NCBI GenBank assembly: GCA_964634935.1
Contig: CAZWJT010000008.1
Coordinates: forward strand, 26,063-90,062
Direction of reading: 5' to 3'
Length of the DNA stretch: 64,000 nt
DNA from: an uncultured Planctomycetia bacterium
GTDB taxonomy: Bacteria > Omnitrophota > Gorgyraeia > Duberdicusellales > Duberdicusellaceae
Part shown: in pieces, positions 1-64,000 of the stretch
How the letters are laid out: every line of letters starts with the position of its first letter
Numbering within the stretch: the first letter of the stretch is position 1
Notes under the pieces: generated by a model
What the model saw: only the letters and a program-made list of their open reading frames with translations
The model's database searches: none
What the model was told of the DNA's origin: nothing
Position numbers and translations under genes: made by a program

Positions 1-1645
1 GGATAAAATCCTCTCTGAAATTCAGGATACATCCTGTGAGTGCTATCTGGGCTTCTTGCAGCGACGCGCAGGAAGAACGGGCAACATGTTTCCGTGTAGA
101 ATAAGCCTTGGCAATATAAATTCCGGAGTCAACGCTCCCTGCAAGACCAAAGAGGCTCTTGTTTTCCCGTAAACTCGTCGTATCAATCAACACAAAATCA
201 TACTCTTCCCGTGCTTCTTTCAGGAACTTTCCGACGTTCTCCGAGGATAAAGTTCCTTCGGGATGAAGCGTATGTTTCAGACCAGCGGGAATTACTGAAA
301 TCTTATAGGAAGAAACTGGGATGACGGCATCGCGCCAGTTCATGTTGCCTTTGGCAATTTCCACAACTCCCAAAGTATGCTGAAGATTTAAAACCCGATG
401 CATATCAGAAGAAGAAACATCGGCATCAATCACAAGAACTTTTCCTTCAGAAATAGACGCAAGTGCGCTCGCAATGCTTAGCGTAAGCGTTGTCTTCCCA
501 TCTTTAGAATCATCGCTTGCCAGAAGGAATGATTTAAGGTTCTTCTCGCGCCGCAGATGATACAACTGTGATGCTACGTCTTTGATTGCTCCGTTATACA
601 TCTCCATTTCTCGCTGTAATTGAAAAATCTCGATACTGTAGAGAGGAAACGACCGGGGAAGCGTCCGTAAACGCGGGATTGCCCCGAAGACCTTCAAGCC
701 AAGCACATCCTGGATATTCCGTGAAGTCTTGAGTGTCTGTTCGAGAATCTCACGCAAAAATATGTAGCCAATCCCGACAAAAAGACCAAGAACAGCGGCT
801 AACACAACCGTCAGCAATTTTTTAGGCGATACGGGGCGCACAGGAACAGCGGCACTCTGAACAATTTTAACATCGCCAGAAGTGACTTTCCCGGCAAGCT
901 CTTCAATAGAAAGCGGAACCTCGCTCTGAAGTTCCCCTTCTGCCTGGGCTATTTCTCTGGCAAGCTTCACCACCCGAGGATGGGAAGCACGAAACTCTTT
1001 TTTGAAATCCTCAAGCTGCAAACGCAAATCGTAAATAACATAAGCTTTGGCAACCGCGTTGGCTATCCGTGCCGACATCTTCGCGTCGTAATCCTTTACT
1101 TTGATGGTAATTAAGTCAGTCCGCTCTATCTGCTCTATCCGCACTATCTTCCCGGAGCTTAAACGGTATACTTCTTTTTCAAATTTTGTGGGTTTTACCA
1201 ACGCCTGTTTTTTCTTACCGGTGATCAGAGCAAGTAAAGACCCTTTGAGCTCCGTATAGAGATCTGATATTTTTTCTTTTATTTCATCAATGGCGACTTT
1301 AATACTGCCGCGGATACCTTCGGGTTTCGGCCGGTTATGTAAATCCAGATACTTCACCACATCGCCCATGATAGCTGTACTCTGAATGAGGGCTGCCTGG
1401 GTTGCGCCGTGCTCAACACCCTGGCGGAATGGGCTAAGTTTTTCTGAGGTAGGAGTCGGAGGATTACTTTCTTGCGCCGAAAGGAGTATCTTCGCGCTCG
1501 CCTCAAACTGAGGAAGCACCAGATAGCTGTACACTCCGCTTACAATTACCGCGATCAGCACTACAAGAAAAACAATCGCTTTATGCCGGAAGAATACCCG
1601 GGCATAATCACGGGTCGAAACGTCTTGAAACAATACATCTTCCAT
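1..1645 (-). CDS. Polysaccharide co-polymerase (PCP-2a, Wzc/GumC-like) with C-terminal BY-kinase-type P-loop ATPase domain; 3' end (C-terminus) lies beyond the window start
   Basis: Not in the ORF track because there is no stop inside the window. My translation of the minus strand from ATG at 1645 (GGAGGA 6 nt upstream) gives MEDVLFQDVSTRDYARVFFRHKAIVFLVVLIAVIVSGVYSYLVLPQFEAS... This reads as an N-terminal TM helix, a Wzz-like periplasmic region, a second TM, then Walker A DSKDGKTTLTLSIA, Walker A' VLVIDADV and Walker B-like FVLIDTTS. Confidence 0.8.
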   Translation of the reverse strand, partial: MEDVLFQDVSTRDYARVFFRHKAIVFLVVLIAVIVSGVYSYLVLPQFEASAKILLSAQESNPPTPTSEKLSPFRQGVEHGATQAALIQSTAIMGDVVKYLDLHNRPKPEGIRGSIKVAIDEIKEKISDLYTELKGSLLALITGKKKQALVKPTKFEKEVYRLSSGKIVRIEQIERTDLITIKVKDYDAKMSARIANAVAKAYVIYDLRLQLEDFKKEFRASHPRVVKLAREIAQAEGELQSEVPLSIEELAGKVTSGDVKIVQSAAVPVRPVSPKKLLTVVLAAVLGLFVGIGYIFLREILEQTLKTSRNIQDVLGLKVFGAIPRLRTLPRSFPLYSIEIFQLQREMEMYNGAIKDVASQLYHLRREKNLKSFLLASDDSKDGKTTLTLSIASALASISEGKVLVIDADVSSSDMHRVLNLQHTLGVVEIAKGNMNWRDAVIPVSSYKISVIPAGLKHTLHPEGTLSSENVGKFLKEAREEYDFVLIDTTSLRENKSLFGLAGSVDSGIYIAKAYSTRKHVARSSCASLQEAQIALTGCILNFREDFI

Positions 1646-1664
1646 AGGATCCTCCATCGTTAGT

Positions 1665-2264
1665 TTAAAATAAAGCCTCAGGAATCACGATCACATCGTC
1701 CGGGAGAATTTGCACGTCGTTCTTGGTATCGCCCACTTTAGCGATACGATCGACATTGACGCGGATAACCTTATCTTTTCCATCCACTTGCCGTAAAATT
1801 TTTACTTTATTCCTGGCGGCAAAGTCAGTGAATCCTCCGGCGATAACGACTGCCTTCAGCGTGGTTAACCCGTCCTGTATCGGATACACGCCGGGTATTT
1901 TTATTTCCCCGTAGATATAAAACTGTTTCGGTTTACTCTTTCGCAATTGAACGCTGACTACCGGATTCACAATGTATTTCTGATCATAGAGATCTTTTAT
2001 CTGCTGGGTTGCCTGATCTACGGTCATACCCTGAAGTTTCACCGGTCCAAGCAAAGGAAGAATCGCCGTTCCGTCGGCGATGACGGTTGCTGTCGCGGAA
2101 AGCTCGGGATGATCGGCAACAGAAACTTCCAGAAGATCGTCCGTAACAATCGTATAGCTTGCATCCTGGGGTGGAAGTTGCTGCTGCCCTTCTTCGGCGC
2201 AACAAACAACGCTAACTCCAAAATGAACCACAAAGAAACACACTGCAAAAAACTTCTGTCTCAT
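1665..2264 (-). CDS. Short OPX (Wza-like) polysaccharide export protein; PES plus SLBB domains, no C-terminal OM-spanning helix
   Basis: Signal peptide MRQKFFAVCFFVVHFGVSVVCCAEE. PES/SLBB-like core YTIVTDDLLEVSV...GTAILPLLGPVKLQGMTVDQATQQIKDLY...IPGVYPIQDGLTTLKAVVIAGGFTDFAARNKVKILR. ATG at 2264 has GGAGGTG 5 nt upstream; the track start at 2300 is TTG. Confidence 0.8.
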   Translation of the reverse strand: MRQKFFAVCFFVVHFGVSVVCCAEEGQQQLPPQDASYTIVTDDLLEVSVADHPELSATATVIADGTAILPLLGPVKLQGMTVDQATQQIKDLYDQKYIVNPVVSVQLRKSKPKQFYIYGEIKIPGVYPIQDGLTTLKAVVIAGGFTDFAARNKVKILRQVDGKDKVIRVNVDRIAKVGDTKNDVQILPDDVIVIPEALF

Positions 2265-2275
2265 ACACACCTCCG

Positions 2276-3376
2276 TTAAAATTGATACGCAAACGAACAA
2301 TATGCTATATTCTTTGTATATTCAACCGACAGGTTTGAATTCTTATTTTCCCGAATGTATCCAAACCGCAGGGTAAAGTCTTTATTGAGCAAACACTGGA
2401 TATTTGTATCATAACGATAGACCGCGTCCTGCTCAGAGGTCGCGTCGTAGTTTGCGTGAAGATAAGAAAATGAATGAACCCAGGTAAGACGCCGGCTAAG
2501 TTGCTGTGTCAGCGCTACGCTACCCTGGAAAATGTCGACTACCGAATTTGAATAATCGACAACCGTATCCTGTTTTCGCACCGTACTCGTAAGTGTTGTC
2601 TTTTTCAAGAGTTGGATGAGCGCCTCAAAAAAATAGAAAAATGAACCGCTTGTGTCTGAAGCGACATCTTCAACGCGCTGGTGGCCAATTTTTACCGTAG
2701 ATGAAAAACGATTGTTAAAAATCTTCGTGAGCCCAGCATCAAACAACAGAGATTTTGTCGTGTCACCGCTGTCGAAACGCCTCTTTTGCATAGTCGCGTC
2801 AAACAAGAAAGAAAGCGTCGAACTGATTTTTTCAACCAGCGCAAAAGTTGAAAGATCACCGGAACTATCGAGAACACCCGGCACATCATAAAACACGGTA
2901 TCATGCGTATGCCCTAAGCTCAGTGTCGTATGGGCTGTCGGCGTAAAAATAAGCGTTGGCTTTACAGAGTTTGTCCAATAACTATTCCGCCCTATGGCAC
3001 CGATCAGCGCGTTGGTATAATAAGAAACATCATCTTCTGTGTATGTATCAGTCAACTTCAGGGTAATCTTGGGCAAGAGTTTATACTCAAGATCAAAAAG
3101 CGCATTATAAGCGATGTTATCAAGCTCGCTATGACGCTGATAATACCGGAAACTCGGGTTACAATACAAAAGAAGTTTTGCCTTATCTCCGGTAAAACTA
3201 TATTGTGCATTCGGAACCAAAATATGCAAAATATCAGAACTCTCATCCCGACTGCTGTAAAAAATATTGTCATCGAAGCGGGTCTCTTCAGTAACGCTCA
3301 GGACAAAATGCTTTGACTTTGCCATGACCGGAGCAGCCAGAAAAATGCTTGCGATTATAAAAATGACTTTCTTCAT
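2276..3376 (-). CDS. Outer-membrane beta-barrel protein (putative partner of the short OPX)
   Basis: Signal peptide MKKVIFIIASIFLAAPVMA. Alternating-hydrophobic strand pattern throughout and a C-terminal aromatic (…FAYQF) typical of OMPs. Its stop is 12 nt upstream of the OPX start. Confidence 0.6.
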   Translation of the reverse strand: MKKVIFIIASIFLAAPVMAKSKHFVLSVTEETRFDDNIFYSSRDESSDILHILVPNAQYSFTGDKAKLLLYCNPSFRYYQRHSELDNIAYNALFDLEYKLLPKITLKLTDTYTEDDVSYYTNALIGAIGRNSYWTNSVKPTLIFTPTAHTTLSLGHTHDTVFYDVPGVLDSSGDLSTFALVEKISSTLSFLFDATMQKRRFDSGDTTKSLLFDAGLTKIFNNRFSSTVKIGHQRVEDVASDTSGSFFYFFEALIQLLKKTTLTSTVRKQDTVVDYSNSVVDIFQGSVALTQQLSRRLTWVHSFSYLHANYDATSEQDAVYRYDTNIQCLLNKDFTLRFGYIRENKNSNLSVEYTKNIAYCSFAYQF

Positions 3377-3445
3377 CGAACAATCCTAACACAATAATGC
3401 TTCATAGAATCACTGCTCTGCCGCTCCTATGCGTTGAATGGATTT

Positions 3446-4429
3446 TTATTTTGAAGAAGGCTTGGTAAACCATGCAAGGTCAGAGTCAACCATCATTGCT
3501 ACCAAAGCCTCAAAGGTAACTTCCGGACTCCAGCCGAACGCGCGACGTGCTTTCTCGTAATTACCCTGCAGGGTATGCACTTCTGCCGGACGGTAAAATT
3601 TCTCATCAACCACAACATGGTCTTTCCAATTAAGCCCGACATGCGCAAACGCAAGCTCTACAAACTCACGGACCGAATACATCTTCCCTGTAGCAACCAC
3701 ATAATCATCAGGTTTTTCTTGCTGGAGCATAAGCCACATGGCTTTCACGTAATCTCCGGCAAAACCCCAGTCGCGTTTGGCATCCAAGTTACCTAAAGAC
3801 AATTTTTCCATCAGTCCAAGCTTAATCTTCGCCACAGCGCTTGAAATTTTCCGAGTCACAAATTCAAACCCGCGCCGGGGAGATTCATGATTAAATAAAA
3901 TCCCACTACAGGCAAACAATCCGTAGGCTTCCCGGTAGTTCCGGGTAAGATCAAACCCGGCTACCTTGGAAATACCGTAGGGCGAGCGCGGATGGAACCG
4001 GGTGTTTTCATTCTGAGGACTTTCTGTCACAAGACCAAACATCTCACTGGAACCCGCAAAGTAAAATCTGCAGCTTGGAGCCTTCTCTAAAACAGCTGAA
4101 AGCACGTAGTGTGTCCCGTTGATATTCGTGGTAATCGTGGAAAATGAATCTTCGAAAGAATAACTTACGAAACTCTGGGCGCCTAAGTGATAACATTCGT
4201 CAGGCTTTACTTTTTCGACAACATTAAAAATGCTCGGATAGTTTTCAAGAGACGCGGGGTGAAGATGAATGTCGTCCTGGATATGCCGTATCCTCCACAA
4301 CCGGTGGTCTGGATCTTCAAGTGCTACCCGGCGCACAATCCCATGAACCTCATACCCCTTGGATAAAAGAAGCTCCGCGAGATATGAGCCGTCTTGTCCG
4401 GTGATGCCGGTGATCAAGGCTTTTTTCAT
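3446..4429 (-). CDS. gmd: GDP-mannose 4,6-dehydratase
   Basis: MKKALITGITGQDGSYLAELLLSKGYEVHGIVRR... The SDR Rossmann motif and the conserved Gmd core are present throughout the 327 aa. Confidence 0.93.
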   Translation of the reverse strand: MKKALITGITGQDGSYLAELLLSKGYEVHGIVRRVALEDPDHRLWRIRHIQDDIHLHPASLENYPSIFNVVEKVKPDECYHLGAQSFVSYSFEDSFSTITTNINGTHYVLSAVLEKAPSCRFYFAGSSEMFGLVTESPQNENTRFHPRSPYGISKVAGFDLTRNYREAYGLFACSGILFNHESPRRGFEFVTRKISSAVAKIKLGLMEKLSLGNLDAKRDWGFAGDYVKAMWLMLQQEKPDDYVVATGKMYSVREFVELAFAHVGLNWKDHVVVDEKFYRPAEVHTLQGNYEKARRAFGWSPEVTFEALVAMMVDSDLAWFTKPSSK

Positions 4430-4488
4430 CGTTCTATCCTGCCTTCCTTTTCTTTGCTATAAGGCCTTAAGAAATATTCTGGTAAAAT

Positions 4489-5349
4489 TTATTTTACAAG
4501 CCGACGGAGATAATCGCGGTTCTCATCATCAAGCTCTTCGGACAATTTAAGAAGCTGGGTGTGGTTAATAAAACCCATGCGGTAAGCAACCTCTTCAAGA
4601 CAGCCAATCTTTAACCCCTGGCGTTCCTCAATGGTCTTGATAAAACCGGAAGCTTCGATCATCGACTGATAGGTTCCCGTATCAAGCCAGGCGAATCCAC
4701 GGTCTAAAAGAACGACTTTGAGTTTTCCGGCTTGCAAGTAGGTGTTGATAACATCAGTAATTTCAAGCTCACCCCGGGCTGAAGGGGTTAAATGTTTCGC
4801 TATTTCAACGACCTGATTGTCAAAAAAGTAAAGCCCGGTTACCGCCCAGTTGGATTTGGGTTTTTTTGGCTTTTCTTCGATTGAGAGCGCGCGCTGTTCT
4901 TCATCCAATTCAACAACTCCATAGCGCTCAGGATCACGTACGTAGTAGCCGAAGATTGTTGCTCCCTCATCAATGCCTTTGGCTGCGCGCAGATGATCCT
5001 GCAAGCCGTGGCCATAAAAAACGTTGTCTCCAAAGATAAGGCTGACATTCTTTGGTCCGATAAAATCCTCACCGATTAAGAAAGCGTCAGCAATCCCACG
5101 AGGCTCTTTCTGTACGGCGTATTCAATGCTGATTCCTAAATGCTTGCCGTCTCCAAGCAAACGCCTGAATTGCTCGACTCCGTGAGGGCTGGCAATAAGA
5201 AGAATTTCACGAATTCCAGCAAGCATTAATGTCGAAAGCGGATAGTAAATCATCGGCTTATCGTAAATGGGAAGAAGCGGTTTGCTTACTACCCGCGTTG
5301 CCGGATAAAGTCTTTTGCCTTTTCCCGCAGCTAAAATAATTCCGCGCAT
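4489..5349 (-). CDS. rfbA: Glucose-1-phosphate thymidylyltransferase
   Basis: [52 protein letters not shown]... is a canonical RmlA N-terminus, and the length of 286 aa fits. Confidence 0.93.
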
Positions 5350-5355
5350 GGAACT

Positions 5356-6897
5356 TTACACTCGCTTATAAATCCCGCTTGGAATCGGGAATGTCCGATT
5401 ATTTAAAACTACCCCTAAGATATTCGTCTGTTTTTTCTCAAGCGGAAGAAGCGCGGACTTTAACACCTGACGCCGCACCTTACCCTCGGTAACAACCACA
5501 ACTACCCCGTCGGTATGCGAAGCAAGGGCAACTGTGTCCTTGAATGGAGTAAGCGCAAGGCTGTCGATAAGCACGATTTCAAAACGCTCTTTTGCCAAGC
5601 GCAATACTTCCTGCATCGCGTGAGAGTCCAGAAGGGTCAACGGGTTCAGTTGTGTTTTCTGTCCCGGGAGAACCGCAAGATTCGGGTTTATTTCTTTTAA
5701 GGCTTTATCGAAGCTCATCTTTCCCTCGAGCACATCGACCAGCCCTTTTACTTCTGAAAAATAAAAAAGCTTGTGGATGGTCGGCTCGCGAAGATTCGTG
5801 TCGATGATCAGCGTTTTATGTCCGGCGGTCTTAGAAAAATAGTTGGCCAGGTTCACGATGGTGTTGCTTACCCCTTCCCCAATCACTGCTGAAGAAAAAA
5901 GAATTGTCTTCATTTTCCGATCCTTGGCCAAAAGATAAATCTGGTCTGCCACATCATGGTAGGAAATAAGCAGGGCGTTTTTGGGAATAAAGCCGAGGTA
6001 AGGAAATCCGAGCACCCGTTCAACTTCTTCCGGAGACTTAAACGTTTGGTCTAAATATTCAAACGCAAACGCGAGCATAATGCTTAAAAAAATGCTCATA
6101 AAAAATGCCAGAACCAGGGTAAGTCCGCGGGGAATTCCCGAAGGACGAAGTGGCAATGTCGCCTGCTCAAGAATTTTAACGCTGGCCGGGCCGATTGCCT
6201 CAACATCCGGAAGAGGCTGCCCGTCAAGATTCTTAATCATTTTATCAATATTGTCTTTGAGCTGTATCGCGGTTGGATGCTTGTCTCCATATTTTAATTG
6301 AGTTTCAGCAAGTTGTTGTTCAAGGTCAAAAATAACATAGGAACGGCTGATGACGTTCGCCAGGATTGCGGCACCTATGGGGCTATAGTCCGAAACGCTG
6401 ATAGTAAAAAGGTTTGTGTCGCGCACCGGCTCAACCTTTATCCGCTCTTTCAAACTTTCAACGGTAATCCGGAAAAGATAGGTTTTTCTCTGGTCTTCAC
6501 TCAGCTTTGCAAATTGCCGCTCCATCATCTTTTTGGATAGCGAAATAAAAGGTTTTTTAAGCCGTGAAGCAAAATTTTTCTCATAATCCAAGGGCAGATT
6601 AAATAACCCAGTTGCTTTTACCGCGCGCTCAATAACCGGACGGGAAGTAACGATTTCACTCTGAGTCAGCGCGACCTCTAAGTTTCTGGCACCGATAATT
6701 TCCCGGTAGTAGGGAGATTCAACCTGCTTCTCAGCCGAAATGAGCATTTTAACCGCAGCGGAATAAACCGGGGTCTTGAATTTAAGCCCGACAAATACGG
6801 TAATCATCACGGTAAGAAAAGCTGTGATAATCACCGCCTTCTGCCGGAAAAGGACTTTCAAATAATCGCGAAGGGTTAATTGAGTATACGCTTCCAT
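5356..6897 (-). CDS. Polysaccharide co-polymerase (PCP-2a-like) with degenerate, probably inactive, BY-kinase domain
   Basis: TM helix (AVIITAFLTVMITVFVGL), Wzz-like region, a second TM (LTLVLAFFMSIFLSIMLAFAF), then a P-loop NTPase fold whose Walker A reads SSAVIGEGVSNT (Lys replaced by Val) and which has no C-terminal Tyr cluster. ATG at 6897 is preceded by AAAGGAG; the track start at 6912 is an upstream in-frame ATG. Confidence 0.8.
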   Translation of the reverse strand: MEAYTQLTLRDYLKVLFRQKAVIITAFLTVMITVFVGLKFKTPVYSAAVKMLISAEKQVESPYYREIIGARNLEVALTQSEIVTSRPVIERAVKATGLFNLPLDYEKNFASRLKKPFISLSKKMMERQFAKLSEDQRKTYLFRITVESLKERIKVEPVRDTNLFTISVSDYSPIGAAILANVISRSYVIFDLEQQLAETQLKYGDKHPTAIQLKDNIDKMIKNLDGQPLPDVEAIGPASVKILEQATLPLRPSGIPRGLTLVLAFFMSIFLSIMLAFAFEYLDQTFKSPEEVERVLGFPYLGFIPKNALLISYHDVADQIYLLAKDRKMKTILFSSAVIGEGVSNTIVNLANYFSKTAGHKTLIIDTNLREPTIHKLFYFSEVKGLVDVLEGKMSFDKALKEINPNLAVLPGQKTQLNPLTLLDSHAMQEVLRLAKERFEIVLIDSLALTPFKDTVALASHTDGVVVVVTEGKVRRQVLKSALLPLEKKQTNILGVVLNNRTFPIPSGIYKRV

Positions 6898-6946
6898 AAA
6901 AACTCCTTTCATTGATTACGCATAACTATGCGGTTTTCTCTTCTCA

Positions 6947-7690
6947 TTAAAACATCCCCTCTGACACAACAACGATATCACCGGACTTCAGGGGAATATC
7001 CGCTTTCGCGTCTCCGTTCATCACCGCGCTGACATTCACCTTCAAAGTTTCATATCCTGATTCCTGCTCTTTCGCCCGGAGCACTTTCACCCGGCTGGAA
7101 GATCCATACTTGGTAAAACCGCCGGCCATGGAAATCGCTTTCAGCACTGTCGTGTTTTCATCTAAAAGGTATGTTCCCGGTTTCATGATTTCACCGTAGA
7201 CAAAAAACTTCTTGCTTCTGTTTTCCCGAAGCGCTACCGCGACAACCGGATACTTCATATAACCATCAGCGAGCTTTTCCTGGACAAGCTCCTGTACTTC
7301 AAGAAGCGTAAGCCCTTTCACTTGAAGATTGCCTACATAGGGAAAATTTATACTGCCATCCGGAGCAACCGTCACGGTATTGGCTAATTTTTCCGGCTGA
7401 AGAATACTAATATCCAACACATCGTCAATCCCAACTTTATAGCCGTTGTTCTGTTCAGAAATCTCTTCCTCTATTTTTTTTGCTGGTTTTTGAGCCTCTG
7501 CGGCAGCGGCTGGTTCTACCTCCGGGCTTAAACCAACCTCTGGCAACGCCGGAGTTTCCGGCTGAGCCTCAGAAAGTATTCCCTCATTCTGCTCCTGTTC
7601 AGCCTGCGTATCATTGAACGACTGAGCAAGCGCATTATGCGCGCCGCACACAAACAACGCCCCCGCCAAGATCATACACAATAGTTTCAT
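6947..7690 (-). CDS. Short OPX (Wza-like) polysaccharide export protein with Pro/Ala/Glu-rich linker
   Basis: Signal peptide MKLLCMILAGALFVCGAHNALA, then a low-complexity linker (PALPEVGLSPEVEPAAAAEAQKPAKK), then PES/SLBB: YKVGIDDVLDISILQPEKLANTVTVAPDGSINFPYVGNLQVKGLTLLEVQELVQEKL...GTYLLDENTTVLKAISMAGGFTKYGSSSRVKVLR. Confidence 0.8.
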   Translation of the reverse strand: MKLLCMILAGALFVCGAHNALAQSFNDTQAEQEQNEGILSEAQPETPALPEVGLSPEVEPAAAAEAQKPAKKIEEEISEQNNGYKVGIDDVLDISILQPEKLANTVTVAPDGSINFPYVGNLQVKGLTLLEVQELVQEKLADGYMKYPVVAVALRENRSKKFFVYGEIMKPGTYLLDENTTVLKAISMAGGFTKYGSSSRVKVLRAKEQESGYETLKVNVSAVMNGDAKADIPLKSGDIVVVSEGMF

Positions 7691-7741
7691 AGATTCCTCC
7701 GTTTTTTGCCTATCAGGTTTTAAAAAAACCATAACCATATA

Positions 7742-9148
7742 TTATTTTGCCCCTATCCCAAAAAGCACGACAGGGATAGTTTTGATAAGAATTTTTGTAT
7801 CAAGCCACAGCGACCAGTTATCTATGTATTCAAGGTCGAGCTTCATCCACTCATTAAAATCAATAATCTTACTCCGACCGCTCACCTGCCAAATACAGGT
7901 AATCCCCGGACGCATACTCAGACGCCTCCTCTGCCATGGCTCATACTTTGCCACTTCACTGGGGATTGGCGGACGAGGTCCAACCAAACTCATATCGCCT
8001 ACCAAAACATTCCAAAGCTGGGGAAGCTCATCGATACTGAATTTGCGCAGGAATTTTCCTATCGGGGTAAGCCGCGGGTCATTCTCCATCTTAAAAACAG
8101 GACCCTGCATCTCATTATGGACAAGCAAATCTTTCAATTTTTGTTCAGCGTCTTTAACCATGGTCCGGAATTTATAGAGCAAAAATTTTCTCCCGTTTAA
8201 GGTCGAACGCTCCTGACAGAAGAATATCGGACCAGAAGACGTAAGCTTAATAAGAATCGCGACCACGATAAACAGCGGCGTAAGCAGGATGAGCGCGCAG
8301 CACGAAGCACAAAAATCAAATATGCGCTTGCCCAGAAGATGCCACAACTTATCCGGTGTCGTTTCAAAAGTAAGTAAGGGAAACCCATGGAGATCGGATT
8401 GCTTGGCGCGGGAGAATTTAAGTTCAAAGTAATCAACCGCGACATGAATCCGCAATCCCTGGCTTTCGCAAAAATGAAGCGCCTCTTCAATTTTCCCCAG
8501 CCAATCCCGGGGAACAATAAAAACGATTTCATCGATGACATTGTTCTGGATAATATCCGGAATATCTTTGAGCGCTCCGATAATTTTCTGTTGTAATACT
8601 TCCTGGCCATGACGGGAAGAATCTTCGTCAATAACCCCAAAAATCTTTAAACCCCACTCGGTGTGTTCATTCACAAGCTCGATAAAATGCTGGGCGCGCT
8701 TGCCGGAGCCTACGATGAGAATGTTGCGAAAATTCATGCCGCGCTTGCGGATTGCCCGGAAGAAAATAACTAAAACGAACCGTTCAAAAATCGTAAGAAT
8801 TTCTGCGACGAGAAATGTGGCAGCAAGCACTGAGCGGTCAACGTGGATAAAAACTACGACATAAGCAAAACTGCTGACAATAATAAAAGCGAAAAGCCCG
8901 GTCTTTAAAATAGTAAAAATAATTTCTGAGGTCGGCTTGGTCCGGAATGAAGTATAGAGGCCGAATCGATAGAGAAAAATAGTCCAGGTCAGGATGATGA
9001 CCGGAAGAATAAAAAAGTAGTTCTCCAGGGGAAAACCATCTTTTGTCGTGTCGCGGAATAAGTAGGCGAGAAAAAATGAACCGCCCACAAGCAGAATATC
9101 GGCGAAAATCATCAGCTTCTTAAAAACGTTTATCTTTTCTTTCAGCAT
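7742..9148 (-). CDS. Polyprenyl-phosphate sugar phosphotransferase (WbaP/EpsL-like priming glycosyltransferase)
   Basis: N-terminal multi-TM region. C-terminal Bac_transf-type domain: IFDFCASCCALILLTPLFIVVAILIKLTSSGPIFFCQERSTLNGRKFLLYKFRTM...DELPQLWNVLVGDMSLVGPRP. Confidence 0.9.
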   Translation of the reverse strand: MLKEKINVFKKLMIFADILLVGGSFFLAYLFRDTTKDGFPLENYFFILPVIILTWTIFLYRFGLYTSFRTKPTSEIIFTILKTGLFAFIIVSSFAYVVVFIHVDRSVLAATFLVAEILTIFERFVLVIFFRAIRKRGMNFRNILIVGSGKRAQHFIELVNEHTEWGLKIFGVIDEDSSRHGQEVLQQKIIGALKDIPDIIQNNVIDEIVFIVPRDWLGKIEEALHFCESQGLRIHVAVDYFELKFSRAKQSDLHGFPLLTFETTPDKLWHLLGKRIFDFCASCCALILLTPLFIVVAILIKLTSSGPIFFCQERSTLNGRKFLLYKFRTMVKDAEQKLKDLLVHNEMQGPVFKMENDPRLTPIGKFLRKFSIDELPQLWNVLVGDMSLVGPRPPIPSEVAKYEPWQRRRLSMRPGITCIWQVSGRSKIIDFNEWMKLDLEYIDNWSLWLDTKILIKTIPVVLFGIGAK

Positions 9149-9173
9149 CGCTTGTTACTTTCCTAAAAAGGTT

Positions 9174-10313
9174 TTAAAATTTAACATTCATCCCGGCTGA
9201 AACCGTATTCCGCTTATATTCCCTGCCTGAATCATTGGAAGAGGTTTCCGCGTAAGAATAGGAAAGCGTTCCGACCATGTTGTCGCGAAGATCATAGGAA
9301 ATCCCGAGAGTCCCTCCCTGGGTAATATCAGTAATCCCGGAACCTAAAAATTCTCCTTCACCGTAAAAACCAGAAAGATTAAGCCGTAAACGCTCAAGGA
9401 GCTCTCGGCCCCAGGCAGTAGAAATTCTCCAGGAATTAAAAAGGTCTTCCCGGTCGGATGCCGGAGCATAGTTACGCAGATAGGAAATCGACCACGCTGT
9501 TCTTTGATCGAGCTCGTTGGTAAAGCCAAGCTGAAAAGCAGGCTTCCGGTATCGTTCACCACTGTAAGAATCAATAAAATCAATGCCGCTCCGCAGGTCA
9601 AAATAAAGCTGGTTGGTGAGATAATACCTGCCGCCTAAGGTGAGTGAATTGGTAGTCGCGTCACTTCCGGGCTTCAGCCAGCGCCTGGAAAGATCGTATC
9701 CAAAGAGCATCAGAATTTTTGAGCTGAACGCATAGTCGAATTCCACACCACCTCTGTGCTCATAGGAATCTATTTGGTCGGCCCTTGAACGGAGATTAGT
9801 ATCATAGGCATAGCGACCTAAAACAGTGAGCTGCTTGGTGAGGTCGCGGCTATAATCTAAAGAGGCGGTATTGCGGCTGTAGCGGTACCTCCCGACAGTT
9901 CCGCCAAACTGATCATCAAAACTATTCGGTTCATCCGCCCTGCGGAAGCTATCGCGCAACGTAAAACGGTCATATTTGGAAAGTTCTTGGGTAAGATTCA
10001 GCAAGAAGCTCTGGGATGTATTGTTAAAATCATTGTAGGTATCATATGAATGCCGGGTTACTGTGCCGGAAAGTTCAAGCAGGCGGTTCTTTGTTTCCGA
10101 ACGGGCTTTCAGCCCAATTGATAAATCAGTCCTCAGGTCATCTTTTGGATTCACCGAGGCAGAGGTGATATTATCATCGTAGGTTTCCCTCAAAGAACCG
10201 GTAAGTTCAAGGTCTACGTCACCAATGGTATAAGCAAAGGCATGAGCCGAAAGTAAAGACACCGTCCCGGTGATAAAAAAAACCCATACCTTTCTCTTTA
10301 TCATGCTTACCAT
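9174..10313 (-). CDS. Outer-membrane beta-barrel protein (second OPX partner candidate)
   Basis: Signal peptide ...FFITGTVSLLSAHAFA. Amphipathic beta-strand pattern and a C-terminal ...AGMNVKF. It sits immediately downstream of the priming transferase. Confidence 0.6.
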   Translation of the reverse strand: MVSMIKRKVWVFFITGTVSLLSAHAFAYTIGDVDLELTGSLRETYDDNITSASVNPKDDLRTDLSIGLKARSETKNRLLELSGTVTRHSYDTYNDFNNTSQSFLLNLTQELSKYDRFTLRDSFRRADEPNSFDDQFGGTVGRYRYSRNTASLDYSRDLTKQLTVLGRYAYDTNLRSRADQIDSYEHRGGVEFDYAFSSKILMLFGYDLSRRWLKPGSDATTNSLTLGGRYYLTNQLYFDLRSGIDFIDSYSGERYRKPAFQLGFTNELDQRTAWSISYLRNYAPASDREDLFNSWRISTAWGRELLERLRLNLSGFYGEGEFLGSGITDITQGGTLGISYDLRDNMVGTLSYSYAETSSNDSGREYKRNTVSAGMNVKF

Positions 10314-10447
10314 AATATGTCGCGGAAATTTGAAAATCAGAAATATCCCAAAACGAAGTGTTTATTATACAATAAAAGGGAGATTTTGGCAAGATTATTG
10401 CGCTTTTTGAGCTGAAACTAAAGAAATCAACAAATAATCAAGTAAAA

Positions 10448-10867
10448 TCAACCTATTTTGAGCACGCAAATTCCAGCAACAACGAGAACTGCTCCAAGCA
10501 CTTTAAGAAAGCTCAGCGGCTCTCCCAAGACAACGACTCCGAGGATAAAAGCAATGAGCGGGTAACTCGCGGAAATCGGAACTACCCGCGACATCTCTCC
10601 AAGCTGTAAACTGTGATAAAAACAAATCTGGGCAAGAAAACTCGCCAAAAATCCGCCAAGAACAAGAAAAAGAGCACCCCGTACATCAGCTACCTTAACC
10701 TGCTGTGTTTTAAGGATAAATCCGAGCATCATAAAACCAAGAACAACCCCGAAACACCGGTAAAATAATCCGATCATAGGAGGAATCTTGGTCAGCCCGA
10801 CTTTCTCAAGAAGCGGAACCACGCCCCAAATAAGCGCCGTTACAACTGCCCAGCTGAACCAATTCAT
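10448..10867 (-). CDS. Small DMT/EamA-like 4-TM membrane transporter
   Basis: 139 aa with four predicted TM helices and an EamA-like pattern (WAVVTALIWGVVPLLEK...). Confidence 0.65.
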   Translation of the reverse strand: MNWFSWAVVTALIWGVVPLLEKVGLTKIPPMIGLFYRCFGVVLGFMMLGFILKTQQVKVADVRGALFLVLGGFLASFLAQICFYHSLQLGEMSRVVPISASYPLIAFILGVVVLGEPLSFLKVLGAVLVVAGICVLKIG

Positions 10868-10928
10868 GCCAACTCCTTTTTTAATTGTTTACTTAATAGC
10901 TTGGCGCATGAATGCATCAAGCATGGTA

Positions 10929-13900
10929 TTATTCGGGAAGAGACCCGTCGTTTACTTTAATCACAAATCCATCGCTGTGAGCTGTCATCTCCGGAGCGTA
11001 CATAGACTGAAGCGTCGCAGCACCAACCCGATATACGCCGGCTTTTGTAGGCTTCAAGCGGTACCGAACAACATACTCGCCGTGAGGAATCCAGCTAATA
11101 AAAAAATTAGTTAAAGAATCCCTCGGCTCTTCATAGAAAGAAAGTGGATCATACTTCCAGCCGCTCAACAATGTCTCCGCCTCAAAACCGGCCGGCTTGG
11201 GATCTTTTAAGTGCATATATTCAAACTGGCTGCGGGTATTCAAAGTAAGTTCGACTTCAACCTGATCACCCACAGACACTTCCCCGCCGAAGGCAAGCGG
11301 CTTTAAATGGTACCCGTCTTCTTCCTTGACTCTCCGGTAAAACACGCGCTTGAGCGCAAGTAATCCCGGCATAGAGGCTTCGGGTACCTGGTCAGTTGAA
11401 TATACCCACGTAAGACTTGTGAAGGCAATTCCCGGTCCTTCTTTTTTAACGGTCACCGAGGTATCAACCCCGCGAATATCGGATCCATTCTTCTGCCAAC
11501 GAAGCGGTTTTTCCAGCCAATCATCAGCTTTTACCAGCAGTGAATCGCTCACCCCTCCCCATTGAACTAAAAACTTTTCGTCAGCGCCAAACGCCCCTTT
11601 GGCATTTAAAAAATCAAGGAGTGAATAGATTGCGGCGGCGGAAGCCTTGGTCGACTTCCATACCCCTGCTTTCCGGCTAAACAAAAGCCACTGAACCATA
11701 CCTGGAATCCGTTTATCCTCTGGCCTTAATTCCTGCAATGTCTTGAGCAAAAACGCGTGTTTTTCCACAGTATCTGAATACCAGACCCAGGAATATTTTT
11801 CTGGGGTCCAGTATACTCCGGCTATCGGGTCTTCCCGCGCTCCGTCTAAAGCCATATCCAAAATTTCTTCTGCCCGTTTTCTGTCGCCAAGCCGAAGATG
11901 AACATACGCAAGATACGCTTTTCCGAAAGGAGTCAGCGCAGCTGAATGCTTGTCCAAAAATACAACCCAGGAACGCGCCGCATCAAAACCAGCCTTGGCC
12001 TGAGGAAATTCCTGAACCGAGAAAGAAGTCACAACATACGCGGCATAGGCCACGAGCGCAAGATAAGAATCTTCCGCTTTTAGTTTCAGCGGTATCTCTT
12101 GATTCACGTAAGCAAGAGCTTTTGAAATAACCTGCCAAGGAACTTCCACCCCATACCTGCGGGCATGGGCAAAACCGTCAAGTACATAAAGGGTGATGTA
12201 TGGATCTGCGGCTCCTCCCGGCCACCAGGGAAAAGCCCCGTTGGGAAGCTGGGACATTGAAAGCCTCGCAAATACAGAATCTCTCTGCTCTTTTACTATT
12301 TCGGGATTCAAAAGATCTATAATCGGCCACGGAGTCGGCCGTCCTTTTGACTGCCACATCCAGGGAGTTTCTAAAAGCGTAATCAAACGGGTAGGGCTAT
12401 CCTTTTCCCAGGCTGGTGACGGAGTCATTCGCGTTGGAATTTTACTGACCGCTCTTTGCAGATCCGGATATTTCTTATAGACTTCATTCACGATGCTAAG
12501 CGGAACATACTTATTCAGCATCTGCTCAACACATTCATAAGGATATTCGATAAGGAACGGGATGCTGTTTAAAATACTCAAGATAAGCTGCGGTTCAATC
12601 TGTAAGACCATCGATTCATTCTGCCGGGTCGGATCAGCTTTCAGCTTTATCTCAATTTTTTTCTCTCCGGTTCCCGATAGCAACCCGAATGTCGATTCAA
12701 TCAGCCGCTCCCGAGAAGAAAGAATAGGAAGCATTCTCTCCTCCGCGTCAGAAAGCTTTCCGGAAATCGCCGCAACCCGTACTTTGTACGCAGAAACCCC
12801 TTCGGGTATCTCGACCGGAAACTGAAAATTCTGGAGGCTGTTTGGTTCTACAAAAAAACTTTTTTTCGCTCCGGAAATCTTTAATGCGTCGTTTATATTT
12901 TTCTCTCCGTCAAACACTTCAAGGGAAAGCTCTCCCCTGAGAGCTTTCCCTGATTCATTGTGCACAACCGCCGTAAGCGTTCCCTTGTCTTTTTCTCTGA
13001 AAAATCTGGGAATATCAGCCCGAACCATTAAGTCTTTTCTGGTCACAGCCTCTTCAGCTGCTGTTCCTTCTTTTGCATCCTTGGTAAAAGCAAAAATCTT
13101 CGCTCTCCAGCTCGTTAGCTGCTCGGGAGCAGTAAAAGAAAATAACGCTTTACCGTCTTTGCCGGTAATAATGCTCGGTTTAAAAAACGCGGTATCGGCA
13201 AATTCTTTCCTGGATTTTACTTGCCCGGAAGATTGTTGTTCGCGTAAGTTACTGCCTGCATAACCGCTCTTCCGATCTTTTTCCCCGTTGCTTACTTCGG
13301 CCATTTTAGAGACTGTACCCAAACACAGACTATCGGAATACCCCTCATCTTTACCGAGACCGCGCCGTAGGCCTAGCCAGCTCCTCCAAGACCGTAAAGA
13401 TGGAGGCTGAGGAACTCTATCTTTTTCCCGGAATGAACTAAGAATTTTTTCGAGCATTCCCTCTGTAATTGGCAATGAGCTAAAATAGGGAATAAAAGCT
13501 GAATGCTGCATTAATCCGTAATACGTGTCTAACGCATAGAGGGAATCAAGCCACGGATGTTGAGAAACCGCGTAGTATTCAAGCGAGCGGTCATACATCA
13601 ATGCGAGCGCCTCTGCTTGTTCGGGATTTCCACGATCGTCTTTTACTTCAATGCCCCACGCAGTTTCTTTCCCGGGAGCAAGTTCTTTGGTGAAAGGATT
13701 TATGATAACCTGCAATTTCTTTTCAGGCCATGGCACCGAGATTGTGACCGCTCCGGAATGCGTCTGCCCGTTTTTTACCCCAAACCAACGCAGAGAAAAA
13801 CCGCCCTTCATTTCTTCGGTTACCGGAACCTCGAGAACCTGGACAGGAAATTTTCCGGGTAATAGTTCATTACGCAAAAAATATCCGTTTGCCCATAGTT

Positions 13901-16900
13901 CAAGACAATAGATCCCCGAAGCAAAACTTGAGCCGATGACAAATCGGGCAATATCACCAACCGCGCATTGCTCTTTTTCGCTCAGCATGACTGAAGCGGC
14001 ATTCACCGGAACCGCAGACTTTGGGTTTTTTGCCACAACAAAAATCTTACTCTGCTCTACTTTCTGACCCCAGGGATCTTCTGTTCTCTCGGTAATCCGA
14101 TAGACACCCTGTGGTAATTTACTCAGTTCAATCTGTGCTTTTCCATCTGCGCCATGTTCAAGAACGCCTTCGGTAATTTTTTTATCATTCGCAACATCCT
14201 TTAACTGCAAATCAAGCGGAGGCAGCCAGTGGCCAGGCAGATTCCCGTATTCTTGCGAATAACCAAATCCGAGTTCGTCGAGCGATTTAGCCGGAGTATC
14301 GCTTAAACGAAAAACCTCATAACTGCCTGATGCGCTCAAGGGAGTTTCATTTAAGGTAAGCAGCGCCGAAGAAATCCGGATAGGCTCATGCTCAAAGAAA
14401 AATCCTTTTTCAGGTTCAATGACAAAATACAACGCCTCTTTTCCCGCGGTGTAAGCCTGCTGAGCGGTAATCGTCCTTCCTCCGGCATCGCGGCCTTCAA
14501 CTTCGATGATGAATTGAGAAATATCCGGCAAGGCATTCCCTCCGTACATTGCCCCCTGCGGCACTGGCGTAAAGGGTATGAAAAAATTCCCCTGGGCGTC
14601 TGTTTTTATATCTCCCGCGACAAGATCCTGCGGATAGTCAGAATAGGATTGGACCCAATGGCGAAAACACCAGGGAAGATAAAATCGTTTTTTGATCCGG
14701 TATTTTACCGGCGCGTCAGGAACAACGCCTCCAAAATAATACCGCGCCTTACCCCGGATGGTAACTGGCTGGTTATATTTCCAGGGCTCAGACGCCTTTT
14801 CAAGAATGATCTCGAACTCCGGGCGCTTATATTCTTCCACGACAAAAGGTATCCTGGTGACATTGCTATAGCCTTCCCCGGCAATCAGGACACTTATCGA
14901 ATAGTTCCCAAGGACTCTGCCTTTTGGAATTTGAAAGGCCAGGCTCTCGCTGGCAAACTCTCCCAAAGGAATCTCCTTGCTGAAAAATTCTTCACTATTG
15001 GGATCAGACGCTGAAATCTTTACCGTGCCTCCTTGCAGAGTCCGGAAACCCTGAGGCGTACGCCACATGCCAATCGCCTTAACGTTCACAGTATCAGAAG
15101 GCCGGTAAATCGGCCGGTCGGTTTCCGCGAACACAATGATTGGATTGGGAGGTTCATAGAAAAAATAAATGTTGTTTCTTAGGTATGCAGACGCTCCTTT
15201 GTGGCGCGCAAGCGGATCAAGAGAATATCGCGTATCAGCTTCGGGAAAAACAGCGACTGGAACAGACAGTGACGCAAACCCGCGCGAATCAGCTTGAGAA
15301 TCGGCTGTTTTTTCTACGCTCCCACTATGGTTTAGATCACAAAGTAAACTGGTAATTTCTGCTTTTTCTATTGGCTCTCCGGTTTGCAGGTTGAGGGCGT
15401 AGAACCGGAAAACCGCGTCATCAATCTTTTCATCCTGAGTGTTCTTCTTGCTTAAGTATTGATAATACGCGGTACGCGCTTTTGTAGTTTGCCCTTGGCT
15501 TATCAACAGCGCAAAATCGGTGATATTCAAAAATCCTGCCCAAACGAATTCACTCCCAATGGAGAAATTACGGTTGGGGCTGGCAAGGATCAAAAAGACA
15601 CCTAATGGTAAATCCGGCGGCAGCGCAACCTCAGAATGGATAGCTTTGTAATTTTCGTATTTGGGAATATCAAATACCCAAGTCTTACAATAACTCTTCT
15701 GGGTTACATACTTCTTCACCCACTCATTCTCAGGATTATTCAGCAACGAAGACCACCCGCGAACATTCTTCCGCTCAGAAGCTTCTTGGCGGTACAGAAC
15801 CTGCGGATCAATCTGGTAAGCGCGAAAATAAATTTTCTTGATATTATTCGTACTTAAGAAGAATGTCTGCGGCCGGTCTGATTGAGCCGCAAGTACCCGC
15901 ATATGAAAAACCTGCAACTCTATTTGCTGGCGACGGGCGCGGGCTGTTTTGCTGGAAAAAGTACCCGGGAACGTCCGTTCAATCTCTTCGTAGAGATTCA
16001 CCGCCTCAGCGTAACTCTGTAAATTTTCGGCAAGAATCCCCGCTTCTAAACCGGCTTGCGCCTTCGCCGCTGCGGTAGAAAAATCGCGCATCCATCGCAG
16101 TAGAATCGCTTTTGCTTTCCTGCGCGCAGCTTCAATATCCTTAAAATCATACAAATGCGCATTCTGGAACGGGAAAATGAGGCGTTCAATTTCCCATCGT
16201 TCTCCGGCTTCAAAACGGACCGCGCTCCGTAAACGGCTTGCTTCCTCAATAAGTTCAAGCGCAAGCATCCCTGGCGAATCCTGGATATCCACCGGAAGAC
16301 GGAAATTCTCTACTAAAAATATATCTTCCTGTGGCCGGGGCAAGTCACGCATATTCTGTGCGTCCTGAAGAATAAAATGGATCCAGCTGAAAATGACATA
16401 ATCAAAAAGGGTGGGATACATTCCAAAATCTACGCCCTCGATCTGAAAAAAATAACCCTGAGCCCGCAGATCGACTTGAGCAAGCTCGCGGGACATACGG
16501 AGTAATGCCTGATAGGAAGATATAATCTCTTTTTGAAGCTGCTTTGGCGTTAAGCGAAATACGTCGGTCTCCCCCTCCCGGATGTCCGTTGACTGAATTG
16601 ATGAATATTGAAGAGAGAAATTTTGCAGGATTTCAGCTTTTAAGACTAAAACAAGCGCTTTATATGGCATCCGCTCTGGAAGCGTAACCTGGAGAACCTT
16701 CTCAGCAGCTTCTCCGTACCGGTATAAATGAGCAAGTGAATCACAAAGACGGAAAAAAGCCTTCCAGCGTATTTCATCGCGTGCGCTTTCTTGAAAAATC
16801 TTTTCATAGATGTTAGCCGCTTCCTGAAAAGCACGATTTTCAAAAAGCTCGTCGGCTTTGGTCAACTCCGCAGCAAATGAAGATGAAAAGAAGCAGAAGA

Positions 16901-16937
16901 AAACTACACTCAGAGAAATTACCAACCATCCCCGCAT
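10929..16937 (-). CDS. Bacterial alpha-2-macroglobulin family protein (thioester-containing), 2002 aa, with N-terminal TPR-like extension
   Basis: Signal peptide MRGWLVISLSVVFFCFFSSSFAA. Thioester motif in ...IPFLIEYPYECVEQMLNKYVPLS... (CxEQ). The size and MG-like repetitive beta-domain character fit. The N-terminal roughly 300 aa is TPR-like (ADELFENRAFQEAANIYEKIF...). Confidence 0.85.
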   Translation of the reverse strand: MRGWLVISLSVVFFCFFSSSFAAELTKADELFENRAFQEAANIYEKIFQESARDEIRWKAFFRLCDSLAHLYRYGEAAEKVLQVTLPERMPYKALVLVLKAEILQNFSLQYSSIQSTDIREGETDVFRLTPKQLQKEIISSYQALLRMSRELAQVDLRAQGYFFQIEGVDFGMYPTLFDYVIFSWIHFILQDAQNMRDLPRPQEDIFLVENFRLPVDIQDSPGMLALELIEEASRLRSAVRFEAGERWEIERLIFPFQNAHLYDFKDIEAARRKAKAILLRWMRDFSTAAAKAQAGLEAGILAENLQSYAEAVNLYEEIERTFPGTFSSKTARARRQQIELQVFHMRVLAAQSDRPQTFFLSTNNIKKIYFRAYQIDPQVLYRQEASERKNVRGWSSLLNNPENEWVKKYVTQKSYCKTWVFDIPKYENYKAIHSEVALPPDLPLGVFLILASPNRNFSIGSEFVWAGFLNITDFALLISQGQTTKARTAYYQYLSKKNTQDEKIDDAVFRFYALNLQTGEPIEKAEITSLLCDLNHSGSVEKTADSQADSRGFASLSVPVAVFPEADTRYSLDPLARHKGASAYLRNNIYFFYEPPNPIIVFAETDRPIYRPSDTVNVKAIGMWRTPQGFRTLQGGTVKISASDPNSEEFFSKEIPLGEFASESLAFQIPKGRVLGNYSISVLIAGEGYSNVTRIPFVVEEYKRPEFEIILEKASEPWKYNQPVTIRGKARYYFGGVVPDAPVKYRIKKRFYLPWCFRHWVQSYSDYPQDLVAGDIKTDAQGNFFIPFTPVPQGAMYGGNALPDISQFIIEVEGRDAGGRTITAQQAYTAGKEALYFVIEPEKGFFFEHEPIRISSALLTLNETPLSASGSYEVFRLSDTPAKSLDELGFGYSQEYGNLPGHWLPPLDLQLKDVANDKKITEGVLEHGADGKAQIELSKLPQGVYRITERTEDPWGQKVEQSKIFVVAKNPKSAVPVNAASVMLSEKEQCAVGDIARFVIGSSFASGIYCLELWANGYFLRNELLPGKFPVQVLEVPVTEEMKGGFSLRWFGVKNGQTHSGAVTISVPWPEKKLQVIINPFTKELAPGKETAWGIEVKDDRGNPEQAEALALMYDRSLEYYAVSQHPWLDSLYALDTYYGLMQHSAFIPYFSSLPITEGMLEKILSSFREKDRVPQPPSLRSWRSWLGLRRGLGKDEGYSDSLCLGTVSKMAEVSNGEKDRKSGYAGSNLREQQSSGQVKSRKEFADTAFFKPSIITGKDGKALFSFTAPEQLTSWRAKIFAFTKDAKEGTAAEEAVTRKDLMVRADIPRFFREKDKGTLTAVVHNESGKALRGELSLEVFDGEKNINDALKISGAKKSFFVEPNSLQNFQFPVEIPEGVSAYKVRVAAISGKLSDAEERMLPILSSRERLIESTFGLLSGTGEKKIEIKLKADPTRQNESMVLQIEPQLILSILNSIPFLIEYPYECVEQMLNKYVPLSIVNEVYKKYPDLQRAVSKIPTRMTPSPAWEKDSPTRLITLLETPWMWQSKGRPTPWPIIDLLNPEIVKEQRDSVFARLSMSQLPNGAFPWWPGGAADPYITLYVLDGFAHARRYGVEVPWQVISKALAYVNQEIPLKLKAEDSYLALVAYAAYVVTSFSVQEFPQAKAGFDAARSWVVFLDKHSAALTPFGKAYLAYVHLRLGDRKRAEEILDMALDGAREDPIAGVYWTPEKYSWVWYSDTVEKHAFLLKTLQELRPEDKRIPGMVQWLLFSRKAGVWKSTKASAAAIYSLLDFLNAKGAFGADEKFLVQWGGVSDSLLVKADDWLEKPLRWQKNGSDIRGVDTSVTVKKEGPGIAFTSLTWVYSTDQVPEASMPGLLALKRVFYRRVKEEDGYHLKPLAFGGEVSVGDQVEVELTLNTRSQFEYMHLKDPKPAGFEAETLLSGWKYDPLSFYEEPRDSLTNFFISWIPHGEYVVRYRLKPTKAGVYRVGAATLQSMYAPEMTAHSDGFVIKVNDGSLPE

Positions 16938-17048
16938 CCTCGCCTCCTTTGATAATCTCCAAGGAAAACCGGCGCCCGATTCAAAAGCGCAGTTAGAAAA
17001 ATTCTATCACTTTTCCAGAATCCTACCAACTATTTATTGATGGTTGGC

Positions 17049-17528
17049 TTAATATACTCTTCTTCCTTCTTGGCTCATCCAACGCTCAAAAAGTACAAGA
17101 TTTTCTGCGCGGAGAAAATCTTTTTTGATAAGGATCGTACTTTTCCCCATTCGTTTCATGACCTGGTTTGATAAAAGTAATTCCGAGAACCCACAACGCT
17201 GAGCGTCCTGAATACGCGCGCCATAGACAATCTTAGAAATTTTTGCCCAATGGCAGGCAGAAAAACACATCGGACACGGCTCACAGGTTGAATAGAGAAC
17301 ACAACCGGAAAGATCGATGGTTTTAAGCTTCTTGCAAGCCAGACGGATCGCAATGATCTCAGCGTGAGCAGTGCTGTCCTGTGTCGCCCAAACCCGATTA
17401 TGACCGACACTAATAACCCGGTCATTTTTACGGATACAAGCGCCAAACGGCGATTGGTCTTTTTTTAAGCCTTGTTCCGCATTCTGAATGGCAAGCTTCA
17501 TGAAAAAAGCATCATCGCGGGAATGCAT
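17049..17528 (-). CDS. CMP/dCMP-type zinc deaminase (TadA/guanine deaminase-like)
   Basis: HAEIIAIRLACKK...CEPCPMCFSACHWAKISKIVYG carries the zinc-ligand motifs H-A-E and PC-x-x-C. Confidence 0.8.
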   Translation of the reverse strand: MHSRDDAFFMKLAIQNAEQGLKKDQSPFGACIRKNDRVISVGHNRVWATQDSTAHAEIIAIRLACKKLKTIDLSGCVLYSTCEPCPMCFSACHWAKISKIVYGARIQDAQRCGFSELLLSNQVMKRMGKSTILIKKDFLRAENLVLFERWMSQEGRRVY

Positions 17529-18159
17529 GCGGTTTTTCTTTGAGTAAATTTTTCTTTTCTTGGAAAAACCCTATCAAAGCAGGAACCCAGCAGAGATTTG
17601 CAGCGATAGTTTCACAAGCAACGAAAACTTGGCGGGTAGGATGAAAACCGGCAGAGCGAACAAGAAAAAGGCCCACCGGAACGACAAGAATAACCAAAAG
17701 ACTGGCAAGCATAACCGGATTTTTGCGATAACTCAGCAACGCCTTTGGAATTGATTTCTCCTGCTTATAAAAAAATATAAATCCAGCAATATTTGCACCA
17801 ATCTGATCAGACATCGCATAGAAGTAAGGAACATAAAAACTCTCGGATGCATACATATCCACTCCAGCGAATCTGCTCAACCAATCCACAAACCAGGGGA
17901 AAAAGATACCCAGAAATTTTCCCCAACCATATGCTTCAGCAAAAGAACTTTTCTTTTTGAGAAACCTCTGTCTTATCGAGAAAACACCCTCAAAAATACT
18001 TTCGCCTTCTCCGGAAAAAACCCGGACCAGCCATTCCGTAAACCAATACCTCGGGTATTTAAGCCAGTCAAAAAATACCCCAAAAAATATCCCAAAACCG
18101 TATCCACACAGGGTAAAACCCAATAGCTCTTTAAAGTTAGATTCTTCTCGCTGGGGCAT
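17512..18159 (-). CDS. Hypothetical integral membrane protein
   Basis: 215 aa, aromatic-rich, several predicted TM helices. Overlaps the deaminase start by 17 nt. I recognise no family. Confidence 0.5.
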   Translation of the reverse strand: MPQREESNFKELLGFTLCGYGFGIFFGVFFDWLKYPRYWFTEWLVRVFSGEGESIFEGVFSIRQRFLKKKSSFAEAYGWGKFLGIFFPWFVDWLSRFAGVDMYASESFYVPYFYAMSDQIGANIAGFIFFYKQEKSIPKALLSYRKNPVMLASLLVILVVPVGLFLVRSAGFHPTRQVFVACETIAANLCWVPALIGFFQEKKNLLKEKPHAFPR

Positions 18160-18249
18160 AAACCAAATCTTTCAGAATTGTCACTCGTTTACAAGGCGAA
18201 TACGGCAAAAAGATGCGGAGGGAAACAATCGGCAATCATCCAAAAGAAG

Positions 18250-18861
18250 TCACTTTCCAAAGTGCTTCTCAATAAATTCCTTCATTACCCGGGTGGCTTC
18301 ATCCTTGCACTGGCCGCAGACAGTCCCGAGCTTGGTATGTTCCTGGAGCTCCAGAAGCGTCCGCGCCCCCTCAAGAACGGCATGTTCAATCTCAAAATCA
18401 GTAACATTCATACACTGACAAATAAGCCGCGCTTCTTCTTTTTCAACCTTATCGCCCATTCCATGTTTTGCGTAATAATCGTTGATTGCCGCGCGGAGCG
18501 CTTTATCCCCAAGAACTGAACAGTGAATTTTATGATCAGGCAGTCCGCCTAATTCTTTTGCCACATCTTTGGGGCTGAGCCGAAAAGCCTTGTCAAGCGG
18601 CATGCCTTTTACCATTTCGGAAAGAACGGATGTACTGGCAATGGCACTGGCACAACCGTAGGTTTTCCATTTACAGTCAAGGATAACCCCTTTCTGCCTA
18701 TCGACCCGGATCACTACCATCATTTCATCCCCACATTTCATATTTCCCACAAGCCCGCTCCCATCGTATACGGTCGTATCGTCGTCACGCAAAACGTTCC
18801 GGGGATTCGTAAAATGGTCTTTGAGTTTTTCGGTATACACCCAGTTTTGTTTTTGTTCCAT
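18250..18861 (-). CDS. nifU: NifU-type Fe-S scaffold (IscU-like N-domain plus central BFD-like [2Fe-2S] domain)
   Basis: NPRNVLRDDDTTVYDGSGLVGNMKCGDEMMVVI...YGCASAIASTSVLSEMVKG...HCSVLGDKALRAAINDY, then CQCMNVTDFEIEHAVLEGARTLLELQEHTKLGTVCGQCKD. The likely start, MEQKQNW at 18861, overlaps the nifS stop. Confidence 0.85.
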   Translation of the reverse strand: MEQKQNWVYTEKLKDHFTNPRNVLRDDDTTVYDGSGLVGNMKCGDEMMVVIRVDRQKGVILDCKWKTYGCASAIASTSVLSEMVKGMPLDKAFRLSPKDVAKELGGLPDHKIHCSVLGDKALRAAINDYYAKHGMGDKVEKEEARLICQCMNVTDFEIEHAVLEGARTLLELQEHTKLGTVCGQCKDEATRVMKEFIEKHFGK

Positions 18862-18865
18862 AACA

Positions 18866-20059
18866 CTACCGTTTTTTATAGGCGGTTGACATACCCCGAA
18901 TCTTGGCAATAACCTGGGCCAAAACCTGCACTGTATAGTTTATTTCCTCCTCTGTAGTAGATCTCCCCATGCTGATACGTATCGAACCATGGGCGCGCTC
19001 AGGAGTAATTCCGGTCGCAAGAAGTACGTGTGAAGGGTCGAGCGATCCTGACGCGCAAGCAGAACCCGTCGAAACAGCAATGCCTGCAAGATCAAGGTAT
19101 AAAAGAATCGCTTCGCCTTCTGCCCCCTCGAATGAAACATTCAATGTTCCTGCTAAACAATCATTGGGATGCCCGTTAAAAGAAATATCCGGAATGCTTT
19201 TCTCGATTTCCGCTTGCGCTTTTTGCTTTAATTCAAAAAGTCTTTTTGATTCATCGCGCATCTCTTGATCACGCAGCTGAACTGCTTTCCCAAAACCAAT
19301 AATCCCAAGCGTATTCTCAGTCCCTGCCCGACGCCCGCCTTCCTGATGGCCGCCGCGAATAAATGGACAGAAAGACACGCCTTTTTTTACATAGAGCGCC
19401 CCTACGCCCTTGGGACCGTAAATCTTATGTGCGGAGAACGAGAGAAAATCAACATCCAGCTCTTTTACGTCCACGGGGATTTTCCCGACTGCCTGCACCG
19501 CATCGGTATGAAACAAAACCCCCTTGGAATGGACAAGCTGAGCAATCTTTCTTATATCTTGTATCGTTCCGATTTCGTTATTCGCCATCATCACCGAAAC
19601 AAGAAGGGTTTCGGAATCAAGCATTGAGGCAAGTTGATCAATGTTCATTTTCCCGTAGCGGTCAACATCGATGTATGCTACAGAGTTTCCGCGCTCAAGC
19701 AGGCACTTTGCGGTTTCAAGTATACAAGGATGTTCGATCCTGGTCGTAATAACCTTGTGTTTTTTCCCACAGGCTGAAGTACAATGATACGAAGAACTAC
19801 AGGAAGATATATTAAAAACAGTATTATTGGCTTCGGAACCGCTCCCGACGAAAATCAACTCGCTGGGCTGAGCTCCGATAAATGCCGAGATTGTCTCACG
19901 CGAATCCTCAATTGCCTTGCGGGAGTCTCGGCCGAATCCATGTAAACTCGAAGGATTTCCAAAGAGGTCAAGAGCCTGAACAAGCACCTTCTTAACTTCC
20001 GGATGAATAGGTGTTGTCGCGTTGTGATCAAGGTAAATGCGTCTTTTTTCCATAGTCAT
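18866..20059 (-). CDS. nifS: Cysteine desulfurase (NifS/IscS class)
   Basis: MTMEKRRIYLDHNATTPIHPEVKKVL... with PLP-lysine motif SFSAHKIYGPKGVGALY and active-site region STGSACASG. Confidence 0.93.
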   Translation of the reverse strand: MTMEKRRIYLDHNATTPIHPEVKKVLVQALDLFGNPSSLHGFGRDSRKAIEDSRETISAFIGAQPSELIFVGSGSEANNTVFNISSCSSSYHCTSACGKKHKVITTRIEHPCILETAKCLLERGNSVAYIDVDRYGKMNIDQLASMLDSETLLVSVMMANNEIGTIQDIRKIAQLVHSKGVLFHTDAVQAVGKIPVDVKELDVDFLSFSAHKIYGPKGVGALYVKKGVSFCPFIRGGHQEGGRRAGTENTLGIIGFGKAVQLRDQEMRDESKRLFELKQKAQAEIEKSIPDISFNGHPNDCLAGTLNVSFEGAEGEAILLYLDLAGIAVSTGSACASGSLDPSHVLLATGITPERAHGSIRISMGRSTTEEEINYTVQVLAQVIAKIRGMSTAYKKR

Positions 20060-20122
20060 ACTGCCCCATATCGGGTAGTTTATTATACCGCAAAATTAAA
20101 AAAGGGGAAAACCAAATGCCTC

Positions 20123-21034
20123 CTACTTACTGTACAAAAACATCCGTTCAACAGCCGAGCGGGCCTTCTGAGCGATATCTCCCGGCACCACTACTTCATC
20201 GCGCATATGCTCAAGAGAAAATAAAACTCTTTCCAAGGTGATTTTTTTCATATTGGGACAAATGGCCCGAGTTGTCGCGGGATAAAATTTTTTCTCAGGA
20301 TATTTTTCCTGCAGAACCAAAGCCAGCTCTTTTTCTGTTGCGATAATAAATTCCTGATGTTGAGATTGAGCGACAAAACGTAACATTCCGCCGGTAGAAA
20401 GAATCTGGTCGGATTTATTTAACACGCCGCCCAAACACTCAGGATGCGATAAAACCTGCGCCCGGGGATATTTTTTCTTCTGCTCGTCGATATCCTCCGG
20501 AAGGATTTTCGCGTGCGTCGGGCAGTATCCGGGCCATACAATGAACGTGCGATTTAAGACTTTCGCGGTATATTCAGCCAGATGTTTATCGGGAACAAAA
20601 ATAACCGGATCTGTTTCCTGAAACATTCCCTTCACGACCGCGACTGAATTTGCTGACGTACAGCATACATCGGATTCTGCCTTGACTTCGGCGGAAGAAT
20701 TCACATAACAGACAACGCGGGCATCCGGATTTTTTTGTTTTAGAGCGCGTAAGCCGTCAACAGTAACCATATTTGCCAAAGGACAACCCGCTTTTTTTTC
20801 GGGAATAAGCACTGTTTTATCCGGCGAAATAATTTTTGCTGTTTCGGCCATAAAATAAACCCCGCAGAACACAATGACCTGGGCATCGGTTTTTGAAGCT
20901 TCGATACTCAACCCCAAAGAATCACCGCAAAAATCAGCGATCCTCTGGACTTCAAGCGGTTGATAATTATGGGCGAGAATAACTGCGTTCCGCTTTTTCT
21001 TCAAAACCTGTATTTTTTCGATGATTTTTTCCAT
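20123..21034 (-). CDS. nadA: Quinolinate synthase A
   Basis: VILAHNYQPLEVQRIADFCGDSLGLS...VIVFCGVYFMAETAKIISP...VCYVNSSAEVKAESDVCCTSANS. The likely start is MEKIIEK at 21034; the track ORF extends to 21148. Confidence 0.9.
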   Translation of the reverse strand: MEKIIEKIQVLKKKRNAVILAHNYQPLEVQRIADFCGDSLGLSIEASKTDAQVIVFCGVYFMAETAKIISPDKTVLIPEKKAGCPLANMVTVDGLRALKQKNPDARVVCYVNSSAEVKAESDVCCTSANSVAVVKGMFQETDPVIFVPDKHLAEYTAKVLNRTFIVWPGYCPTHAKILPEDIDEQKKKYPRAQVLSHPECLGGVLNKSDQILSTGGMLRFVAQSQHQEFIIATEKELALVLQEKYPEKKFYPATTRAICPNMKKITLERVLFSLEHMRDEVVVPGDIAQKARSAVERMFLYSK

Positions 21035-21053
21035 ACGACTTCCTGTATTCTGA

Positions 21054-22052
21054 TTATTTTTTACTGTGGCCAAAACCCCTGGCGATTGTGCGCCCGATTG
21101 ACCGAACCATTCCCGTGATACACTGATAACATTTTTCCGACTCTTCATCGATGCATATTTTTTCAGGATAAATTTGGTAGTGTTTACGAAACTCTCGTGG
21201 AGTCATATTTGGCATAATCACGTTTGCTCCGCAAAGAAGCGCCTTCTTGCGTCCATTGGAATCAAGTGTCCCTGTCGCGGTTGTCGCTGGAATATGGGCG
21301 TTCTCCGTCACCAACCGCGTAAGCGCAATAACCTTCAACACCAGCTCCAAAGATGTCTTCTTAGTCCCGGCGAGCGGTGTTTCCGGATGCGCTAAAAATG
21401 GACCAACGCCAACCATGTCCAACTGCAAATCCCGAAACAACAAAATATCTTGAGCCATACTTTCATCTGTTTGCCCGGGAAGCCCGAGCATCGTGCCTGA
21501 ACCAACCTGAAAATCAAGCCGCCTTAAACTCTCCAAGCAGAGAAACCGTCTGGAAAAAGAAGAATCGGGCTTTAAAACCCGGTATAGCCGTTCATCAGAA
21601 GTCTCGAATTTTAAAAGATACCGCTCAGCTCCCGCGTCACGGAAACTCTTCAAATCAGAATAACGCTTCTCCCCCAGAGAAAGAGTTATCGCAAGATTAC
21701 AATCCTGCTTAATCCTTTTGATAAGCCGGCACAGTGTCGCCCGCGAATAGAAAGGATCTTCGCCGGACTGTAAAACTACTGTTCGAATCCCAAGCGCTTG
21801 AGCGGTTCGGCAAGCAGCAAGAATCTCTTCAACGCTTAACCGGTACCGAAATAACTTCTTATTACCACGACGCAAGCCGCAATACAAGCAATTTTTTACG
21901 CATACATTGGAAAATTCAATGATCCCGCGCACATGAACCCCTCGGCCCATGAAGCGCTTCCGAAGATTATCGGCTCTTGAAAAAAGACGCTGACACCGAA
22001 TATTATCTTTTTCGCGCAATGCCGCAAGAATTGTGTCTTTGGTATAACTCAT
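21054..22052 (-). CDS. Radical SAM enzyme, HydE-like (BioB/ThiH/HydE family)
   Basis: IIEFSNVCVKNCLYCGLRRGNKKLFRYRLSVEEILAACRTAQALGIRTVVLQSGEDPFYS. This is the CxxxCxxC radical SAM motif in the CxKNCLYCGLRR context I recall for HydE. C-terminal Cys cluster KICIDEESEKCYQCITGMV. Overlaps thiE by 50 nt. Confidence 0.8.
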   Translation of the reverse strand: MSYTKDTILAALREKDNIRCQRLFSRADNLRKRFMGRGVHVRGIIEFSNVCVKNCLYCGLRRGNKKLFRYRLSVEEILAACRTAQALGIRTVVLQSGEDPFYSRATLCRLIKRIKQDCNLAITLSLGEKRYSDLKSFRDAGAERYLLKFETSDERLYRVLKPDSSFSRRFLCLESLRRLDFQVGSGTMLGLPGQTDESMAQDILLFRDLQLDMVGVGPFLAHPETPLAGTKKTSLELVLKVIALTRLVTENAHIPATTATGTLDSNGRKKALLCGANVIMPNMTPREFRKHYQIYPEKICIDEESEKCYQCITGMVRSIGRTIARGFGHSKK

Positions 22053-22653
22053 CAGAAAATAACTTTTGGAATTTTTTAATTTCCCCGGCTATGTCTTTTT
22101 TCTGAAGTACCGCTCCAATCGCGCAAAGACCTTGAGCTCCTGCCTGAAGAACCAAACGAGCGTTCGAAAGATTAATCCCCCCGACAGCAACTAAAGGAAG
22201 TGAGACTTCTTTCCGGATCTGAACGAGCAATTTTACCCCGCAAGGTTTCCCTGCGTCATGCTTTGTCTTTGTCGCAAAGATCGGCGCGACGCCAAGGTAA
22301 TCAGCTCCATCATCTTCAGCCGCGCGCGCCTCGTCTCTCGTGTGGACAGTCACTCCGATAAGCCGTTCTTTACCGAGGAGCCTCCGGGCAATCTTGCACG
22401 GCAAATCATCTTGTCCTAAGTGCACCCCGTCAGCGCCTACCGCTAAGGCAATATCAACTCGGTTATTGACGATAAAAATTTTCTTTTTGCAGAGTAACCG
22501 TATTTTTTTTGCCTCACGGTACATCCGTTCAGAAGACAAACCCTCTGCCCGATACTGGATAACACCAACATCCGCACGGAGCGCGGCTTTAATATCAGAA
22601 AAAATATTTTTCCGGCTCAGCGCGTGGTCGGTAATAAAGTAGTATCCTCTCAT
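22003..22653 (-). CDS. thiE: Thiamine-phosphate synthase
   Basis: MRGYYFITDHALSRKN...IQYRAEG...VNNRVDIALAVGADGVHLGQDDL...AVGGINLSNARLVLQAGAQGLCAIGAV. Confidence 0.9.
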   Translation of the reverse strand: MRGYYFITDHALSRKNIFSDIKAALRADVGVIQYRAEGLSSERMYREAKKIRLLCKKKIFIVNNRVDIALAVGADGVHLGQDDLPCKIARRLLGKERLIGVTVHTRDEARAAEDDGADYLGVAPIFATKTKHDAGKPCGVKLLVQIRKEVSLPLVAVGGINLSNARLVLQAGAQGLCAIGAVLQKKDIAGEIKKFQKLFSDELYQRHNSCGIARKR

Positions 22654-23453
22654 ACAAGATACACGTTCTGCCGAATCGAAAGCGTACGCGCGGGGGTATG
22701 CGCCAGAAAATCAAAAAGTTTTTCGCGGAATGTACCTGGTCCGTGCGCGCAAGACGCCGCTTTTTCTGCCGCACATTCAAAATAAACAAGCGCGGAAACC
22801 GCAGCAAGAAGGTAGTCGGACTCAACTCCAACGCAGGCTCCAATTAACGAAGCGACCATGCACCCTGTGCCTACAACTTCACCCATGATCGGGTGGCCAT
22901 TCCGTATGCAGTAACTCCTGACTCCGTCTGTTATCACATCTTCTTTCCCGGTCACCGCAACGACACACGAATGCGCAAGCGCAAACTCTTTGGCAATTCG
23001 ATACATTCCCTCAACCGAAGAGCTGTCTACTCCTTTCGTGATTACTTTTTTCCCGCTTAATCGAGCAATCTCTGAGGCATTCCCTTTGATGACCGCCATC
23101 TGCACTTTCCTGAGCAATTTCGCTGCGCTTTCGTTGCGAAATCGCGTAGCTCCAACTCCGCAAGGGTCAAAAACAACCGGTATCTTCTTCGCATTCGCAG
23201 CAGAACCCGCCGCGACTGCCGCCTGCACAAATAAAGAGGTTAAAGTTCCGATGTTTAAAACAAGACTCGAAGAAAGCCTGGTCATATCCGCAGCCTCTTC
23301 AGGCGCATGGGCCATGACCGGAGAAGCACCAACCGCTTTTACAGCTTGGGCGCAATCGAAAATCGTAACCCAATTGGTCAAATGATGAACCAGCGGACTC
23401 AGTTTACGTACGCGCTTAAAAATCCCCGGAACATCAATGTTTATTTTCCTCAT
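22650..23453 (-). CDS. thiM: Hydroxyethylthiazole kinase
   Basis: LSPLVHHLTNWVTIFDCAQAVKAVGASPVMAHAPEEAADM...VLNIGTL...VVFDPCGVGATRFR. Confidence 0.9.
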   Translation of the reverse strand: MRKINIDVPGIFKRVRKLSPLVHHLTNWVTIFDCAQAVKAVGASPVMAHAPEEAADMTRLSSSLVLNIGTLTSLFVQAAVAAGSAANAKKIPVVFDPCGVGATRFRNESAAKLLRKVQMAVIKGNASEIARLSGKKVITKGVDSSSVEGMYRIAKEFALAHSCVVAVTGKEDVITDGVRSYCIRNGHPIMGEVVGTGCMVASLIGACVGVESDYLLAAVSALVYFECAAEKAASCAHGPGTFREKLFDFLAHTPARTLSIRQNVYLV

Positions 23454-24060
23454 AGCCTTCTACGATTTTCTGTGTAATCAGAAACACGCCAAACTCAGCA
23501 AAAAGATTAGGAAATACCCTAATCTGTTTTCGTCCGGCTAAGTACGCTGCTTCAAGAATAGTAATCTTTTTTTCCTGGCAGTATCGCTGAAAATCAAGAA
23601 TACTGAAAAAACGGACGTTGGGCGTTTGATACCAGCGGTGCGGCAGACTGGCAGTCACCGGAGCAGTCCCAGAGAAAAAGAGTTTCAACCTCGACCGATA
23701 ATGGGCAAAATTCGGGAAAACAACGATCGTTTTCCGGGCAACACGCAGAGACTCTCCAATAACAAAATGCACATTCCTTACCTCCTGCAAACTCTCATTC
23801 AGCAGAACATAATCAAAAGATTGGTTCGGATATTCGGAAAGACCTTTCTCGATATCACCGTACAACACGCTAATCCCCTTTTCAACACACTGATGAATCG
23901 CTTCGTTATCAAACTCGATGCCCTGCCCACATATTTCTTTTTCGCGAATGAGAAGCTGCAGTAATTCTCCCTTCCCGCATCCAAGATCAAGAACGCGGCT
24001 CCTTGCCTCTACCATCTGATAAATTACCCGCACAACAAGCGGCAGCGCAGTAAACTCCAT
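23434..24060 (-). CDS. metW: Methionine biosynthesis protein MetW (class I SAM-dependent methyltransferase fold)
   Basis: SAM motif VLDLGCGKGELLQLL. Roughly 200 aa, immediately downstream of metX, the classic metXW arrangement. Confidence 0.8.
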   Translation of the reverse strand: MEFTALPLVVRVIYQMVEARSRVLDLGCGKGELLQLLIREKEICGQGIEFDNEAIHQCVEKGISVLYGDIEKGLSEYPNQSFDYVLLNESLQEVRNVHFVIGESLRVARKTIVVFPNFAHYRSRLKLFFSGTAPVTASLPHRWYQTPNVRFFSILDFQRYCQEKKITILEAAYLAGRKQIRVFPNLFAEFGVFLITQKIVEGYEENKH

Positions 24061-24068
24061 TATCTTCC

Positions 24069-25193
24069 CTATGTTTTCCGTAAAGTCTGATTAAGGAAAT
24101 TCCGGATGATCCTCGCCTGCTCATCAAATTCAATCAGAAAAGCATCGTGGCCATAGTTTGATTGTATCATAAAGTATGTCGCCTCGACGTTATGATTTTT
24201 TAAAACCCGGACAACTTCTTCGGATTGAGAAGCGGGATACAGCCAATCGGAATCACAGGCAAGAACCAAGAATCTTGCTTGCCGCGGTTTGCCGTGGGCA
24301 AAGAGAGCATCCCCGGAAAGATCGAAGTAGTCCATCGCCTTGGTGAGATATAAATATGAGTTTGCGTCGAAACGTTTCACGAACGCATCTCCCTGATAAC
24401 GCAGATACCCTTCAACCTCAAACTCGGTTGTAAAAGATGCTGCGATTCCTTCTTTCTTTTTCCGGCGCGAGAATTTATCTTCCATCGAACTTTGACTCAT
24501 ATAGGTAATGTGCCCAATCATCCGGGCTACTGAAAGCCCTTTATAGGGTTGTCCAAAATCGTAATAATTGCCTGCCCTCCATTCCGGATCCGCCATAATC
24601 GCCTGTCTGCCTACTTCACTAAAGGCAATTTGCTGGGGTGAATGTTTCAGAGCGGTTGAGATCGCAATGACATTCTCCACGCATTCCGGATAAATCGCGG
24701 ACCACAAAAGAGCCTGCATACCTCCCATGGAACCTCCGGCAACACAGAGAAGCTTCTTAATCCCCAGAAAGTCGACCAACTTTTTCTGGACACGAACCAT
24801 ATCGCCGATAGTGAGCAAAGGAAATTCAAGTCCATAGGGTTTTTTTGTTTTTGGGTTTATCGAGGAAGGTCCGGAAGTGCCTTTACACCCTCCTAAAACA
24901 TTTGAACAAATAATAAAATACCGGTCTGTGTCAAAAGCTTTCTGCGGACCAACCATATCGTCCCACCAGCCGGGCTTCTCATCCCCCTGATGATATCCTG
25001 CTACATGGGCATCTCCAGACAGGGCATGAGTGATGAGAATCGCGTTGGTCTTTTTACTATTCAATGTGCCGTATGTTTCATAGGCAATCTGAAGCAGCCA
25101 AAGTACCCCTCCTAATTCACACTGAAATCCTGTTTTTTCATCATAAAAATCACAGTACTCAGTCTGAACAAGCCCAACACTTTTTGAATCCAT
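24069..25193 (-). CDS. metX: Homoserine O-acetyltransferase
   Basis: Alpha/beta hydrolase with nucleophile elbow GGSMGGMQALLWSAIYP and the MetX N-terminal region ...GGVLWLLQIAYETYGTLNSKKTNAILITHALSGDAHVAG. Confidence 0.9.
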   Translation of the reverse strand: MDSKSVGLVQTEYCDFYDEKTGFQCELGGVLWLLQIAYETYGTLNSKKTNAILITHALSGDAHVAGYHQGDEKPGWWDDMVGPQKAFDTDRYFIICSNVLGGCKGTSGPSSINPKTKKPYGLEFPLLTIGDMVRVQKKLVDFLGIKKLLCVAGGSMGGMQALLWSAIYPECVENVIAISTALKHSPQQIAFSEVGRQAIMADPEWRAGNYYDFGQPYKGLSVARMIGHITYMSQSSMEDKFSRRKKKEGIAASFTTEFEVEGYLRYQGDAFVKRFDANSYLYLTKAMDYFDLSGDALFAHGKPRQARFLVLACDSDWLYPASQSEEVVRVLKNHNVEATYFMIQSNYGHDAFLIEFDEQARIIRNFLNQTLRKT

Positions 25194-25213
25194 GATTATA
25201 TTCTCCGCTTCAT

Positions 25214-26140
25214 CTATTCCTGAAAAAGCCAGGTCGAAAGATACCGCTCTCCGCAGCTCGGAAAAACAACTACAATTGTTTTTCCTTCTGATTCTTTGCG
25301 TTTGGCAACTTCAAGCGCAGCCCACAATGCCGCACCGCTGGAAATGCCGACAAGAATACCCTCCTCCCGGGCAAGCCTGCGCGCAAAAATACCCGCATCC
25401 TCATGGCGAACCTGGATAACTTCATCGATAATATCCCGGTTTAAAACCCGGGGAACAAACCCTGCCCCAATACCTTGGATTTTATGCGGACCTGGTTTAC
25501 CACCGGAAAGCACCGGAGAATCTTTAGGCTCAAGCCCGATTATTTTTACTTTTGGCTTACGCTTTTTCAAGACTTCGCCGACTCCGGTAATCGTCCCGCC
25601 GGTTCCTACTCCAGCAATAAAAATATCTACCGCGCCGTCTGTGTCATTCCAGATTTCTTCTGCTGTCGTCTTACGGTGAATCTCCGGATTAGCAGGATTA
25701 CTAAACTGCTGAGGAATGAAACTATTGGGGATGGACTTGGCCAATTCTTCAGCCTTCTCGACAGCGCCGCGCATTCCCTTCGAGCCATCAGTCAGCACAA
25801 GTTCTGCTCCGAGAATTTTTAAAAGTTGCCTCCGCTCCAGGCTCATTGTCTCAGGCATGGTGAGAATTAAACGGTACCCCTTGGCTGCGGCGACAAACGC
25901 AAGAGCAATACCGGTATTGCCGCTTGTCGGCTCAATGATTACCGATTCCTTAGCCAGCAGTCCTTTTTGCTCCGCATCTTCAATTAAAGCTACACCAATC
26001 CGATCCTTAACACTCGAAAGCGGATTGAAAAATTCAAGTTTCGCAAGTATCTTTACCGAAAGACCCTGAGCAATTTTATGAATCTGCACTAACGGCGTAT
26101 TGCCTACAGTTTTTGTGATATCGGTGAATATCCGCGACAT
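25214..26140 (-). CDS. cysK: Cysteine synthase A (O-acetylserine sulfhydrylase)
   Basis: Start [22 protein letters not shown] at 26140 with GGAGGA 7 nt upstream. PLP-lysine [11 protein letters not shown], glycine-rich loop [10 protein letters not shown]. The track ORF is extended upstream to 26431 in the same frame. Confidence 0.9.
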
Positions 26141-26153
26141 AAAATCCTCCTGG

Positions 26154-27449
<1,296 letters not shown>

Positions 27450-27514
27450 TTACTCCTTTCTCAGAAAAACAGTGAAATCTGTCGGCCAGACACCAGTTTC
27501 CACGATACCTGCCC

Positions 27515-27715
27515 TTAGATTCCTCCTCCTTCCTCAATATACCAAACATCGTCAAAGCGTGTACGCCTGGTAATTTCTACCTGCACTATTTTTGAAGATT
27601 GCACCCGAATGGTTATAAAGCCATTGTCCAATTCGCACAGGGAATCCCGAATATCCTGGATAATCGCATCATTAATAACTGTCCCGGTAAAATTTTGAGT
27701 TTTGTGTAGCGCCAT
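27515..27715 (-). CDS. YezD/DUF2292-like small protein
   Basis: 66 aa. MALHKTQNFTGTVINDAIIQDIRDSLCELDNGFITIRVQSSKIVQVEITRRTRFDDVW fits the YezD pattern GxVTIxVQdgKVVQIExxEK, a family commonly linked to sulfur-metabolism operons. GGAGGAGG RBS upstream. Confidence 0.5.
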   Translation of the reverse strand: MALHKTQNFTGTVINDAIIQDIRDSLCELDNGFITIRVQSSKIVQVEITRRTRFDDVWYIEEGGGI

Positions 27716-27936
27716 TTTTTTCCTCCTCCGGATAAAAATCATCGTTTCGCGCACGGAAAAGATTTTTCTTTGGACAAACTGATTTTCTCTTATCCATCTT
27801 GCCCTTCCAAAGAAACGCTACACATGAAAACACCATGCGCATGGAATCCATACCGATACCAGTATTTTCTATCAAAAACTTGACAATCCCGCTGTATCAT
27901 ATAATCATACGTTTTTCCGGGCAATCATCTTCGGTG

Positions 27937-28377
27937 TTAAATCTGGTAAACACAAGGAAGAGAAAGTTTTGCTTGATGCATCTGCACTAAATCTGCCAAG
28001 GTAAAGGAAGTAAGAAATGCAACAATTGCTTCACTCAGTTTCTTCCAGATATCATGGGTAACGCAGACGGTATTGCGCGCGCAAGCGTCTTTACTCTTGA
28101 CGCACTCAACGATATTCAGATCACCCTCAAGAACCTGAACAATCTCCCGTAAGTTGATCTGGGCCGGGCTTCGGGTTAAAACATACCCTCCATGTACGCC
28201 CCTGCTTCCGGCAATAAGCCCATGAGATTTTAGAGCAATTACTATTTGACTTAAATATTTCTCCGATATGCCTGCTTTTTTGGCTATTGCCTTTAGAAAG
28301 ACTGGACCTTGCCCAGAATAGAGAGCAAGCTCAAGCATAAATCTAAGACCATAGCGAGAGCGAGTTGATATTTTCAT
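27937..28377 (-). CDS. Rrf2-family transcriptional regulator (IscR/CymR-like)
   Basis: MKISTRSRYGLRFMLELALYSGQGPVFLKAIAKKAGISEKYLSQIVIALKSHGLIAGSRGVHGGYVLTRSP is the canonical Rrf2 wHTH. Confidence 0.9.
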   Translation of the reverse strand: MKISTRSRYGLRFMLELALYSGQGPVFLKAIAKKAGISEKYLSQIVIALKSHGLIAGSRGVHGGYVLTRSPAQINLREIVQVLEGDLNIVECVKSKDACARNTVCVTHDIWKKLSEAIVAFLTSFTLADLVQMHQAKLSLPCVYQI

Positions 28378-28451
28378 CTTCTTTTTTATCCTGAATATTT
28401 TAATAAATATGATCTATATTAATCATTACTTAATCCATAGAATTAGTAGTA

Positions 28452-28479
28452 ATTATAAAGAAATAAACCTGCCTGTCAA
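28452..28479 (-). promoter_or_regulatory. Sigma70-type promoter for rrf2 (TTGACA-N16-TATAAT on minus strand)
   Basis: Minus-strand -35 TTGACA at 28479-28474, a 16 nt spacer, then -10 TATAAT at 28457-28452. About 70 nt upstream of the rrf2 ATG. Confidence 0.45.
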
Positions 28480-28505
28480 GAAAAAAATAAAATTAATCGA
28501 AAAGA

Positions 28506-28774
28506 TTAAACAGCGCAGGCAGGAGCATCAAAAATAATCGTAGCTTTGTTGTCTGATACCTCGAGAAAACCTCTTTGCAAAACGTCGAATATAACGTCCT
28601 TTCCCTGGGGTTCCGTTATGGTAATCTTCCCCTCTTTTAACTGCGCGATAAGCGGAGCATGGTGAGCCAGTATTCCAAGATATCCAAAGGCGGCGGGAAC
28701 AATAAGCGATACCGCGTAAGCCCGGTATAAAATTCCTGTGGGAGAAATAATGGTCAGTTCAAAAGATTCTTTCA

Positions 28775-28775
<1 letters not shown>
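28506..28775 (-). CDS. atpC: F1 ATP synthase epsilon subunit, short form (N-terminal beta-sandwich only)
   Basis: MKESFELTIISPTGILYRAYAVSLIVPAAFGYLGILAHHAPLIAQLKEGKITI... At 89 aa it lacks the C-terminal two-helix domain. Last gene of the atp operon. Confidence 0.8.
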
Positions 28776-32579
<3,804 letters not shown>

Positions 32580-33113
32580 TTATTTTTTAAGCTCCTGCCG
32601 CAGATTTTCTAATCTACGCTTCAGTGAAGCATCGATAACCACGTTACCTGAGATAATCTGTACGCCTCCCAAGAGTTCCGGGGCTAAATCCCAGTAGAGA
32701 TTGACTTTTTTCTGAAATTTCTTTTCTATCTTTTGCTTCAAATCCCGAATAAGATCAAGCTCTAACGGGTATGTGGTTTTTAATAAAACATCGATCGCAT
32801 CGGTATGCGAATAAGTCAACCGGATATAGTCAGCGATCGGCACGATAAAATCAATATGTTTTTTTACAAGCAGCAATTTCAGAAAATTCTTCAATTGCGG
32901 AGAAAATTCTGTCTTGAGAATATTCTCAAGACACTCGTATTTTTCCGAAAGAGTAATGCCGGGATTCCGAAGAAATTTTTCAAGCGCGGGATTCTCATCC
33001 AGAACCCATTTAAAGTTTTTTAATTCATCGATTGCTTGAGGGATGCCGATTGTTTCCTTGGCATGCCGCACAAAAGCATCCGCATAGCGCTTCGCAATGA
33101 TATCACTGGTCAT
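32580..33113 (-). CDS. atpH: F1 ATP synthase delta subunit (OSCP)
   Basis: 177 aa. IAKRYADAFVRHAKE... The position between atpF and atpA fits. Confidence 0.8.
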   Translation of the reverse strand: MTSDIIAKRYADAFVRHAKETIGIPQAIDELKNFKWVLDENPALEKFLRNPGITLSEKYECLENILKTEFSPQLKNFLKLLLVKKHIDFIVPIADYIRLTYSHTDAIDVLLKTTYPLELDLIRDLKQKIEKKFQKKVNLYWDLAPELLGGVQIISGNVVIDASLKRRLENLRQELKK

Positions 33114-33607
33114 GTGAGTGTATCCATTTCTTGAATCAGTTTTTCAACGATTTTCCGGTCATCGTCGCCGCTCAGTTTCTTCTCGAGAACTTTTCCCGTC
33201 GTATCCACCACAAAATCGATTAACTGATCTTTCAATTCTGCTTGCGCTTGCGTGATTTCGTATTTGATATTTTGCCTGGTAATTTCAATAATTTTTTGGG
33301 ACTCCTGGTGCGCGGCACGGGTGATTTCTTCAGCAAGCTTCTGAGCCTCATAGGAAGCTTGCTGAATTTTTTCCCTGCAGGTTGCGTCGATAACTGCCAT
33401 TTTCCGCTCGTAATCTTGCTTAAGATTCTCAGTTTCTTTTTTTGCGTCGGCAATAGCCTGCATCTCTGATTTTATCCGCTCAGAACGGGCATCAAGAAGT
33501 TTAAGAAATTTGTTCCAGAAAAAAATCCTTAAGACAAACAACAGGATAAGAAACGAGATAATTTGCACAACGATCGTGCTGCTGTCCAGTAATTTAAGAA
33601 GTTCCAT
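33110..33607 (-). CDS. atpF: Fo ATP synthase subunit b
   Basis: N-terminal TM (IVVQIISFLILLFVLRIFFW), then a long charged coiled coil. Confidence 0.8.
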   Translation of the reverse strand: MELLKLLDSSTIVVQIISFLILLFVLRIFFWNKFLKLLDARSERIKSEMQAIADAKKETENLKQDYERKMAVIDATCREKIQQASYEAQKLAEEITRAAHQESQKIIEITRQNIKYEITQAQAELKDQLIDFVVDTTGKVLEKKLSGDDDRKIVEKLIQEMDTLT

Positions 33608-33649
33608 AGAATATCTTCCCGGTTATAAGCCCATTCCCAAAATGCCTTG

Positions 33650-33880
33650 CTATATTTTCCCGGAAACAACAAACGCAAAAACAAGCGCGTAAATGGTCAG
33701 TGCTTCGATAAAAGCGCACCCCGTTGCCATGGCAATGAGAATCTTCGTCGAAGCTTCGGGTTGGCGGCCAATCGCATCCATCGCCGAAGAAACGGATTTT
33801 CCAAGGCCCATCGCCGAACCAAACGCAGCAATTCCCACCGAGAGCGGAAGGGCAATCGCCAGAAAAATTTTGTAATCCAT
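33650..33880 (-). CDS. atpE: Fo ATP synthase subunit c
   Basis: 76 aa helical hairpin with GxGxGxG-like region (AAFGSAMGLGKS) and conserved carboxylate (AFIEALTIYALVFAFVV). Confidence 0.9.
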   Translation of the reverse strand: MDYKIFLAIALPLSVGIAAFGSAMGLGKSVSSAMDAIGRQPEASTKILIAMATGCAFIEALTIYALVFAFVVSGKI

Positions 33881-34648
33881 CTAAGCCTCCTTTGGTTGAT
33901 TATGCGAACTTTGGTTTATAATAAGCGCAAAATAGATAGTCGTAAGCAACGAGAAAACAACCGCTTGGACAATCGCCGAAATAATCGTAAGGATTCCGCT
34001 GAATAAAAAAAGTGGGACGCCTTTTAAGCCAAAACTGGCAAGCACCGCAAGCAGTAAGTCATCCCCCCACATATTACTCCGCAAGCGCAACGATAGCGTG
34101 ACTGGCCGGATAAGCTCCGAAACAACGTGAAGAAAAAACATGAGTAAGGGAAAAACGATGGTCAACCCCAACCATCCCCGCGGATTACCCATCAAATGGT
34201 CGAAGTAACCCAAAAAACCGAATTCCCGGAATGCGGTATATTGCACATAGAAGAAAACGCAGAGCGCTAAACCAAGGGTGATCGACCAGTTCGCAGTCGC
34301 TGATTTCATGAACGGCACTATACTCAGCAAATTCATTGCCACAATATACAGAAACATCGTTCCGATAAAAGGGGTGTACTTTCTTCCGCGTGGCCCGAGA
34401 ATACCACAAACGAATGAATCAATGGCCAAAACGAAAACTTCCGCGATACTTTGATTCCGTGTGGGCAATGTCAATATCTTCCTTCCTGCAAGCCAAGCAA
34501 AAATAATAAGAAAAGTAACAAGCATCAATGAAAAAACTACATCTTCCCAGCGCCCGAGAAAATTGGCCCACGGAGCTCCCTTGTAGTGCTCATGCAGCAG
34601 CGTGACAAAATTGGGAAGCTCCAACGCCGGGGTATTTATTTGATTCAT
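33881..34648 (-). CDS. atpB: Fo ATP synthase subunit a
   Basis: 255 aa polytopic protein; the conserved Arg-containing helix is in ...SLRLRSNMWGDDLLL. Confidence 0.85.
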   Translation of the reverse strand: MNQINTPALELPNFVTLLHEHYKGAPWANFLGRWEDVVFSLMLVTFLIIFAWLAGRKILTLPTRNQSIAEVFVLAIDSFVCGILGPRGRKYTPFIGTMFLYIVAMNLLSIVPFMKSATANWSITLGLALCVFFYVQYTAFREFGFLGYFDHLMGNPRGWLGLTIVFPLLMFFLHVVSELIRPVTLSLRLRSNMWGDDLLLAVLASFGLKGVPLFLFSGILTIISAIVQAVVFSLLTTIYFALIINQSSHNQPKEA

Positions 34649-34655
34649 CCGTTTT

Positions 34656-34955
34656 TTATTTTCTTTTTTCTTGCTGCAGCGCAGCCCTGATTATCCGTAT
34701 ACTTTCAAACACACTTCCCAACAAACCCAAACCAGTGAAAAGAAAGGACGAATAAGCCGGAAATTTCCAATACGCATATAGATAGTTTCCCGCAACGTAC
34801 CCGGTTAAAGGCCCTGCAACAAGTACGAAGGGAATGAGCAGAAGATACCCTGCGATAGTAATAAACTTATAAACCGAATTTTTCTCTCCTGCCACACATA
34901 CCTCTGAACGACCGATTAAAAAAAATGTCTCCTGGCTTACTCGACCAGAAGACAT
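34656..34955 (-). CDS. AtpI/AtpZ-like small membrane protein (first gene of atp operon)
   Basis: 99 aa, two TM helices, directly upstream of atpB. Confidence 0.5.
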   Translation of the reverse strand: MSSGRVSQETFFLIGRSEVCVAGEKNSVYKFITIAGYLLLIPFVLVAGPLTGYVAGNYLYAYWKFPAYSSFLFTGLGLLGSVFESIRIIRAALQQEKRK

Positions 34956-34985
34956 AATGTATGTTTATTGAGCCTGCATAAGGAA

Positions 34986-35013
34986 TATTATCCACAAAAG
35001 AAAGCTTTGTCAA
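34986..35013 (-). promoter_or_regulatory. Candidate sigma70 promoter of the atp operon (minus strand)
   Basis: Minus strand reads TTGACA(35013-35008)-N15-GATAAT(34992-34987), or N16-ATAATA. About 30 nt upstream of the atpI-like ATG. Confidence 0.4.
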
Positions 35014-35038
35014 GGTTTCAAAAAACTTGCAGGGGGGC

Positions 35039-35068
35039 TTGAATTTCTAAAAATCGATGTGCTATACT
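35039..35068 (+). promoter_or_regulatory. Candidate sigma70 promoter driving the riboswitch-like leader (TTGAAT-N18-TATACT)
   Basis: -35 TTGAAT at 35039-35044, 18 nt spacer, -10 TATACT at 35063-35068. Divergent from the atp promoter. Confidence 0.45.
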
Positions 35069-35104
35069 TTGCCTGTACACTGATAATTGACATAAATACA
35101 GACC

Positions 35105-35250
35105 TGAGTGAAAAAAGGCAAATCTCGAGCAATCGAGAGACGCAAAGCGACAGTCCCGGTGTGGGCCTGGTAAGACAGGCCGACCTCCCGGGAGGCTGCG
35201 CTGCCACAGAGGAATAAACCCTAAAGCGTTGCCTTTAGGGTTTTTGCTTT
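35105..35250 (+). promoter_or_regulatory. Candidate c-di-GMP-I (GEMM) riboswitch with intrinsic-terminator expression platform
   Basis: AAAAAAGGCAAAUC, then a GNRA-capped hairpin UCUCGA-GCAA-UCGAGA, then GACGCAAAGC, then a CCCGG...CCGGG helix containing GGUAAG. This matches the GEMM-I core (A-rich run, GCAAAnC, P1b GNRA hairpin, GGACGCAAAGC, GC-rich P2). A terminator hairpin plus U-tract follows immediately before the RBS of the next gene. Confidence 0.5.
35216..35250 (+). terminator. Rho-independent terminator/attenuator hairpin in the 5' leader
   Basis: AAACCCTAAAG-cgttgc-CTTTAGGGTTT, followed by TTGCTTTT. An 11 bp stem with a T-run, about 30 nt upstream of the ATG at 35284. Confidence 0.6.
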
Positions 35251-35283
35251 TAAGGGCCTGGGTGGGTTTGAAGGAGGTACGGC

Positions 35284-35619
35284 ATGGAAGGAAAAACACA
35301 ACGAATTCTCCTGTTCTGGACACTGAGCGGAATTGGATTTCTTTTCTTTTTCGTTGTGTTTTTATCTTTTTCACCGACCGCATCAGCAGAAAATTCTACA
35401 ATTAGAATCGCCTGTATCATCCCTGAAATCCCAGGGAAAAATGTCGCAGTCATTGAAGAACATGCGACACTTCCTCTTCGACAAACAATTGACGAACAAA
35501 AAAAAGAAATAAGCCCAGAAAATAGTTATCCTCTGCTCTTCCAGAAAGAAACCAGAGAAAAAGTGGAAAGGGAAAATACAATCCTCTTGGTCACAACACA
35601 AACCGTCTACAGCCGCTAA
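35284..35619 (+). CDS. Small secreted/membrane-anchored hypothetical protein (111 aa)
   Basis: Strong RBS GAAGGAGGT 6 nt upstream of the ATG. N-terminal hydrophobic signal/anchor ILLFWTLSGIGFLFFFVVFLSFSPTASA, then a roughly 76 aa charged domain. No family recognised. Confidence 0.6.
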   Translation: MEGKTQRILLFWTLSGIGFLFFFVVFLSFSPTASAENSTIRIACIIPEIPGKNVAVIEEHATLPLRQTIDEQKKEISPENSYPLLFQKETREKVERENTILLVTTQTVYSR

Positions 35620-35680
35620 AATTACTCCTTACGAAAAAATATTTTTCCGCGCAGGCCTTGGGAATATTTTCCGAAAACAA

Positions 35681-38600
35681 TTAGCGTTCTGTCTTCTTTA
35701 AAGGAATATTGTGGATGTAGCGGCTCCCTTCAAAAAGGGTGATTTTTTTAATCAGCGGAACCTTGGGAAGATAGTAAACGGGAATTGTGTTTAAATTCAA
35801 AGTGAGCGTATGCTCGCCGGGTTGAACGTTCATAAAAGCATAACTTCCGGAATCATCAGTTATGGATTTCTTGCCGTCTTCAAGGACGAGTACGACCCGG
35901 CGGACGCCCTTATCAACACGGCTATACAACCCATCGTTATCCTTGTCCTCAAAGACAAATCCGGATATTTCTGAACGGGCGGAGATGCCAAAATCAACCC
36001 GTATACACTCATTATGCACGATGGAGACCTTTTGTGTTTGCGGGGTCGTCAGAACAAATCCGTCAGGAATTGTTTTACTATCAAGAGCAACAAGTCCCTT
36101 GTGTTGAGGAACCCGCTCAAATCTATAAAAACCCAGGGAAGAACTCAGGAGCGGATTCTCATGGAACAGAATGATCTTGATTTTTTCTACTCCAGGCTCA
36201 TTGTCCTGGCGTATACCGTCAAAATTAATATCCTGAAATACGTAGCCTTCTATAGACCCGACTGGTTCCCAATGAATTCCCGTATCCCAGAGGGAACGCA
36301 TTCCAAGATTAAAACTCGTTTCGATTCTTTCTTCCACGGCGCGATTCTCAGCCCAGACATTGCGAATCCGCGCCGAACCGAACAATTCCGCGTCGTCATT
36401 CAATCTCCAGGTAAGTGATGAGTAACCTTCGATATAATCTTCTCCGGTAAGAAAACCAAGATTTGATTCGGTGTCTTCCTCATTGCGAAAGAGAAAACGC
36501 ACCGTACTCGAAAGCGGCGTATTCGGAAAAGATCCCGACCAATCAAGACCAGTCTCAAAGGCGGATGGCTTTGAACGTATTCCCGTAAAGCGTTCTTCGA
36601 GCCAGTTGAATTCCCGAGATAGATAGTAAAAAACATTCTTGCCGAGATTAATTCTGGCACTGGCTATGGCGCGTTCATTAAAATAATCGGAACCCGGGGA
36701 AGAGAAATTTTCATTCTCCTGATGGAAAAGATGCAATGAAACTTCCGCGTTATCCGGACGCAAAAGAGAAAATCTTTGTGATATCCCCGCATCAAAATTT
36801 TGATACCGGTATTGAGAAATACGACCAAGTTCATTACGCAGCGTGTAATGAGCCTGCAGAGAAGTATGAGGAGTAAGCCGGTAAAAAGCGCTTAAATCTA
36901 AATCTTGGTTCAGCCGGTGTTCGCTATCCCAAGCAGGATAGATTCTGTCTTGGAACAAATCAAAACTCCCCCGCAGCTCAAGATGCTCGATAGATTGGTT
37001 GTTAAAACTGAAAAGCATCCCAAGTTCTCCTTGGCGCGTAGCACTCCCGGTGCTGGTTGTGTAATCACGGTCGATATTCCTCAATTCAAAATCAAAGCTT
37101 CCCTGCGGTATCGCATGGCGCACCGTAAAAAGATGTGCCGGATCTTCTGGATCAGCCGCAAACTCGTATCCAATACTCCATTGATCAAGTTTCCAGATTC
37201 CACGTAAATCATACCCAACCGGGTTCAACTCAACCTCGCGATCTTTTCCAAAACCATGCACAACAGTCGCACTGTATTCCTGCGTAGCATCCGGAATATA
37301 CTGCACATGGAAACCGTCAATAAACGCGTCCCTCTCACTGGTGAGACTCGGAGAAATAAACCCATATCCTAACGTATGTTCTCTTCCGGCAAAAGCGGTG
37401 TAACGGATCTTTTTATTGAATGCTGCGGCCGAAAGCATACCCCCTCTTAGACTAATACCTGGAAATACCAAATTCGCAAAATCCGGAGGCCGCTCAAAAA
37501 AATCAAATGCGCGCAGACTAAACCCATCAAAGGTGCCGATATGCCCGTCAGTAATCCCCAGCGTAACCGTGTTGAGCTCGAGTTCCTTTTGGAAACGGCT
37601 CACCGAAAGAGAAGCATCTAAATTACCGTAAGGCGTCGGACCATAAAGCCCTATGGTATGGGTATAAAAATAATCCGTTCGGCCAAGATCGTCCAGGCTC
37701 GGCCCACGCTCATAGAGCGACCAATCAGTCGCCGAGCTTACTTTGAAATTATTTCTCCGCGAAAATTCATCAAGTGCCTTCTGTTGTAAATTTTCCCCTG
37801 CCGGCTTTTGCGGTATAGTTAAGAATTGAATTGTGGCTCTTCCCTGGTCGTTCCAGATATGCAAATAGGTATACCCGAGTTCTTTCCCGGTAACAAAAAT
37901 ACGGTCTGTGCCCGTACGCTCAGCGGTAATGATCCCCTCTTGGGTAACGAGAATTCTTCGAACGCCGGAGCTTACAATCAAAATACTTTTCTCCTGCTCT
38001 ATTTGAAATGCTTCGGCTTTTAAGTCGAGAAGCTTTTGAAGAGATATCTCAACCGGCGGCTGACTTTCCGTGGCCTTCGTTGCAACATGCTGCGCAATAC
38101 GTCTTTCTTCTTGCCGCTCTACTGGCACAGGCATTGGCGCCGTTGGCTCTGGTTGTGGCATGTACTTCGGGGCGCTCACCAATGCCCTGGTATCTTGAAG
38201 CACAATCGTTTTTTTTGCATCGGGTTTTCCCCCGACAACTGGCTGAACAGGAATTGATGTCACCGCTGGGCCGGGAAAATCTTCGTAAACAAAATCAACT
38301 TGTATATTACGCAGTTGTGCCGTGTTTTGCATCCCAAGCACAACCCTTGTTTTCTTAGGGTGATCTCGGCCTTGAGCAGAAACAGGAAAAACATCTTCTG
38401 TTTCAAAAATTAAATCTTCTCCAGCCCCATACGCAGTAGTCTGGTATTGATATGAAACCTTAGGTCTTGAGGTTATCTTCTTAGACCAAGTTTTTTCCTG
38501 GATGGGTATGGCACGCTTGAGTATTTCTATTTTCTCGATGTACCCAAGTACTTTTTGGTTCTCTGGATCTAAAACCAGCAATTTCTTAAACTCACTCAGC

Positions 38601-38905
38601 GCTTGATCATATCGTTTTTCTTGATAGAGTTGGGAGGCAGATTCAAAGAGAAAATCAAACGATAAAGGATAGTTTTCAGCGAGCGAAGAAAGGCTTAAAA
38701 GAAACAGAATCAAGAATAATTTTATCGAACGATAAAGCGATGAAGCTAAAAGGGCATTTTTTATCGCAGGAGTTGGAAACGAAAAATTACTGAATTGACC
38801 CAAGACGAAGAATCTCCCCTTGCGACCCAACCTCAACCTCCGCTTCTTTTGTAAGCACAAATTCGGAGCCGGCATTTTCTTCTTCGAGAGATCTTCCAAG
38901 ATCAA
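35681..38905 (-). CDS. Large outer-membrane protein: TPR + CpaC-N-like pilus-formation domain + beta-barrel-like region + C-terminal Cna-B/SdrD-B-like domains
   Basis: TPR-like segment SASQLYQEKRYDQALSEFKKLLVLDPENQKVLGYIEKI. Pilus-N-like segment ILIVSSGVRRILVTQEGIITAERTGTDRIFVTGKELGYTYLHIWNDQGRATIQF. A roughly 450 aa Tyr/Phe-rich amphipathic-strand region. C-terminal repeats VFQDINFDGIRQDNEPGVEKIKIILF and FVFEDKDNDGLYSRVDKGVRRVVLVLEDGKKSITDDSGSYAF. No secretin C-domain motif and no usher plug recognised. The true start is uncertain, probably ATG at 38875 (MPAPNL...), which overlaps the upstream gene. Confidence 0.7.
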   Translation of the reverse strand: MILEDLSKKKMPAPNLCLQKKRRLRLGRKGRFFVLGQFSNFSFPTPAIKNALLASSLYRSIKLFLILFLLSLSSLAENYPLSFDFLFESASQLYQEKRYDQALSEFKKLLVLDPENQKVLGYIEKIEILKRAIPIQEKTWSKKITSRPKVSYQYQTTAYGAGEDLIFETEDVFPVSAQGRDHPKKTRVVLGMQNTAQLRNIQVDFVYEDFPGPAVTSIPVQPVVGGKPDAKKTIVLQDTRALVSAPKYMPQPEPTAPMPVPVERQEERRIAQHVATKATESQPPVEISLQKLLDLKAEAFQIEQEKSILIVSSGVRRILVTQEGIITAERTGTDRIFVTGKELGYTYLHIWNDQGRATIQFLTIPQKPAGENLQQKALDEFSRRNNFKVSSATDWSLYERGPSLDDLGRTDYFYTHTIGLYGPTPYGNLDASLSVSRFQKELELNTVTLGITDGHIGTFDGFSLRAFDFFERPPDFANLVFPGISLRGGMLSAAAFNKKIRYTAFAGREHTLGYGFISPSLTSERDAFIDGFHVQYIPDATQEYSATVVHGFGKDREVELNPVGYDLRGIWKLDQWSIGYEFAADPEDPAHLFTVRHAIPQGSFDFELRNIDRDYTTSTGSATRQGELGMLFSFNNQSIEHLELRGSFDLFQDRIYPAWDSEHRLNQDLDLSAFYRLTPHTSLQAHYTLRNELGRISQYRYQNFDAGISQRFSLLRPDNAEVSLHLFHQENENFSSPGSDYFNERAIASARINLGKNVFYYLSREFNWLEERFTGIRSKPSAFETGLDWSGSFPNTPLSSTVRFLFRNEEDTESNLGFLTGEDYIEGYSSLTWRLNDDAELFGSARIRNVWAENRAVEERIETSFNLGMRSLWDTGIHWEPVGSIEGYVFQDINFDGIRQDNEPGVEKIKIILFHENPLLSSSLGFYRFERVPQHKGLVALDSKTIPDGFVLTTPQTQKVSIVHNECIRVDFGISARSEISGFVFEDKDNDGLYSRVDKGVRRVVLVLEDGKKSITDDSGSYAFMNVQPGEHTLTLNLNTIPVYYLPKVPLIKKITLFEGSRYIHNIPLKKTER

Positions 38906-39653
38906 TCGTCATCACGAGGCTATACGTGCCTGGAAGCACCATCCCCGGAGTAACCGCTTGCAAAGAAGCGCTCCCACCCGGAAACGTGTATACATCCTTA
39001 AATTCACCGCGCAGCTGCACGATACCATCCCGATCTATCAGATGAAAAGTCCCGCCCGCGGTAATATCGACATTCCCTGTATTTTTCAAATCACAGGAAA
39101 GTACGTATTCTTCCTTCACTCTATCGATCTTGAAATTCTCAAGCGCCGCTGTACGGATAATCGTGCTTTCTGGCTCTAGATAAAAGAGGGTCGCGATACG
39201 GATAGCAATATTCATCCCTGCACTTAAAGCTCCCCCGCGCTGCTCAATCTTGCCAAACATGCTCTCAAAAAACAAAGCAGCATAATGACCGCCTTTTGCG
39301 TCAGGCGGCACTTTTACAGAATAGCTGACTTTTTGTTTTGTAAAGGGTTTTAACACAAATTCAGCTGGGGAAAAGGTAATCCAAGAAGCGCATGAGAGCG
39401 GAGTTGTCCCAGCAGGAGAAAATTCCTTGGTGCCATCAGCAGCGGGGAGATACGTCCAATCCCCCAAATATACCCGCATTGCACGTTCTTCAGCGGTGGT
39501 ATTCTCAACCACTATATCTCCATAACCGCTTTGGCCGGGTATGATTGAAATCCGTATCTTAGTTTTATTGATTGAGGGAAGTTCTACGGCAAGACACAGA
39601 GAGGCAGATAGAAAGAAAAAAAGAAAGAAAGTTATGTTCTGAAAACGCTTCAT
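38787..39653 (-). CDS. Secreted two-domain SCPU/Csu-like beta-sandwich protein (fibre subunit or assembly factor)
   Basis: Signal peptide MKRFQNITFFLFFFLSASLCLA from ATG 39653. Two roughly 130-150 aa units, each ending in the G-x-Y-x-x-x-V/I-x-F/Y-x-L motif (GGHYAALFFESMF; GTYSLVMTIDL). The track ORF start at 39692 lies inside the palindrome. Confidence 0.6.
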   Translation of the reverse strand: MKRFQNITFFLFFFLSASLCLAVELPSINKTKIRISIIPGQSGYGDIVVENTTAEERAMRVYLGDWTYLPAADGTKEFSPAGTTPLSCASWITFSPAEFVLKPFTKQKVSYSVKVPPDAKGGHYAALFFESMFGKIEQRGGALSAGMNIAIRIATLFYLEPESTIIRTAALENFKIDRVKEEYVLSCDLKNTGNVDITAGGTFHLIDRDGIVQLRGEFKDVYTFPGGSASLQAVTPGMVLPGTYSLVMTIDLGRSLEEENAGSEFVLTKEAEVEVGSQGEILRLGSIQ

Positions 39654-39666
39654 TTCATTATAGAGT

Positions 39667-39697
39667 AGTGTGTGGTGCATTTGATGCACCACACACT
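39667..39697. repeat. Perfect 14 bp inverted repeat (AGTGTGTGGTGCAT-ttg-ATGCACCACACACT) flanked by 10 bp direct repeats TTTCATTATA
   Basis: Left arm 39667-39680, loop 39681-39683, right arm 39684-39697. Direct repeats TTTCATTATA at 39653-39662 and 39697-39706. Intergenic between the pilin-like gene stop (39712) and the next gene start (39653). Confidence 0.9.
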
Positions 39698-39711
39698 TTC
39701 ATTATACTCGC

Positions 39712-40287
39712 TCAAGGAGAAAGGGTCAATGTTACTGTTCCTGCATAAGAGCCTGTTGGCTTTGAAGTCGTGATAACCGAAACCCCGGTTGCGTCTCCGC
39801 TGCCACTTGCCAGAGCATAATAGATTCTAAGCCGCCCATTCGTCAAATCAGAGGCACTGTACACCTTGTTATTGCTGTTTTCATAGCTTACATAGCCTCC
39901 GGACAATACAGTCTCAGCGTTGTCAGCATTATTTACTTTCACGAATTTCACATTGGTGTGACCATTCAAGTTGTTTGTCGCGTCTTTCTGGAAATTGGTA
40001 CGGGTATGTGTCACAGTCCAGGTTGTCCGATTTGAAGTTACCGGAGCATCAACAACAAAGTATGAATTTGATCGGAACACGTTATCTGTACCCTGAGTAA
40101 GAGAAAGAAAATCCATACCGATTCCAAGCAAATCACTCACAGGGGTCCACGTCGTACCTGTTACCTTGTTCACTGCTACATTCATCTGGTGTGTTTCACC
40201 AATGTTCGCAGCGATACGAATTGTTGTCGCCGCAAAACAGAATGAAGCAATTCCCACGATAGCCACGAGAAAAAGAATCTTTCGCAT
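39712..40287 (-). CDS. Secreted SCPU/Csu-type fimbrial-like subunit (single domain, 191 aa)
   Basis: Signal peptide MRKILFLVAIVGIASFCFA, then ATTIRIAANIGETHQ... C-terminal motif PTGSYAGTVTLTLSP matches the SCPU C-terminal strand G-x-Y-x-D-T-V-T-V-T-V. AAGGAGG RBS upstream. Confidence 0.65.
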   Translation of the reverse strand: MRKILFLVAIVGIASFCFAATTIRIAANIGETHQMNVAVNKVTGTTWTPVSDLLGIGMDFLSLTQGTDNVFRSNSYFVVDAPVTSNRTTWTVTHTRTNFQKDATNNLNGHTNVKFVKVNNADNAETVLSGGYVSYENSNNKVYSASDLTNGRLRIYYALASGSGDATGVSVITTSKPTGSYAGTVTLTLSP

Positions 40288-40374
40288 AAATCCTCCTTAT
40301 TTTCTCCCTATATTACGCACACATCCCTTAGATCAACCATAATTACTCGCTGTTTGAGCACAAACCTCCTTTTT

Positions 40375-41763
40375 TTACAATTCCAATAATGAATAGGTTA
40401 CATTCGCAGTATAATCTCCGGCTGAAACATGTTCGCCTGGAATCAGCTGGTAAATGATCTTGAATCGATCAGGGCTTCCCTCCAGATTTGAAACAAAAAC
40501 AGTTGAACTACCCTGAAGAACTTTCGTTTTACCCGGAAACTTAAGCATCCCTTTTGAGTCCAGGGATTCCATCTGGAACGTGAAATTTTCAGGGGGAATC
40601 GATTTTCCCTCTTTATTAACAAGCAAGGAAGAAACATCCTGTATCACCTGGTATCTGACTTTCCGGTTTGATTTTATTTCTAAAATCACTTCTCTGCGCT
40701 GAGGGGGATCATTCGGCTTTACATCTCGAAACTCCAAAGCGTTTTCTTTTGTTTTCAGTTGTACTTCCAAATCAAAAACCTGAGGTATTTCAATTTCAAT
40801 CTCCGCGTTCCCTATCTTCCGCTCAACGCCCCCTTGACTTAAAAAATACTCGATTGTCGAACGATACAATCCTGCCGGTAAAGAAGCTGTATCCTGCAAA
40901 GAATACCGAACTAAAAAGCTATCCCTATTCCGGGAAGGTGCACTTGTATAAAGAATTTGGGTTTGTGTCCGAAGCGGCGTTAAACCAAGAATGCTTTCTG
41001 ATTTTTCAATCCCCTGAACCATAAATTGCAATGCCCGTTCATCAAGCCTGCTCCCAGAATTTGATTCAAAAGGAACACGTAAGAATTGTTTTACAGAAAA
41101 TAACCCTTGAATGGGATTTATAATTTTGAAAAGGACGTCCGCCGTATTTTTCCCCTGCGTGGGATTGAAGCTAAGCCGCGAAGAAGCCGAGGGAAAACTG
41201 ATTTCCAGGGAATTCCCTTGCGTAGGAAGGTCGCGCGCAAGAACACGAACCTCAACGATCTTGGTTATCGGACTCTGGCCTCCCCCGAGAGGATAGAGGG
41301 TAAAGCTGATCCTTCCTGAATAATCCCCGGGAGAAATACGCAATAAATCTTTCAGCGCATAAACAAGCGTAAAGGTATCAGCATGCCCAACACTGTCTGA
41401 AACATACATAATTTCGTCACTGCGTACAACCGCTTCAGTTTCCGGCGCGCGTAAGTCTCCAAATCGATTCGTTCCGGAAACTCCCCGAAAAAGAAAATGA
41501 TCACTGAGATTAAGCTGCGGGTTGTTCCTCTCCTGAAGTGGGGCAATAATTCTCTGTACAACCTGGTACCGGGTGGAGATATCGGAGTCAATTCGCACAC
41601 GTATTCCCCGGGAAACAAGCGTAGGGGTAAAATCGAGCTGCGCACCACCTTCGGTAAGAGTATACGAGAGGTCAAAAACGGCAAGAGCGATATTAACCTG
41701 GAAAAAACAAATAAATAAAAACAGATATATTCTACCTAGACGAGTTTTGCTTGTCTTTTCCAT
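40375..41763 (-). CDS. Secreted protein with three tandem SCPU-like domains (tip/adhesin-like subunit candidate)
   Basis: Signal peptide MEKTSKTRLGRIYLFLFICFFQVNIALA. Three roughly 150 aa repeats ending GDYSGRISFTLYPL, AGLYRSTIEYFLSQ and GDYTANVTYSLLEL. The track start at 41772 is GTG. Confidence 0.65.
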   Translation of the reverse strand: MEKTSKTRLGRIYLFLFICFFQVNIALAVFDLSYTLTEGGAQLDFTPTLVSRGIRVRIDSDISTRYQVVQRIIAPLQERNNPQLNLSDHFLFRGVSGTNRFGDLRAPETEAVVRSDEIMYVSDSVGHADTFTLVYALKDLLRISPGDYSGRISFTLYPLGGGQSPITKIVEVRVLARDLPTQGNSLEISFPSASSRLSFNPTQGKNTADVLFKIINPIQGLFSVKQFLRVPFESNSGSRLDERALQFMVQGIEKSESILGLTPLRTQTQILYTSAPSRNRDSFLVRYSLQDTASLPAGLYRSTIEYFLSQGGVERKIGNAEIEIEIPQVFDLEVQLKTKENALEFRDVKPNDPPQRREVILEIKSNRKVRYQVIQDVSSLLVNKEGKSIPPENFTFQMESLDSKGMLKFPGKTKVLQGSSTVFVSNLEGSPDRFKIIYQLIPGEHVSAGDYTANVTYSLLEL

Positions 41764-41862
41764 GGCTTTCACTATCGTAGAGATAGTGCGTATTTTTCGA
41801 GTTTAATAAGACGTCCAGGAATGATACTTAGTACTTTTTAAACATATTAAATAAGTAAATTT

Positions 41863-51451: not shown

Positions 51452-51889
51452 ATGAAACATTTTTTATTCCGTGTGGCTTTCTCTGTTACGATTCTCTCGT
51501 GCTCTCTCGGAATCTTAACGTTCAGACCCGGCTTTTGCCAGGAAGACAAAAAACTGGCTCAAATCTATCAAGAATGCGTGCAGGCTATTCAAAAAGCAGA
51601 AAAGTTTTCGGACATTGAAATATACTACACGCAGGATGCGGTTGCCCAGTCGAAAGGAAACGAAGCAGCTGTCTTGATGATGCTCAAAGGCATGAATATT
51701 CGCGACATACAGCCCCTCGGAGAATCGATCCAAGGTGACACGGCTACATTGACGATGAAAGCCCAAACAAACATGGGACCAGCAGATGCCAGTATCTCAT
51801 TTAAAAAGGAAAACGACTCCTGGAAAATCTCCGAAGAAGACTGGAAATTTCAGTTTCAGGCAGGACAAAATCCTCCACCCGCTCAATAA
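51452..51889 (+). CDS. Secreted hypothetical protein
   Basis: Start MKHFLF with AAGGAGGTG RBS, signal peptide, about 120 aa mature protein. No family recognised. Confidence 0.5.
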   Translation: MKHFLFRVAFSVTILSCSLGILTFRPGFCQEDKKLAQIYQECVQAIQKAEKFSDIEIYYTQDAVAQSKGNEAAVLMMLKGMNIRDIQPLGESIQGDTATLTMKAQTNMGPADASISFKKENDSWKISEEDWKFQFQAGQNPPPAQ

Positions 51890-51953
51890 CAATCATAAAA
51901 ACATAAAAGCCATCTTGCTGTATAAACAAGATGGCTTTTATGTTTTCTCTCGT

Positions 51954-52772
51954 CTACGGTAAAGAGATGTCGACGAGATGAATAGGTACCGTTTTAATCG
52001 CCTTTTCGGTCTTCAACATAACCTCAACTGAAATATCTTGGGAAAAAGCACTGCCAAATGAAAAAGTCTTTAAGTCTCCGGAATACCCCCAGGAATCAGG
52101 GCGGATTTCCTCGCCAGAAGCGGCAAAAAACTTAAACCCAATTACCTTGGACTGAGGATCCTTAAATCGTATATACACGCTGTTCTCATCCGACCCAAGC
52201 ATTCCAGAAAACATCTGGTTCATCGATCGGTTTGGATTTACGGCTCCCCCCTTTTCTGAATCTTTGAGAAAATTTTCATAAGCTTCTTTGCTGTAAATAC
52301 TTAACTCTACTTGCGCTTCTTGCAAGACCTTTTCAGTCACTATTTTACCGCCGCCGATAAGCGCGCGCGAAATAGTAACCCGCGACAAAGGATCCTGCCG
52401 GGGACTGTAGAGTTCAATCTCGCCGCTGATTTCTCGTATGACCGAAGCGTTCCGGGCTGGATTCTCGAGTTTCAATTCAAACTGCGCCTGGCCGGTACCA
52501 TCGCCTCTAAAATCTTCAAAAGCTTTGTGATCGTAAAACTTTTCTTCTTTCAAAAGATTTCTCCCGGTATCGTCCATCGCTTTTGCAAGAATAAGGCGTA
52601 CTTTTTCAACATGTTCAAGTCCATCACCAGAGAGTTTCAGTTCCACACTTAATTCATTGAAAAACTTTCCGGTAGAACGAGAATCTTTCACGTCTCCAAC
52701 CTCAACCGTGATATCCGAGGAAAAGACAGATCCGGCAAAGAAAATCGACATAATCAATAGTGCGTATTTCAC
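51954..52772 (-). CDS. Secreted hypothetical protein (272 aa)
   Basis: Signal peptide MKYALLIMSIFFAGSVFSS; beta-rich. No family recognised. Confidence 0.5.
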   Translation of the reverse strand: MKYALLIMSIFFAGSVFSSDITVEVGDVKDSRSTGKFFNELSVELKLSGDGLEHVEKVRLILAKAMDDTGRNLLKEEKFYDHKAFEDFRGDGTGQAQFELKLENPARNASVIREISGEIELYSPRQDPLSRVTISRALIGGGKIVTEKVLQEAQVELSIYSKEAYENFLKDSEKGGAVNPNRSMNQMFSGMLGSDENSVYIRFKDPQSKVIGFKFFAASGEEIRPDSWGYSGDLKTFSFGSAFSQDISVEVMLKTEKAIKTVPIHLVDISLP

Positions 52773-52847
52773 AATCCCTCCTTTTTCAATTCTGAATCCG
52801 CTTCACGTATGCTCCTCTGCAATCCAAAACAGGTTAAAAATACTTCC

Positions 52848-53216
52848 TTAGGCTCGAATCATAACTAGAAGCATCTTGAACTTTTGTACAGCTTCAACGG
52901 CATGAGGCTGACCGGCGGGTAAAATGATCGTTTCCCCTTGGGCTGGATAAAAAATTTTTTGAGCGATGCGGATTTTTGCTTTCCCATCAACGACATAAAG
53001 AAAGGCATCGAAGGGCGCAATATGTTCACTCAATCCCTGGCCTTTGTCAAAAGCAAAAAGCGTGATTGTGCCTTTTTCGCGCTTAATAATTTCCTTGCTG
53101 ACAATGGAATTTTTCTGATAGTCCACTGCCGATTTCAGGCTAAAAATAGAACCACGCGCTATTTTCATCAGGAGGCCTTGTTCAGTTATTTTTCTTTCAT
53201 ATTGTATCATGAACAC
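52848..53216 (-). CDS. Cupin-domain protein
   Basis: Cupin motifs (...AFDKGQGLSEHIAPFDAFLYVVDGKAKI...ILPAGQPHAVEAV). Confidence 0.6.
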   Translation of the reverse strand: MFMIQYERKITEQGLLMKIARGSIFSLKSAVDYQKNSIVSKEIIKREKGTITLFAFDKGQGLSEHIAPFDAFLYVVDGKAKIRIAQKIFYPAQGETIILPAGQPHAVEAVQKFKMLLVMIRA

Positions 53217-53251
53217 TAAAAATAAAAATTATTTTTAATCTGCCTCTGAAA

Positions 53252-54364
53252 TTATGCTCCTTGGAAAGAGATCAAATCTGTAAGAAATCTCGCTTTCAGC
53301 AACCCTTCATCCCATTCACCCTGGGGAGTTGAATCCCAAACAATCCCGCCTCCAATACCCAACTCGCCGCGTTCACCTTCGACTAAAAGAGTGCGTATCG
53401 GAATATTAAAAAACATATCTCGGTTGGGCGTGATATAGCCTATCGTCCCTGTATAGATATTACGCTCTTCTTTCTCAAGTTCGCGAATTATCTCCATAGC
53501 CCGTATCTTTGGAGCGCCCGTTACAGACCCCGAAGGAAACAAAGCCTGTAGCAGATCAAAAAATCTGATTTCCCTGTCAATCTCTGCTGTAACTGTTGAT
53601 GTCATTTGGCAGAGTGTCGCATACCGAGCAACCTCAAAAAGCCTGGGAACTTGTATATTCCGGCAGATTCTTCCAAGGTCGTTCCGGAGAAGATCAGCGA
53701 TCATCACGTTCTCAGCTCTGTTTTTTTGATCATGCTTCAGCCGATAGCCGGAAAAAACATCGTTAAAGAATTTTTTGCTCCGAGGCCAGGTCCCCTTCAT
53801 GGGTTTTGTCGAAATAAAAGTATCCTTTTTTTTAAGAAACATCTCCGGAGAAAGTGAGAGTAAATCGAATTGATCAGTGTGGATAAAAGCAGGATAAGGA
53901 ACCGGATGATCTCTTAATAATTTTCTGTACAATGAATACGTGCTTCCCTGAACTGAGAACAATAACTTCAAGCAATACGTAATCTGATATACATCACCTG
54001 CCGAGATAAAGGAACGAATTGATTCGATATTCGAATCGTATAATTCCTGAGAAATATTCGCTCGTAAACTGCCAAGGGAATACGCTTTTGCATCGCTTAA
54101 GTACCCCTGGATATTCAGGTAAGGCCTGCGGTAACAACCGAAATAAGCAAGGGGGAACCGGAAGGATTTTCCGATAAATAGTTTTTTCTCAAATGCATAT
54201 CCGGCTTCGTAAGAAAAAAAACCCGCCACAAAATATCCCTTATCGAGCGACTGCTCAATTTCTTCAAAACAGTATGGAAGTTCCTGGGGATGAAAACATG
54301 GAATAATCCGGTCAGGGTGTAGGAATAAAAGCGGTTGTTTTTCGAATTCGATTAATACATCCAT
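53252..54364 (-). CDS. Chorismate-binding enzyme, aminodeoxychorismate synthase component I-like (PabB/TrpE family, short form)
   Basis: GDVYQITYCLK...SPEMFLKKKDTFISTKPMKGT...LRNDLGRI...SGSVTGAPKIRAMEIIRELEKEERNIYTGTIGY... Confidence 0.8.
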   Translation of the reverse strand: MDVLIEFEKQPLLFLHPDRIIPCFHPQELPYCFEEIEQSLDKGYFVAGFFSYEAGYAFEKKLFIGKSFRFPLAYFGCYRRPYLNIQGYLSDAKAYSLGSLRANISQELYDSNIESIRSFISAGDVYQITYCLKLLFSVQGSTYSLYRKLLRDHPVPYPAFIHTDQFDLLSLSPEMFLKKKDTFISTKPMKGTWPRSKKFFNDVFSGYRLKHDQKNRAENVMIADLLRNDLGRICRNIQVPRLFEVARYATLCQMTSTVTAEIDREIRFFDLLQALFPSGSVTGAPKIRAMEIIRELEKEERNIYTGTIGYITPNRDMFFNIPIRTLLVEGERGELGIGGGIVWDSTPQGEWDEGLLKARFLTDLISFQGA

Positions 54365-54448
54365 AAGGCATCTCCTCTGCGGTCTGGATGCCTCGTAAAG
54401 GCTAGAGCATAACCACCGATATTATACCAGTCTTCGGGAAATGACAAC

Positions 54449-54494
54449 TATTTTATTGGAAATAAACAGGGGGAGATTTTCCTCCTCCCCCTGT
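54449..54494 (-). terminator. Rho-independent terminator for the small secreted protein gene (minus strand)
   Basis: Plus-strand coordinates: stem (A)CAGGGGGAG at 54466-54475, 9 nt loop, CTCCCCCTG(T) at 54485-54494. On the minus strand the stem is followed by TTTATTTCCAATAAAATA. Confidence 0.7.
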
Positions 54495-54524
54495 GTTCCT
54501 GAGATGCGCAATCGAAAATTACGT

Positions 54525-54953
54525 TTAACGAGAATAATGTCGATAACGATGGTGGCCGTATTCACGACACTGATATTCCCAATGGCCGCCATTGGCAACC
54601 TTATATTCAACATAATGACCCTCTACGAACCGATACCCACCTCGCCGGTCATATTCCCTGTGAGCGGGAACCCATTGTCTTCGCCAGGTATATTCAGGAA
54701 CCCAGACTCGTTCGCATGAGTTGCGATAATGAGGTCCGTAGTACTGCCCGGAACGTTCGAATCTTGTATGATCAGATTGGCGGTTTATCCCGGTTAAGCC
54801 CCCCACAATATCAATTCTTCCTCCGCTTAAAATACGTAAACCCTCAATACCAGTGAGTATTTTTCCAGCCTTATCCCAGTCGCTTGCGTATCCAGAAGAA
54901 ACAAAGCCGCCCATCATCATAAAACCCATAAGTAAGATCATTACGTACTTCAT
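54525..54953 (-). CDS. Small secreted His/Arg/Tyr-rich hypothetical protein
   Basis: Signal peptide MKYVMILLMGFMMMGGFVSSGYA. The C-terminal half is full of Y/H/R/W/E (YRHYSR, HREYDRRGGYR). Confidence 0.55.
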   Translation of the reverse strand: MKYVMILLMGFMMMGGFVSSGYASDWDKAGKILTGIEGLRILSGGRIDIVGGLTGINRQSDHTRFERSGQYYGPHYRNSCERVWVPEYTWRRQWVPAHREYDRRGGYRFVEGHYVEYKVANGGHWEYQCREYGHHRYRHYSR

Positions 54954-55136
54954 TGAATTCCTCCTTTTTGCTTACTGATATTAAAAACTGCCTTCTCCAT
55001 TCACTCATTTAGACACAAAAAAAGCAAAAAAGTTCCCTCGATATTCCCTGAATTACCCAGGAAACGCATCATTGAGAAATGGAAAGAATCAATACCTTTT
55101 TACCTTTTTGAAAAGAGGGCTCTAGAGAACATCTTG

Positions 55137-56021
55137 CTAACTTTTGGAAGACACAAGAGACGGAGAAGCATTTACCTTGCGGAATAGAACAGCGTGCCAT
55201 TTCTTTTGCCTGGATATTCTAAGCATCCTGAGAGACTGCTCCCGGAAGCGCCGTCGAAAAGAATGGTAATTATCTTGGTGAATGCCAGATACAGCTAAAT
55301 ATCCCTCCGGCTGCAAAGCTTGGGTAAATTTACCCTTGAACCTTATTAAATCTTCGGTACACAAATTTGCCGCAATAAAACTGAATTGCTCCTTCGGTTG
55401 AAACTGACCAAAATCTAAATGAACTATCGATTCAACCGCGCAGTGATTCAACCGAAAGTTTCTCTGGGCAATATGCACCGCCTCTTTATCGCTATCTATC
55501 GCAATGATCGTATCTCCTCCGGAGAGGCGCGCGAGGAGAGCAAGAATACCTGAACCCGTACCGACATCAAGAAATTTCTGTAAATTTCCTTTCCGAAAAG
55601 TGATAAAATTTGCCAGAAGCTTGGTTGTAGGATGTAAACCCATGCCAAACGTAACAGCGGTATCAAGAAAAATCTTCTTGCAGCGAACAGGCACAACATA
55701 TTTTTCAATCCAAGCAGGAACAACGTAAACTCCTTTTGTCAGACAAAAAGGACGGATATTTTTCTTCCATTGGCACTTCCAATCACTGTCGGATAAGATT
55801 TTGAATGAAATCATAACAGATCGCAAGCCCAAACGCGATAAATAATCCTTTAGCTTTCGGGCGTTCGCCCAAGAAGAAAGATACAGAGAGATCGTTGAGT
55901 GTCCCCTCTTAAAACTCTCGACGATTTGCGTCTCGCATACCCCTGCTTGGCGTAAAAAGAATTTGACTATCGCTGGCCCGCCAAGCTTATTCGGAAAACA
56001 GCGGATACAAAACTCAACCAC
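55137..56021 (-). CDS. prmA: Ribosomal protein L11 methyltransferase
   Basis: FLDVGTGSGILALLARLSGGDTIIAIDSDKEAVHIAQRN is the PrmA SAM-binding core. Confidence 0.85.
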   Translation of the reverse strand: MVEFCIRCFPNKLGGPAIVKFFLRQAGVCETQIVESFKRGHSTISLYLSSWANARKLKDYLSRLGLRSVMISFKILSDSDWKCQWKKNIRPFCLTKGVYVVPAWIEKYVVPVRCKKIFLDTAVTFGMGLHPTTKLLANFITFRKGNLQKFLDVGTGSGILALLARLSGGDTIIAIDSDKEAVHIAQRNFRLNHCAVESIVHLDFGQFQPKEQFSFIAANLCTEDLIRFKGKFTQALQPEGYLAVSGIHQDNYHSFRRRFREQSLRMLRISRQKKWHAVLFRKVNASPSLVSSKS

Positions 56022-56025
56022 ACTC

Positions 56026-57261
56026 TTAGAGGTGATCTCCGCATACCCATCCTGTAGAAAATGCCGCCTGTAAATTATATCCTCCTGTTTGCGCGTCTAT
56101 ATCGATTATTTCTCCCGCAAAAAAAAGACCCGGTATTAATTTTGACTCCATGGTCTTCGGATTAATTTCCTTGGTGCTTACACCACCTCGGGTAACCATG
56201 CCTTGCTCAACCGGCATCACCCCGGAAACTGTAAGACGAAAAGAAAATAAACCCTGAACGAGACGTCTTCTTTCCTCAAGGGTAAGTTGATTACAATTTT
56301 TGTGTGCCTGAACACTGCAACTAGCAAAAAAATGTTTCACCATCCGTTGGGCAAAGATGCCCTTCAGTATGTGTGCGATGTTTTTCCCGGAGTATTTTTG
56401 ACATTCACGGCATACCCACAGATCCAACTTTTCAAGATCATAATCGGGCCTAAAGTTTATTGTGCAATGTACCTCTTTTTTCCTCTCAAGAGCTTCATAT
56501 GCTGCAGCGCTCAGGTTCAAAACGGCAGGCCCGGATATTCCAAAATGCGTAAAAATGATATCCCCAAGCTCTACGGCTATCTTCTTGAAATCCGCCCAAA
56601 GAGCCACAGAAACATTTCTCAAGGAAATTCCCTGCCAATCGGCCAAAAATTTTTCTTTCGCCAAAATCCCAACAAGGGCTGGCTTCAACGGAAGAATCGT
56701 ATGCCCTAAGCGTTGAGCCAAAACATGACCATCGCCCGTAGAACCAGTCTCCGGATACGAAATCCCCCCTGTCGCAAGAACCACGCATGAGCTCAAAAAG
56801 CATATTCCCGTCTCTGTGCGAACACCGACAATCGCCCTCCCCTGAGTTAAAATTTCACAAACACGTTCTTGAGTGGCAAAAACGACGCCATGACGAGTAA
56901 GATTTTTTTGCAGAACACCGAGAATATCCCGAGCATGATTACTTTTCGGAAAAACCTTTCCTCCCTCTTCTATTTTCCAATCGACCCCATGAGCCTTAAA
57001 AAAATCCAGCAGTTCTGAAGAAAAAAATTGGGCAAAGGCATTGCGCAAAAACACGCCAGAAGAAGAAAAACGGTCAAGAAATTCTTCTTGTGGACAAATA
57101 TTTGTAAAATTGCACCGCCCATTTCCTGCAAGAAGCAGTTTTTTACCGGGGGTATCATTCCGCTCAACGAGAAGAATTCTTTTCTTCCTTTCGGCAGCTC
57201 GGATCGCTGCCATTAGCCCTGCCGGTCCAGCTCCGATTATAATAGCATCAAACTGTTCCAT
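56026..57261 (-). CDS. HI0933/BaiN-like NAD(FAD)-utilising flavoprotein
   Basis: MEQFDAIIIGAGPAGLMAAIRAAERKKRILLVERNDTPGKKLLLAGNGRCNFTN. Confidence 0.85.
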   Translation of the reverse strand: MEQFDAIIIGAGPAGLMAAIRAAERKKRILLVERNDTPGKKLLLAGNGRCNFTNICPQEEFLDRFSSSGVFLRNAFAQFFSSELLDFFKAHGVDWKIEEGGKVFPKSNHARDILGVLQKNLTRHGVVFATQERVCEILTQGRAIVGVRTETGICFLSSCVVLATGGISYPETGSTGDGHVLAQRLGHTILPLKPALVGILAKEKFLADWQGISLRNVSVALWADFKKIAVELGDIIFTHFGISGPAVLNLSAAAYEALERKKEVHCTINFRPDYDLEKLDLWVCRECQKYSGKNIAHILKGIFAQRMVKHFFASCSVQAHKNCNQLTLEERRRLVQGLFSFRLTVSGVMPVEQGMVTRGGVSTKEINPKTMESKLIPGLFFAGEIIDIDAQTGGYNLQAAFSTGWVCGDHL

Positions 57262-57356
57262 GATTACACTAACTTATTATATACTTGAAAACAATATTCC
57301 TAAAAACAAAATTTATCCTCAAGATGCTCGCCTATAATAATACCAGGAAACCTTCA

Positions 57357-57385
57357 TTGACGCATTCATGAAAAATCTATATAAT
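57357..57385 (+). promoter_or_regulatory. Consensus-like sigma70 promoter (TTGACG-N17-TATAAT) for the glycosyltransferase cluster
   Basis: -35 at 57357-57362, -10 at 57380-57385, 40 nt upstream of the GT2 ATG. Confidence 0.5.
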
Positions 57386-57424
57386 AAAATTATTCAGAGA
57401 TGGCCTTTTAAAAAATAAACATCC

Positions 57425-58402
57425 ATGCCACATCTTTCAGTCGTTGTCCCCACTCATAATAATGAACATACTCTGCCACAATGCCTCGAGGCCATTCGTT
57501 CATCGTCGTTTAAGGATTATGAACTCATCGTGGTCGATGGAGCAAGCACCGACCAAACACAATCAATTGCCAAAAAACATACAGATATCATAGTCTCCCT
57601 GAAAATGAACAACCGCGGTCTCGCCAGAAATGCCGGCATGAAATTGGCTTCGGGGTCTATATTGCTCAATATCGATTCGGATGTGGTAGTGATGCCTGAT
57701 ACTTTAAAAACAATTGTGGACTATTTTACCCTACATGCTGATGTTGACGCTGTAACCGGGCTTCTTTCAAAAACACACCCGAATACAGATTTTTTCAGCC
57801 AGTATAAAAATCTCTATATGCATTATGTGTTCCAAAATTTGTCAGAGCAAGTGAGTTTTCTCTATGGGTCTATCCATGCTTTTCGGAAAGAAGCGTTCCA
57901 GTGTTACAGCGAAACGATAATGACCGATGACACAGAACTCGGCCAGCGACTTACAAAATCCGGGAAAAAAATTTCCCTGATAAAAAAACTGGAAGTCATC
58001 CACTTAAAACCGTACACAGCATGGAAATTGCTGGAGAATGATTTTCTTATCCCTTTTGGCTGGGCTCATATTTTCTGGCGTTATAACGGAATTCTGGAAA
58101 TAAAGAACAGGCGGGGAAGATTTGCACACGCTTCAAAAATCCAGATTGCCAGCATCATAGGAGCATGCTTTACAGCCGTCTTAGCCATGTTGAGCTTTAC
58201 CAATATTTCATTAGGCGTAATCCTTGCTGCTTCAGCTGTGATCTGGATCCTGCTGAATACTAATTTTTTCCTCTTTCTGAAACAGGAAAAAGGAGTATTT
58301 TTTTTCATCCTTGCTATTCCAACCACCTTTATCGATAATATCGTTATGGCTCTTGGAATTTTTTTCGGTTCCTTAACGTATTGGATCAAAAAGAATCACT
58401 GA
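57425..58402 (+). CDS. Glycosyltransferase family 2 with C-terminal TM segments
   Basis: LSVVVPTHNNEHTLPQCLEAIRSSSFKDYELIVVDGASTD...DSD (GT-A DxD). Confidence 0.85.
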   Translation: MPHLSVVVPTHNNEHTLPQCLEAIRSSSFKDYELIVVDGASTDQTQSIAKKHTDIIVSLKMNNRGLARNAGMKLASGSILLNIDSDVVVMPDTLKTIVDYFTLHADVDAVTGLLSKTHPNTDFFSQYKNLYMHYVFQNLSEQVSFLYGSIHAFRKEAFQCYSETIMTDDTELGQRLTKSGKKISLIKKLEVIHLKPYTAWKLLENDFLIPFGWAHIFWRYNGILEIKNRRGRFAHASKIQIASIIGACFTAVLAMLSFTNISLGVILAASAVIWILLNTNFFLFLKQEKGVFFFILAIPTTFIDNIVMALGIFFGSLTYWIKKNH

Positions 58403-58406
58403 GGTT

Positions 58407-59849
58407 ATGGTTGATACAGACACGCATTCTTTTAGAAAGAAAAATATCGTTATTGGAGCCGGCCCATCTGGGCTTGGATGCGCCTATACTTTAAGCTTAA
58501 AGAATCAGCCGGTGCTTGTAATCGAAAAAGAAAATACGCCGGGAGGATTATGCCGGACAATAAACTTTTCCGATTATCTTTTTGACATTGGCGGACATCG
58601 GTTTCTCTCGCAGTCCGATGAAATAAATAAATTATGGCTTTCAATCCTCGGGGAAAATTTACTGCACGTGCAACGATTATCACGCATCGTATACCGGGGA
58701 AAATATTTCTCGTATCCGCTTAATTTCTTCAACACTTTTTTTAACCTCGGGGTTCTCGAAACATCCCGTTGCATCGCAAGCTATGCGCGCTGTAAACTAT
58801 TCAAGCCCGGGGACAATAACACCTTTGAAGGTTGGATTATCAATAACTTTGGAAAAAAACTCTACGAAATATTCTTTAAGAATTACACGGAGAAAGTCTG
58901 GGCAGTAGCTTGCGAAAATTTATCCGCCGACTGGGCGGCACAGCGAATACGCGGATTGTCGCTACGGATAGCCATTCAGAATGCACTCTGGGGACGCACC
59001 CCAAAAACCCCAAAAACTATTTCGGATTATTTTTTCTACCCGAAGTATGGACCAGGAGAATTTTACACAAAACTTCAAAAACTCACTACAAGTTACGGAG
59101 CAGAATTTGCCATGGGAAGAACCGTAACTGAAATATTGCATAACGGAGAAAAAATACTATCGCTTAGATTTCTAGAAACAGGCCGGCATGACAACGAAAC
59201 GACCAAGGAAGAATGTGTTGACTATCTTTTTTCAAGTATGCCTCTCCCCGCTTTGGTGAGAAGCCTGCGTCCGGCTGCCCCACAGGAAATTTTATCTTGC
59301 GCGGACGCCTTACATTTCCGCAGTCTGCTCGTCGTAAATATCATCCTGAATAAACCGGAAGTATTTCCGGATCAATGGCTCTATATTCATTCTCCGAAGG
59401 TAAAATTGGGGAGGATTCAGAATTATAAGAATTGGAGCCCCTCAATGGTCGTGGACACGCAGAAAACTTCACTCGGATTAGAATATTTCTGCTCGCCCCA
59501 TGATAAATTATGGCATATGCATGACGTAGATTTAATTAATTACGCGATGAAAGAACTGGAAAAAATAGGAATAGCCTCACACAAACACCTTATTAACGGA
59601 TTCATTATCCGCTGTCCAACTGCCTATCCTTTTTATTCACTGGAATATAAGACAATCGTTGGAAAAATCAGCAGATACCTAGAGAAATTTTCCAACTTGC
59701 AAACGATAGGACGGGCCGGCCTTTTCCATTACGACAATTCGGACCATGCACTCCTCAGCGGTATATACGCGGCGCGGAATTTTCTAGGAGAAACAAACTA
59801 CAATCTCTGGGAAACAAATACAGACGGCGATTACCTTGAAGCCCAATAG
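58407..59849 (+). CDS. FAD-dependent oxidoreductase (amine-oxidase/UDP-galactopyranose-mutase-like fold)
   Basis: IVIGAGPSGLGCAYTLSLKNQPVLVIEKENTPGG is a dinucleotide-binding motif. 480 aa. Confidence 0.7.
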   Translation: MVDTDTHSFRKKNIVIGAGPSGLGCAYTLSLKNQPVLVIEKENTPGGLCRTINFSDYLFDIGGHRFLSQSDEINKLWLSILGENLLHVQRLSRIVYRGKYFSYPLNFFNTFFNLGVLETSRCIASYARCKLFKPGDNNTFEGWIINNFGKKLYEIFFKNYTEKVWAVACENLSADWAAQRIRGLSLRIAIQNALWGRTPKTPKTISDYFFYPKYGPGEFYTKLQKLTTSYGAEFAMGRTVTEILHNGEKILSLRFLETGRHDNETTKEECVDYLFSSMPLPALVRSLRPAAPQEILSCADALHFRSLLVVNIILNKPEVFPDQWLYIHSPKVKLGRIQNYKNWSPSMVVDTQKTSLGLEYFCSPHDKLWHMHDVDLINYAMKELEKIGIASHKHLINGFIIRCPTAYPFYSLEYKTIVGKISRYLEKFSNLQTIGRAGLFHYDNSDHALLSGIYAARNFLGETNYNLWETNTDGDYLEAQ

Positions 59850-59861
59850 AAGAAGCTCATC

Positions 59862-61007
59862 CTACTTGCGGGAAACTACCTCTTCGTATAATCCACGCAC
59901 GTGTAAACCGATCTTTTTCCATCGATACCGATCCAGAGCTTCTGGAATATGACATCTGCGGATGTCAGCTTTCCGAATCGCCTCAGCAAAACCATCCATT
60001 CTGCTTATGGTGACAAATTGCCGAAGGTCAGAATACCCACGCATGCCAAAATCAGTAGAAATAACCGGTAGACCAAAAGCTAAATATTCCAATATCTTCA
60101 TCGATGTCCCCGAACCATCTTGCATAGGATTTATGGCAACCGGCGAGAAAGATACATAGTTCATCAAGGCAGTGCCATCAGGATCAATAAAAACATTGGG
60201 TGGATGATTGCGTTTGAATCTTTCAGCACAGGAACCGATAAGGATAAAAGCGCATTCATCACAAAGCTCCAATGCAAGCGACTCAAGAATAAACCGGACT
60301 GCCCGCCTGTTGTGTGCAACGTTGCTCCCGGTAAAAACTACTTTCTTTTTAAACCGAGCAAGGGCGGAAAATCTTCCCGAAAATGATGTAAAATCAGAAA
60401 CACTGTTGAGGACATCATAGATTCCGTTCGGAACAATGAAAATCTTTTCTTCCCGGATCCCGTAAAGTTCTGTAAATCTTGCCTTGTCTTCCTCAGAACA
60501 AGCAAAAACACGTGCAGAATTTACAAGAAGCTTGCGCTCCAGAAAAAATATCCTCCGCGTTGATAGATTTCTTACGGGACTTGCGGAACATTCAGAATAA
60601 ATGTAATCATATTCCACGTTTTGCGCATCATAGATAATTTTTTCTCTGGGAAGAAAAGATGTCAAATCAGCAAAACTTGACTGCTCAAACTGGTATATAT
60701 CAAACCGGCCGAAATACCGCTTCAGAAAAAATCTGTAACCAGGATGAAATGAAACGAGGAATTGGTATGGAAAAGGCTTGTCCAAAAACAGGTATGGAAT
60801 AAAAAAAGGATACCGTATGGGATGTATTCTAAAATTATCGTTGATTTGCTTTATGCCGCACTGGCCTATCGTACAGGGAGACACAACAGTCACATCACAA
60901 TCAAGCTGAGAAAGAGCTGAAGCAATCGCATAAATTCTGACTTTCCCTCCCACGGAAAGAGGAAACACCGGGAAAGGGGAAAAAATCAATACCTTGATTT
61001 TTTTCAT
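59862..61007 (-). CDS. Glycosyltransferase family 4
   Basis: GT-B C-terminal motif EYLAFGLPVISTDFG and an N-terminal GGK(V)RIY-type motif. Confidence 0.8.
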   Translation of the reverse strand: MKKIKVLIFSPFPVFPLSVGGKVRIYAIASALSQLDCDVTVVSPCTIGQCGIKQINDNFRIHPIRYPFFIPYLFLDKPFPYQFLVSFHPGYRFFLKRYFGRFDIYQFEQSSFADLTSFLPREKIIYDAQNVEYDYIYSECSASPVRNLSTRRIFFLERKLLVNSARVFACSEEDKARFTELYGIREEKIFIVPNGIYDVLNSVSDFTSFSGRFSALARFKKKVVFTGSNVAHNRRAVRFILESLALELCDECAFILIGSCAERFKRNHPPNVFIDPDGTALMNYVSFSPVAINPMQDGSGTSMKILEYLAFGLPVISTDFGMRGYSDLRQFVTISRMDGFAEAIRKADIRRCHIPEALDRYRWKKIGLHVRGLYEEVVSRK

Positions 61008-62140
61008 AGAGCCATCTTTATTGCGCCAATCCCCTGCGAATAAACCGCGCGGAATACCTTACTGAGAATCAATGCAGAATCTTTCCAAGAATACCCAGCG
61101 GGTGGCAATGAGGCTTTCTCTCTCAGGTCAGAAAGACCATTTACAATGCCTGAACATATGCCTTCTTGTGTGGGGCTTACATAGATTGAATCTCCTCCGC
61201 CTGCCTCTTGCAATTCCGGAATAGCCGTTGTTACGACTTTTGCCCCGCATGATCGTGCCTCTAAAACCGGCATACCAAATCCTTCATACAGGGACGGATA
61301 CACAAATAAATCGGCTCCGGCGTAGAAAAAAGGCAGGTGCTCATCAGGAATGTATCCTAAATCTATAACATTCTTTCCTCTGTCTGCTTCTACCAAACAA
61401 CGCATCCTTTTATACCGCCATCCTTTCGGTCCCACCAAAAGAAGCTTATGATTCGCCAAAAAACCATTTTTTTTCATCGTCCTGAATGTTTCCAAAAGAA
61501 GCTCAAGATTCTTTCTTGGTTCCCAAGAGGCAACTGATAAAAGATAAGGAAAATTTATTTTATAAAGAGCTAATATTTTTCCGGTTTCCTCTTTCTTGGG
61601 GACGGTAAATATTGGGCTTACTGCCGGACGAACAACGGCCGTAGCACTATGCCCATAAATTTCTGATAATCGTTTTTGCATAGCTTGCGAATTAACCAAG
61701 AGTGCGTCTGCTCGCTCTATATCCCTCTTAAAAAATAACTTATACAATAAAAAGGTCAAACTATGCATCGTTTGGGGGACAATATTAAGAACCAAATCAT
61801 GCACTGTGCTTACTATTTTAACGTGTTTTGGCAAATAAGGCAGCAATGTAGCAGTTGCCCAAAAAATATCTAAATTGTCCTTGAGGCAAAAATCATGCAT
61901 ACGGGTTTTCAGCCATAAATTTGATTGTCTATTGTAAAACCACGGCCAACGCTCTTCAACCCGATAATGCCAACGCCGGGAAAGAACTGGCGGCTCATAA
62001 GGCATATTACTGTATACGAAAAACATCGCTTCCGGCAATACCATGTCCAGTTCTTTACAGAGCTCGTATACATAGCGCCCAACCCCCGTACGCAAACCCG
62101 AAAGACAACGCCCGTCTATCCCGATGTTAACCATCCTCAC
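61004..62140 (-). CDS. Glycosyltransferase family 4
   Basis: ...LLLVGPKGWRYKR...YAGADLFVYPSLYEGFGMPVLEARSCGAKVVTT... Overlaps the neighbouring gene by 4 nt. Confidence 0.85.
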   Translation of the reverse strand: MRMVNIGIDGRCLSGLRTGVGRYVYELCKELDMVLPEAMFFVYSNMPYEPPVLSRRWHYRVEERWPWFYNRQSNLWLKTRMHDFCLKDNLDIFWATATLLPYLPKHVKIVSTVHDLVLNIVPQTMHSLTFLLYKLFFKRDIERADALLVNSQAMQKRLSEIYGHSATAVVRPAVSPIFTVPKKEETGKILALYKINFPYLLSVASWEPRKNLELLLETFRTMKKNGFLANHKLLLVGPKGWRYKRMRCLVEADRGKNVIDLGYIPDEHLPFFYAGADLFVYPSLYEGFGMPVLEARSCGAKVVTTAIPELQEAGGGDSIYVSPTQEGICSGIVNGLSDLREKASLPPAGYSWKDSALILSKVFRAVYSQGIGAIKMAL

Positions 62141-62141
62141 C

Positions 62142-63122
62142 TCATTTGATACTGCTTTTTTTTGGCACCTTTGAAGATGAAATCAGAGAATCTATCTTCT
62201 TATTGCTTATCCGTCTGGAGCTTTGAATGATTTTCCTTTTTTTAAGCATTACGACGATATTCAAAAAAGCAGAAAACCATCCGGCCAGAATTGCTTTACT
62301 ATTCCCGCGCATCCTCAAAAAATACGCTATTTGTCCGAAAAAGATGGAAGGAGAATATTTCAAAAGCAAACCAAACGGCATATTTTTTGTCAAAACAAAG
62401 ATAGTATTGCGTGTGCAATAATAATCGGCAAAATCCTTTCCAGTCGACCATTCACGATGATACGCCACGGCTTCTGGCACATATATACACTCGTATCCTT
62501 TTAGCTGCGCTCGAAAACTGAGATCAACGTCTTCGCAGTAAGCAAAGAAATCTTCGTCAAAAAAACCTATATCCTGAAGCATGCGGCAACGATAGACCGC
62601 AGCACACCCAGAAGCTCCAAAAACTCTCTCCCGAACTCCAAACTGACCGCTGTCTTTCTCCCGAAAACCTCGATGCGTAGCAAATCCCGTATCGCAGTAA
62701 ATATCTCCTGCCGAATTCACTGTATCGCGCGCGTCATATTGCATTACCTTTGAGGCAAAAAACCCAGCTGCCCTCTCTAAATCCGCAGCTTTGACTAACT
62801 CCTCCAACCACCGAGAATCAAATTCCATGTCATTGTTTACAGAAGCGATATACCGGATACTGGAATTTCCTAAAAAATGCTTTATGCCAGCATTCACCGC
62901 CTTTGAAAAACCATAGTTTTTGTCAAAAACTATCAGCCGGATATCGGGAAATTTCTCTTGGATATAGGCAACTGACCCATCGGTTGAGCCATTGTCAACC
63001 ACAAGAATCTCAAAATCCCGGAATGTCTGCTGAAATAAAGACTCTAGGCAAGGCGCAAGATATTTCAATCCATTCCAGCTGGGAATAATCAACCCAACAA
63101 CAATCTGCCTATGAATATCCAT
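62142..63122 (-). CDS. Glycosyltransferase family 2
   Basis: Start MDIHRQIVVGLIIPSWNGLKYLAPCLESLFQQTFRDFEILVVDNGSTDGS at 63122. The track ORF is extended upstream in frame to 63311. Confidence 0.85.
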   Translation of the reverse strand: MDIHRQIVVGLIIPSWNGLKYLAPCLESLFQQTFRDFEILVVDNGSTDGSVAYIQEKFPDIRLIVFDKNYGFSKAVNAGIKHFLGNSSIRYIASVNNDMEFDSRWLEELVKAADLERAAGFFASKVMQYDARDTVNSAGDIYCDTGFATHRGFREKDSGQFGVRERVFGASGCAAVYRCRMLQDIGFFDEDFFAYCEDVDLSFRAQLKGYECIYVPEAVAYHREWSTGKDFADYYCTRNTIFVLTKNMPFGLLLKYSPSIFFGQIAYFLRMRGNSKAILAGWFSAFLNIVVMLKKRKIIQSSRRISNKKIDSLISSSKVPKKSSIK

Positions 63123-63127
63123 TTTTG

Positions 63128-63967
63128 TTACGTTCGCGTAAGGCTTGCGTAGACTCTCATCGTCTCTTCTGCTAATCGCCGGTAATTGTATTCTTCCTGA
63201 TACGCCTTTGCTCTCTGAGAAAAATACATCCTCCGCTCTGGAGAAAGAAGCAAGCCATTTACCTTTTCCAGCAGAGATCGAGAATCGCCTGAAGAAAATA
63301 ATTCTAAACAATCAAAATTCTTGCTCAGTTCCCTATTCGGTTCCAAATCAGAAGCTACCACCGCTTTCTGATAAGCAAGGCTCATTGATAATGAACCAGA
63401 GGCATCCATGCGAACGTACGGTGCCAGACAAATATCCGTTATCGACATGATTTTCCCTATCTCTTCTTCGGATAAATAACCTGTTATTCTCACTCGATGA
63501 GCCAAATTTTTTTCTGTGATCCTGCACTTGAGGGTCTCGAAGTATCTTTTATATTTTTCTTCCCGCACAGACCCAGCAATAATCAACACAACATCATCCG
63601 GCAATCTGACCAAAATATCAAGAACAAGCTCGTATCCTTTGAGGGGATTCACAAAACCAAACAATGTCAACACCCTCTTTTTTGAAACACCGTACTGAAC
63701 CTTATAGTGCTCATCGAAAGAAATGATACGCTGGACTGGAACAGGATGCAGAAAACAAAAAGAACGGTCGCTGTCCACCCCAAGTTCAGCAAGTCTTGTA
63801 TGGCCAACATTGGTGTGAATAATAAAAAAATCGGCGCTCTGGTAAAGTTTTTTGCTAGAGCGGTCCCGGTAAGGATAGTACAAAATATTCCGCACGCTAT
63901 ATGCTATATTCCTCATACTTCGGGTACTCTGAACCTTGGGATAAAACGAAGGAAATAATGAGTGCAA
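63128..63967 (-). CDS. GT4-like glycosyltransferase, short (C-terminal GT-B domain plus reduced N-domain); possibly truncated
   Basis: C-domain motifs VLTLFGFVNPLKGYELVL...IIAGS...ITGYLSEEE...CLAPY. The ORF is bounded by an in-frame TAG at 63974-63976, so it has at most about 281 codons and a TTG start. Confidence 0.55.
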   Translation of the reverse strand: MHSLFPSFYPKVQSTRSMRNIAYSVRNILYYPYRDRSSKKLYQSADFFIIHTNVGHTRLAELGVDSDRSFCFLHPVPVQRIISFDEHYKVQYGVSKKRVLTLFGFVNPLKGYELVLDILVRLPDDVVLIIAGSVREEKYKRYFETLKCRITEKNLAHRVRITGYLSEEEIGKIMSITDICLAPYVRMDASGSLSMSLAYQKAVVASDLEPNRELSKNFDCLELFSSGDSRSLLEKVNGLLLSPERRMYFSQRAKAYQEEYNYRRLAEETMRVYASLTRT

Positions 63968-64000
63968 AGTAACTACCTTTGATATTTTAATCTGGCTTAA

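Follow-up and report, generated by a model that had tools for sequence, protein, structure and literature searches.

Two probable Class-3 OPX export modules at the head of one Wzx/Wzy-type polysaccharide operon in an Omnitrophota bacterium

The Class-3 OPX systems, or composite OPX/beta-barrel translocons, are represented in Myxococcus xanthus by WzaB/WzpB/WzcB (BPS), EpsY/EpsX/EpsV and ExoA/ExoB/ExoC (PMC9601211, PMC9603273, PMC12819527); the class was described in 2022 and its mechanism in 2026. In WzaB, the C-terminal aromatic dipeptide (Phe203-Phe204) has been shown experimentally to bind WzpB (PMC12819527), and oligomerisation of the protein requires lipidation; for the class as a whole, approximately 30% of the OPX proteins are of the SPI type (Saidi et al.). 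Outside the myxobacteria, Schwabe et al. cite VpsN/VpsM of Vibrio cholerae as a validated pairing of short OPX and barrel, and the XrtA/PEP-CTERM EPS loci follow the same module logic, in which a PCP is combined with a short OPX and its dedicated barrel. Here, we analyzed a 64,000-nt stretch of an Omnitrophota contig (CAZWJT010000008.1; hereafter the window), which carries two sets of such genes at one end. The export system has thus already been described, and the locus is a new example of it, not a new system.

The first 10,313 nt of the window hold nine genes, all on the minus strand and in the order barrel2, priming transferase (PGT), OPX2, PCP2, rmlA, gmd, barrel1, OPX1 and PCP1 (table 1). 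All nine are real ORFs with strong family matches in Pfam and NCBIfam, and the two PCP/short-OPX/beta-barrel sets of the preliminary description, as well as the gmd, rmlA and priming transferase genes reported alongside them, are therefore borne out. The triads had been read in the order PCP, OPX, barrel; on the minus strand, the transcription order is barrel, then OPX, then PCP. In addition, the barrel and OPX genes adjoin each other in set 1 but not, as had been stated, in set 2, where the triad stands with the PGT gene between them. The PGT, the only one in the array, scored 446.8 bits against TIGR03025 (cut-off 295.6) and also matched Bac_transf (Pfam, E 9e-72) and CoA_binding_3. RmlA scored 448.6 bits against TIGR01207 (cut-off 360.65), and Gmd matched PF16363 (E 9e-123) and fell slightly below the cut-off of TIGR01472 (405.6 versus 415 bits). 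The intergenic gaps of the array measure 6-69 nt, and no terminator-like sites were found between its genes. The best sigma-70-like match of the region sits in the 134-nt gap upstream of barrel2; this candidate, a consensus match only, may mark the operon start, and the total count of promoter-like sites in the region was not above shuffle expectation.

Table 1. Features of the gene array at the start of the window (window coordinates).
Feature	Position	Strand	Length	Assignment
Promoter candidate	10364..10392	-		sigma-70-like, TTGCCA-17-TATAAT; 11/12 consensus matches
barrel2	9174..10313	-	379 aa	outer-membrane beta-barrel; first in gene array
PGT	7742..9148	-	468 aa	priming polyprenyl glycosylphosphotransferase; TIGR03025, Bac_transf, CoA_binding_3
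OPX2	6947..7690	-	247 aa	Class-3 (D1D2) OPX; Poly_export + SLBB
PCP2	5356..6912	-	518 aa	PCP-2-type co-polymerase; Wzz + TIGR01007
rmlA	4489..5349	-		glucose-1-phosphate thymidylyltransferase; TIGR01207
gmd	3446..4429	-		GDP-mannose 4,6-dehydratase; PF16363
barrel1	2276..3376	-	366 aa	outer-membrane beta-barrel; PF10082
OPX1	1665..2264	-	199 aa	Class-3 (D1D2) OPX; Poly_export + SLBB
PCP1	1..1645	-	556 aa	PCP-2-type co-polymerase; Wzz, GNVR, AAA_31

Both OPX proteins belong to Class 3, which is defined by Poly_export (PES) and SLBB domains only and by a length of at most 280 aa. In Pfam and NCBIfam, neither showed domains beyond Poly_export, SLBB and SLBB_2 (Pfam Poly_export E 1.3e-19 and SLBB 1.8e-10 for OPX1; 1.9e-19 and 4e-11 for OPX2). 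The lengths of 199 and 247 aa, which follow the gene calls of an identical contig (L001), are precursor lengths; the preliminary description had the numbers right and wrongly took them as mature. The first start codon of the OPX1 ORF, a TTG at 2300, would give 211 aa, and an alternative ATG at 7738 would extend OPX2 to 263 aa. The best PDB match of both proteins was the crystal structure of M. xanthus sWzaB, which serves as the model for Class 3 (9N9A; E 1.2e-28 for OPX1 and 6e-24 for OPX2), aligned to the final residue, compared with E values of about 1e-10 to 1e-15 for 2J58, 9R60 and others. The alignment to E. coli Wza stops at approximately residue 230 of 359, so that D3 and D4 are missing, and no OM-spanning helix of the Wza D4/Wza_C kind and no GfcC domain were found in OPX1 or OPX2. 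Because the next gene begins 7 or 34 nt past the OPX stop codons, a C-terminal membrane helix is impossible even with corrected starts. Thus, the earlier view of PES- and SLBB-bearing proteins without a C-terminal OM helix survived the correction of starts on which it might have failed: the proteins are D1D2-only, and their ends coincide with that of WzaB.

The C-termini of the two proteins, which are 32% identical to each other, read ...IPEALF (OPX1) and ...SEGMF (OPX2), and EALF and EGMF align with ESFF of WzaB. All ten related OPX proteins, the two of the window included, end at the alignment column of WzaB FF in Phe or Ile preceded by a hydrophobic residue (LF and MF in the window; FF, WI, LF, LI, IF, LF, VF and VF in the eight relatives). 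OPX1 and OPX2 therefore carry the motif shown in WzaB to bind the porin, and a putative binding role may be assigned to it here. Two features differ from WzaB. First, a canonical lipobox is absent from all ten OPX proteins; judged by eye, they have AxA-type SPase-I sites instead, and in OPX2 the SPase-I-like signal (ALA/QS) is accompanied by an acidic Pro/Glu-rich linker. The OPX proteins thus appear not to be lipoproteins, which is within the known range of the class, given its share of SPI-type members. Second, the twin-arginine PCP-binding loop of WzaB (Arg106-Arg107) is not conserved, the corresponding residues being Val-Asn in OPX1 and Lys-Tyr in OPX2, and a different loop is conserved in each OPX subfamily (xNP or KYP).

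Both barrels begin with a signal peptide (...APVMA/KS in barrel1 and ...AHAFA/YT in barrel2) and end in Phe. Their scores against PF10082 (BBP2_2, putative beta-barrel porin 2), a model that aligns only to their C-terminal 80-110 residues, were 36.8 and 48.2 bits, respectively, with a gathering score of 23.7. AlphaFold2 models (pLDDT 85.0 for barrel1 and 91.2 for barrel2) answered the question of topology raised in the preliminary description with 18 transmembrane strands each (DSSP) and no plug helix. The named members among the 44 homologues of barrel2 are Candidatus Omnitrophica, and only about five relatives of barrel1 at E<1e-30 were found among 1.84 billion representatives. By profile comparison, the two barrel families are clear homologues of each other (hhalign probability 99.9%, E 2e-35). 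Against the myxobacterial WzpB family, hhalign gave 80.8% over 341 columns for barrel2 and 70.7% for barrel1; the alignments were collinear over 330-341 columns, with E about 1e-5 and 16% identity, and all controls, five reversed alignments (three of them against the WzpB family) and 20 block-shuffled ones, remained at or below 3.6%. In addition, a metagenomic barrel beside a WzaB-like OPX (L043) scored 67, 29 and 42 bits against all three barrel profiles. By these profile matches, the window barrels are remote homologues of WzpB. They differ from it in being approximately 50 aa shorter and in passing the PF10082 threshold, which none of four scanned WzpB-type barrels does. In the PDB, Foldseek recovered only generic barrels (TM at most 0.55), with OccD/OccK porins and TonB receptors ranked first, PelBC at ranks 29-36, and the synthase-pathway porins AlgE and PgaA absent from the top 50; no specific structural link to polysaccharide porins was found by this search.

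The last 25 nt of PCP1 (seven codons and the stop) lie beyond the window edge, and its full length was taken from the identical contig; an alternative ATG lies at 1657. Wzz was matched in both PCPs and AAA_31 in PCP1, in line with the profile searches that had been proposed for the PCP and OPX genes, and PCP2 scored 28.2 bits against Wzz and 110.3 bits against TIGR01007 (cut-off 108.05). PCP2 has two TM helices, a periplasmic loop of approximately 215 aa and a cytoplasmic P-loop domain. Along their full length, PCP1 and PCP2 share 27% identity, and the C-terminus of both reads ...IYKR[LV], with only one Tyr, which is conserved in PCP1. The Walker A motif is intact in PCP1 (DGKTT) and degenerate in PCP2 (GEGVSN), and its lysine is absent from all six PCP2-type orthologues; from the motif, the P-loop of PCP2 is predicted to be dead. 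A C-terminal Tyr cluster was found in none of ten PCPs, PCP1 and PCP2 included, and neither window protein combines Walker A, A' and B motifs with such a cluster in the manner of the Wzc-like BY-kinases (PCP-2a). The missing lysine and Tyr cluster are shared with the phosphorylation-independent EpsV/EcpK subfamily of PCP-2 proteins, and the features of the PCP2 type match the idea of a BY-pseudokinase that would act as a scaffold (PMC12004946). Unlike in EpsV/EcpK, the PCP and the degenerate P-loop domain form a single polypeptide in PCP2, and PCP2 shares its operon with a paralogue, PCP1, whose Walker A is intact.

The absence of wzx and wzy from the window had been noted correctly, and the search beyond its edge that the preliminary description called for located both on the identical contig. 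Downstream of PCP1, a gene for a 497-aa Wzy_C protein begins after 15 nt, and over its first 40 aa the product of the next ORF shares 51% identity with a Wzx flippase in a syntenic relative. A complete set of PGT, Wzy and Wzx is present in the syntenic L059. With a Wzy-type gene and the beginning of a Wzx gene just past the edge, the pathway is, on its predicted gene content, Wzx/Wzy-dependent.

A further mark of Class 3 is the conserved presence of an outer-membrane barrel gene no more than five genes from the OPX gene, and the pairing of barrel and OPX here extends to other genomes. Across independent contigs, a short OPX gene adjoins the barrel gene or lies one gene away for 11 of 12 related barrel genes, the exception being a member of the barrel2 family (L006) with no OPX neighbor. 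The order barrel, PGT, OPX, PCP recurs in L004, L007, L008, L059 and L063, and the order barrel, OPX (followed by PCP, Wzy and Wzx) in L009, L059, L060 and L061. The barrel gene likewise precedes the OPX gene in Myxococcus (wzpB upstream of wzaB in L011). The best PDB match to sWzaB, the 18-strand models and this barrel-OPX synteny uphold the assignment to a composite OPX/beta-barrel route of the myxobacterial kind, which the locus further resembles in its D1D2-only OPX, PCP-2 partner and Wzx/Wzy context. Compared with the extended PCPs reported for Myxococcus, those of the window, 518-556 aa long and with periplasmic loops of approximately 215-235 aa between the two TM helices, appear short. 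With Wza-Wzc of E. coli (Class-1 OPX; group 1 capsule, colanic acid), the locus shares homologous D1 and D2 and a PCP-2 with a cytoplasmic P-loop domain; unlike there, the OPX proteins lack D3, the D4 helix and the lipobox, the PCPs lack a Tyr-rich C-terminal cluster, and a separate barrel would supply the pore.

Thus, we consider it likely, with good confidence, that this region forms the leading part of an operon for a Wzx/Wzy-dependent extracellular polysaccharide and encodes two complete Class-3 OPX trans-envelope export modules. In the mechanism that we propose, the single priming transferase would initiate repeat units on undecaprenyl phosphate, with sugars supplied partly by RmlA and Gmd, and the units would be flipped by Wzx and polymerized by Wzy, both encoded immediately downstream of the window. 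The PCP-2 co-polymerase in the inner membrane would meet a ring formed by short D1D2 OPX subunits confined to the periplasm, and the hydrophobic-Phe C-termini of these subunits would dock on the periplasmic rim of the dedicated 18-stranded barrel, so that the barrel, not the OPX, would form the outer-membrane pore. The OPX-barrel contacts, the OPX-PCP contacts and the direction of flow are inferred by analogy with WzaB/WzpB/WzcB of M. xanthus.

Unlike in Myxococcus, two modules lie within one operon, and their presence there alongside a single priming enzyme, polymerase and flippase is the one unusual trait of the locus. Our leading inference, which may well be correct but which we hold tentatively, is that the one assembly line of the operon is shared by the two modules, of which the PCP2 type would act without phosphorylation and the PCP1 type would keep ATP binding. 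A serious competing possibility, which we view with some doubt, is that the modules export different polymers and that set 2 relies on a Wzx and Wzy from another locus, perhaps one past the second glycosyltransferase cluster at the far end of the window (57425-63967), in which case two adjacent loci would be co-oriented by chance. Each module type does head a complete locus of its own in other genomes: the set-2 type occurs with its own Wzx in L004, L007 and L063 and with its own Wzx and Wzy in L008, and the set-1 type is accompanied by a dedicated PGT in L060 and by a dedicated Wzy and Wzx in L009. Furthermore, the set-specific signatures in the OPX loops and C-termini suggest separate cognate partners. 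However, the tandem layout is conserved in one divergent relative, L059, and there as in the window approximately 20 kb of tightly packed genes on one strand contain no more than a single PGT, Wzy and Wzx, an arrangement that was kept as identity between the orthologues fell to 28-63%. Rather than products of a recent duplication, the two sets are old paralogues, and their tandem layout is ancient.

An EPS system of the exosortase (XrtA/PEP-CTERM)-associated kind, with TIGR03016/EpsL-type barrels and TIGR03027 OPX proteins, is an improbable reading of the locus. Although the top NCBIfam matches were TIGR03027 for both OPX proteins and TIGR03016 for the barrels, with EpsL also matched by barrel2, and the PCPs matched TIGR03018 and TIGR03007, all these scores were far below the curated cut-offs (113 and 107 versus 180 for TIGR03027; 37 and 42 versus 91 for TIGR03016; 25 versus 275 for EpsL/TIGR03014), and neither exosortase nor PEP-CTERM genes were found in the window or the related loci, the Pfam annotations of the window and of the 10-kb flanks of those loci containing no exosortase family. 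That the barrels are ordinary diffusion porins or Wzi-like surface-anchoring lectins, beside OPX by chance and with OM export by other means, agrees with their generic structural neighbors and with the lone L006 barrel but is very improbable, given the near-constant OPX neighbor, by which the generic-porin objection of the preliminary description also fails, OPX proteins without a membrane-spanning segment of their own, models without a plug helix, no Wzi or YjbH match in Pfam, and a profile-level homology to WzpB that withstands its controls.

We further propose, as a speculative and rather unlikely extension of the shared assembly line, that the tandem is itself a functional unit, a two-lane export machine of some Omnitrophota, in which anciently diverged modules share one PGT, one Wzy and one Wzx. 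To our knowledge, no Class-3 OPX system has been described as a two-lane machine. If this were true, one lane would run with a PCP whose P-loop is dead and the other with a PCP of intact Walker A, and a polymer of one and the same repeat unit might leave the two lanes in different forms, for instance of different chain length or attached versus shed; alternatively, the two PCPs might regulate each other.

The polysaccharide export locus at the left end of the window comprises two sets of genes: set 1 (barrel1, OPX1, and PCP1) and set 2 (barrel2, PGT, OPX2, and PCP2), in which OPX denotes a short periplasmic polysaccharide export protein, PCP an inner-membrane co-polymerase, and PGT a priming polyprenyl glycosylphosphotransferase. 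The minus strand carries every sizeable ORF from position 1 to ~17 kb, the intergenic gaps across the array are 6–69 nt, and no terminator-like sites were found between the array genes. In addition, the top sigma-70-like site of the region (11/12 matches) was located within the 134-nt gap 5' of barrel2; thus, the array reads as one operon. The gene calls and 1.6 kb past the window edge were taken from an identical 14.7-kb metagenomic contig (L001). As the preliminary description states, neither wzx nor wzy lies in the window; directly past PCP1 in L001, however, come a wzy-type gene and the start of a wzx: a 497-aa Wzy_C protein begins 15 nt after PCP1 (L001 13121–14720 region, beyond window position 1), and the next ORF opens with 40 aa that share 51% identity with the N-terminus of a Polysacc_synt (Wzx) flippase occupying the equivalent place in a syntenic relative. 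Immediately upstream of the locus are a large bacterial alpha-2-macroglobulin (MG2, A2M, and bMG10) and, directly upstream of barrel2, a half-size EamA/DMT membrane protein with a weak likeness to ArnF-type undecaprenyl-sugar flippase subunits (E 2e-4, under the cut-off).

Features of the export locus and of other regions of the window
Feature	Position	Strand	Remarks
PCP1	1645 to past position 1	-	556 aa; end 25 nt outside the window
OPX1	2264-1665	-	199 aa
Barrel1	3376-2276	-	366 aa
gmd	4429-3446	-	327 aa
rmlA	5349-4489	-	286 aa
PCP2	6912-5356	-	518 aa
OPX2	7690-6947	-	247 aa
PGT	9148-7742	-	468 aa
Barrel2	10313-9174	-	379 aa; first in transcription order
EamA/DMT protein	10448-10867	-	139 aa
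Alpha-2-macroglobulin	10929-16937	-	2002 aa
c-di-GMP-I riboswitch	35107-35208	+	RF01051
ORF 3' of riboswitch	35284-35619	+	111 aa
Carbamoyltransferase and ALGX protein	42724-46381	-	588 and 444 aa
Second glycan-related cluster	57425-63967	+ and -	continues off the window

Both OPX proteins matched Poly_export (E ~1e-19) and SLBB and no other Pfam or NCBIfam family. Among all PDB sequences, the best match of both was the crystal structure of sWzaB (9N9A; E 1.2e-28 and 6.3e-24), from the Myxococcus xanthus OPX protein WzaB, and the two alignments reached the final residue of query and target alike. The alignments to Escherichia coli Wza ended near residue 230 of 359, and a counterpart of the Wza D3 domain or D4 helix was absent from both proteins. 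The next gene begins 7 and 34 nt past the OPX stop codons, so corrected start codons would be unable to add a C-terminal domain. Together, these results bear out the claim that the OPX proteins have no outer-membrane-spanning helix.

The same description had each OPX gene followed by one for an outer-membrane beta-barrel, and the structural models agreed on the barrel fold. AlphaFold2 predicted 18 transmembrane strands for barrel2 (mean pLDDT 91.2; 43 homologues in the alignment) and likewise for barrel1 (pLDDT 85.0; six sequences), with a plug helix in neither model; both proteins have a signal peptide and a C-terminal Phe, and both scored above the gathering threshold of Pfam PF10082 (BBP2_2). 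Their sole NCBIfam neighbors, the PEP-CTERM-associated TIGR03016 and EpsL proteins, scored far under the cut-off, and an exosortase system was rejected on these scores. A Wzi-like or GfcD/YjbH-like role was rejected for the absence of family matches and of a plug. The literature search returned nothing relevant on PF10082, DUF2320, TIGR03016, or TIGR03014.

We addressed the relationship of these barrels to the myxobacterial Wzp porins by gathering metagenomic loci encoding WzaB and aligning the barrel directly upstream of wzaB from 11 of them (alignment A3). Neither the barrel2-family nor the WzpB-family profile matched any PDB sequence. When compared with the WzpB family by hhalign, the window barrel families were collinear over 341 and 330 columns (80.8% and 70.7% probability), whereas the controls, 5 reversed alignments (three of which had the WzpB family as target) and 20 block shuffles, yielded at most 3.6% probability over short stretches only. 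All three barrel profiles matched a barrel in contig L043 (67, 29, and 42 bits) among 609 ORFs; in this locus (115–2604), the barrel shares the DNI motif, and the gene after it encodes a 380-aa OPX protein with VPESFF at its C-terminus and three SLBB repeats. Judged by these profile matches, the L043 barrel bridges the PF10082-type and myxobacterial Wzp families. In our view, the window barrels are remotely homologous to Wzp, which is noteworthy because Saidi et al., using BLAST and HMMER, found Wzp homologues in myxobacteria only. More broadly, a single superfamily appears to unite the Wzp porins with barrels that pass PF10082, among which are distant relatives of the PEP-CTERM-associated TIGR03016/EpsL proteins.

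The gene neighborhoods of relatives refuted the condition that the preliminary description had set against its own reading, namely that the barrels are generic porins unrelated to polysaccharide loci. Barrel2 had 44 homologues (30–46% identity), the named ones being from Candidatus Omnitrophica, and the order barrel, PGT, OPX, PCP (~520–530 aa) was observed in five of the six examined contigs with a barrel2-type gene (L004, L007, L008, L059, and L063); no OPX was found near the barrel2-type gene of the sixth, L006. Barrel1 was rare. A word-indexed protein search returned barrel1 itself alone, and the six-member family profile added P0058 only; its relatives came from an exhaustive search of representative proteins, with five others at E<1e-20 among 1.84 billion. 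A barrel followed by an OPX (192–198 aa) was present in all four readable loci of these relatives, and in L009 and L059 the pair was followed by PCP, Wzy, Wzx, and glycosyltransferases. A scan with the Wzy protein across genome contigs gave a single, irrelevant Saccharibacteria match. In L004 (9262–9999), L005 (1611–2348), and L063 (9222–10004), the gene just upstream of the barrel2-type one encodes a protein with HTH_17 and HD domains, which could be a regulator of the locus and has no counterpart in the window.

The two sets were 32% (OPX), 27% (PCP), and ~23% (barrels, pairwise) identical to each other, and the barrel1 and barrel2 family profiles aligned over their full length (99.9% probability, E 2e-35). 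One divergent relative, L059, shared this tandem arrangement: barrel, PGT, OPX, PCP, sugar-nucleotide genes, barrel, OPX, PCP, Wzy, Wzx, and glycosyltransferases. Orthologues in the window and L059 were 28–63% identical, each above the cross-set comparisons (21–39%), so the duplication is older than the split of the two genomes. A recent duplication was rejected, because the paralogues are only 23–32% identical and the cross-genome orthologues are closer than the within-genome paralogues; sets 1 and 2 are thus old paralogues. Single modules also occur, in at least one set-1-type locus and in four other set-2-type loci (L004, L007, L008, and L063, all with Wzx further downstream and L008 also with Wzy), indicating that the tandem is a conserved option and not the rule. 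Each tandem locus (the window with L001, and L059) shows only a single PGT, Wzy, and Wzx. A two-lane export machine fed by one assembly line is conceivable, though we consider it rather improbable.

Regarding the other enzymes, PGT and RmlA were above their equivalog or subfamily cut-offs, and Gmd was just under its cut-off, with a Pfam model score of 410 bits. PCP1 matched Wzz, GNVR, and AAA_31, and PCP2 matched Wzz and the tyrosine-autokinase model TIGR01007 (110 bits against a cut-off of 108). In the PCPs, a periplasmic loop of ~215–235 aa separates two TM helices, whereas Myxococcus PCPs have been described as extended. The Walker A lysine is missing in all six PCP2-type proteins and kept in three of the four PCP1-type proteins, and all ten PCPs (the window's two and eight relatives) finish with IY(K/Q/E/D)xx, a C-terminus that has one Tyr and lacks a Tyr cluster; this fits the phosphorylation-independent PCP-2 idea for EpsV/EcpK (PMC12004946). 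Differences from the Myxococcus model were also observed in the OPX proteins. WzaB carries an LPAC lipobox, its lipidation is needed for oligomerization, its Arg106-Arg107 binds the co-polymerase WzcB, and its C-terminal Phe-Phe binds the porin (PMC12819527). However, none of the ten OPX proteins (again two plus eight relatives) has a canonical lipobox and all have AxA-type cleavage sites; the twin arginine is replaced by Val-Asn in OPX1 and Lys-Tyr in OPX2, each subfamily having its own conserved loop. Since neither feature is conserved here, lipidation and the twin-arginine contact may be Myxococcus-specific. In contrast, a tail of the Phe-Phe kind is retained: each of the ten proteins terminates in a hydrophobic residue plus Phe or Ile in the same alignment column. 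Its conservation over such a distance supports this tail as the general porin-docking motif.

The second glycan-related cluster, at the right end of the window, contains GT2 and flavin amine-oxidase-like genes (+) and GT4, GT1, GT2, and GT1 genes (-) and may hold further polysaccharide genes. The NodU/CmcH-type carbamoyltransferase and the nearby protein that matches ALGX and, faintly, SGNH may be polysaccharide-modifying enzymes encoded apart from the main locus. The riboswitch reached 58.4 bits (gathering score 35). The ORF 76 nt 3' of it matches no Pfam family and has an N-terminus resembling a signal peptide; its divergent neighbor encodes a 1040–1074-aa protein with weak matches to T2SS-T3SS_pil_N and SdrD_B. 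In a collection of 15 billion proteins, nothing more than 90% identical to the ATP synthase alpha or beta subunit was found, and the source genome is not a GTDB species representative, indicating that the source lineage is poorly sampled. Its assignment to Omnitrophota is based on the names carried by barrel2 homologues.

Two groups reported the short-OPX/barrel architecture in 2022 as a third route that is widespread (PMC9601211, PMC9603273): Schwabe et al. counted 453 OPX proteins that are ≤280 aa long, are coupled to a barrel, and lack the C-terminal α-helix, with couples in 10 phyla, and Saidi et al. defined the Class-3 OPX proteins and Wzp porins, for which a biochemical mechanism followed in 2026 (PMC12819527). 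What the window contributes is a new lineage with a few variations but no new principle, and the findings leave the current understanding intact. Taken together, the results extend the short-OPX and dedicated-barrel route to an uncultured, deep-branching lineage, probably Omnitrophota, in which a conserved operon that combines two export modules with only one assembly line offers a natural test case for partner recognition among PCP, OPX, and porin.

Follow-up and report, generated by a model that had tools for sequence, protein, structure and literature searches.

The locus considered here raises a two-part question: does the leader in front of a small secreted-protein gene of an uncultivated Omnitrophota bacterium respond to c-di-GMP, and, if it does, what becomes of the gene behind it when the ligand is bound? 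The window (the whole 64-kb stretch of DNA that was analysed) had been read before from its letters alone, and this sequence-only reading proposed a candidate class I (GEMM-I) riboswitch for the leader, without any stated direction of regulation. When the whole 64-kb window was compared with the 4227 families of Rfam, a clear full-length match to RF01051 (c-di-GMP-I) was found at 35107-35208 (+), covering model positions 1-87 of 87 with a score of 58.4 bits (gathering score 35) and an E-value of 7.6e-9, which bears out the proposed class. The class II family RF01786, which had been named beside RF01051, has no match in the window in the Rfam scans and is not the relevant family. No other RNA family reaches its gathering level elsewhere in the 64 kb, and a permissive Rfam scan of the whole window detected no weaker riboswitch copies; its only extras were two chance-level matches, at the hairpin 51891-51949. 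The aptamer also scores 73 bits with R1, a covariance model of our own built from 26 aptamers, and the 216-nt leader has a folding z of -3.4 against dinucleotide shuffles. Its minimum free energy (MFE) structure holds P1, P2, P3 and the terminator all at once and thus reproduces the helices of the aptamer architecture that had been proposed. From its sequence, the leader is almost certainly a class I c-di-GMP riboswitch.

The aptamer including P1 lies at 35103-35212 (+), as delimited by RF01051, R1 and the MFE fold. In that fold the 5' strand of P1 (CCUGAGUG, 35103-35110) pairs with CACAGAGG at 35205-35212. It is followed by an A-run (35111-35116) and the strand GGCAAA (35117-35122), in which, by alignment to the RF01051 consensus, G35117 is the equivalent of the ligand-contacting G20 of the Vibrio cholerae aptamer Vc2, and G35118-C35119 are paired with G35142-C35143; the columns of 35117-35119 are invariant among the 26 orthologues. 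P2 is the hairpin UCUCGA-GCAA-UCGAGA with a GNRA tetraloop (35123-35138; sequence, RF01051 and MFE). After it comes GACGCAAAGC (35139-35148), which contains the junction GACGCAAA (35139-35146), in which C35141 corresponds to the C of the interhelical pair and A35144 to the intercalating A47; the junction residues C, G, C, A, A and A are invariant in the 26-orthologue alignment. P3, its insertion and the GCC following it occupy 35146-35205 (RF01051 alignment and MFE), with 35146-35159 pairing with 35188-35202, a GG bulge at 35194-35195 and, within the helix, the GC-rich strands GUCCCGG (35153-35159) and CCGGGAG (35188-35194). The insertion in P3 is 28 nt long (6 in the RF01051 model), is specific to the window and contains the hairpin GGCCUG-GUAAGA-CAGGCC (35164-35181). 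The GCC at 35203-35205 supplies the C92 equivalent (C35204/35205). All elements of this core are on the plus strand; the A-rich strand, the GNRA hairpin and the GC-rich helix are each where the sequence-only reading had placed them, and the full-length RF01051 alignment matches the order that it had described.

In Vc2 the ligand is contacted by G20, A47, C92 and an interhelical C-G pair (PMC4744006). At the level of sequence, the equivalents in the window (G35117, A35144, C35204/35205, C35141 and the bulged G35194/35195) align to conserved model positions, and in the orthologue alignment these positions are invariant or at least 90% conserved. The window RNA thus resembles RF01051 and Vc2 in having, in order, the A-rich/GGCAAA strand, a GNRA P2, the GACGCAAAG junction, a P3 with bulged purines and UGCC, with the equivalents of G20, A47, C92 and the interhelical C-G pair all present. 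It differs from them in i) the 28-nt insertion in P3 with its extra hairpin, ii) the 11-nt tetraloop-receptor positions, CUAA and UAU in RF01051, which are deleted in the window, where the P2 loop is GCAA and not GAAA, and iii) its host phylum and the gene family that it precedes, both of which are new. GNRA loops other than GAAA are able to dock on plain helical C-G pairs. Judged from the conserved pocket, the ligand of the window aptamer would be c-di-GMP.

The remaining parts of the leader follow in the order promoter, aptamer, terminator, ribosome-binding site (RBS) and ORF, all on the same strand. The promoter is of the sigma-70 type (35039-35068, +), with TTGAAT at -35 (35039-35044), an 18-nt spacer and TATACT at -10 (35063-35068); it had been proposed before and was also picked up by our consensus scan. 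The -10 element is extended (TGcTATACT, 35060-35068, with the TG at 35060-35061, +), transcription probably starts near 35075, and the arrangement CTTGAAA-N17-TG(C/T)TATACT recurs in most of the orthologous leaders. Between promoter and aptamer these leaders have in common a box, ATTGACAATTAGG, which includes, just 3' of the -10 element, a perfect DNA palindrome, TAATTG-A-CAATTA (TAATTGACAATTA); comparison with the orthologues shows that only a degenerate remnant of it, TAATTGACATAAAT, is left in the window at 35084-35097 (+). A role of the box as an RNA antiterminator or anti-P1 strand was considered and rejected, the pairing being 5 bp only, with no compensation, and almost never chosen in constrained folds. 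Because the box reads as a perfect palindrome in DNA, it is more likely to serve as an operator, and possibly this is what it represents.

The intrinsic terminator T1 (35216-35251, +), which begins three nt 3' of the aptamer, was found by the terminator scan as an 11-bp hairpin with a U-tract, in agreement with the earlier description. Its hairpin (35216-35243, +) consists of the arms AAACCCUAAAG and CUUUAGGGUUU (11 pairs, 4 of them G-C) and the 6-nt loop CGUUGC, is followed by the U-rich tract UUGCUUUU, and has base-pair probabilities of 0.87-1.0. About 46 of the 51 orthologues have the corresponding ACCCUAA(A)G-loop-CUU(U)AGGGU with a U-tract, starting 0-18 nt after the aptamer, and in many of them a second, tandem terminator follows, the window having one only. 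A Shine-Dalgarno sequence, GGAGG (35273-35277, +), lies 6 nt 5' of the ATG at 35284 and is the strong RBS that had been described.

The ORF behind this RBS (35284-35619, +) encodes, as had been noted, a small protein of 111 aa with an N-terminus resembling a signal peptide; it includes the motif ACIIPEIPGKN and ends in TVYSR. A word-indexed search of 5.8 billion proteins matched only the protein itself. At E <= 0.001 its family, referred to here as family A, comprises 274 proteins, none of them annotated and, wherever the organism is named, all from Omnitrophica/Omnitrophota; no Pfam or NCBIfam matches to it were found. The members share a signal peptide, the motif SCTIPxIPGxN, a middle part that is variable and of low complexity, and the C-terminal motif TxYSR. 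An AlphaFold model built from 84 sequences is non-globular (pLDDT 67, pTM 0.27), showing the helix of the signal peptide, disorder over residues 57-81 in the middle and, at moderate confidence, a C-terminal beta-hairpin. A second small-protein family, B, with the conserved sequence RVVTFLNRxEVDFLDKLGKDALFSTG, is encoded between the riboswitch and gene A in about 32 loci and is absent from the window; it has no Pfam match and no PDB profile match.

Convergent to gene A are four genes encoding proteins of 465, 191, 301 and 1040/1074 aa (35681-41772, minus strand; ORFs and domain searches). The large protein contains TPR, T2SS-T3SS_pil_N and SdrD_B domains, of which a PDB profile search recovered only TPR and SdrD. 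The 301-aa family gave a marginal profile match to the fimbrial chaperone EcpB (5dfk, E 0.013), its single-sequence AlphaFold model having a pLDDT of 31; the 191-aa family has no PDB profile match, and no chaperone, usher or pilin matches were detected in the cluster with Pfam and NCBIfam. On weak domain evidence of this kind it is plausible that these genes form a fibre cluster. The sequence-only reading had the riboswitch control a small secreted protein beside such a cluster: the first part is supported by synteny, a family A gene lying 3' of the riboswitch in 51 of 51 loci, and the neighbouring genes are a putative fibre (pilus-like) cluster. In relatives the cluster is itself linked to c-di-GMP, since in L006 (loci are numbered with the prefix L) a PilZ gene lies directly 5' of it (31.5 bits, cut-off 22.5), and in L010 and L062 a second GEMM-I riboswitch precedes a roughly 111-aa gene at the head of the cluster. 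A motif-level scan of the window yielded no GGDEF, EAL or PilZ candidates. On the other side of the leader, a minus-strand promoter (TTGACA-17-TAATAT, 35013-34985) faces a 99-aa ORF and the genes atpB-E-F-H-A-G-D, so the leader is divergent from the atp operon, as had been stated.

Homologues of the large convergent protein share 36-47% identity with it, one of them being named Candidatus Omnitrophota; the window is assigned to this phylum by its homologues. The contigs that bear those of the large protein have one common layout, in which four genes (encoding about 470, 190-250, 280-300 and 900-940 aa) are met tail-to-tail by one or two small genes. With Rfam, a riboswitch of clan CL00126 was found 5' of the small genes in L004/L005, L006 and L007. 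Species-representative genomes were then scanned with an alignment of the large protein, giving 58 Omnitrophota loci. In 47 of these, and likewise in L004, L006 and L007, R1 detected a riboswitch in convergent orientation to the large gene; in at least 6 of the 11 loci in which it was not detected, the sequence stops no more than about 400 nt from that gene. In the 26-sequence alignment, standard pairs occupy 92.8% of the cells, compared with 78.8% for the shuffles, and both partners have changed in 15 pairs; the pairing of P2 is complete (100%), with compensatory changes in five of its six pairs, that of P3 is 97.6%, with compensatory changes in 8 of 11, and 0 of 500 shuffles reached any of the observed pairing measures. 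The P2 strands of the window (UCUCGA/UCGAGA) are wholly unlike the common CUAGCA/UGCUGG and are thus a direct instance of compensation. The riboswitch has been kept in species that share about 40% identity in their proteins.

As to what the riboswitch does, the arrangement of T1 offers a clue. The sequence of this terminator, including its loop, is conserved where the proteins are about 40% identical, which needs explaining. We found that AAAGGCAA (35114-35121, +), in the 5' strand of the aptamer, and UUGCCUUU (35229-35236, +), made up of four nt of the T1 loop and the first four of its 3' arm, are complementary over 8 contiguous bases, so that the former is a candidate antiterminator strand. 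Among 34 loci of the standard type, the median contiguous complementarity between aptamer and T1 is 8 bp; it reaches at least 7 bp in 22 of the 34, whereas random loops did so in 4.0 loci on average and in no more than 10 (500 trials), and at least 3 loop nt take part in 23 loci (mean for random loops 3.3). In a fixed register 78% of the cells pair; shifting the partner along lowers this to 57% or less. Within this register, C-to-U changes keep G-U pairing in 6 cells, and 5 cells are changed on both sides where 1.7 were expected (1 of 500 shuffles); in L065, for example, the aptamer has GGUAAA and the terminator ACCUUU, a change on both sides. This covariation is thin because both strands are nearly invariant. 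The complementarity is absent in some loci (L022, L027, L037 and L045), and in seven others (L047, L049, L050, L060 and L061, which form one clade, and L007 and L020) the same part of T1 is instead complementary to the 3' strand of P1, in the pairings AAAGGAU/AUCCUUU and AAAGAG/CUCUUU. In folds from which T1 was barred, the partner of its 3' arm was the GGCAAA strand in about 32 of 51 loci and the P1 3' strand in about 10; the 5' arm of T1 then often paired with the P1 3' strand or the linker.

The strands that T1 can pair with are those that the ligand would lock in the aptamer, and T1 starts after P1 without overlapping it, so that the bound aptamer and the terminator are compatible; together these features point to termination in the presence of the ligand. 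Even without ligand, the state with T1 is the more stable one at equilibrium, by 5.8-8.7 kcal/mol for the window and by a median of 4.3-6.9 kcal/mol across loci. Switching would thus need kinetic control; otherwise the element could be largely constitutive. The antiterminator helix belongs to the MFE structure only when the nascent RNA ends at 35236, and by 35239 it has gone. We propose the following course of events. The polymerase would start at the extended -10 promoter, make the aptamer and meet T1 three nt later. If c-di-GMP is bound, AAAGGCAA and both strands of P1 would be locked in the aptamer, T1 would fold and transcription would stop before the 111-aa gene (OFF). Without ligand, AAAGGCAA could capture the emerging UUGCCUUU and delay the T1 hairpin, while the P1 3' strand or the linker could hold the T1 5' arm, and the delay would allow read-through into the family A gene. 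The conserved complementarity between T1 and the pocket strand, which is far beyond chance, suggests an OFF switch under kinetic control, and we regard such a switch of transcription, with c-di-GMP promoting termination, as the probable function of the leader, with moderate confidence in the binding, the direction and the kinetics taken together.

Class I riboswitches acting in this direction are known. Those of Clostridioides difficile are reported to be transcriptional OFF switches, often located 5' of genes for small hypothetical proteins (PMC11477304). The window element resembles these (e.g. the one 5' of flgB and those 5' of small hypothetical proteins) in that the aptamer is directly followed by an intrinsic terminator. 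It differs from them in that its antiterminator would apparently be formed by the 5' pocket strand of the aptamer with the loop and 3' arm of T1.

The same aptamer might instead act as an ON switch, c-di-GMP causing read-through so that the secreted protein is made when c-di-GMP is high, which is the pattern expected for an adhesion or fibre factor. Adhesive surface structures are usually promoted by c-di-GMP, which speaks for this direction. Within class I, activation by c-di-GMP is reported for Vc1. A precedent also exists in Bc1 of Bacillus thuringiensis, whose T1 is unfolded by c-di-GMP and which has two tandem terminators (PMC11218506), as do many orthologues of the window leader; Bc1 differs from the window, which has one terminator and for which the opposite direction is proposed. 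Vc1, too, regulates the gene downstream of it in response to c-di-GMP (PMC4744006). A means of antitermination could be sought in the upstream box, the UUAGG end of which is complementary to CCUAA in the T1 5' arm and could in principle pair with it once set free by ligand binding. However, this pairing comprises just 5 bp, is uncompensated (L018, L024 and L028) and almost never chosen in constrained folds, and the UUAGG half of the box is absent from the window. In addition, T1 does not overlap P1, the two coexist in the MFE structure, and the conserved complementarity points at strands that the ligand would sequester. We consider the ON direction possible, yet clearly the less likely one.

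The preferred OFF switch concerns the expression of gene A, and the position of this gene suggests a second way in which the riboswitch might work, namely mainly through convergent, antisense read-through that lowers expression of the large gene, the small ORF being secondary. The stop codon of gene A is 61 nt from that of the large gene in the window, and the distance is -4 to about 100 nt in every locus examined, which leaves little room for separate terminators; with gene A abutting the 3' end of the large gene, convergent transcriptional interference is possible. The first terminator-like site after gene A (35726-35739) is inside the large gene, and, among riboswitch classes, those for c-di-GMP show the strongest enrichment in antisense arrangements (PMC9943018). 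On the other hand, family A is conserved in 274 members with a signal peptide and with invariant residues (C, P, G, N and Y), from which it follows that the ORF is under selection at the protein level, and in the window it has a strong RBS. An antisense effect would in any case add to the control of A and not replace it. As the main action of the riboswitch it is therefore improbable.

Another reading concerns the ligand, in that the aptamer may sense a different cyclic dinucleotide (such as 3',3'-cGAMP) or be a c-di-GMP-I-GGC variant (RF03167), the ligand of which is unsettled. RF03167 belongs to the same clan as RF01051; with permissive filters it scores 50.9 bits at the same site of the window, and the orthologues in L006 and L007 score higher with it than with any other family. 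The only difference between most orthologues and RF01051 is GGC for GAC, one junction position upstream, where the window has the canonical GAC. Against this, the window score is below the gathering score of RF03167 (59) and passes that of RF01051, and its GACGCAAAG contrasts with GACGCGAAg in the RF03167 consensus. The Omnitrophota RNAs have an A after the GC (GCAAAG), as in GACGCAAA of the window, at the position at which the RF03167 consensus GACGCGAA has a G. We also rejected the GGC-variant assignment for the orthologues themselves, since GCAAA, in place of the consensus GACGCGAA, is kept in the window and in 26 of 26 of them, giving the A47 position a canonical look. A G-to-A change at position 20 marks the cGAMP-selective GEMM-I RNAs. 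Such variants are mentioned in PMC7266159. The c-AMP-GMP type (GEMM-Ib), which needs an A at the G20 equivalent, was rejected for the window, which has G35117; an A is found there only in the orthologue of L025. A ligand other than c-di-GMP is thus very unlikely.

Finally, a chance resemblance or a decayed, non-functional relic is effectively refuted: although T1 is predicted to be dominant at equilibrium and the gene B and second terminator of many orthologues are missing from the window, the match covers the full model at E 7.6e-9, the core nucleotides, promoter, terminator, RBS and ORF are all intact, and the element is conserved across species with about 40% identical proteins.

If the OFF switch is accepted, the role of the protein that it would turn off may be sought in its resemblance to the 191-aa protein of the cluster. 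In the window, the N-terminus of the mature family A protein (STIRIACIIPEIPGKNVAV) and that of the 191-aa protein, the putative subunit of the cluster (TTIRIAANIGETHQMNVAV), share 11 of 18 residues. Similarity between the two N-termini within a locus is 27.1, compared with 18.2 for shuffled controls, and that between loci is slightly lower than within (24.9; permutation p about 0.014). Comparison of the families with hhalign gave a probability of 96% when signal peptides were included and an E-value of 0.038 over 18 columns when they were trimmed. Homology between family A and the putative subunit was therefore not adopted, being strong only with the signal peptides and marginal once these are trimmed, and is kept as a weak lead. 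Since its N-terminus is like that of the subunit and the rest is disordered up to the C-terminal beta-hairpin, the family A protein could cap, prime or plug a fibre. It may, as a doubtful suggestion, be a 'strand-only' mimic of the fibre subunit that does so for an Omnitrophota-specific chaperone-usher-like fibre; the riboswitch would then switch the cap off, and c-di-GMP would set the length or number of the fibres. Convergent transcription into the cluster might in that case reinforce the control by the riboswitch.

The riboswitch class is well known, and the element itself will not surprise a specialist; the locus is an extension of known c-di-GMP biology and no new kind of system. In the literature searched we found only passing references to riboswitches of the Omnitrophota, so that the conserved context in this phylum, i.e. 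the association with families A and B and the cluster, appears to be undescribed. The strongly conserved T1, with a loop complementary to the ligand-pocket strand, is a compact natural example on which the design of kinetic riboswitches could be studied. The value of the element is that of a marker, by which c-di-GMP signalling in the ultra-small, uncultivated Omnitrophota is connected with a single conserved locus, comprising two unannotated families of small proteins (A and, in most species, B) and an envelope cluster without a recognisable family, and it thereby provides a testable entry to the regulation of surface structures in a phylum that has no genetic system.

Many of the leaders orthologous to that of the window, found in related Omnitrophota loci (L-numbers; coordinates within each locus), carry a second intrinsic terminator about 10–40 nt 3' of T1, the terminator that follows the aptamer (L004, L008, L010, L015, L018, L036 and others). 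Its stem includes GGCA/UGCC and its loop is frequently GUUUGCC, which, as T1 also is, is complementary to the aptamer (GGCAAAC). Tandem terminators of this kind resemble those of Bc1, a c-di-GMP-I riboswitch of B. thuringiensis, but the window leader itself lacks the second one.

Two other hairpins of the window were noted. The first, a 12-bp terminator-like hairpin with a TTTTTTT run 3' of it (34925–34955 (-)), falls exactly on the start codon of a 99-aa ORF (34656–34955, minus strand) located 5' of atpB, and might serve the atp operon as an attenuator or a translational element; the 99-aa product has no Pfam match. The hairpin at 51891–51949 (-), located between convergent genes (51422–51889 (+) and 51954–52772 (-)), gave sub-threshold Rfam matches to Plastid-psbA-3 (31 bits, E 0.095) and MIR9563, and is most likely a bidirectional terminator belonging to neither family. 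An ORF at 10929–16937 (-) of the window is very large (2002 aa).

The aptamer cores of eight orthologues (L004, L012, L013, L016, L031, L034, L037 and L052) contain 1–2 extra hairpins (ca. 35–60 nt) between GGGGC and GCAAAG, within the junction bearing a ligand-contacting A, an unusual insertion site for GEMM-I. In L025 (6076–6167 (-)), AAGAGCAAAC replaces the AAAGGCAAAC of other orthologues, placing an A at the position equivalent to G20, a ligand-contact residue of the prototype Vc2; such a substitution is known to move GEMM-I selectivity towards 3',3'-cGAMP. The terminator loop of L025 also differs (GGCAAC).

Just 3' of the -10 element, a perfect DNA palindrome, TAATTG-A-CAATTA, forms a conserved box (L008, L020, L031, L033 and many others), which is retained even at a distance of at least 25 nt from the -10 (L014, L035, L039 and L048). 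This box has the appearance of an operator bound by a dimeric regulator, which may be the product of family B, a second small-protein family. In about 32 of 51 loci (e.g. L004 12027–12302 (-), L006 13236–13562 (-) and L007 8551–8829 (-), besides some 30 others), a family B gene comes first after the riboswitch; the proteins of this family are small and probably cytoplasmic, share the stretch RVVTFLNRxEVDFLDKLGKDALFSTGLKLSRAKLIAWLVDF and have no match in Pfam, NCBIfam or PDB. The window has no family B gene, and the only remnant of the palindrome there is the degenerate box TAATTGACATAAA (35084–35097).

In L010 (20–155 (+)) and L062 (2–114 (+)), the strand of the four-gene envelope/pilus-like cluster bears an additional GEMM-I riboswitch, which precedes an unannotated ORF of 111–112 aa that is the first gene of the cluster; with flanks of 4 kb, such upstream copies would go undetected in most loci. 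Two adjacent same-strand matches in L009 (7173–7258 and 7287–7343 (-)) are possibly tandem aptamers. Since the family A gene (that of the riboswitch-controlled secreted protein) of the L002 (13061–13177)/L003 relative has an upstream region of only 116 nt, with no riboswitch match in it, at least one lineage has lost its riboswitch or had it replaced.

The mature N-termini of protein A, the family A product of the window (STIRIACIIPEIPGKNVAV; residues 36–53, 35389–35442), and of the 191-aa putative fibre subunit encoded in the cluster (TTIRIAANIGETHQMNVAV; residues 22–39, 40171–40224 (-)) are identical at 11 of 18 residues, a likeness that is statistically weak when signal peptides are left out (E 0.038). 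Comparable pairs occur in L016, L017 and L049. In L006, a gene for a PilZ-domain protein (3769–4176 (+); 31.5 bits versus a cut-off of 22.5) lies directly 5' of the four-gene cluster and connects this cluster with c-di-GMP in a second way.

Follow-up and report, generated by a model that had tools for sequence, protein, structure and literature searches.

The spacer between a pilin-like gene and a chaperone-like gene in a Candidatus Omnitrophota metagenome-assembled genome is filled by a perfect palindrome and two exact direct repeats, and many orthologous gene clusters have a hairpin at this junction too, though of unrelated sequence. We suggest, with moderate confidence, that the palindrome acts as an intercistronic RNA stem-loop that uncouples the expression of the subunit from that of the assembly genes, with a probable internal promoter overlapping it. 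Positions are given for the 64-kb window, by which we mean the whole stretch of DNA that was analysed.

The cluster would be a four-gene pilus-type operon resembling chaperone-usher systems, and the hairpin would mark the 3' end of the subunit cistron on its polycistronic transcript. Once the AU-rich flank had been cut, the hairpin could block 3'-to-5' exonucleases, and it may also halt a fraction of polymerases despite the missing U-tract, as a weak attenuator. The outcome would be that subunit mRNA outlasts or outnumbers the mRNA of the assembly proteins. An mRNA processing or stability hairpin setting the pilin ratio was among the possibilities raised in the original prediction; the recurring hairpins, some of them with compensatory changes, favour it, whereas its effect on expression, in direction as in size, is something that we infer, as is its action as RNA.

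The spacer and its neighbouring genes

The existence of a palindrome with flanking 10-bp repeats, as originally described, is confirmed by a repeat finder, which reports two arms of 14 nt (39667-39680 and 39684-39697) that are 100% complementary and enclose a 3-nt loop, together with two exact copies of the direct repeat TTTCATTATA, which reads TATAATGAAA on the coding strand (Table 1). Palindrome and repeats fill the 59-nt spacer from the 191-aa pilin-like gene to the 288-aa chaperone-like gene, which on the coding (minus) strand runs TGA-gcgag-TATAATGAAA-gtgtgtggtgcat-CAA-atgcaccacacact-actc-TATAATGAA-ATG. T39697 is common to the palindrome and the upstream (coding-strand) repeat copy. At the other end, the A of the chaperone-gene ATG (39653-39651) is the final A of the downstream copy; this copy is adjacent to the start codon, as had been predicted, but it does not merely abut it and overlaps it by one base. 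The end of the hairpin lies 13 nt before the ATG.

Table 1. Coordinates of the spacer elements, promoter-like sites and genes in the window
Feature	Position	Strand	Remarks
Perfect 14-bp inverted repeat, 3-nt loop	39667..39697	-	Predicted intercistronic RNA stem-loop AGUGUGUGGUGCAU-CAA-AUGCACCACACACU, 7 G-C pairs
Direct repeat, upstream copy TATAATGAAA	39697..39706	-	Contains TATAAT (39706-39701)
Direct repeat, downstream copy TATAATGAAA	39653..39662	-	AU-rich, unpaired
-35-like hexamer TTGACC	39724..39729	-	17 nt upstream of the -10 hexamer; within the final Leu-Thr codons of the 191-aa gene
-10 hexamer TATAAT	39706-39701	-	Inside the upstream repeat copy; ends 47 nt upstream of the ATG
Predicted transcription start G39694	39694	-	7th base after the -10 hexamer, within the 5' arm
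Sigma-70-like promoter TTGACA-16-TATACT	41863..41890	-	Upstream of the cluster, probable operon promoter
465-aa first gene of the cluster	40375..41772	-	No known family; its place before the pilin-like gene is conserved
191-aa secreted single-domain beta-sandwich protein	39712..40287	-	Taken as the pilin-like major subunit; Shine-Dalgarno sequence (SD) AAGGAGG
288-aa protein, signal peptide and two Ig-like domains	38787..39653	-	PapD/FimC/CfaA-like chaperone fold
Large outer-membrane-type protein in usher position	35681..38803	-	1040 aa as called; TPR, T2SS-T3SS_pil_N and SdrD_B domains

Chance is an unlikely origin of this arrangement. The 31-mer was matched in 0 of 100 shuffles, and the longest perfect stem found in 30 block shuffles of the window was 12 bp, none reaching 14 bp. 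Perfect stems are more numerous than the block shuffles would have it (10 distinct stems of at least 10 bp, vs ~0.67 expected), and the palindrome ranks second in length among those of the 64-kb window. The 10-mer occurs twice in the window, both times within the spacer, where 0.38 occurrences per window would be expected. RNA folding gave a z-score of -3.7 for the region and about -23 kcal/mol for the hairpin alone. A second, separate assembly (Logan) of run SRR12133403 contains an identical spacer.

The minus strand carries all genes of this region; the 191-aa gene ends in a TGA at 39714-39712, and the usher-like gene overlaps the chaperone gene by 17 nt. Searches of the four proteins against Pfam, NCBIfam and PDB sequences returned only TPR, pilus-N and SdrD_B domains, all in the large protein, and none of the three smaller proteins matched a Pfam or NCBIfam family. 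Structure models were more informative for two of them. The model of the 288-aa protein (pLDDT 90) has two beta-sandwich domains, and its best structural matches are the periplasmic pilus chaperones FimC, CfaA, CsuC, Caf1M and PapD together with an enterococcal WxL-interacting protein (E 1e-10 to 1e-7). The original prediction had taken this gene for the next fibre gene; judging from its modelled PapD-type fold, it is better described as a chaperone gene. The 191-aa protein was modelled equally well (pLDDT 90), and its top structural matches, which are weak, are the class-5 fimbrial subunits CfaE, CfaB and CS17 (E ~3e-3), on which the label pilin-like appears reasonable. The gene that the hairpin follows is one with a weak fold likeness to CfaB and CS17 and with a strong SD, among the four strongest of the 37 genes checked; the chaperone gene has no SD.

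Alignment also bears on where the chaperone gene begins. Forty aligned homologues start at the MKRF position, with a normal signal peptide, which places the true start at ATG 39653. Because the homologues align from MKRF, the longer starts MHH... and MVHQMHH... read into the palindrome, the latter being, as had been pointed out, nothing other than the palindrome in translation. The public gene call (297 aa, MHH... start) is 9 codons too long, so that the homologue alignment corrects the database start of the chaperone gene.

Recurrent hairpins at the orthologous junction

Metagenomes scanned with a chaperone-like protein profile yielded 80 loci, and three exact-protein look-ups added loci with the closest pilin-like protein (71-74% identity). 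The gene order 465-191-288-1074 is kept in ~80 Omnitrophota loci. The stable stem, taken with the conserved gene order and the overlap of the genes downstream, indicates that the hairpin lies inside an operon spacer. In 9 of 15 loci scanned, the cluster comes with a small convergent gene that has a c-di-GMP riboswitch.

The comparison of orthologous loci that had been proposed was made on the spacer in front of each chaperone homologue, with near-identical loci removed before counting. A hairpin of -15 kcal/mol or below is present in 26 of the 58 non-redundant pilin-to-chaperone spacers, in each case at the same junction and with unrelated sequence, so that about half of the orthologous clusters have no hairpin there. 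The spacer between the first two genes, used as a control, has a hairpin in 3 of 33 loci, even by a more permissive measure (Fisher p = 4e-4). The closest relatives that carry a hairpin (L002, L003, L004, L006, L007, L011, L093, L097 and L101) all differ in its sequence, and the sole close relative without one, L009, has a doubtful start-codon assignment. Perfect pairing extends over 13 pairs in L002, 18 in L007, 16 in L023 and 12 in L093, and over ~20 in L016 and ~25 in L027; in L097 the junction is taken up by a composite structure of very large size. Between hairpin and chaperone start the closest relatives leave 1-19 nt, and they have no promoter-like site there.

Hairpin sequences at this junction turn over fast between relatives. 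The window spacer has no detectable similarity to the orthologous spacers, which precluded a covariance model of this stem. One alignable trio, L003, L004 and L006, keeps a 20-bp consensus stem in which 4 pairs have changed on both sides, as judged from these three sequences. L075 has extra subunit genes; there, the first pilin-like gene is followed by two strong hairpins, and none precedes the chaperone gene, which lies 3 nt from its upstream neighbour. Conservation thus concerns the position and the structure, not the sequence. This speaks in favour of selection on an RNA (or single-strand) hairpin, and against both a sequence-specific operator and a dispersed repeat family.

Searches for further copies point the same way. 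Neither the palindrome nor one of its arms, allowing up to 2-3 mismatches, was found at a second place in the 64-kb window. A scan for the 20-base core with a 2-6 nt loop in one genome per species, a collection that evidently does not include the source genome, gave no match in Omnitrophota and 11 single matches in unrelated taxa (Proteobacteria, Lachnospiraceae and an archaeon); the viral contigs scanned for the palindrome gave nothing. When the orthologous hairpins were compared by BLAST with 679 kb of retrieved DNA, none was repeated elsewhere. The dispersed MITE- or REP-like copies that had been envisaged were thus found neither in the window nor in the representative Omnitrophota genomes nor in viral contigs, and we rejected a REP/MITE family on the strength of these searches, which covered 64 kb of the source genome. 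A known RNA family was likewise rejected: no covariance model of Rfam 15 reached its gathering score, and the sole match at E <=1 was a chance microRNA hairpin (E=0.99). The flanking repeats are not a general feature either, as no direct repeat longer than 7 nt surrounds the orthologous hairpins and the 3-7 nt matches seen there are at chance level. Only this genome has the 10-bp direct repeat. Its exact copies on both flanks are not explained by the stem-loop model; they may have arisen as the target-site duplication of a single insertion event, or through duplication on a local scale.

A probable internal promoter and competing explanations

The upstream repeat copy contains a TATAAT that, together with the TTGACC in the end of the pilin-like gene, forms a TTGACC-17-TATAAT site matching the sigma-70 consensus at 11 of 12 positions. 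The original prediction had missed this near-consensus -35 hexamer, 17 nt from the upstream TATAAT, as it had the PapD-type fold. Promoter matches of at least 11/12 number 7 in the window (1.0 expected). An ORF start on the same strand follows closely after at least five of them, one of which stands before the first gene of the cluster. Of 61 orthologous spacers, 6 contain the extended -10 motif TGNTATAAT, where 0.42 would be expected, always on the coding strand. By these counts, an internal promoter before the chaperone gene seems to be a recurring feature, though not a universal one. For this genome we regard TTGACC-17-TATAAT as a probable promoter; it is no more than probable because conserved Leu-Thr codons contain the -35 hexamer, which coding alone could have produced. 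The downstream genes would probably also be fed by this internal sigma-70-type promoter, with the upstream repeat copy as its -10 element. Its transcript would start inside the 5' arm and keep an 11-bp hairpin at its 5' end: with a start at 39694, the predicted RNA opens with a flush 11-bp hairpin (-18.6 kcal/mol by folding), followed by a 16-nt AU-rich leader and the AUG. A hairpin at the 5' end of an mRNA is in a position known to stabilise it, hindering 5'-end-dependent decay.

Two further candidates around the start codon were tried and rejected. The TATAAT of the downstream repeat copy, as a leaderless promoter, would lie 3 nt from the ATG with a -35 hexamer matching at only 3/6 positions; a leaderless-type case elsewhere in the window has a 6-nt gap (47633 to 47640). 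A mini-ORF, MKVCGASNAPHTTL*, runs from the upstream repeat across the hairpin to a stop codon 4 nt short of the chaperone ATG, and might have served as a relay for translational coupling; bridging ATG ORFs are present in only 4 of 31 hairpin loci, which we attribute to chance.

The promoter invites a different reading of the palindrome, in which the internal promoter drives the chaperone and usher-like genes and the palindrome is their 5'-leader hairpin, acting on stability or translation, and not a 3' element of the pilin cistron. Its attractions are the 11/12 match with an optimal spacer, of a kind enriched 7-fold in the window, the flush hairpin at the predicted 5' end, the closeness of the hairpin to an ATG without SD, and the recurrence of internal promoters in orthologous spacers. 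We nevertheless consider it unlikely. Where orthologues have a clear extended -10, this box is mostly found downstream of the hairpin (L014, L016, L027, L046, L057 and L093), which confines the 5'-hairpin part of the model to this genome; among the relatives with a hairpin, most lack any promoter-like site, so that a 5' leader cannot be what the hairpin is conserved for; and in L075 the hairpin follows the pilin-like gene. A further idea is that the palindrome is an atypical intrinsic terminator without a U-tract, which ends the pilin transcript and leaves the downstream genes dependent on the internal promoter alone. The stem, strong and with 7 G-C pairs, stands directly after the subunit gene, as would suit a terminator, and the hairpins of L097, L028 and L017 do carry a true U-tract. 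However, the coding-strand tail after the stem is ACUCUAUAAU, with only 3 U in its first 8 nt, which agrees with the original judgement that this is not a classical intrinsic terminator, and a terminator scanner flagged only the non-coding plus strand at the palindrome. Clear terminators of this genome have U-tracts: a canonical one at 35216-35243, after a c-di-GMP riboswitch, is followed by TTTTTGCTTTT, and a 20-bp bidirectional one with a T-run stands between convergent genes at 51898-51946. Because such terminators are present, the missing U-tract is informative and marks the palindrome as being of a different kind. Moreover, the closest relatives have a hairpin and no promoter after it, so that read-through must occur there, and we hold full termination at the palindrome to be quite improbable.

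The remaining alternatives treat the palindrome as an element of DNA. It had been proposed as the footprint of a small palindromic insertion with a target-site duplication, which would mean that a mobile insertion left a 44-bp unit (one repeat copy plus the palindrome) by duplicating the 10-bp target TATAATGAAA, and that the hairpin has no selected function. This reading, which we judge improbable, would account for the exact 10-bp repeats bracketing a perfect palindrome, where the flanking repeats of orthologues are of 7 nt at most; removal of the 44-bp unit leaves a tidy junction of stop, 14 nt and start (the 'empty' allele TGAGCGAGTATAATGAAATG); and the quick turnover of hairpin sequences between relatives would fit it too. 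Yet neither the palindrome nor its arm has a second copy in the 64 kb, the representative set (without the source genome itself) has none in Omnitrophota and merely the 11 scattered matches elsewhere, viral contigs have none, and the orthologous hairpins are unrepeated in 679 kb; with no other copy and no comparable flanking repeat in any orthologue, the proposal finds no support. The insertion itself would measure only 34 bp, and we know of no described MITE as small as that. Since all close relatives but one already have a hairpin, an ancestor with the 14-nt 'empty site' is not parsimonious either. A bolder variant, which we think highly unlikely, is that the junction hairpins, instead of drifting from one ancestral stem, give way time and again to small, self-contained palindromic cassettes, and that the window has caught a fresh 44-bp gain that duplicated a 10-bp target with its -10 box. 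If this were true, a single event would have made both a decay barrier for the pilin mRNA and a new internal promoter with a hairpin leader, and such mobile regulatory palindromes would constitute a new class, a very small one, that rewires the stoichiometry of operons. A protein operator, also suggested originally, would here be a site for a dimeric regulator overlapping the start of the internal promoter, with the two TATAATGAAA copies as auxiliary sites. The dyad symmetry is indeed perfect and spans about +1 to +28 of the promoter-like site, and the repeat copies are 44 bp apart, about four helical turns. Even so, this is to us the most improbable of the explanations: the palindrome sequence is conserved in 0 of ~80 orthologous loci, where a stem of variable length (12-25 bp, with stems reaching 20-25 bp) and a variable loop is kept instead, which is characteristic of hairpins, whether of RNA or DNA, but not of operators; perfect 14-bp arms exceed typical half-sites; and inspection of the cluster revealed no evident regulator gene.

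Known systems and biological meaning

In the pap (papBA) and CFA/I operons of Escherichia coli, a protective or attenuating stem-loop follows the major-subunit gene, and the ompA leader provides a 5'-terminal stabilising stem-loop. Both pap and CFA/I are listed as cases of selective RNA processing and stabilisation (PMC4423207), the intergenic REP hairpins of malE-malF are described as a 3' protective structure and papBA-like elements as 5' protective structures (PMC5927463), and protective intercistronic structures are generalised in both sources (PMC4423207, PMC5927463). The intercistronic stem-loop that we favour would resemble pap and CFA/I in that a stable hairpin without conserved sequence stands just 3' of a subunit gene whose product may be needed in abundance, and ahead of assembly genes, with more subunit mRNA than chaperone and usher mRNA as the expected effect. 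It differs from them in its host, an uncultured Omnitrophota bacterium, in the gene order (large protein, subunit, chaperone, usher-like protein), in proteins that match no Pfam chaperone, usher or fimbrial family, and in the promoter-like site that overlaps the hairpin. With malE-malF it would share an intercistronic palindrome that lacks a U-tract and shields the upstream cistron from 3' exonucleases; unlike REP, which is a dispersed multi-copy family, the palindrome is single-copy in all data searched. If transcription starts at about 39694, the flush 11-bp hairpin would be comparable to the ompA leader and papBA-like 5' structures, although the start is deduced here from a consensus match and the box of the relatives lies mostly after the hairpin. 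Canonical intrinsic terminators, finally, also have a fairly G+C-rich stem-loop directly after a gene, but here the coding strand has no U-tract and genes of the same pathway follow 13 nt on.

A hairpin after the gene for a major pilus subunit is a textbook device, and we suggest that the present case is a new example of it in an unstudied phylum, the Omnitrophota, which to our knowledge has never been cultured. The hairpin at the junction, the strong ribosome-binding site and the PapD-fold neighbour together suggest a real and tuned surface-fibre operon, and the four-gene cluster to which they belong, so far unannotated, is widespread in Omnitrophota. The spacer might also serve as a compact test piece for how hairpins without a U-tract and overlapping promoters set gene ratios outside model bacteria.

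Translation starts and leaders

The public annotation starts the chaperone-like gene at an ATG in the palindrome's 3' arm (the palindrome being the perfect 14-bp inverted repeat that separates this gene from the pilin-like gene), and alignment with homologues places the true start nine codons downstream, at the ATG at 39653. A hairpin is present at this junction in only some of the orthologous Omnitrophota loci. In six loci that lack one (L036, L048, L063, L068, L072 and L076), the spacer before the chaperone homologue is about 45-50 nt long; all six spacers share TTGTAGTATAAT or a near variant of it, and a G-rich Shine-Dalgarno site (AAGGGGG) comes next. This combination looks like a conserved short promoter-leader in the subclade that these loci form.

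Among the 37 gene starts checked in the window, only about 38% have a Shine-Dalgarno-like motif, and a strong one is found in four genes: the giant ORF, the pilin-like gene, an aldolase gene and the gene at 53252-54364. In a sigma-70-like promoter match, 6 nt separate the TATAAT from the start codon, ATG, of a gene encoding a 313-aa ABC-type ATPase, which is the spacing that would be expected for a leaderless mRNA.

Features in and around the four-gene cluster and elsewhere in the window
Feature	Position	Strand	Detail
Perfect 13-bp stem	12922-12951		within coding region of 2002-aa giant ORF
Perfect 13-bp stem	33329-33366		within ATP synthase b-subunit gene
c-di-GMP-I riboswitch	35107-35208	+	58 bits
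Canonical U-tract terminator	35216-35243		after riboswitch
ORF for 111-aa protein	35284-35619	+	no known family
Four-gene cluster	35681-41772	-	
Chaperone-like gene, public call	38787-39680	-	297 aa, start MHHTLLYNE...
TTGACT-16-TATAAT to ATG	47606-47640	+	sigma-70-like
Perfect 20-bp palindrome	51898-51946		A/T-rich ends

Other stems in the window

The longest perfect stem of the window, the 20-bp palindrome, lies between two convergent genes, 51422-51889 (+) and 51954-52772 (-), and is a textbook bidirectional terminator. Two 13-bp stems fall within coding regions, one of them in the gene for the ATP synthase b subunit, which lies downstream of the c-subunit gene; the two stems may represent the kind of internal protective structure described in PMC5927463.

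The cluster and its convergent neighbour

The gene for the 111-aa protein is convergent with the usher-like gene and has the riboswitch, the terminator and a strong Shine-Dalgarno site all upstream of it. A riboswitch just beyond the large gene, on the opposite strand, recurs in nine of the 15 orthologous loci scanned, and a convergent ORF of roughly 100 aa occupies that position in the three loci that have gene calls (L093, L097 and L101). It therefore appears that this small gene accompanies the cluster and is under c-di-GMP control.

The cluster itself encodes a 465-aa protein, a 191-aa pilin-like protein, a 288-aa PapD-fold protein and a TPR/pilus-N/SdrD_B protein of roughly 1040 aa. Its proteins matched none of the Pfam chaperone, usher and fimbrial families, and the large protein is not an usher of the PF00577 family. 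Our literature search found no paper connecting Omnitrophica with chaperone-usher systems. The four genes are kept together in about 80 Omnitrophota loci, and we suggest that they may constitute an undescribed fibre-assembly system.
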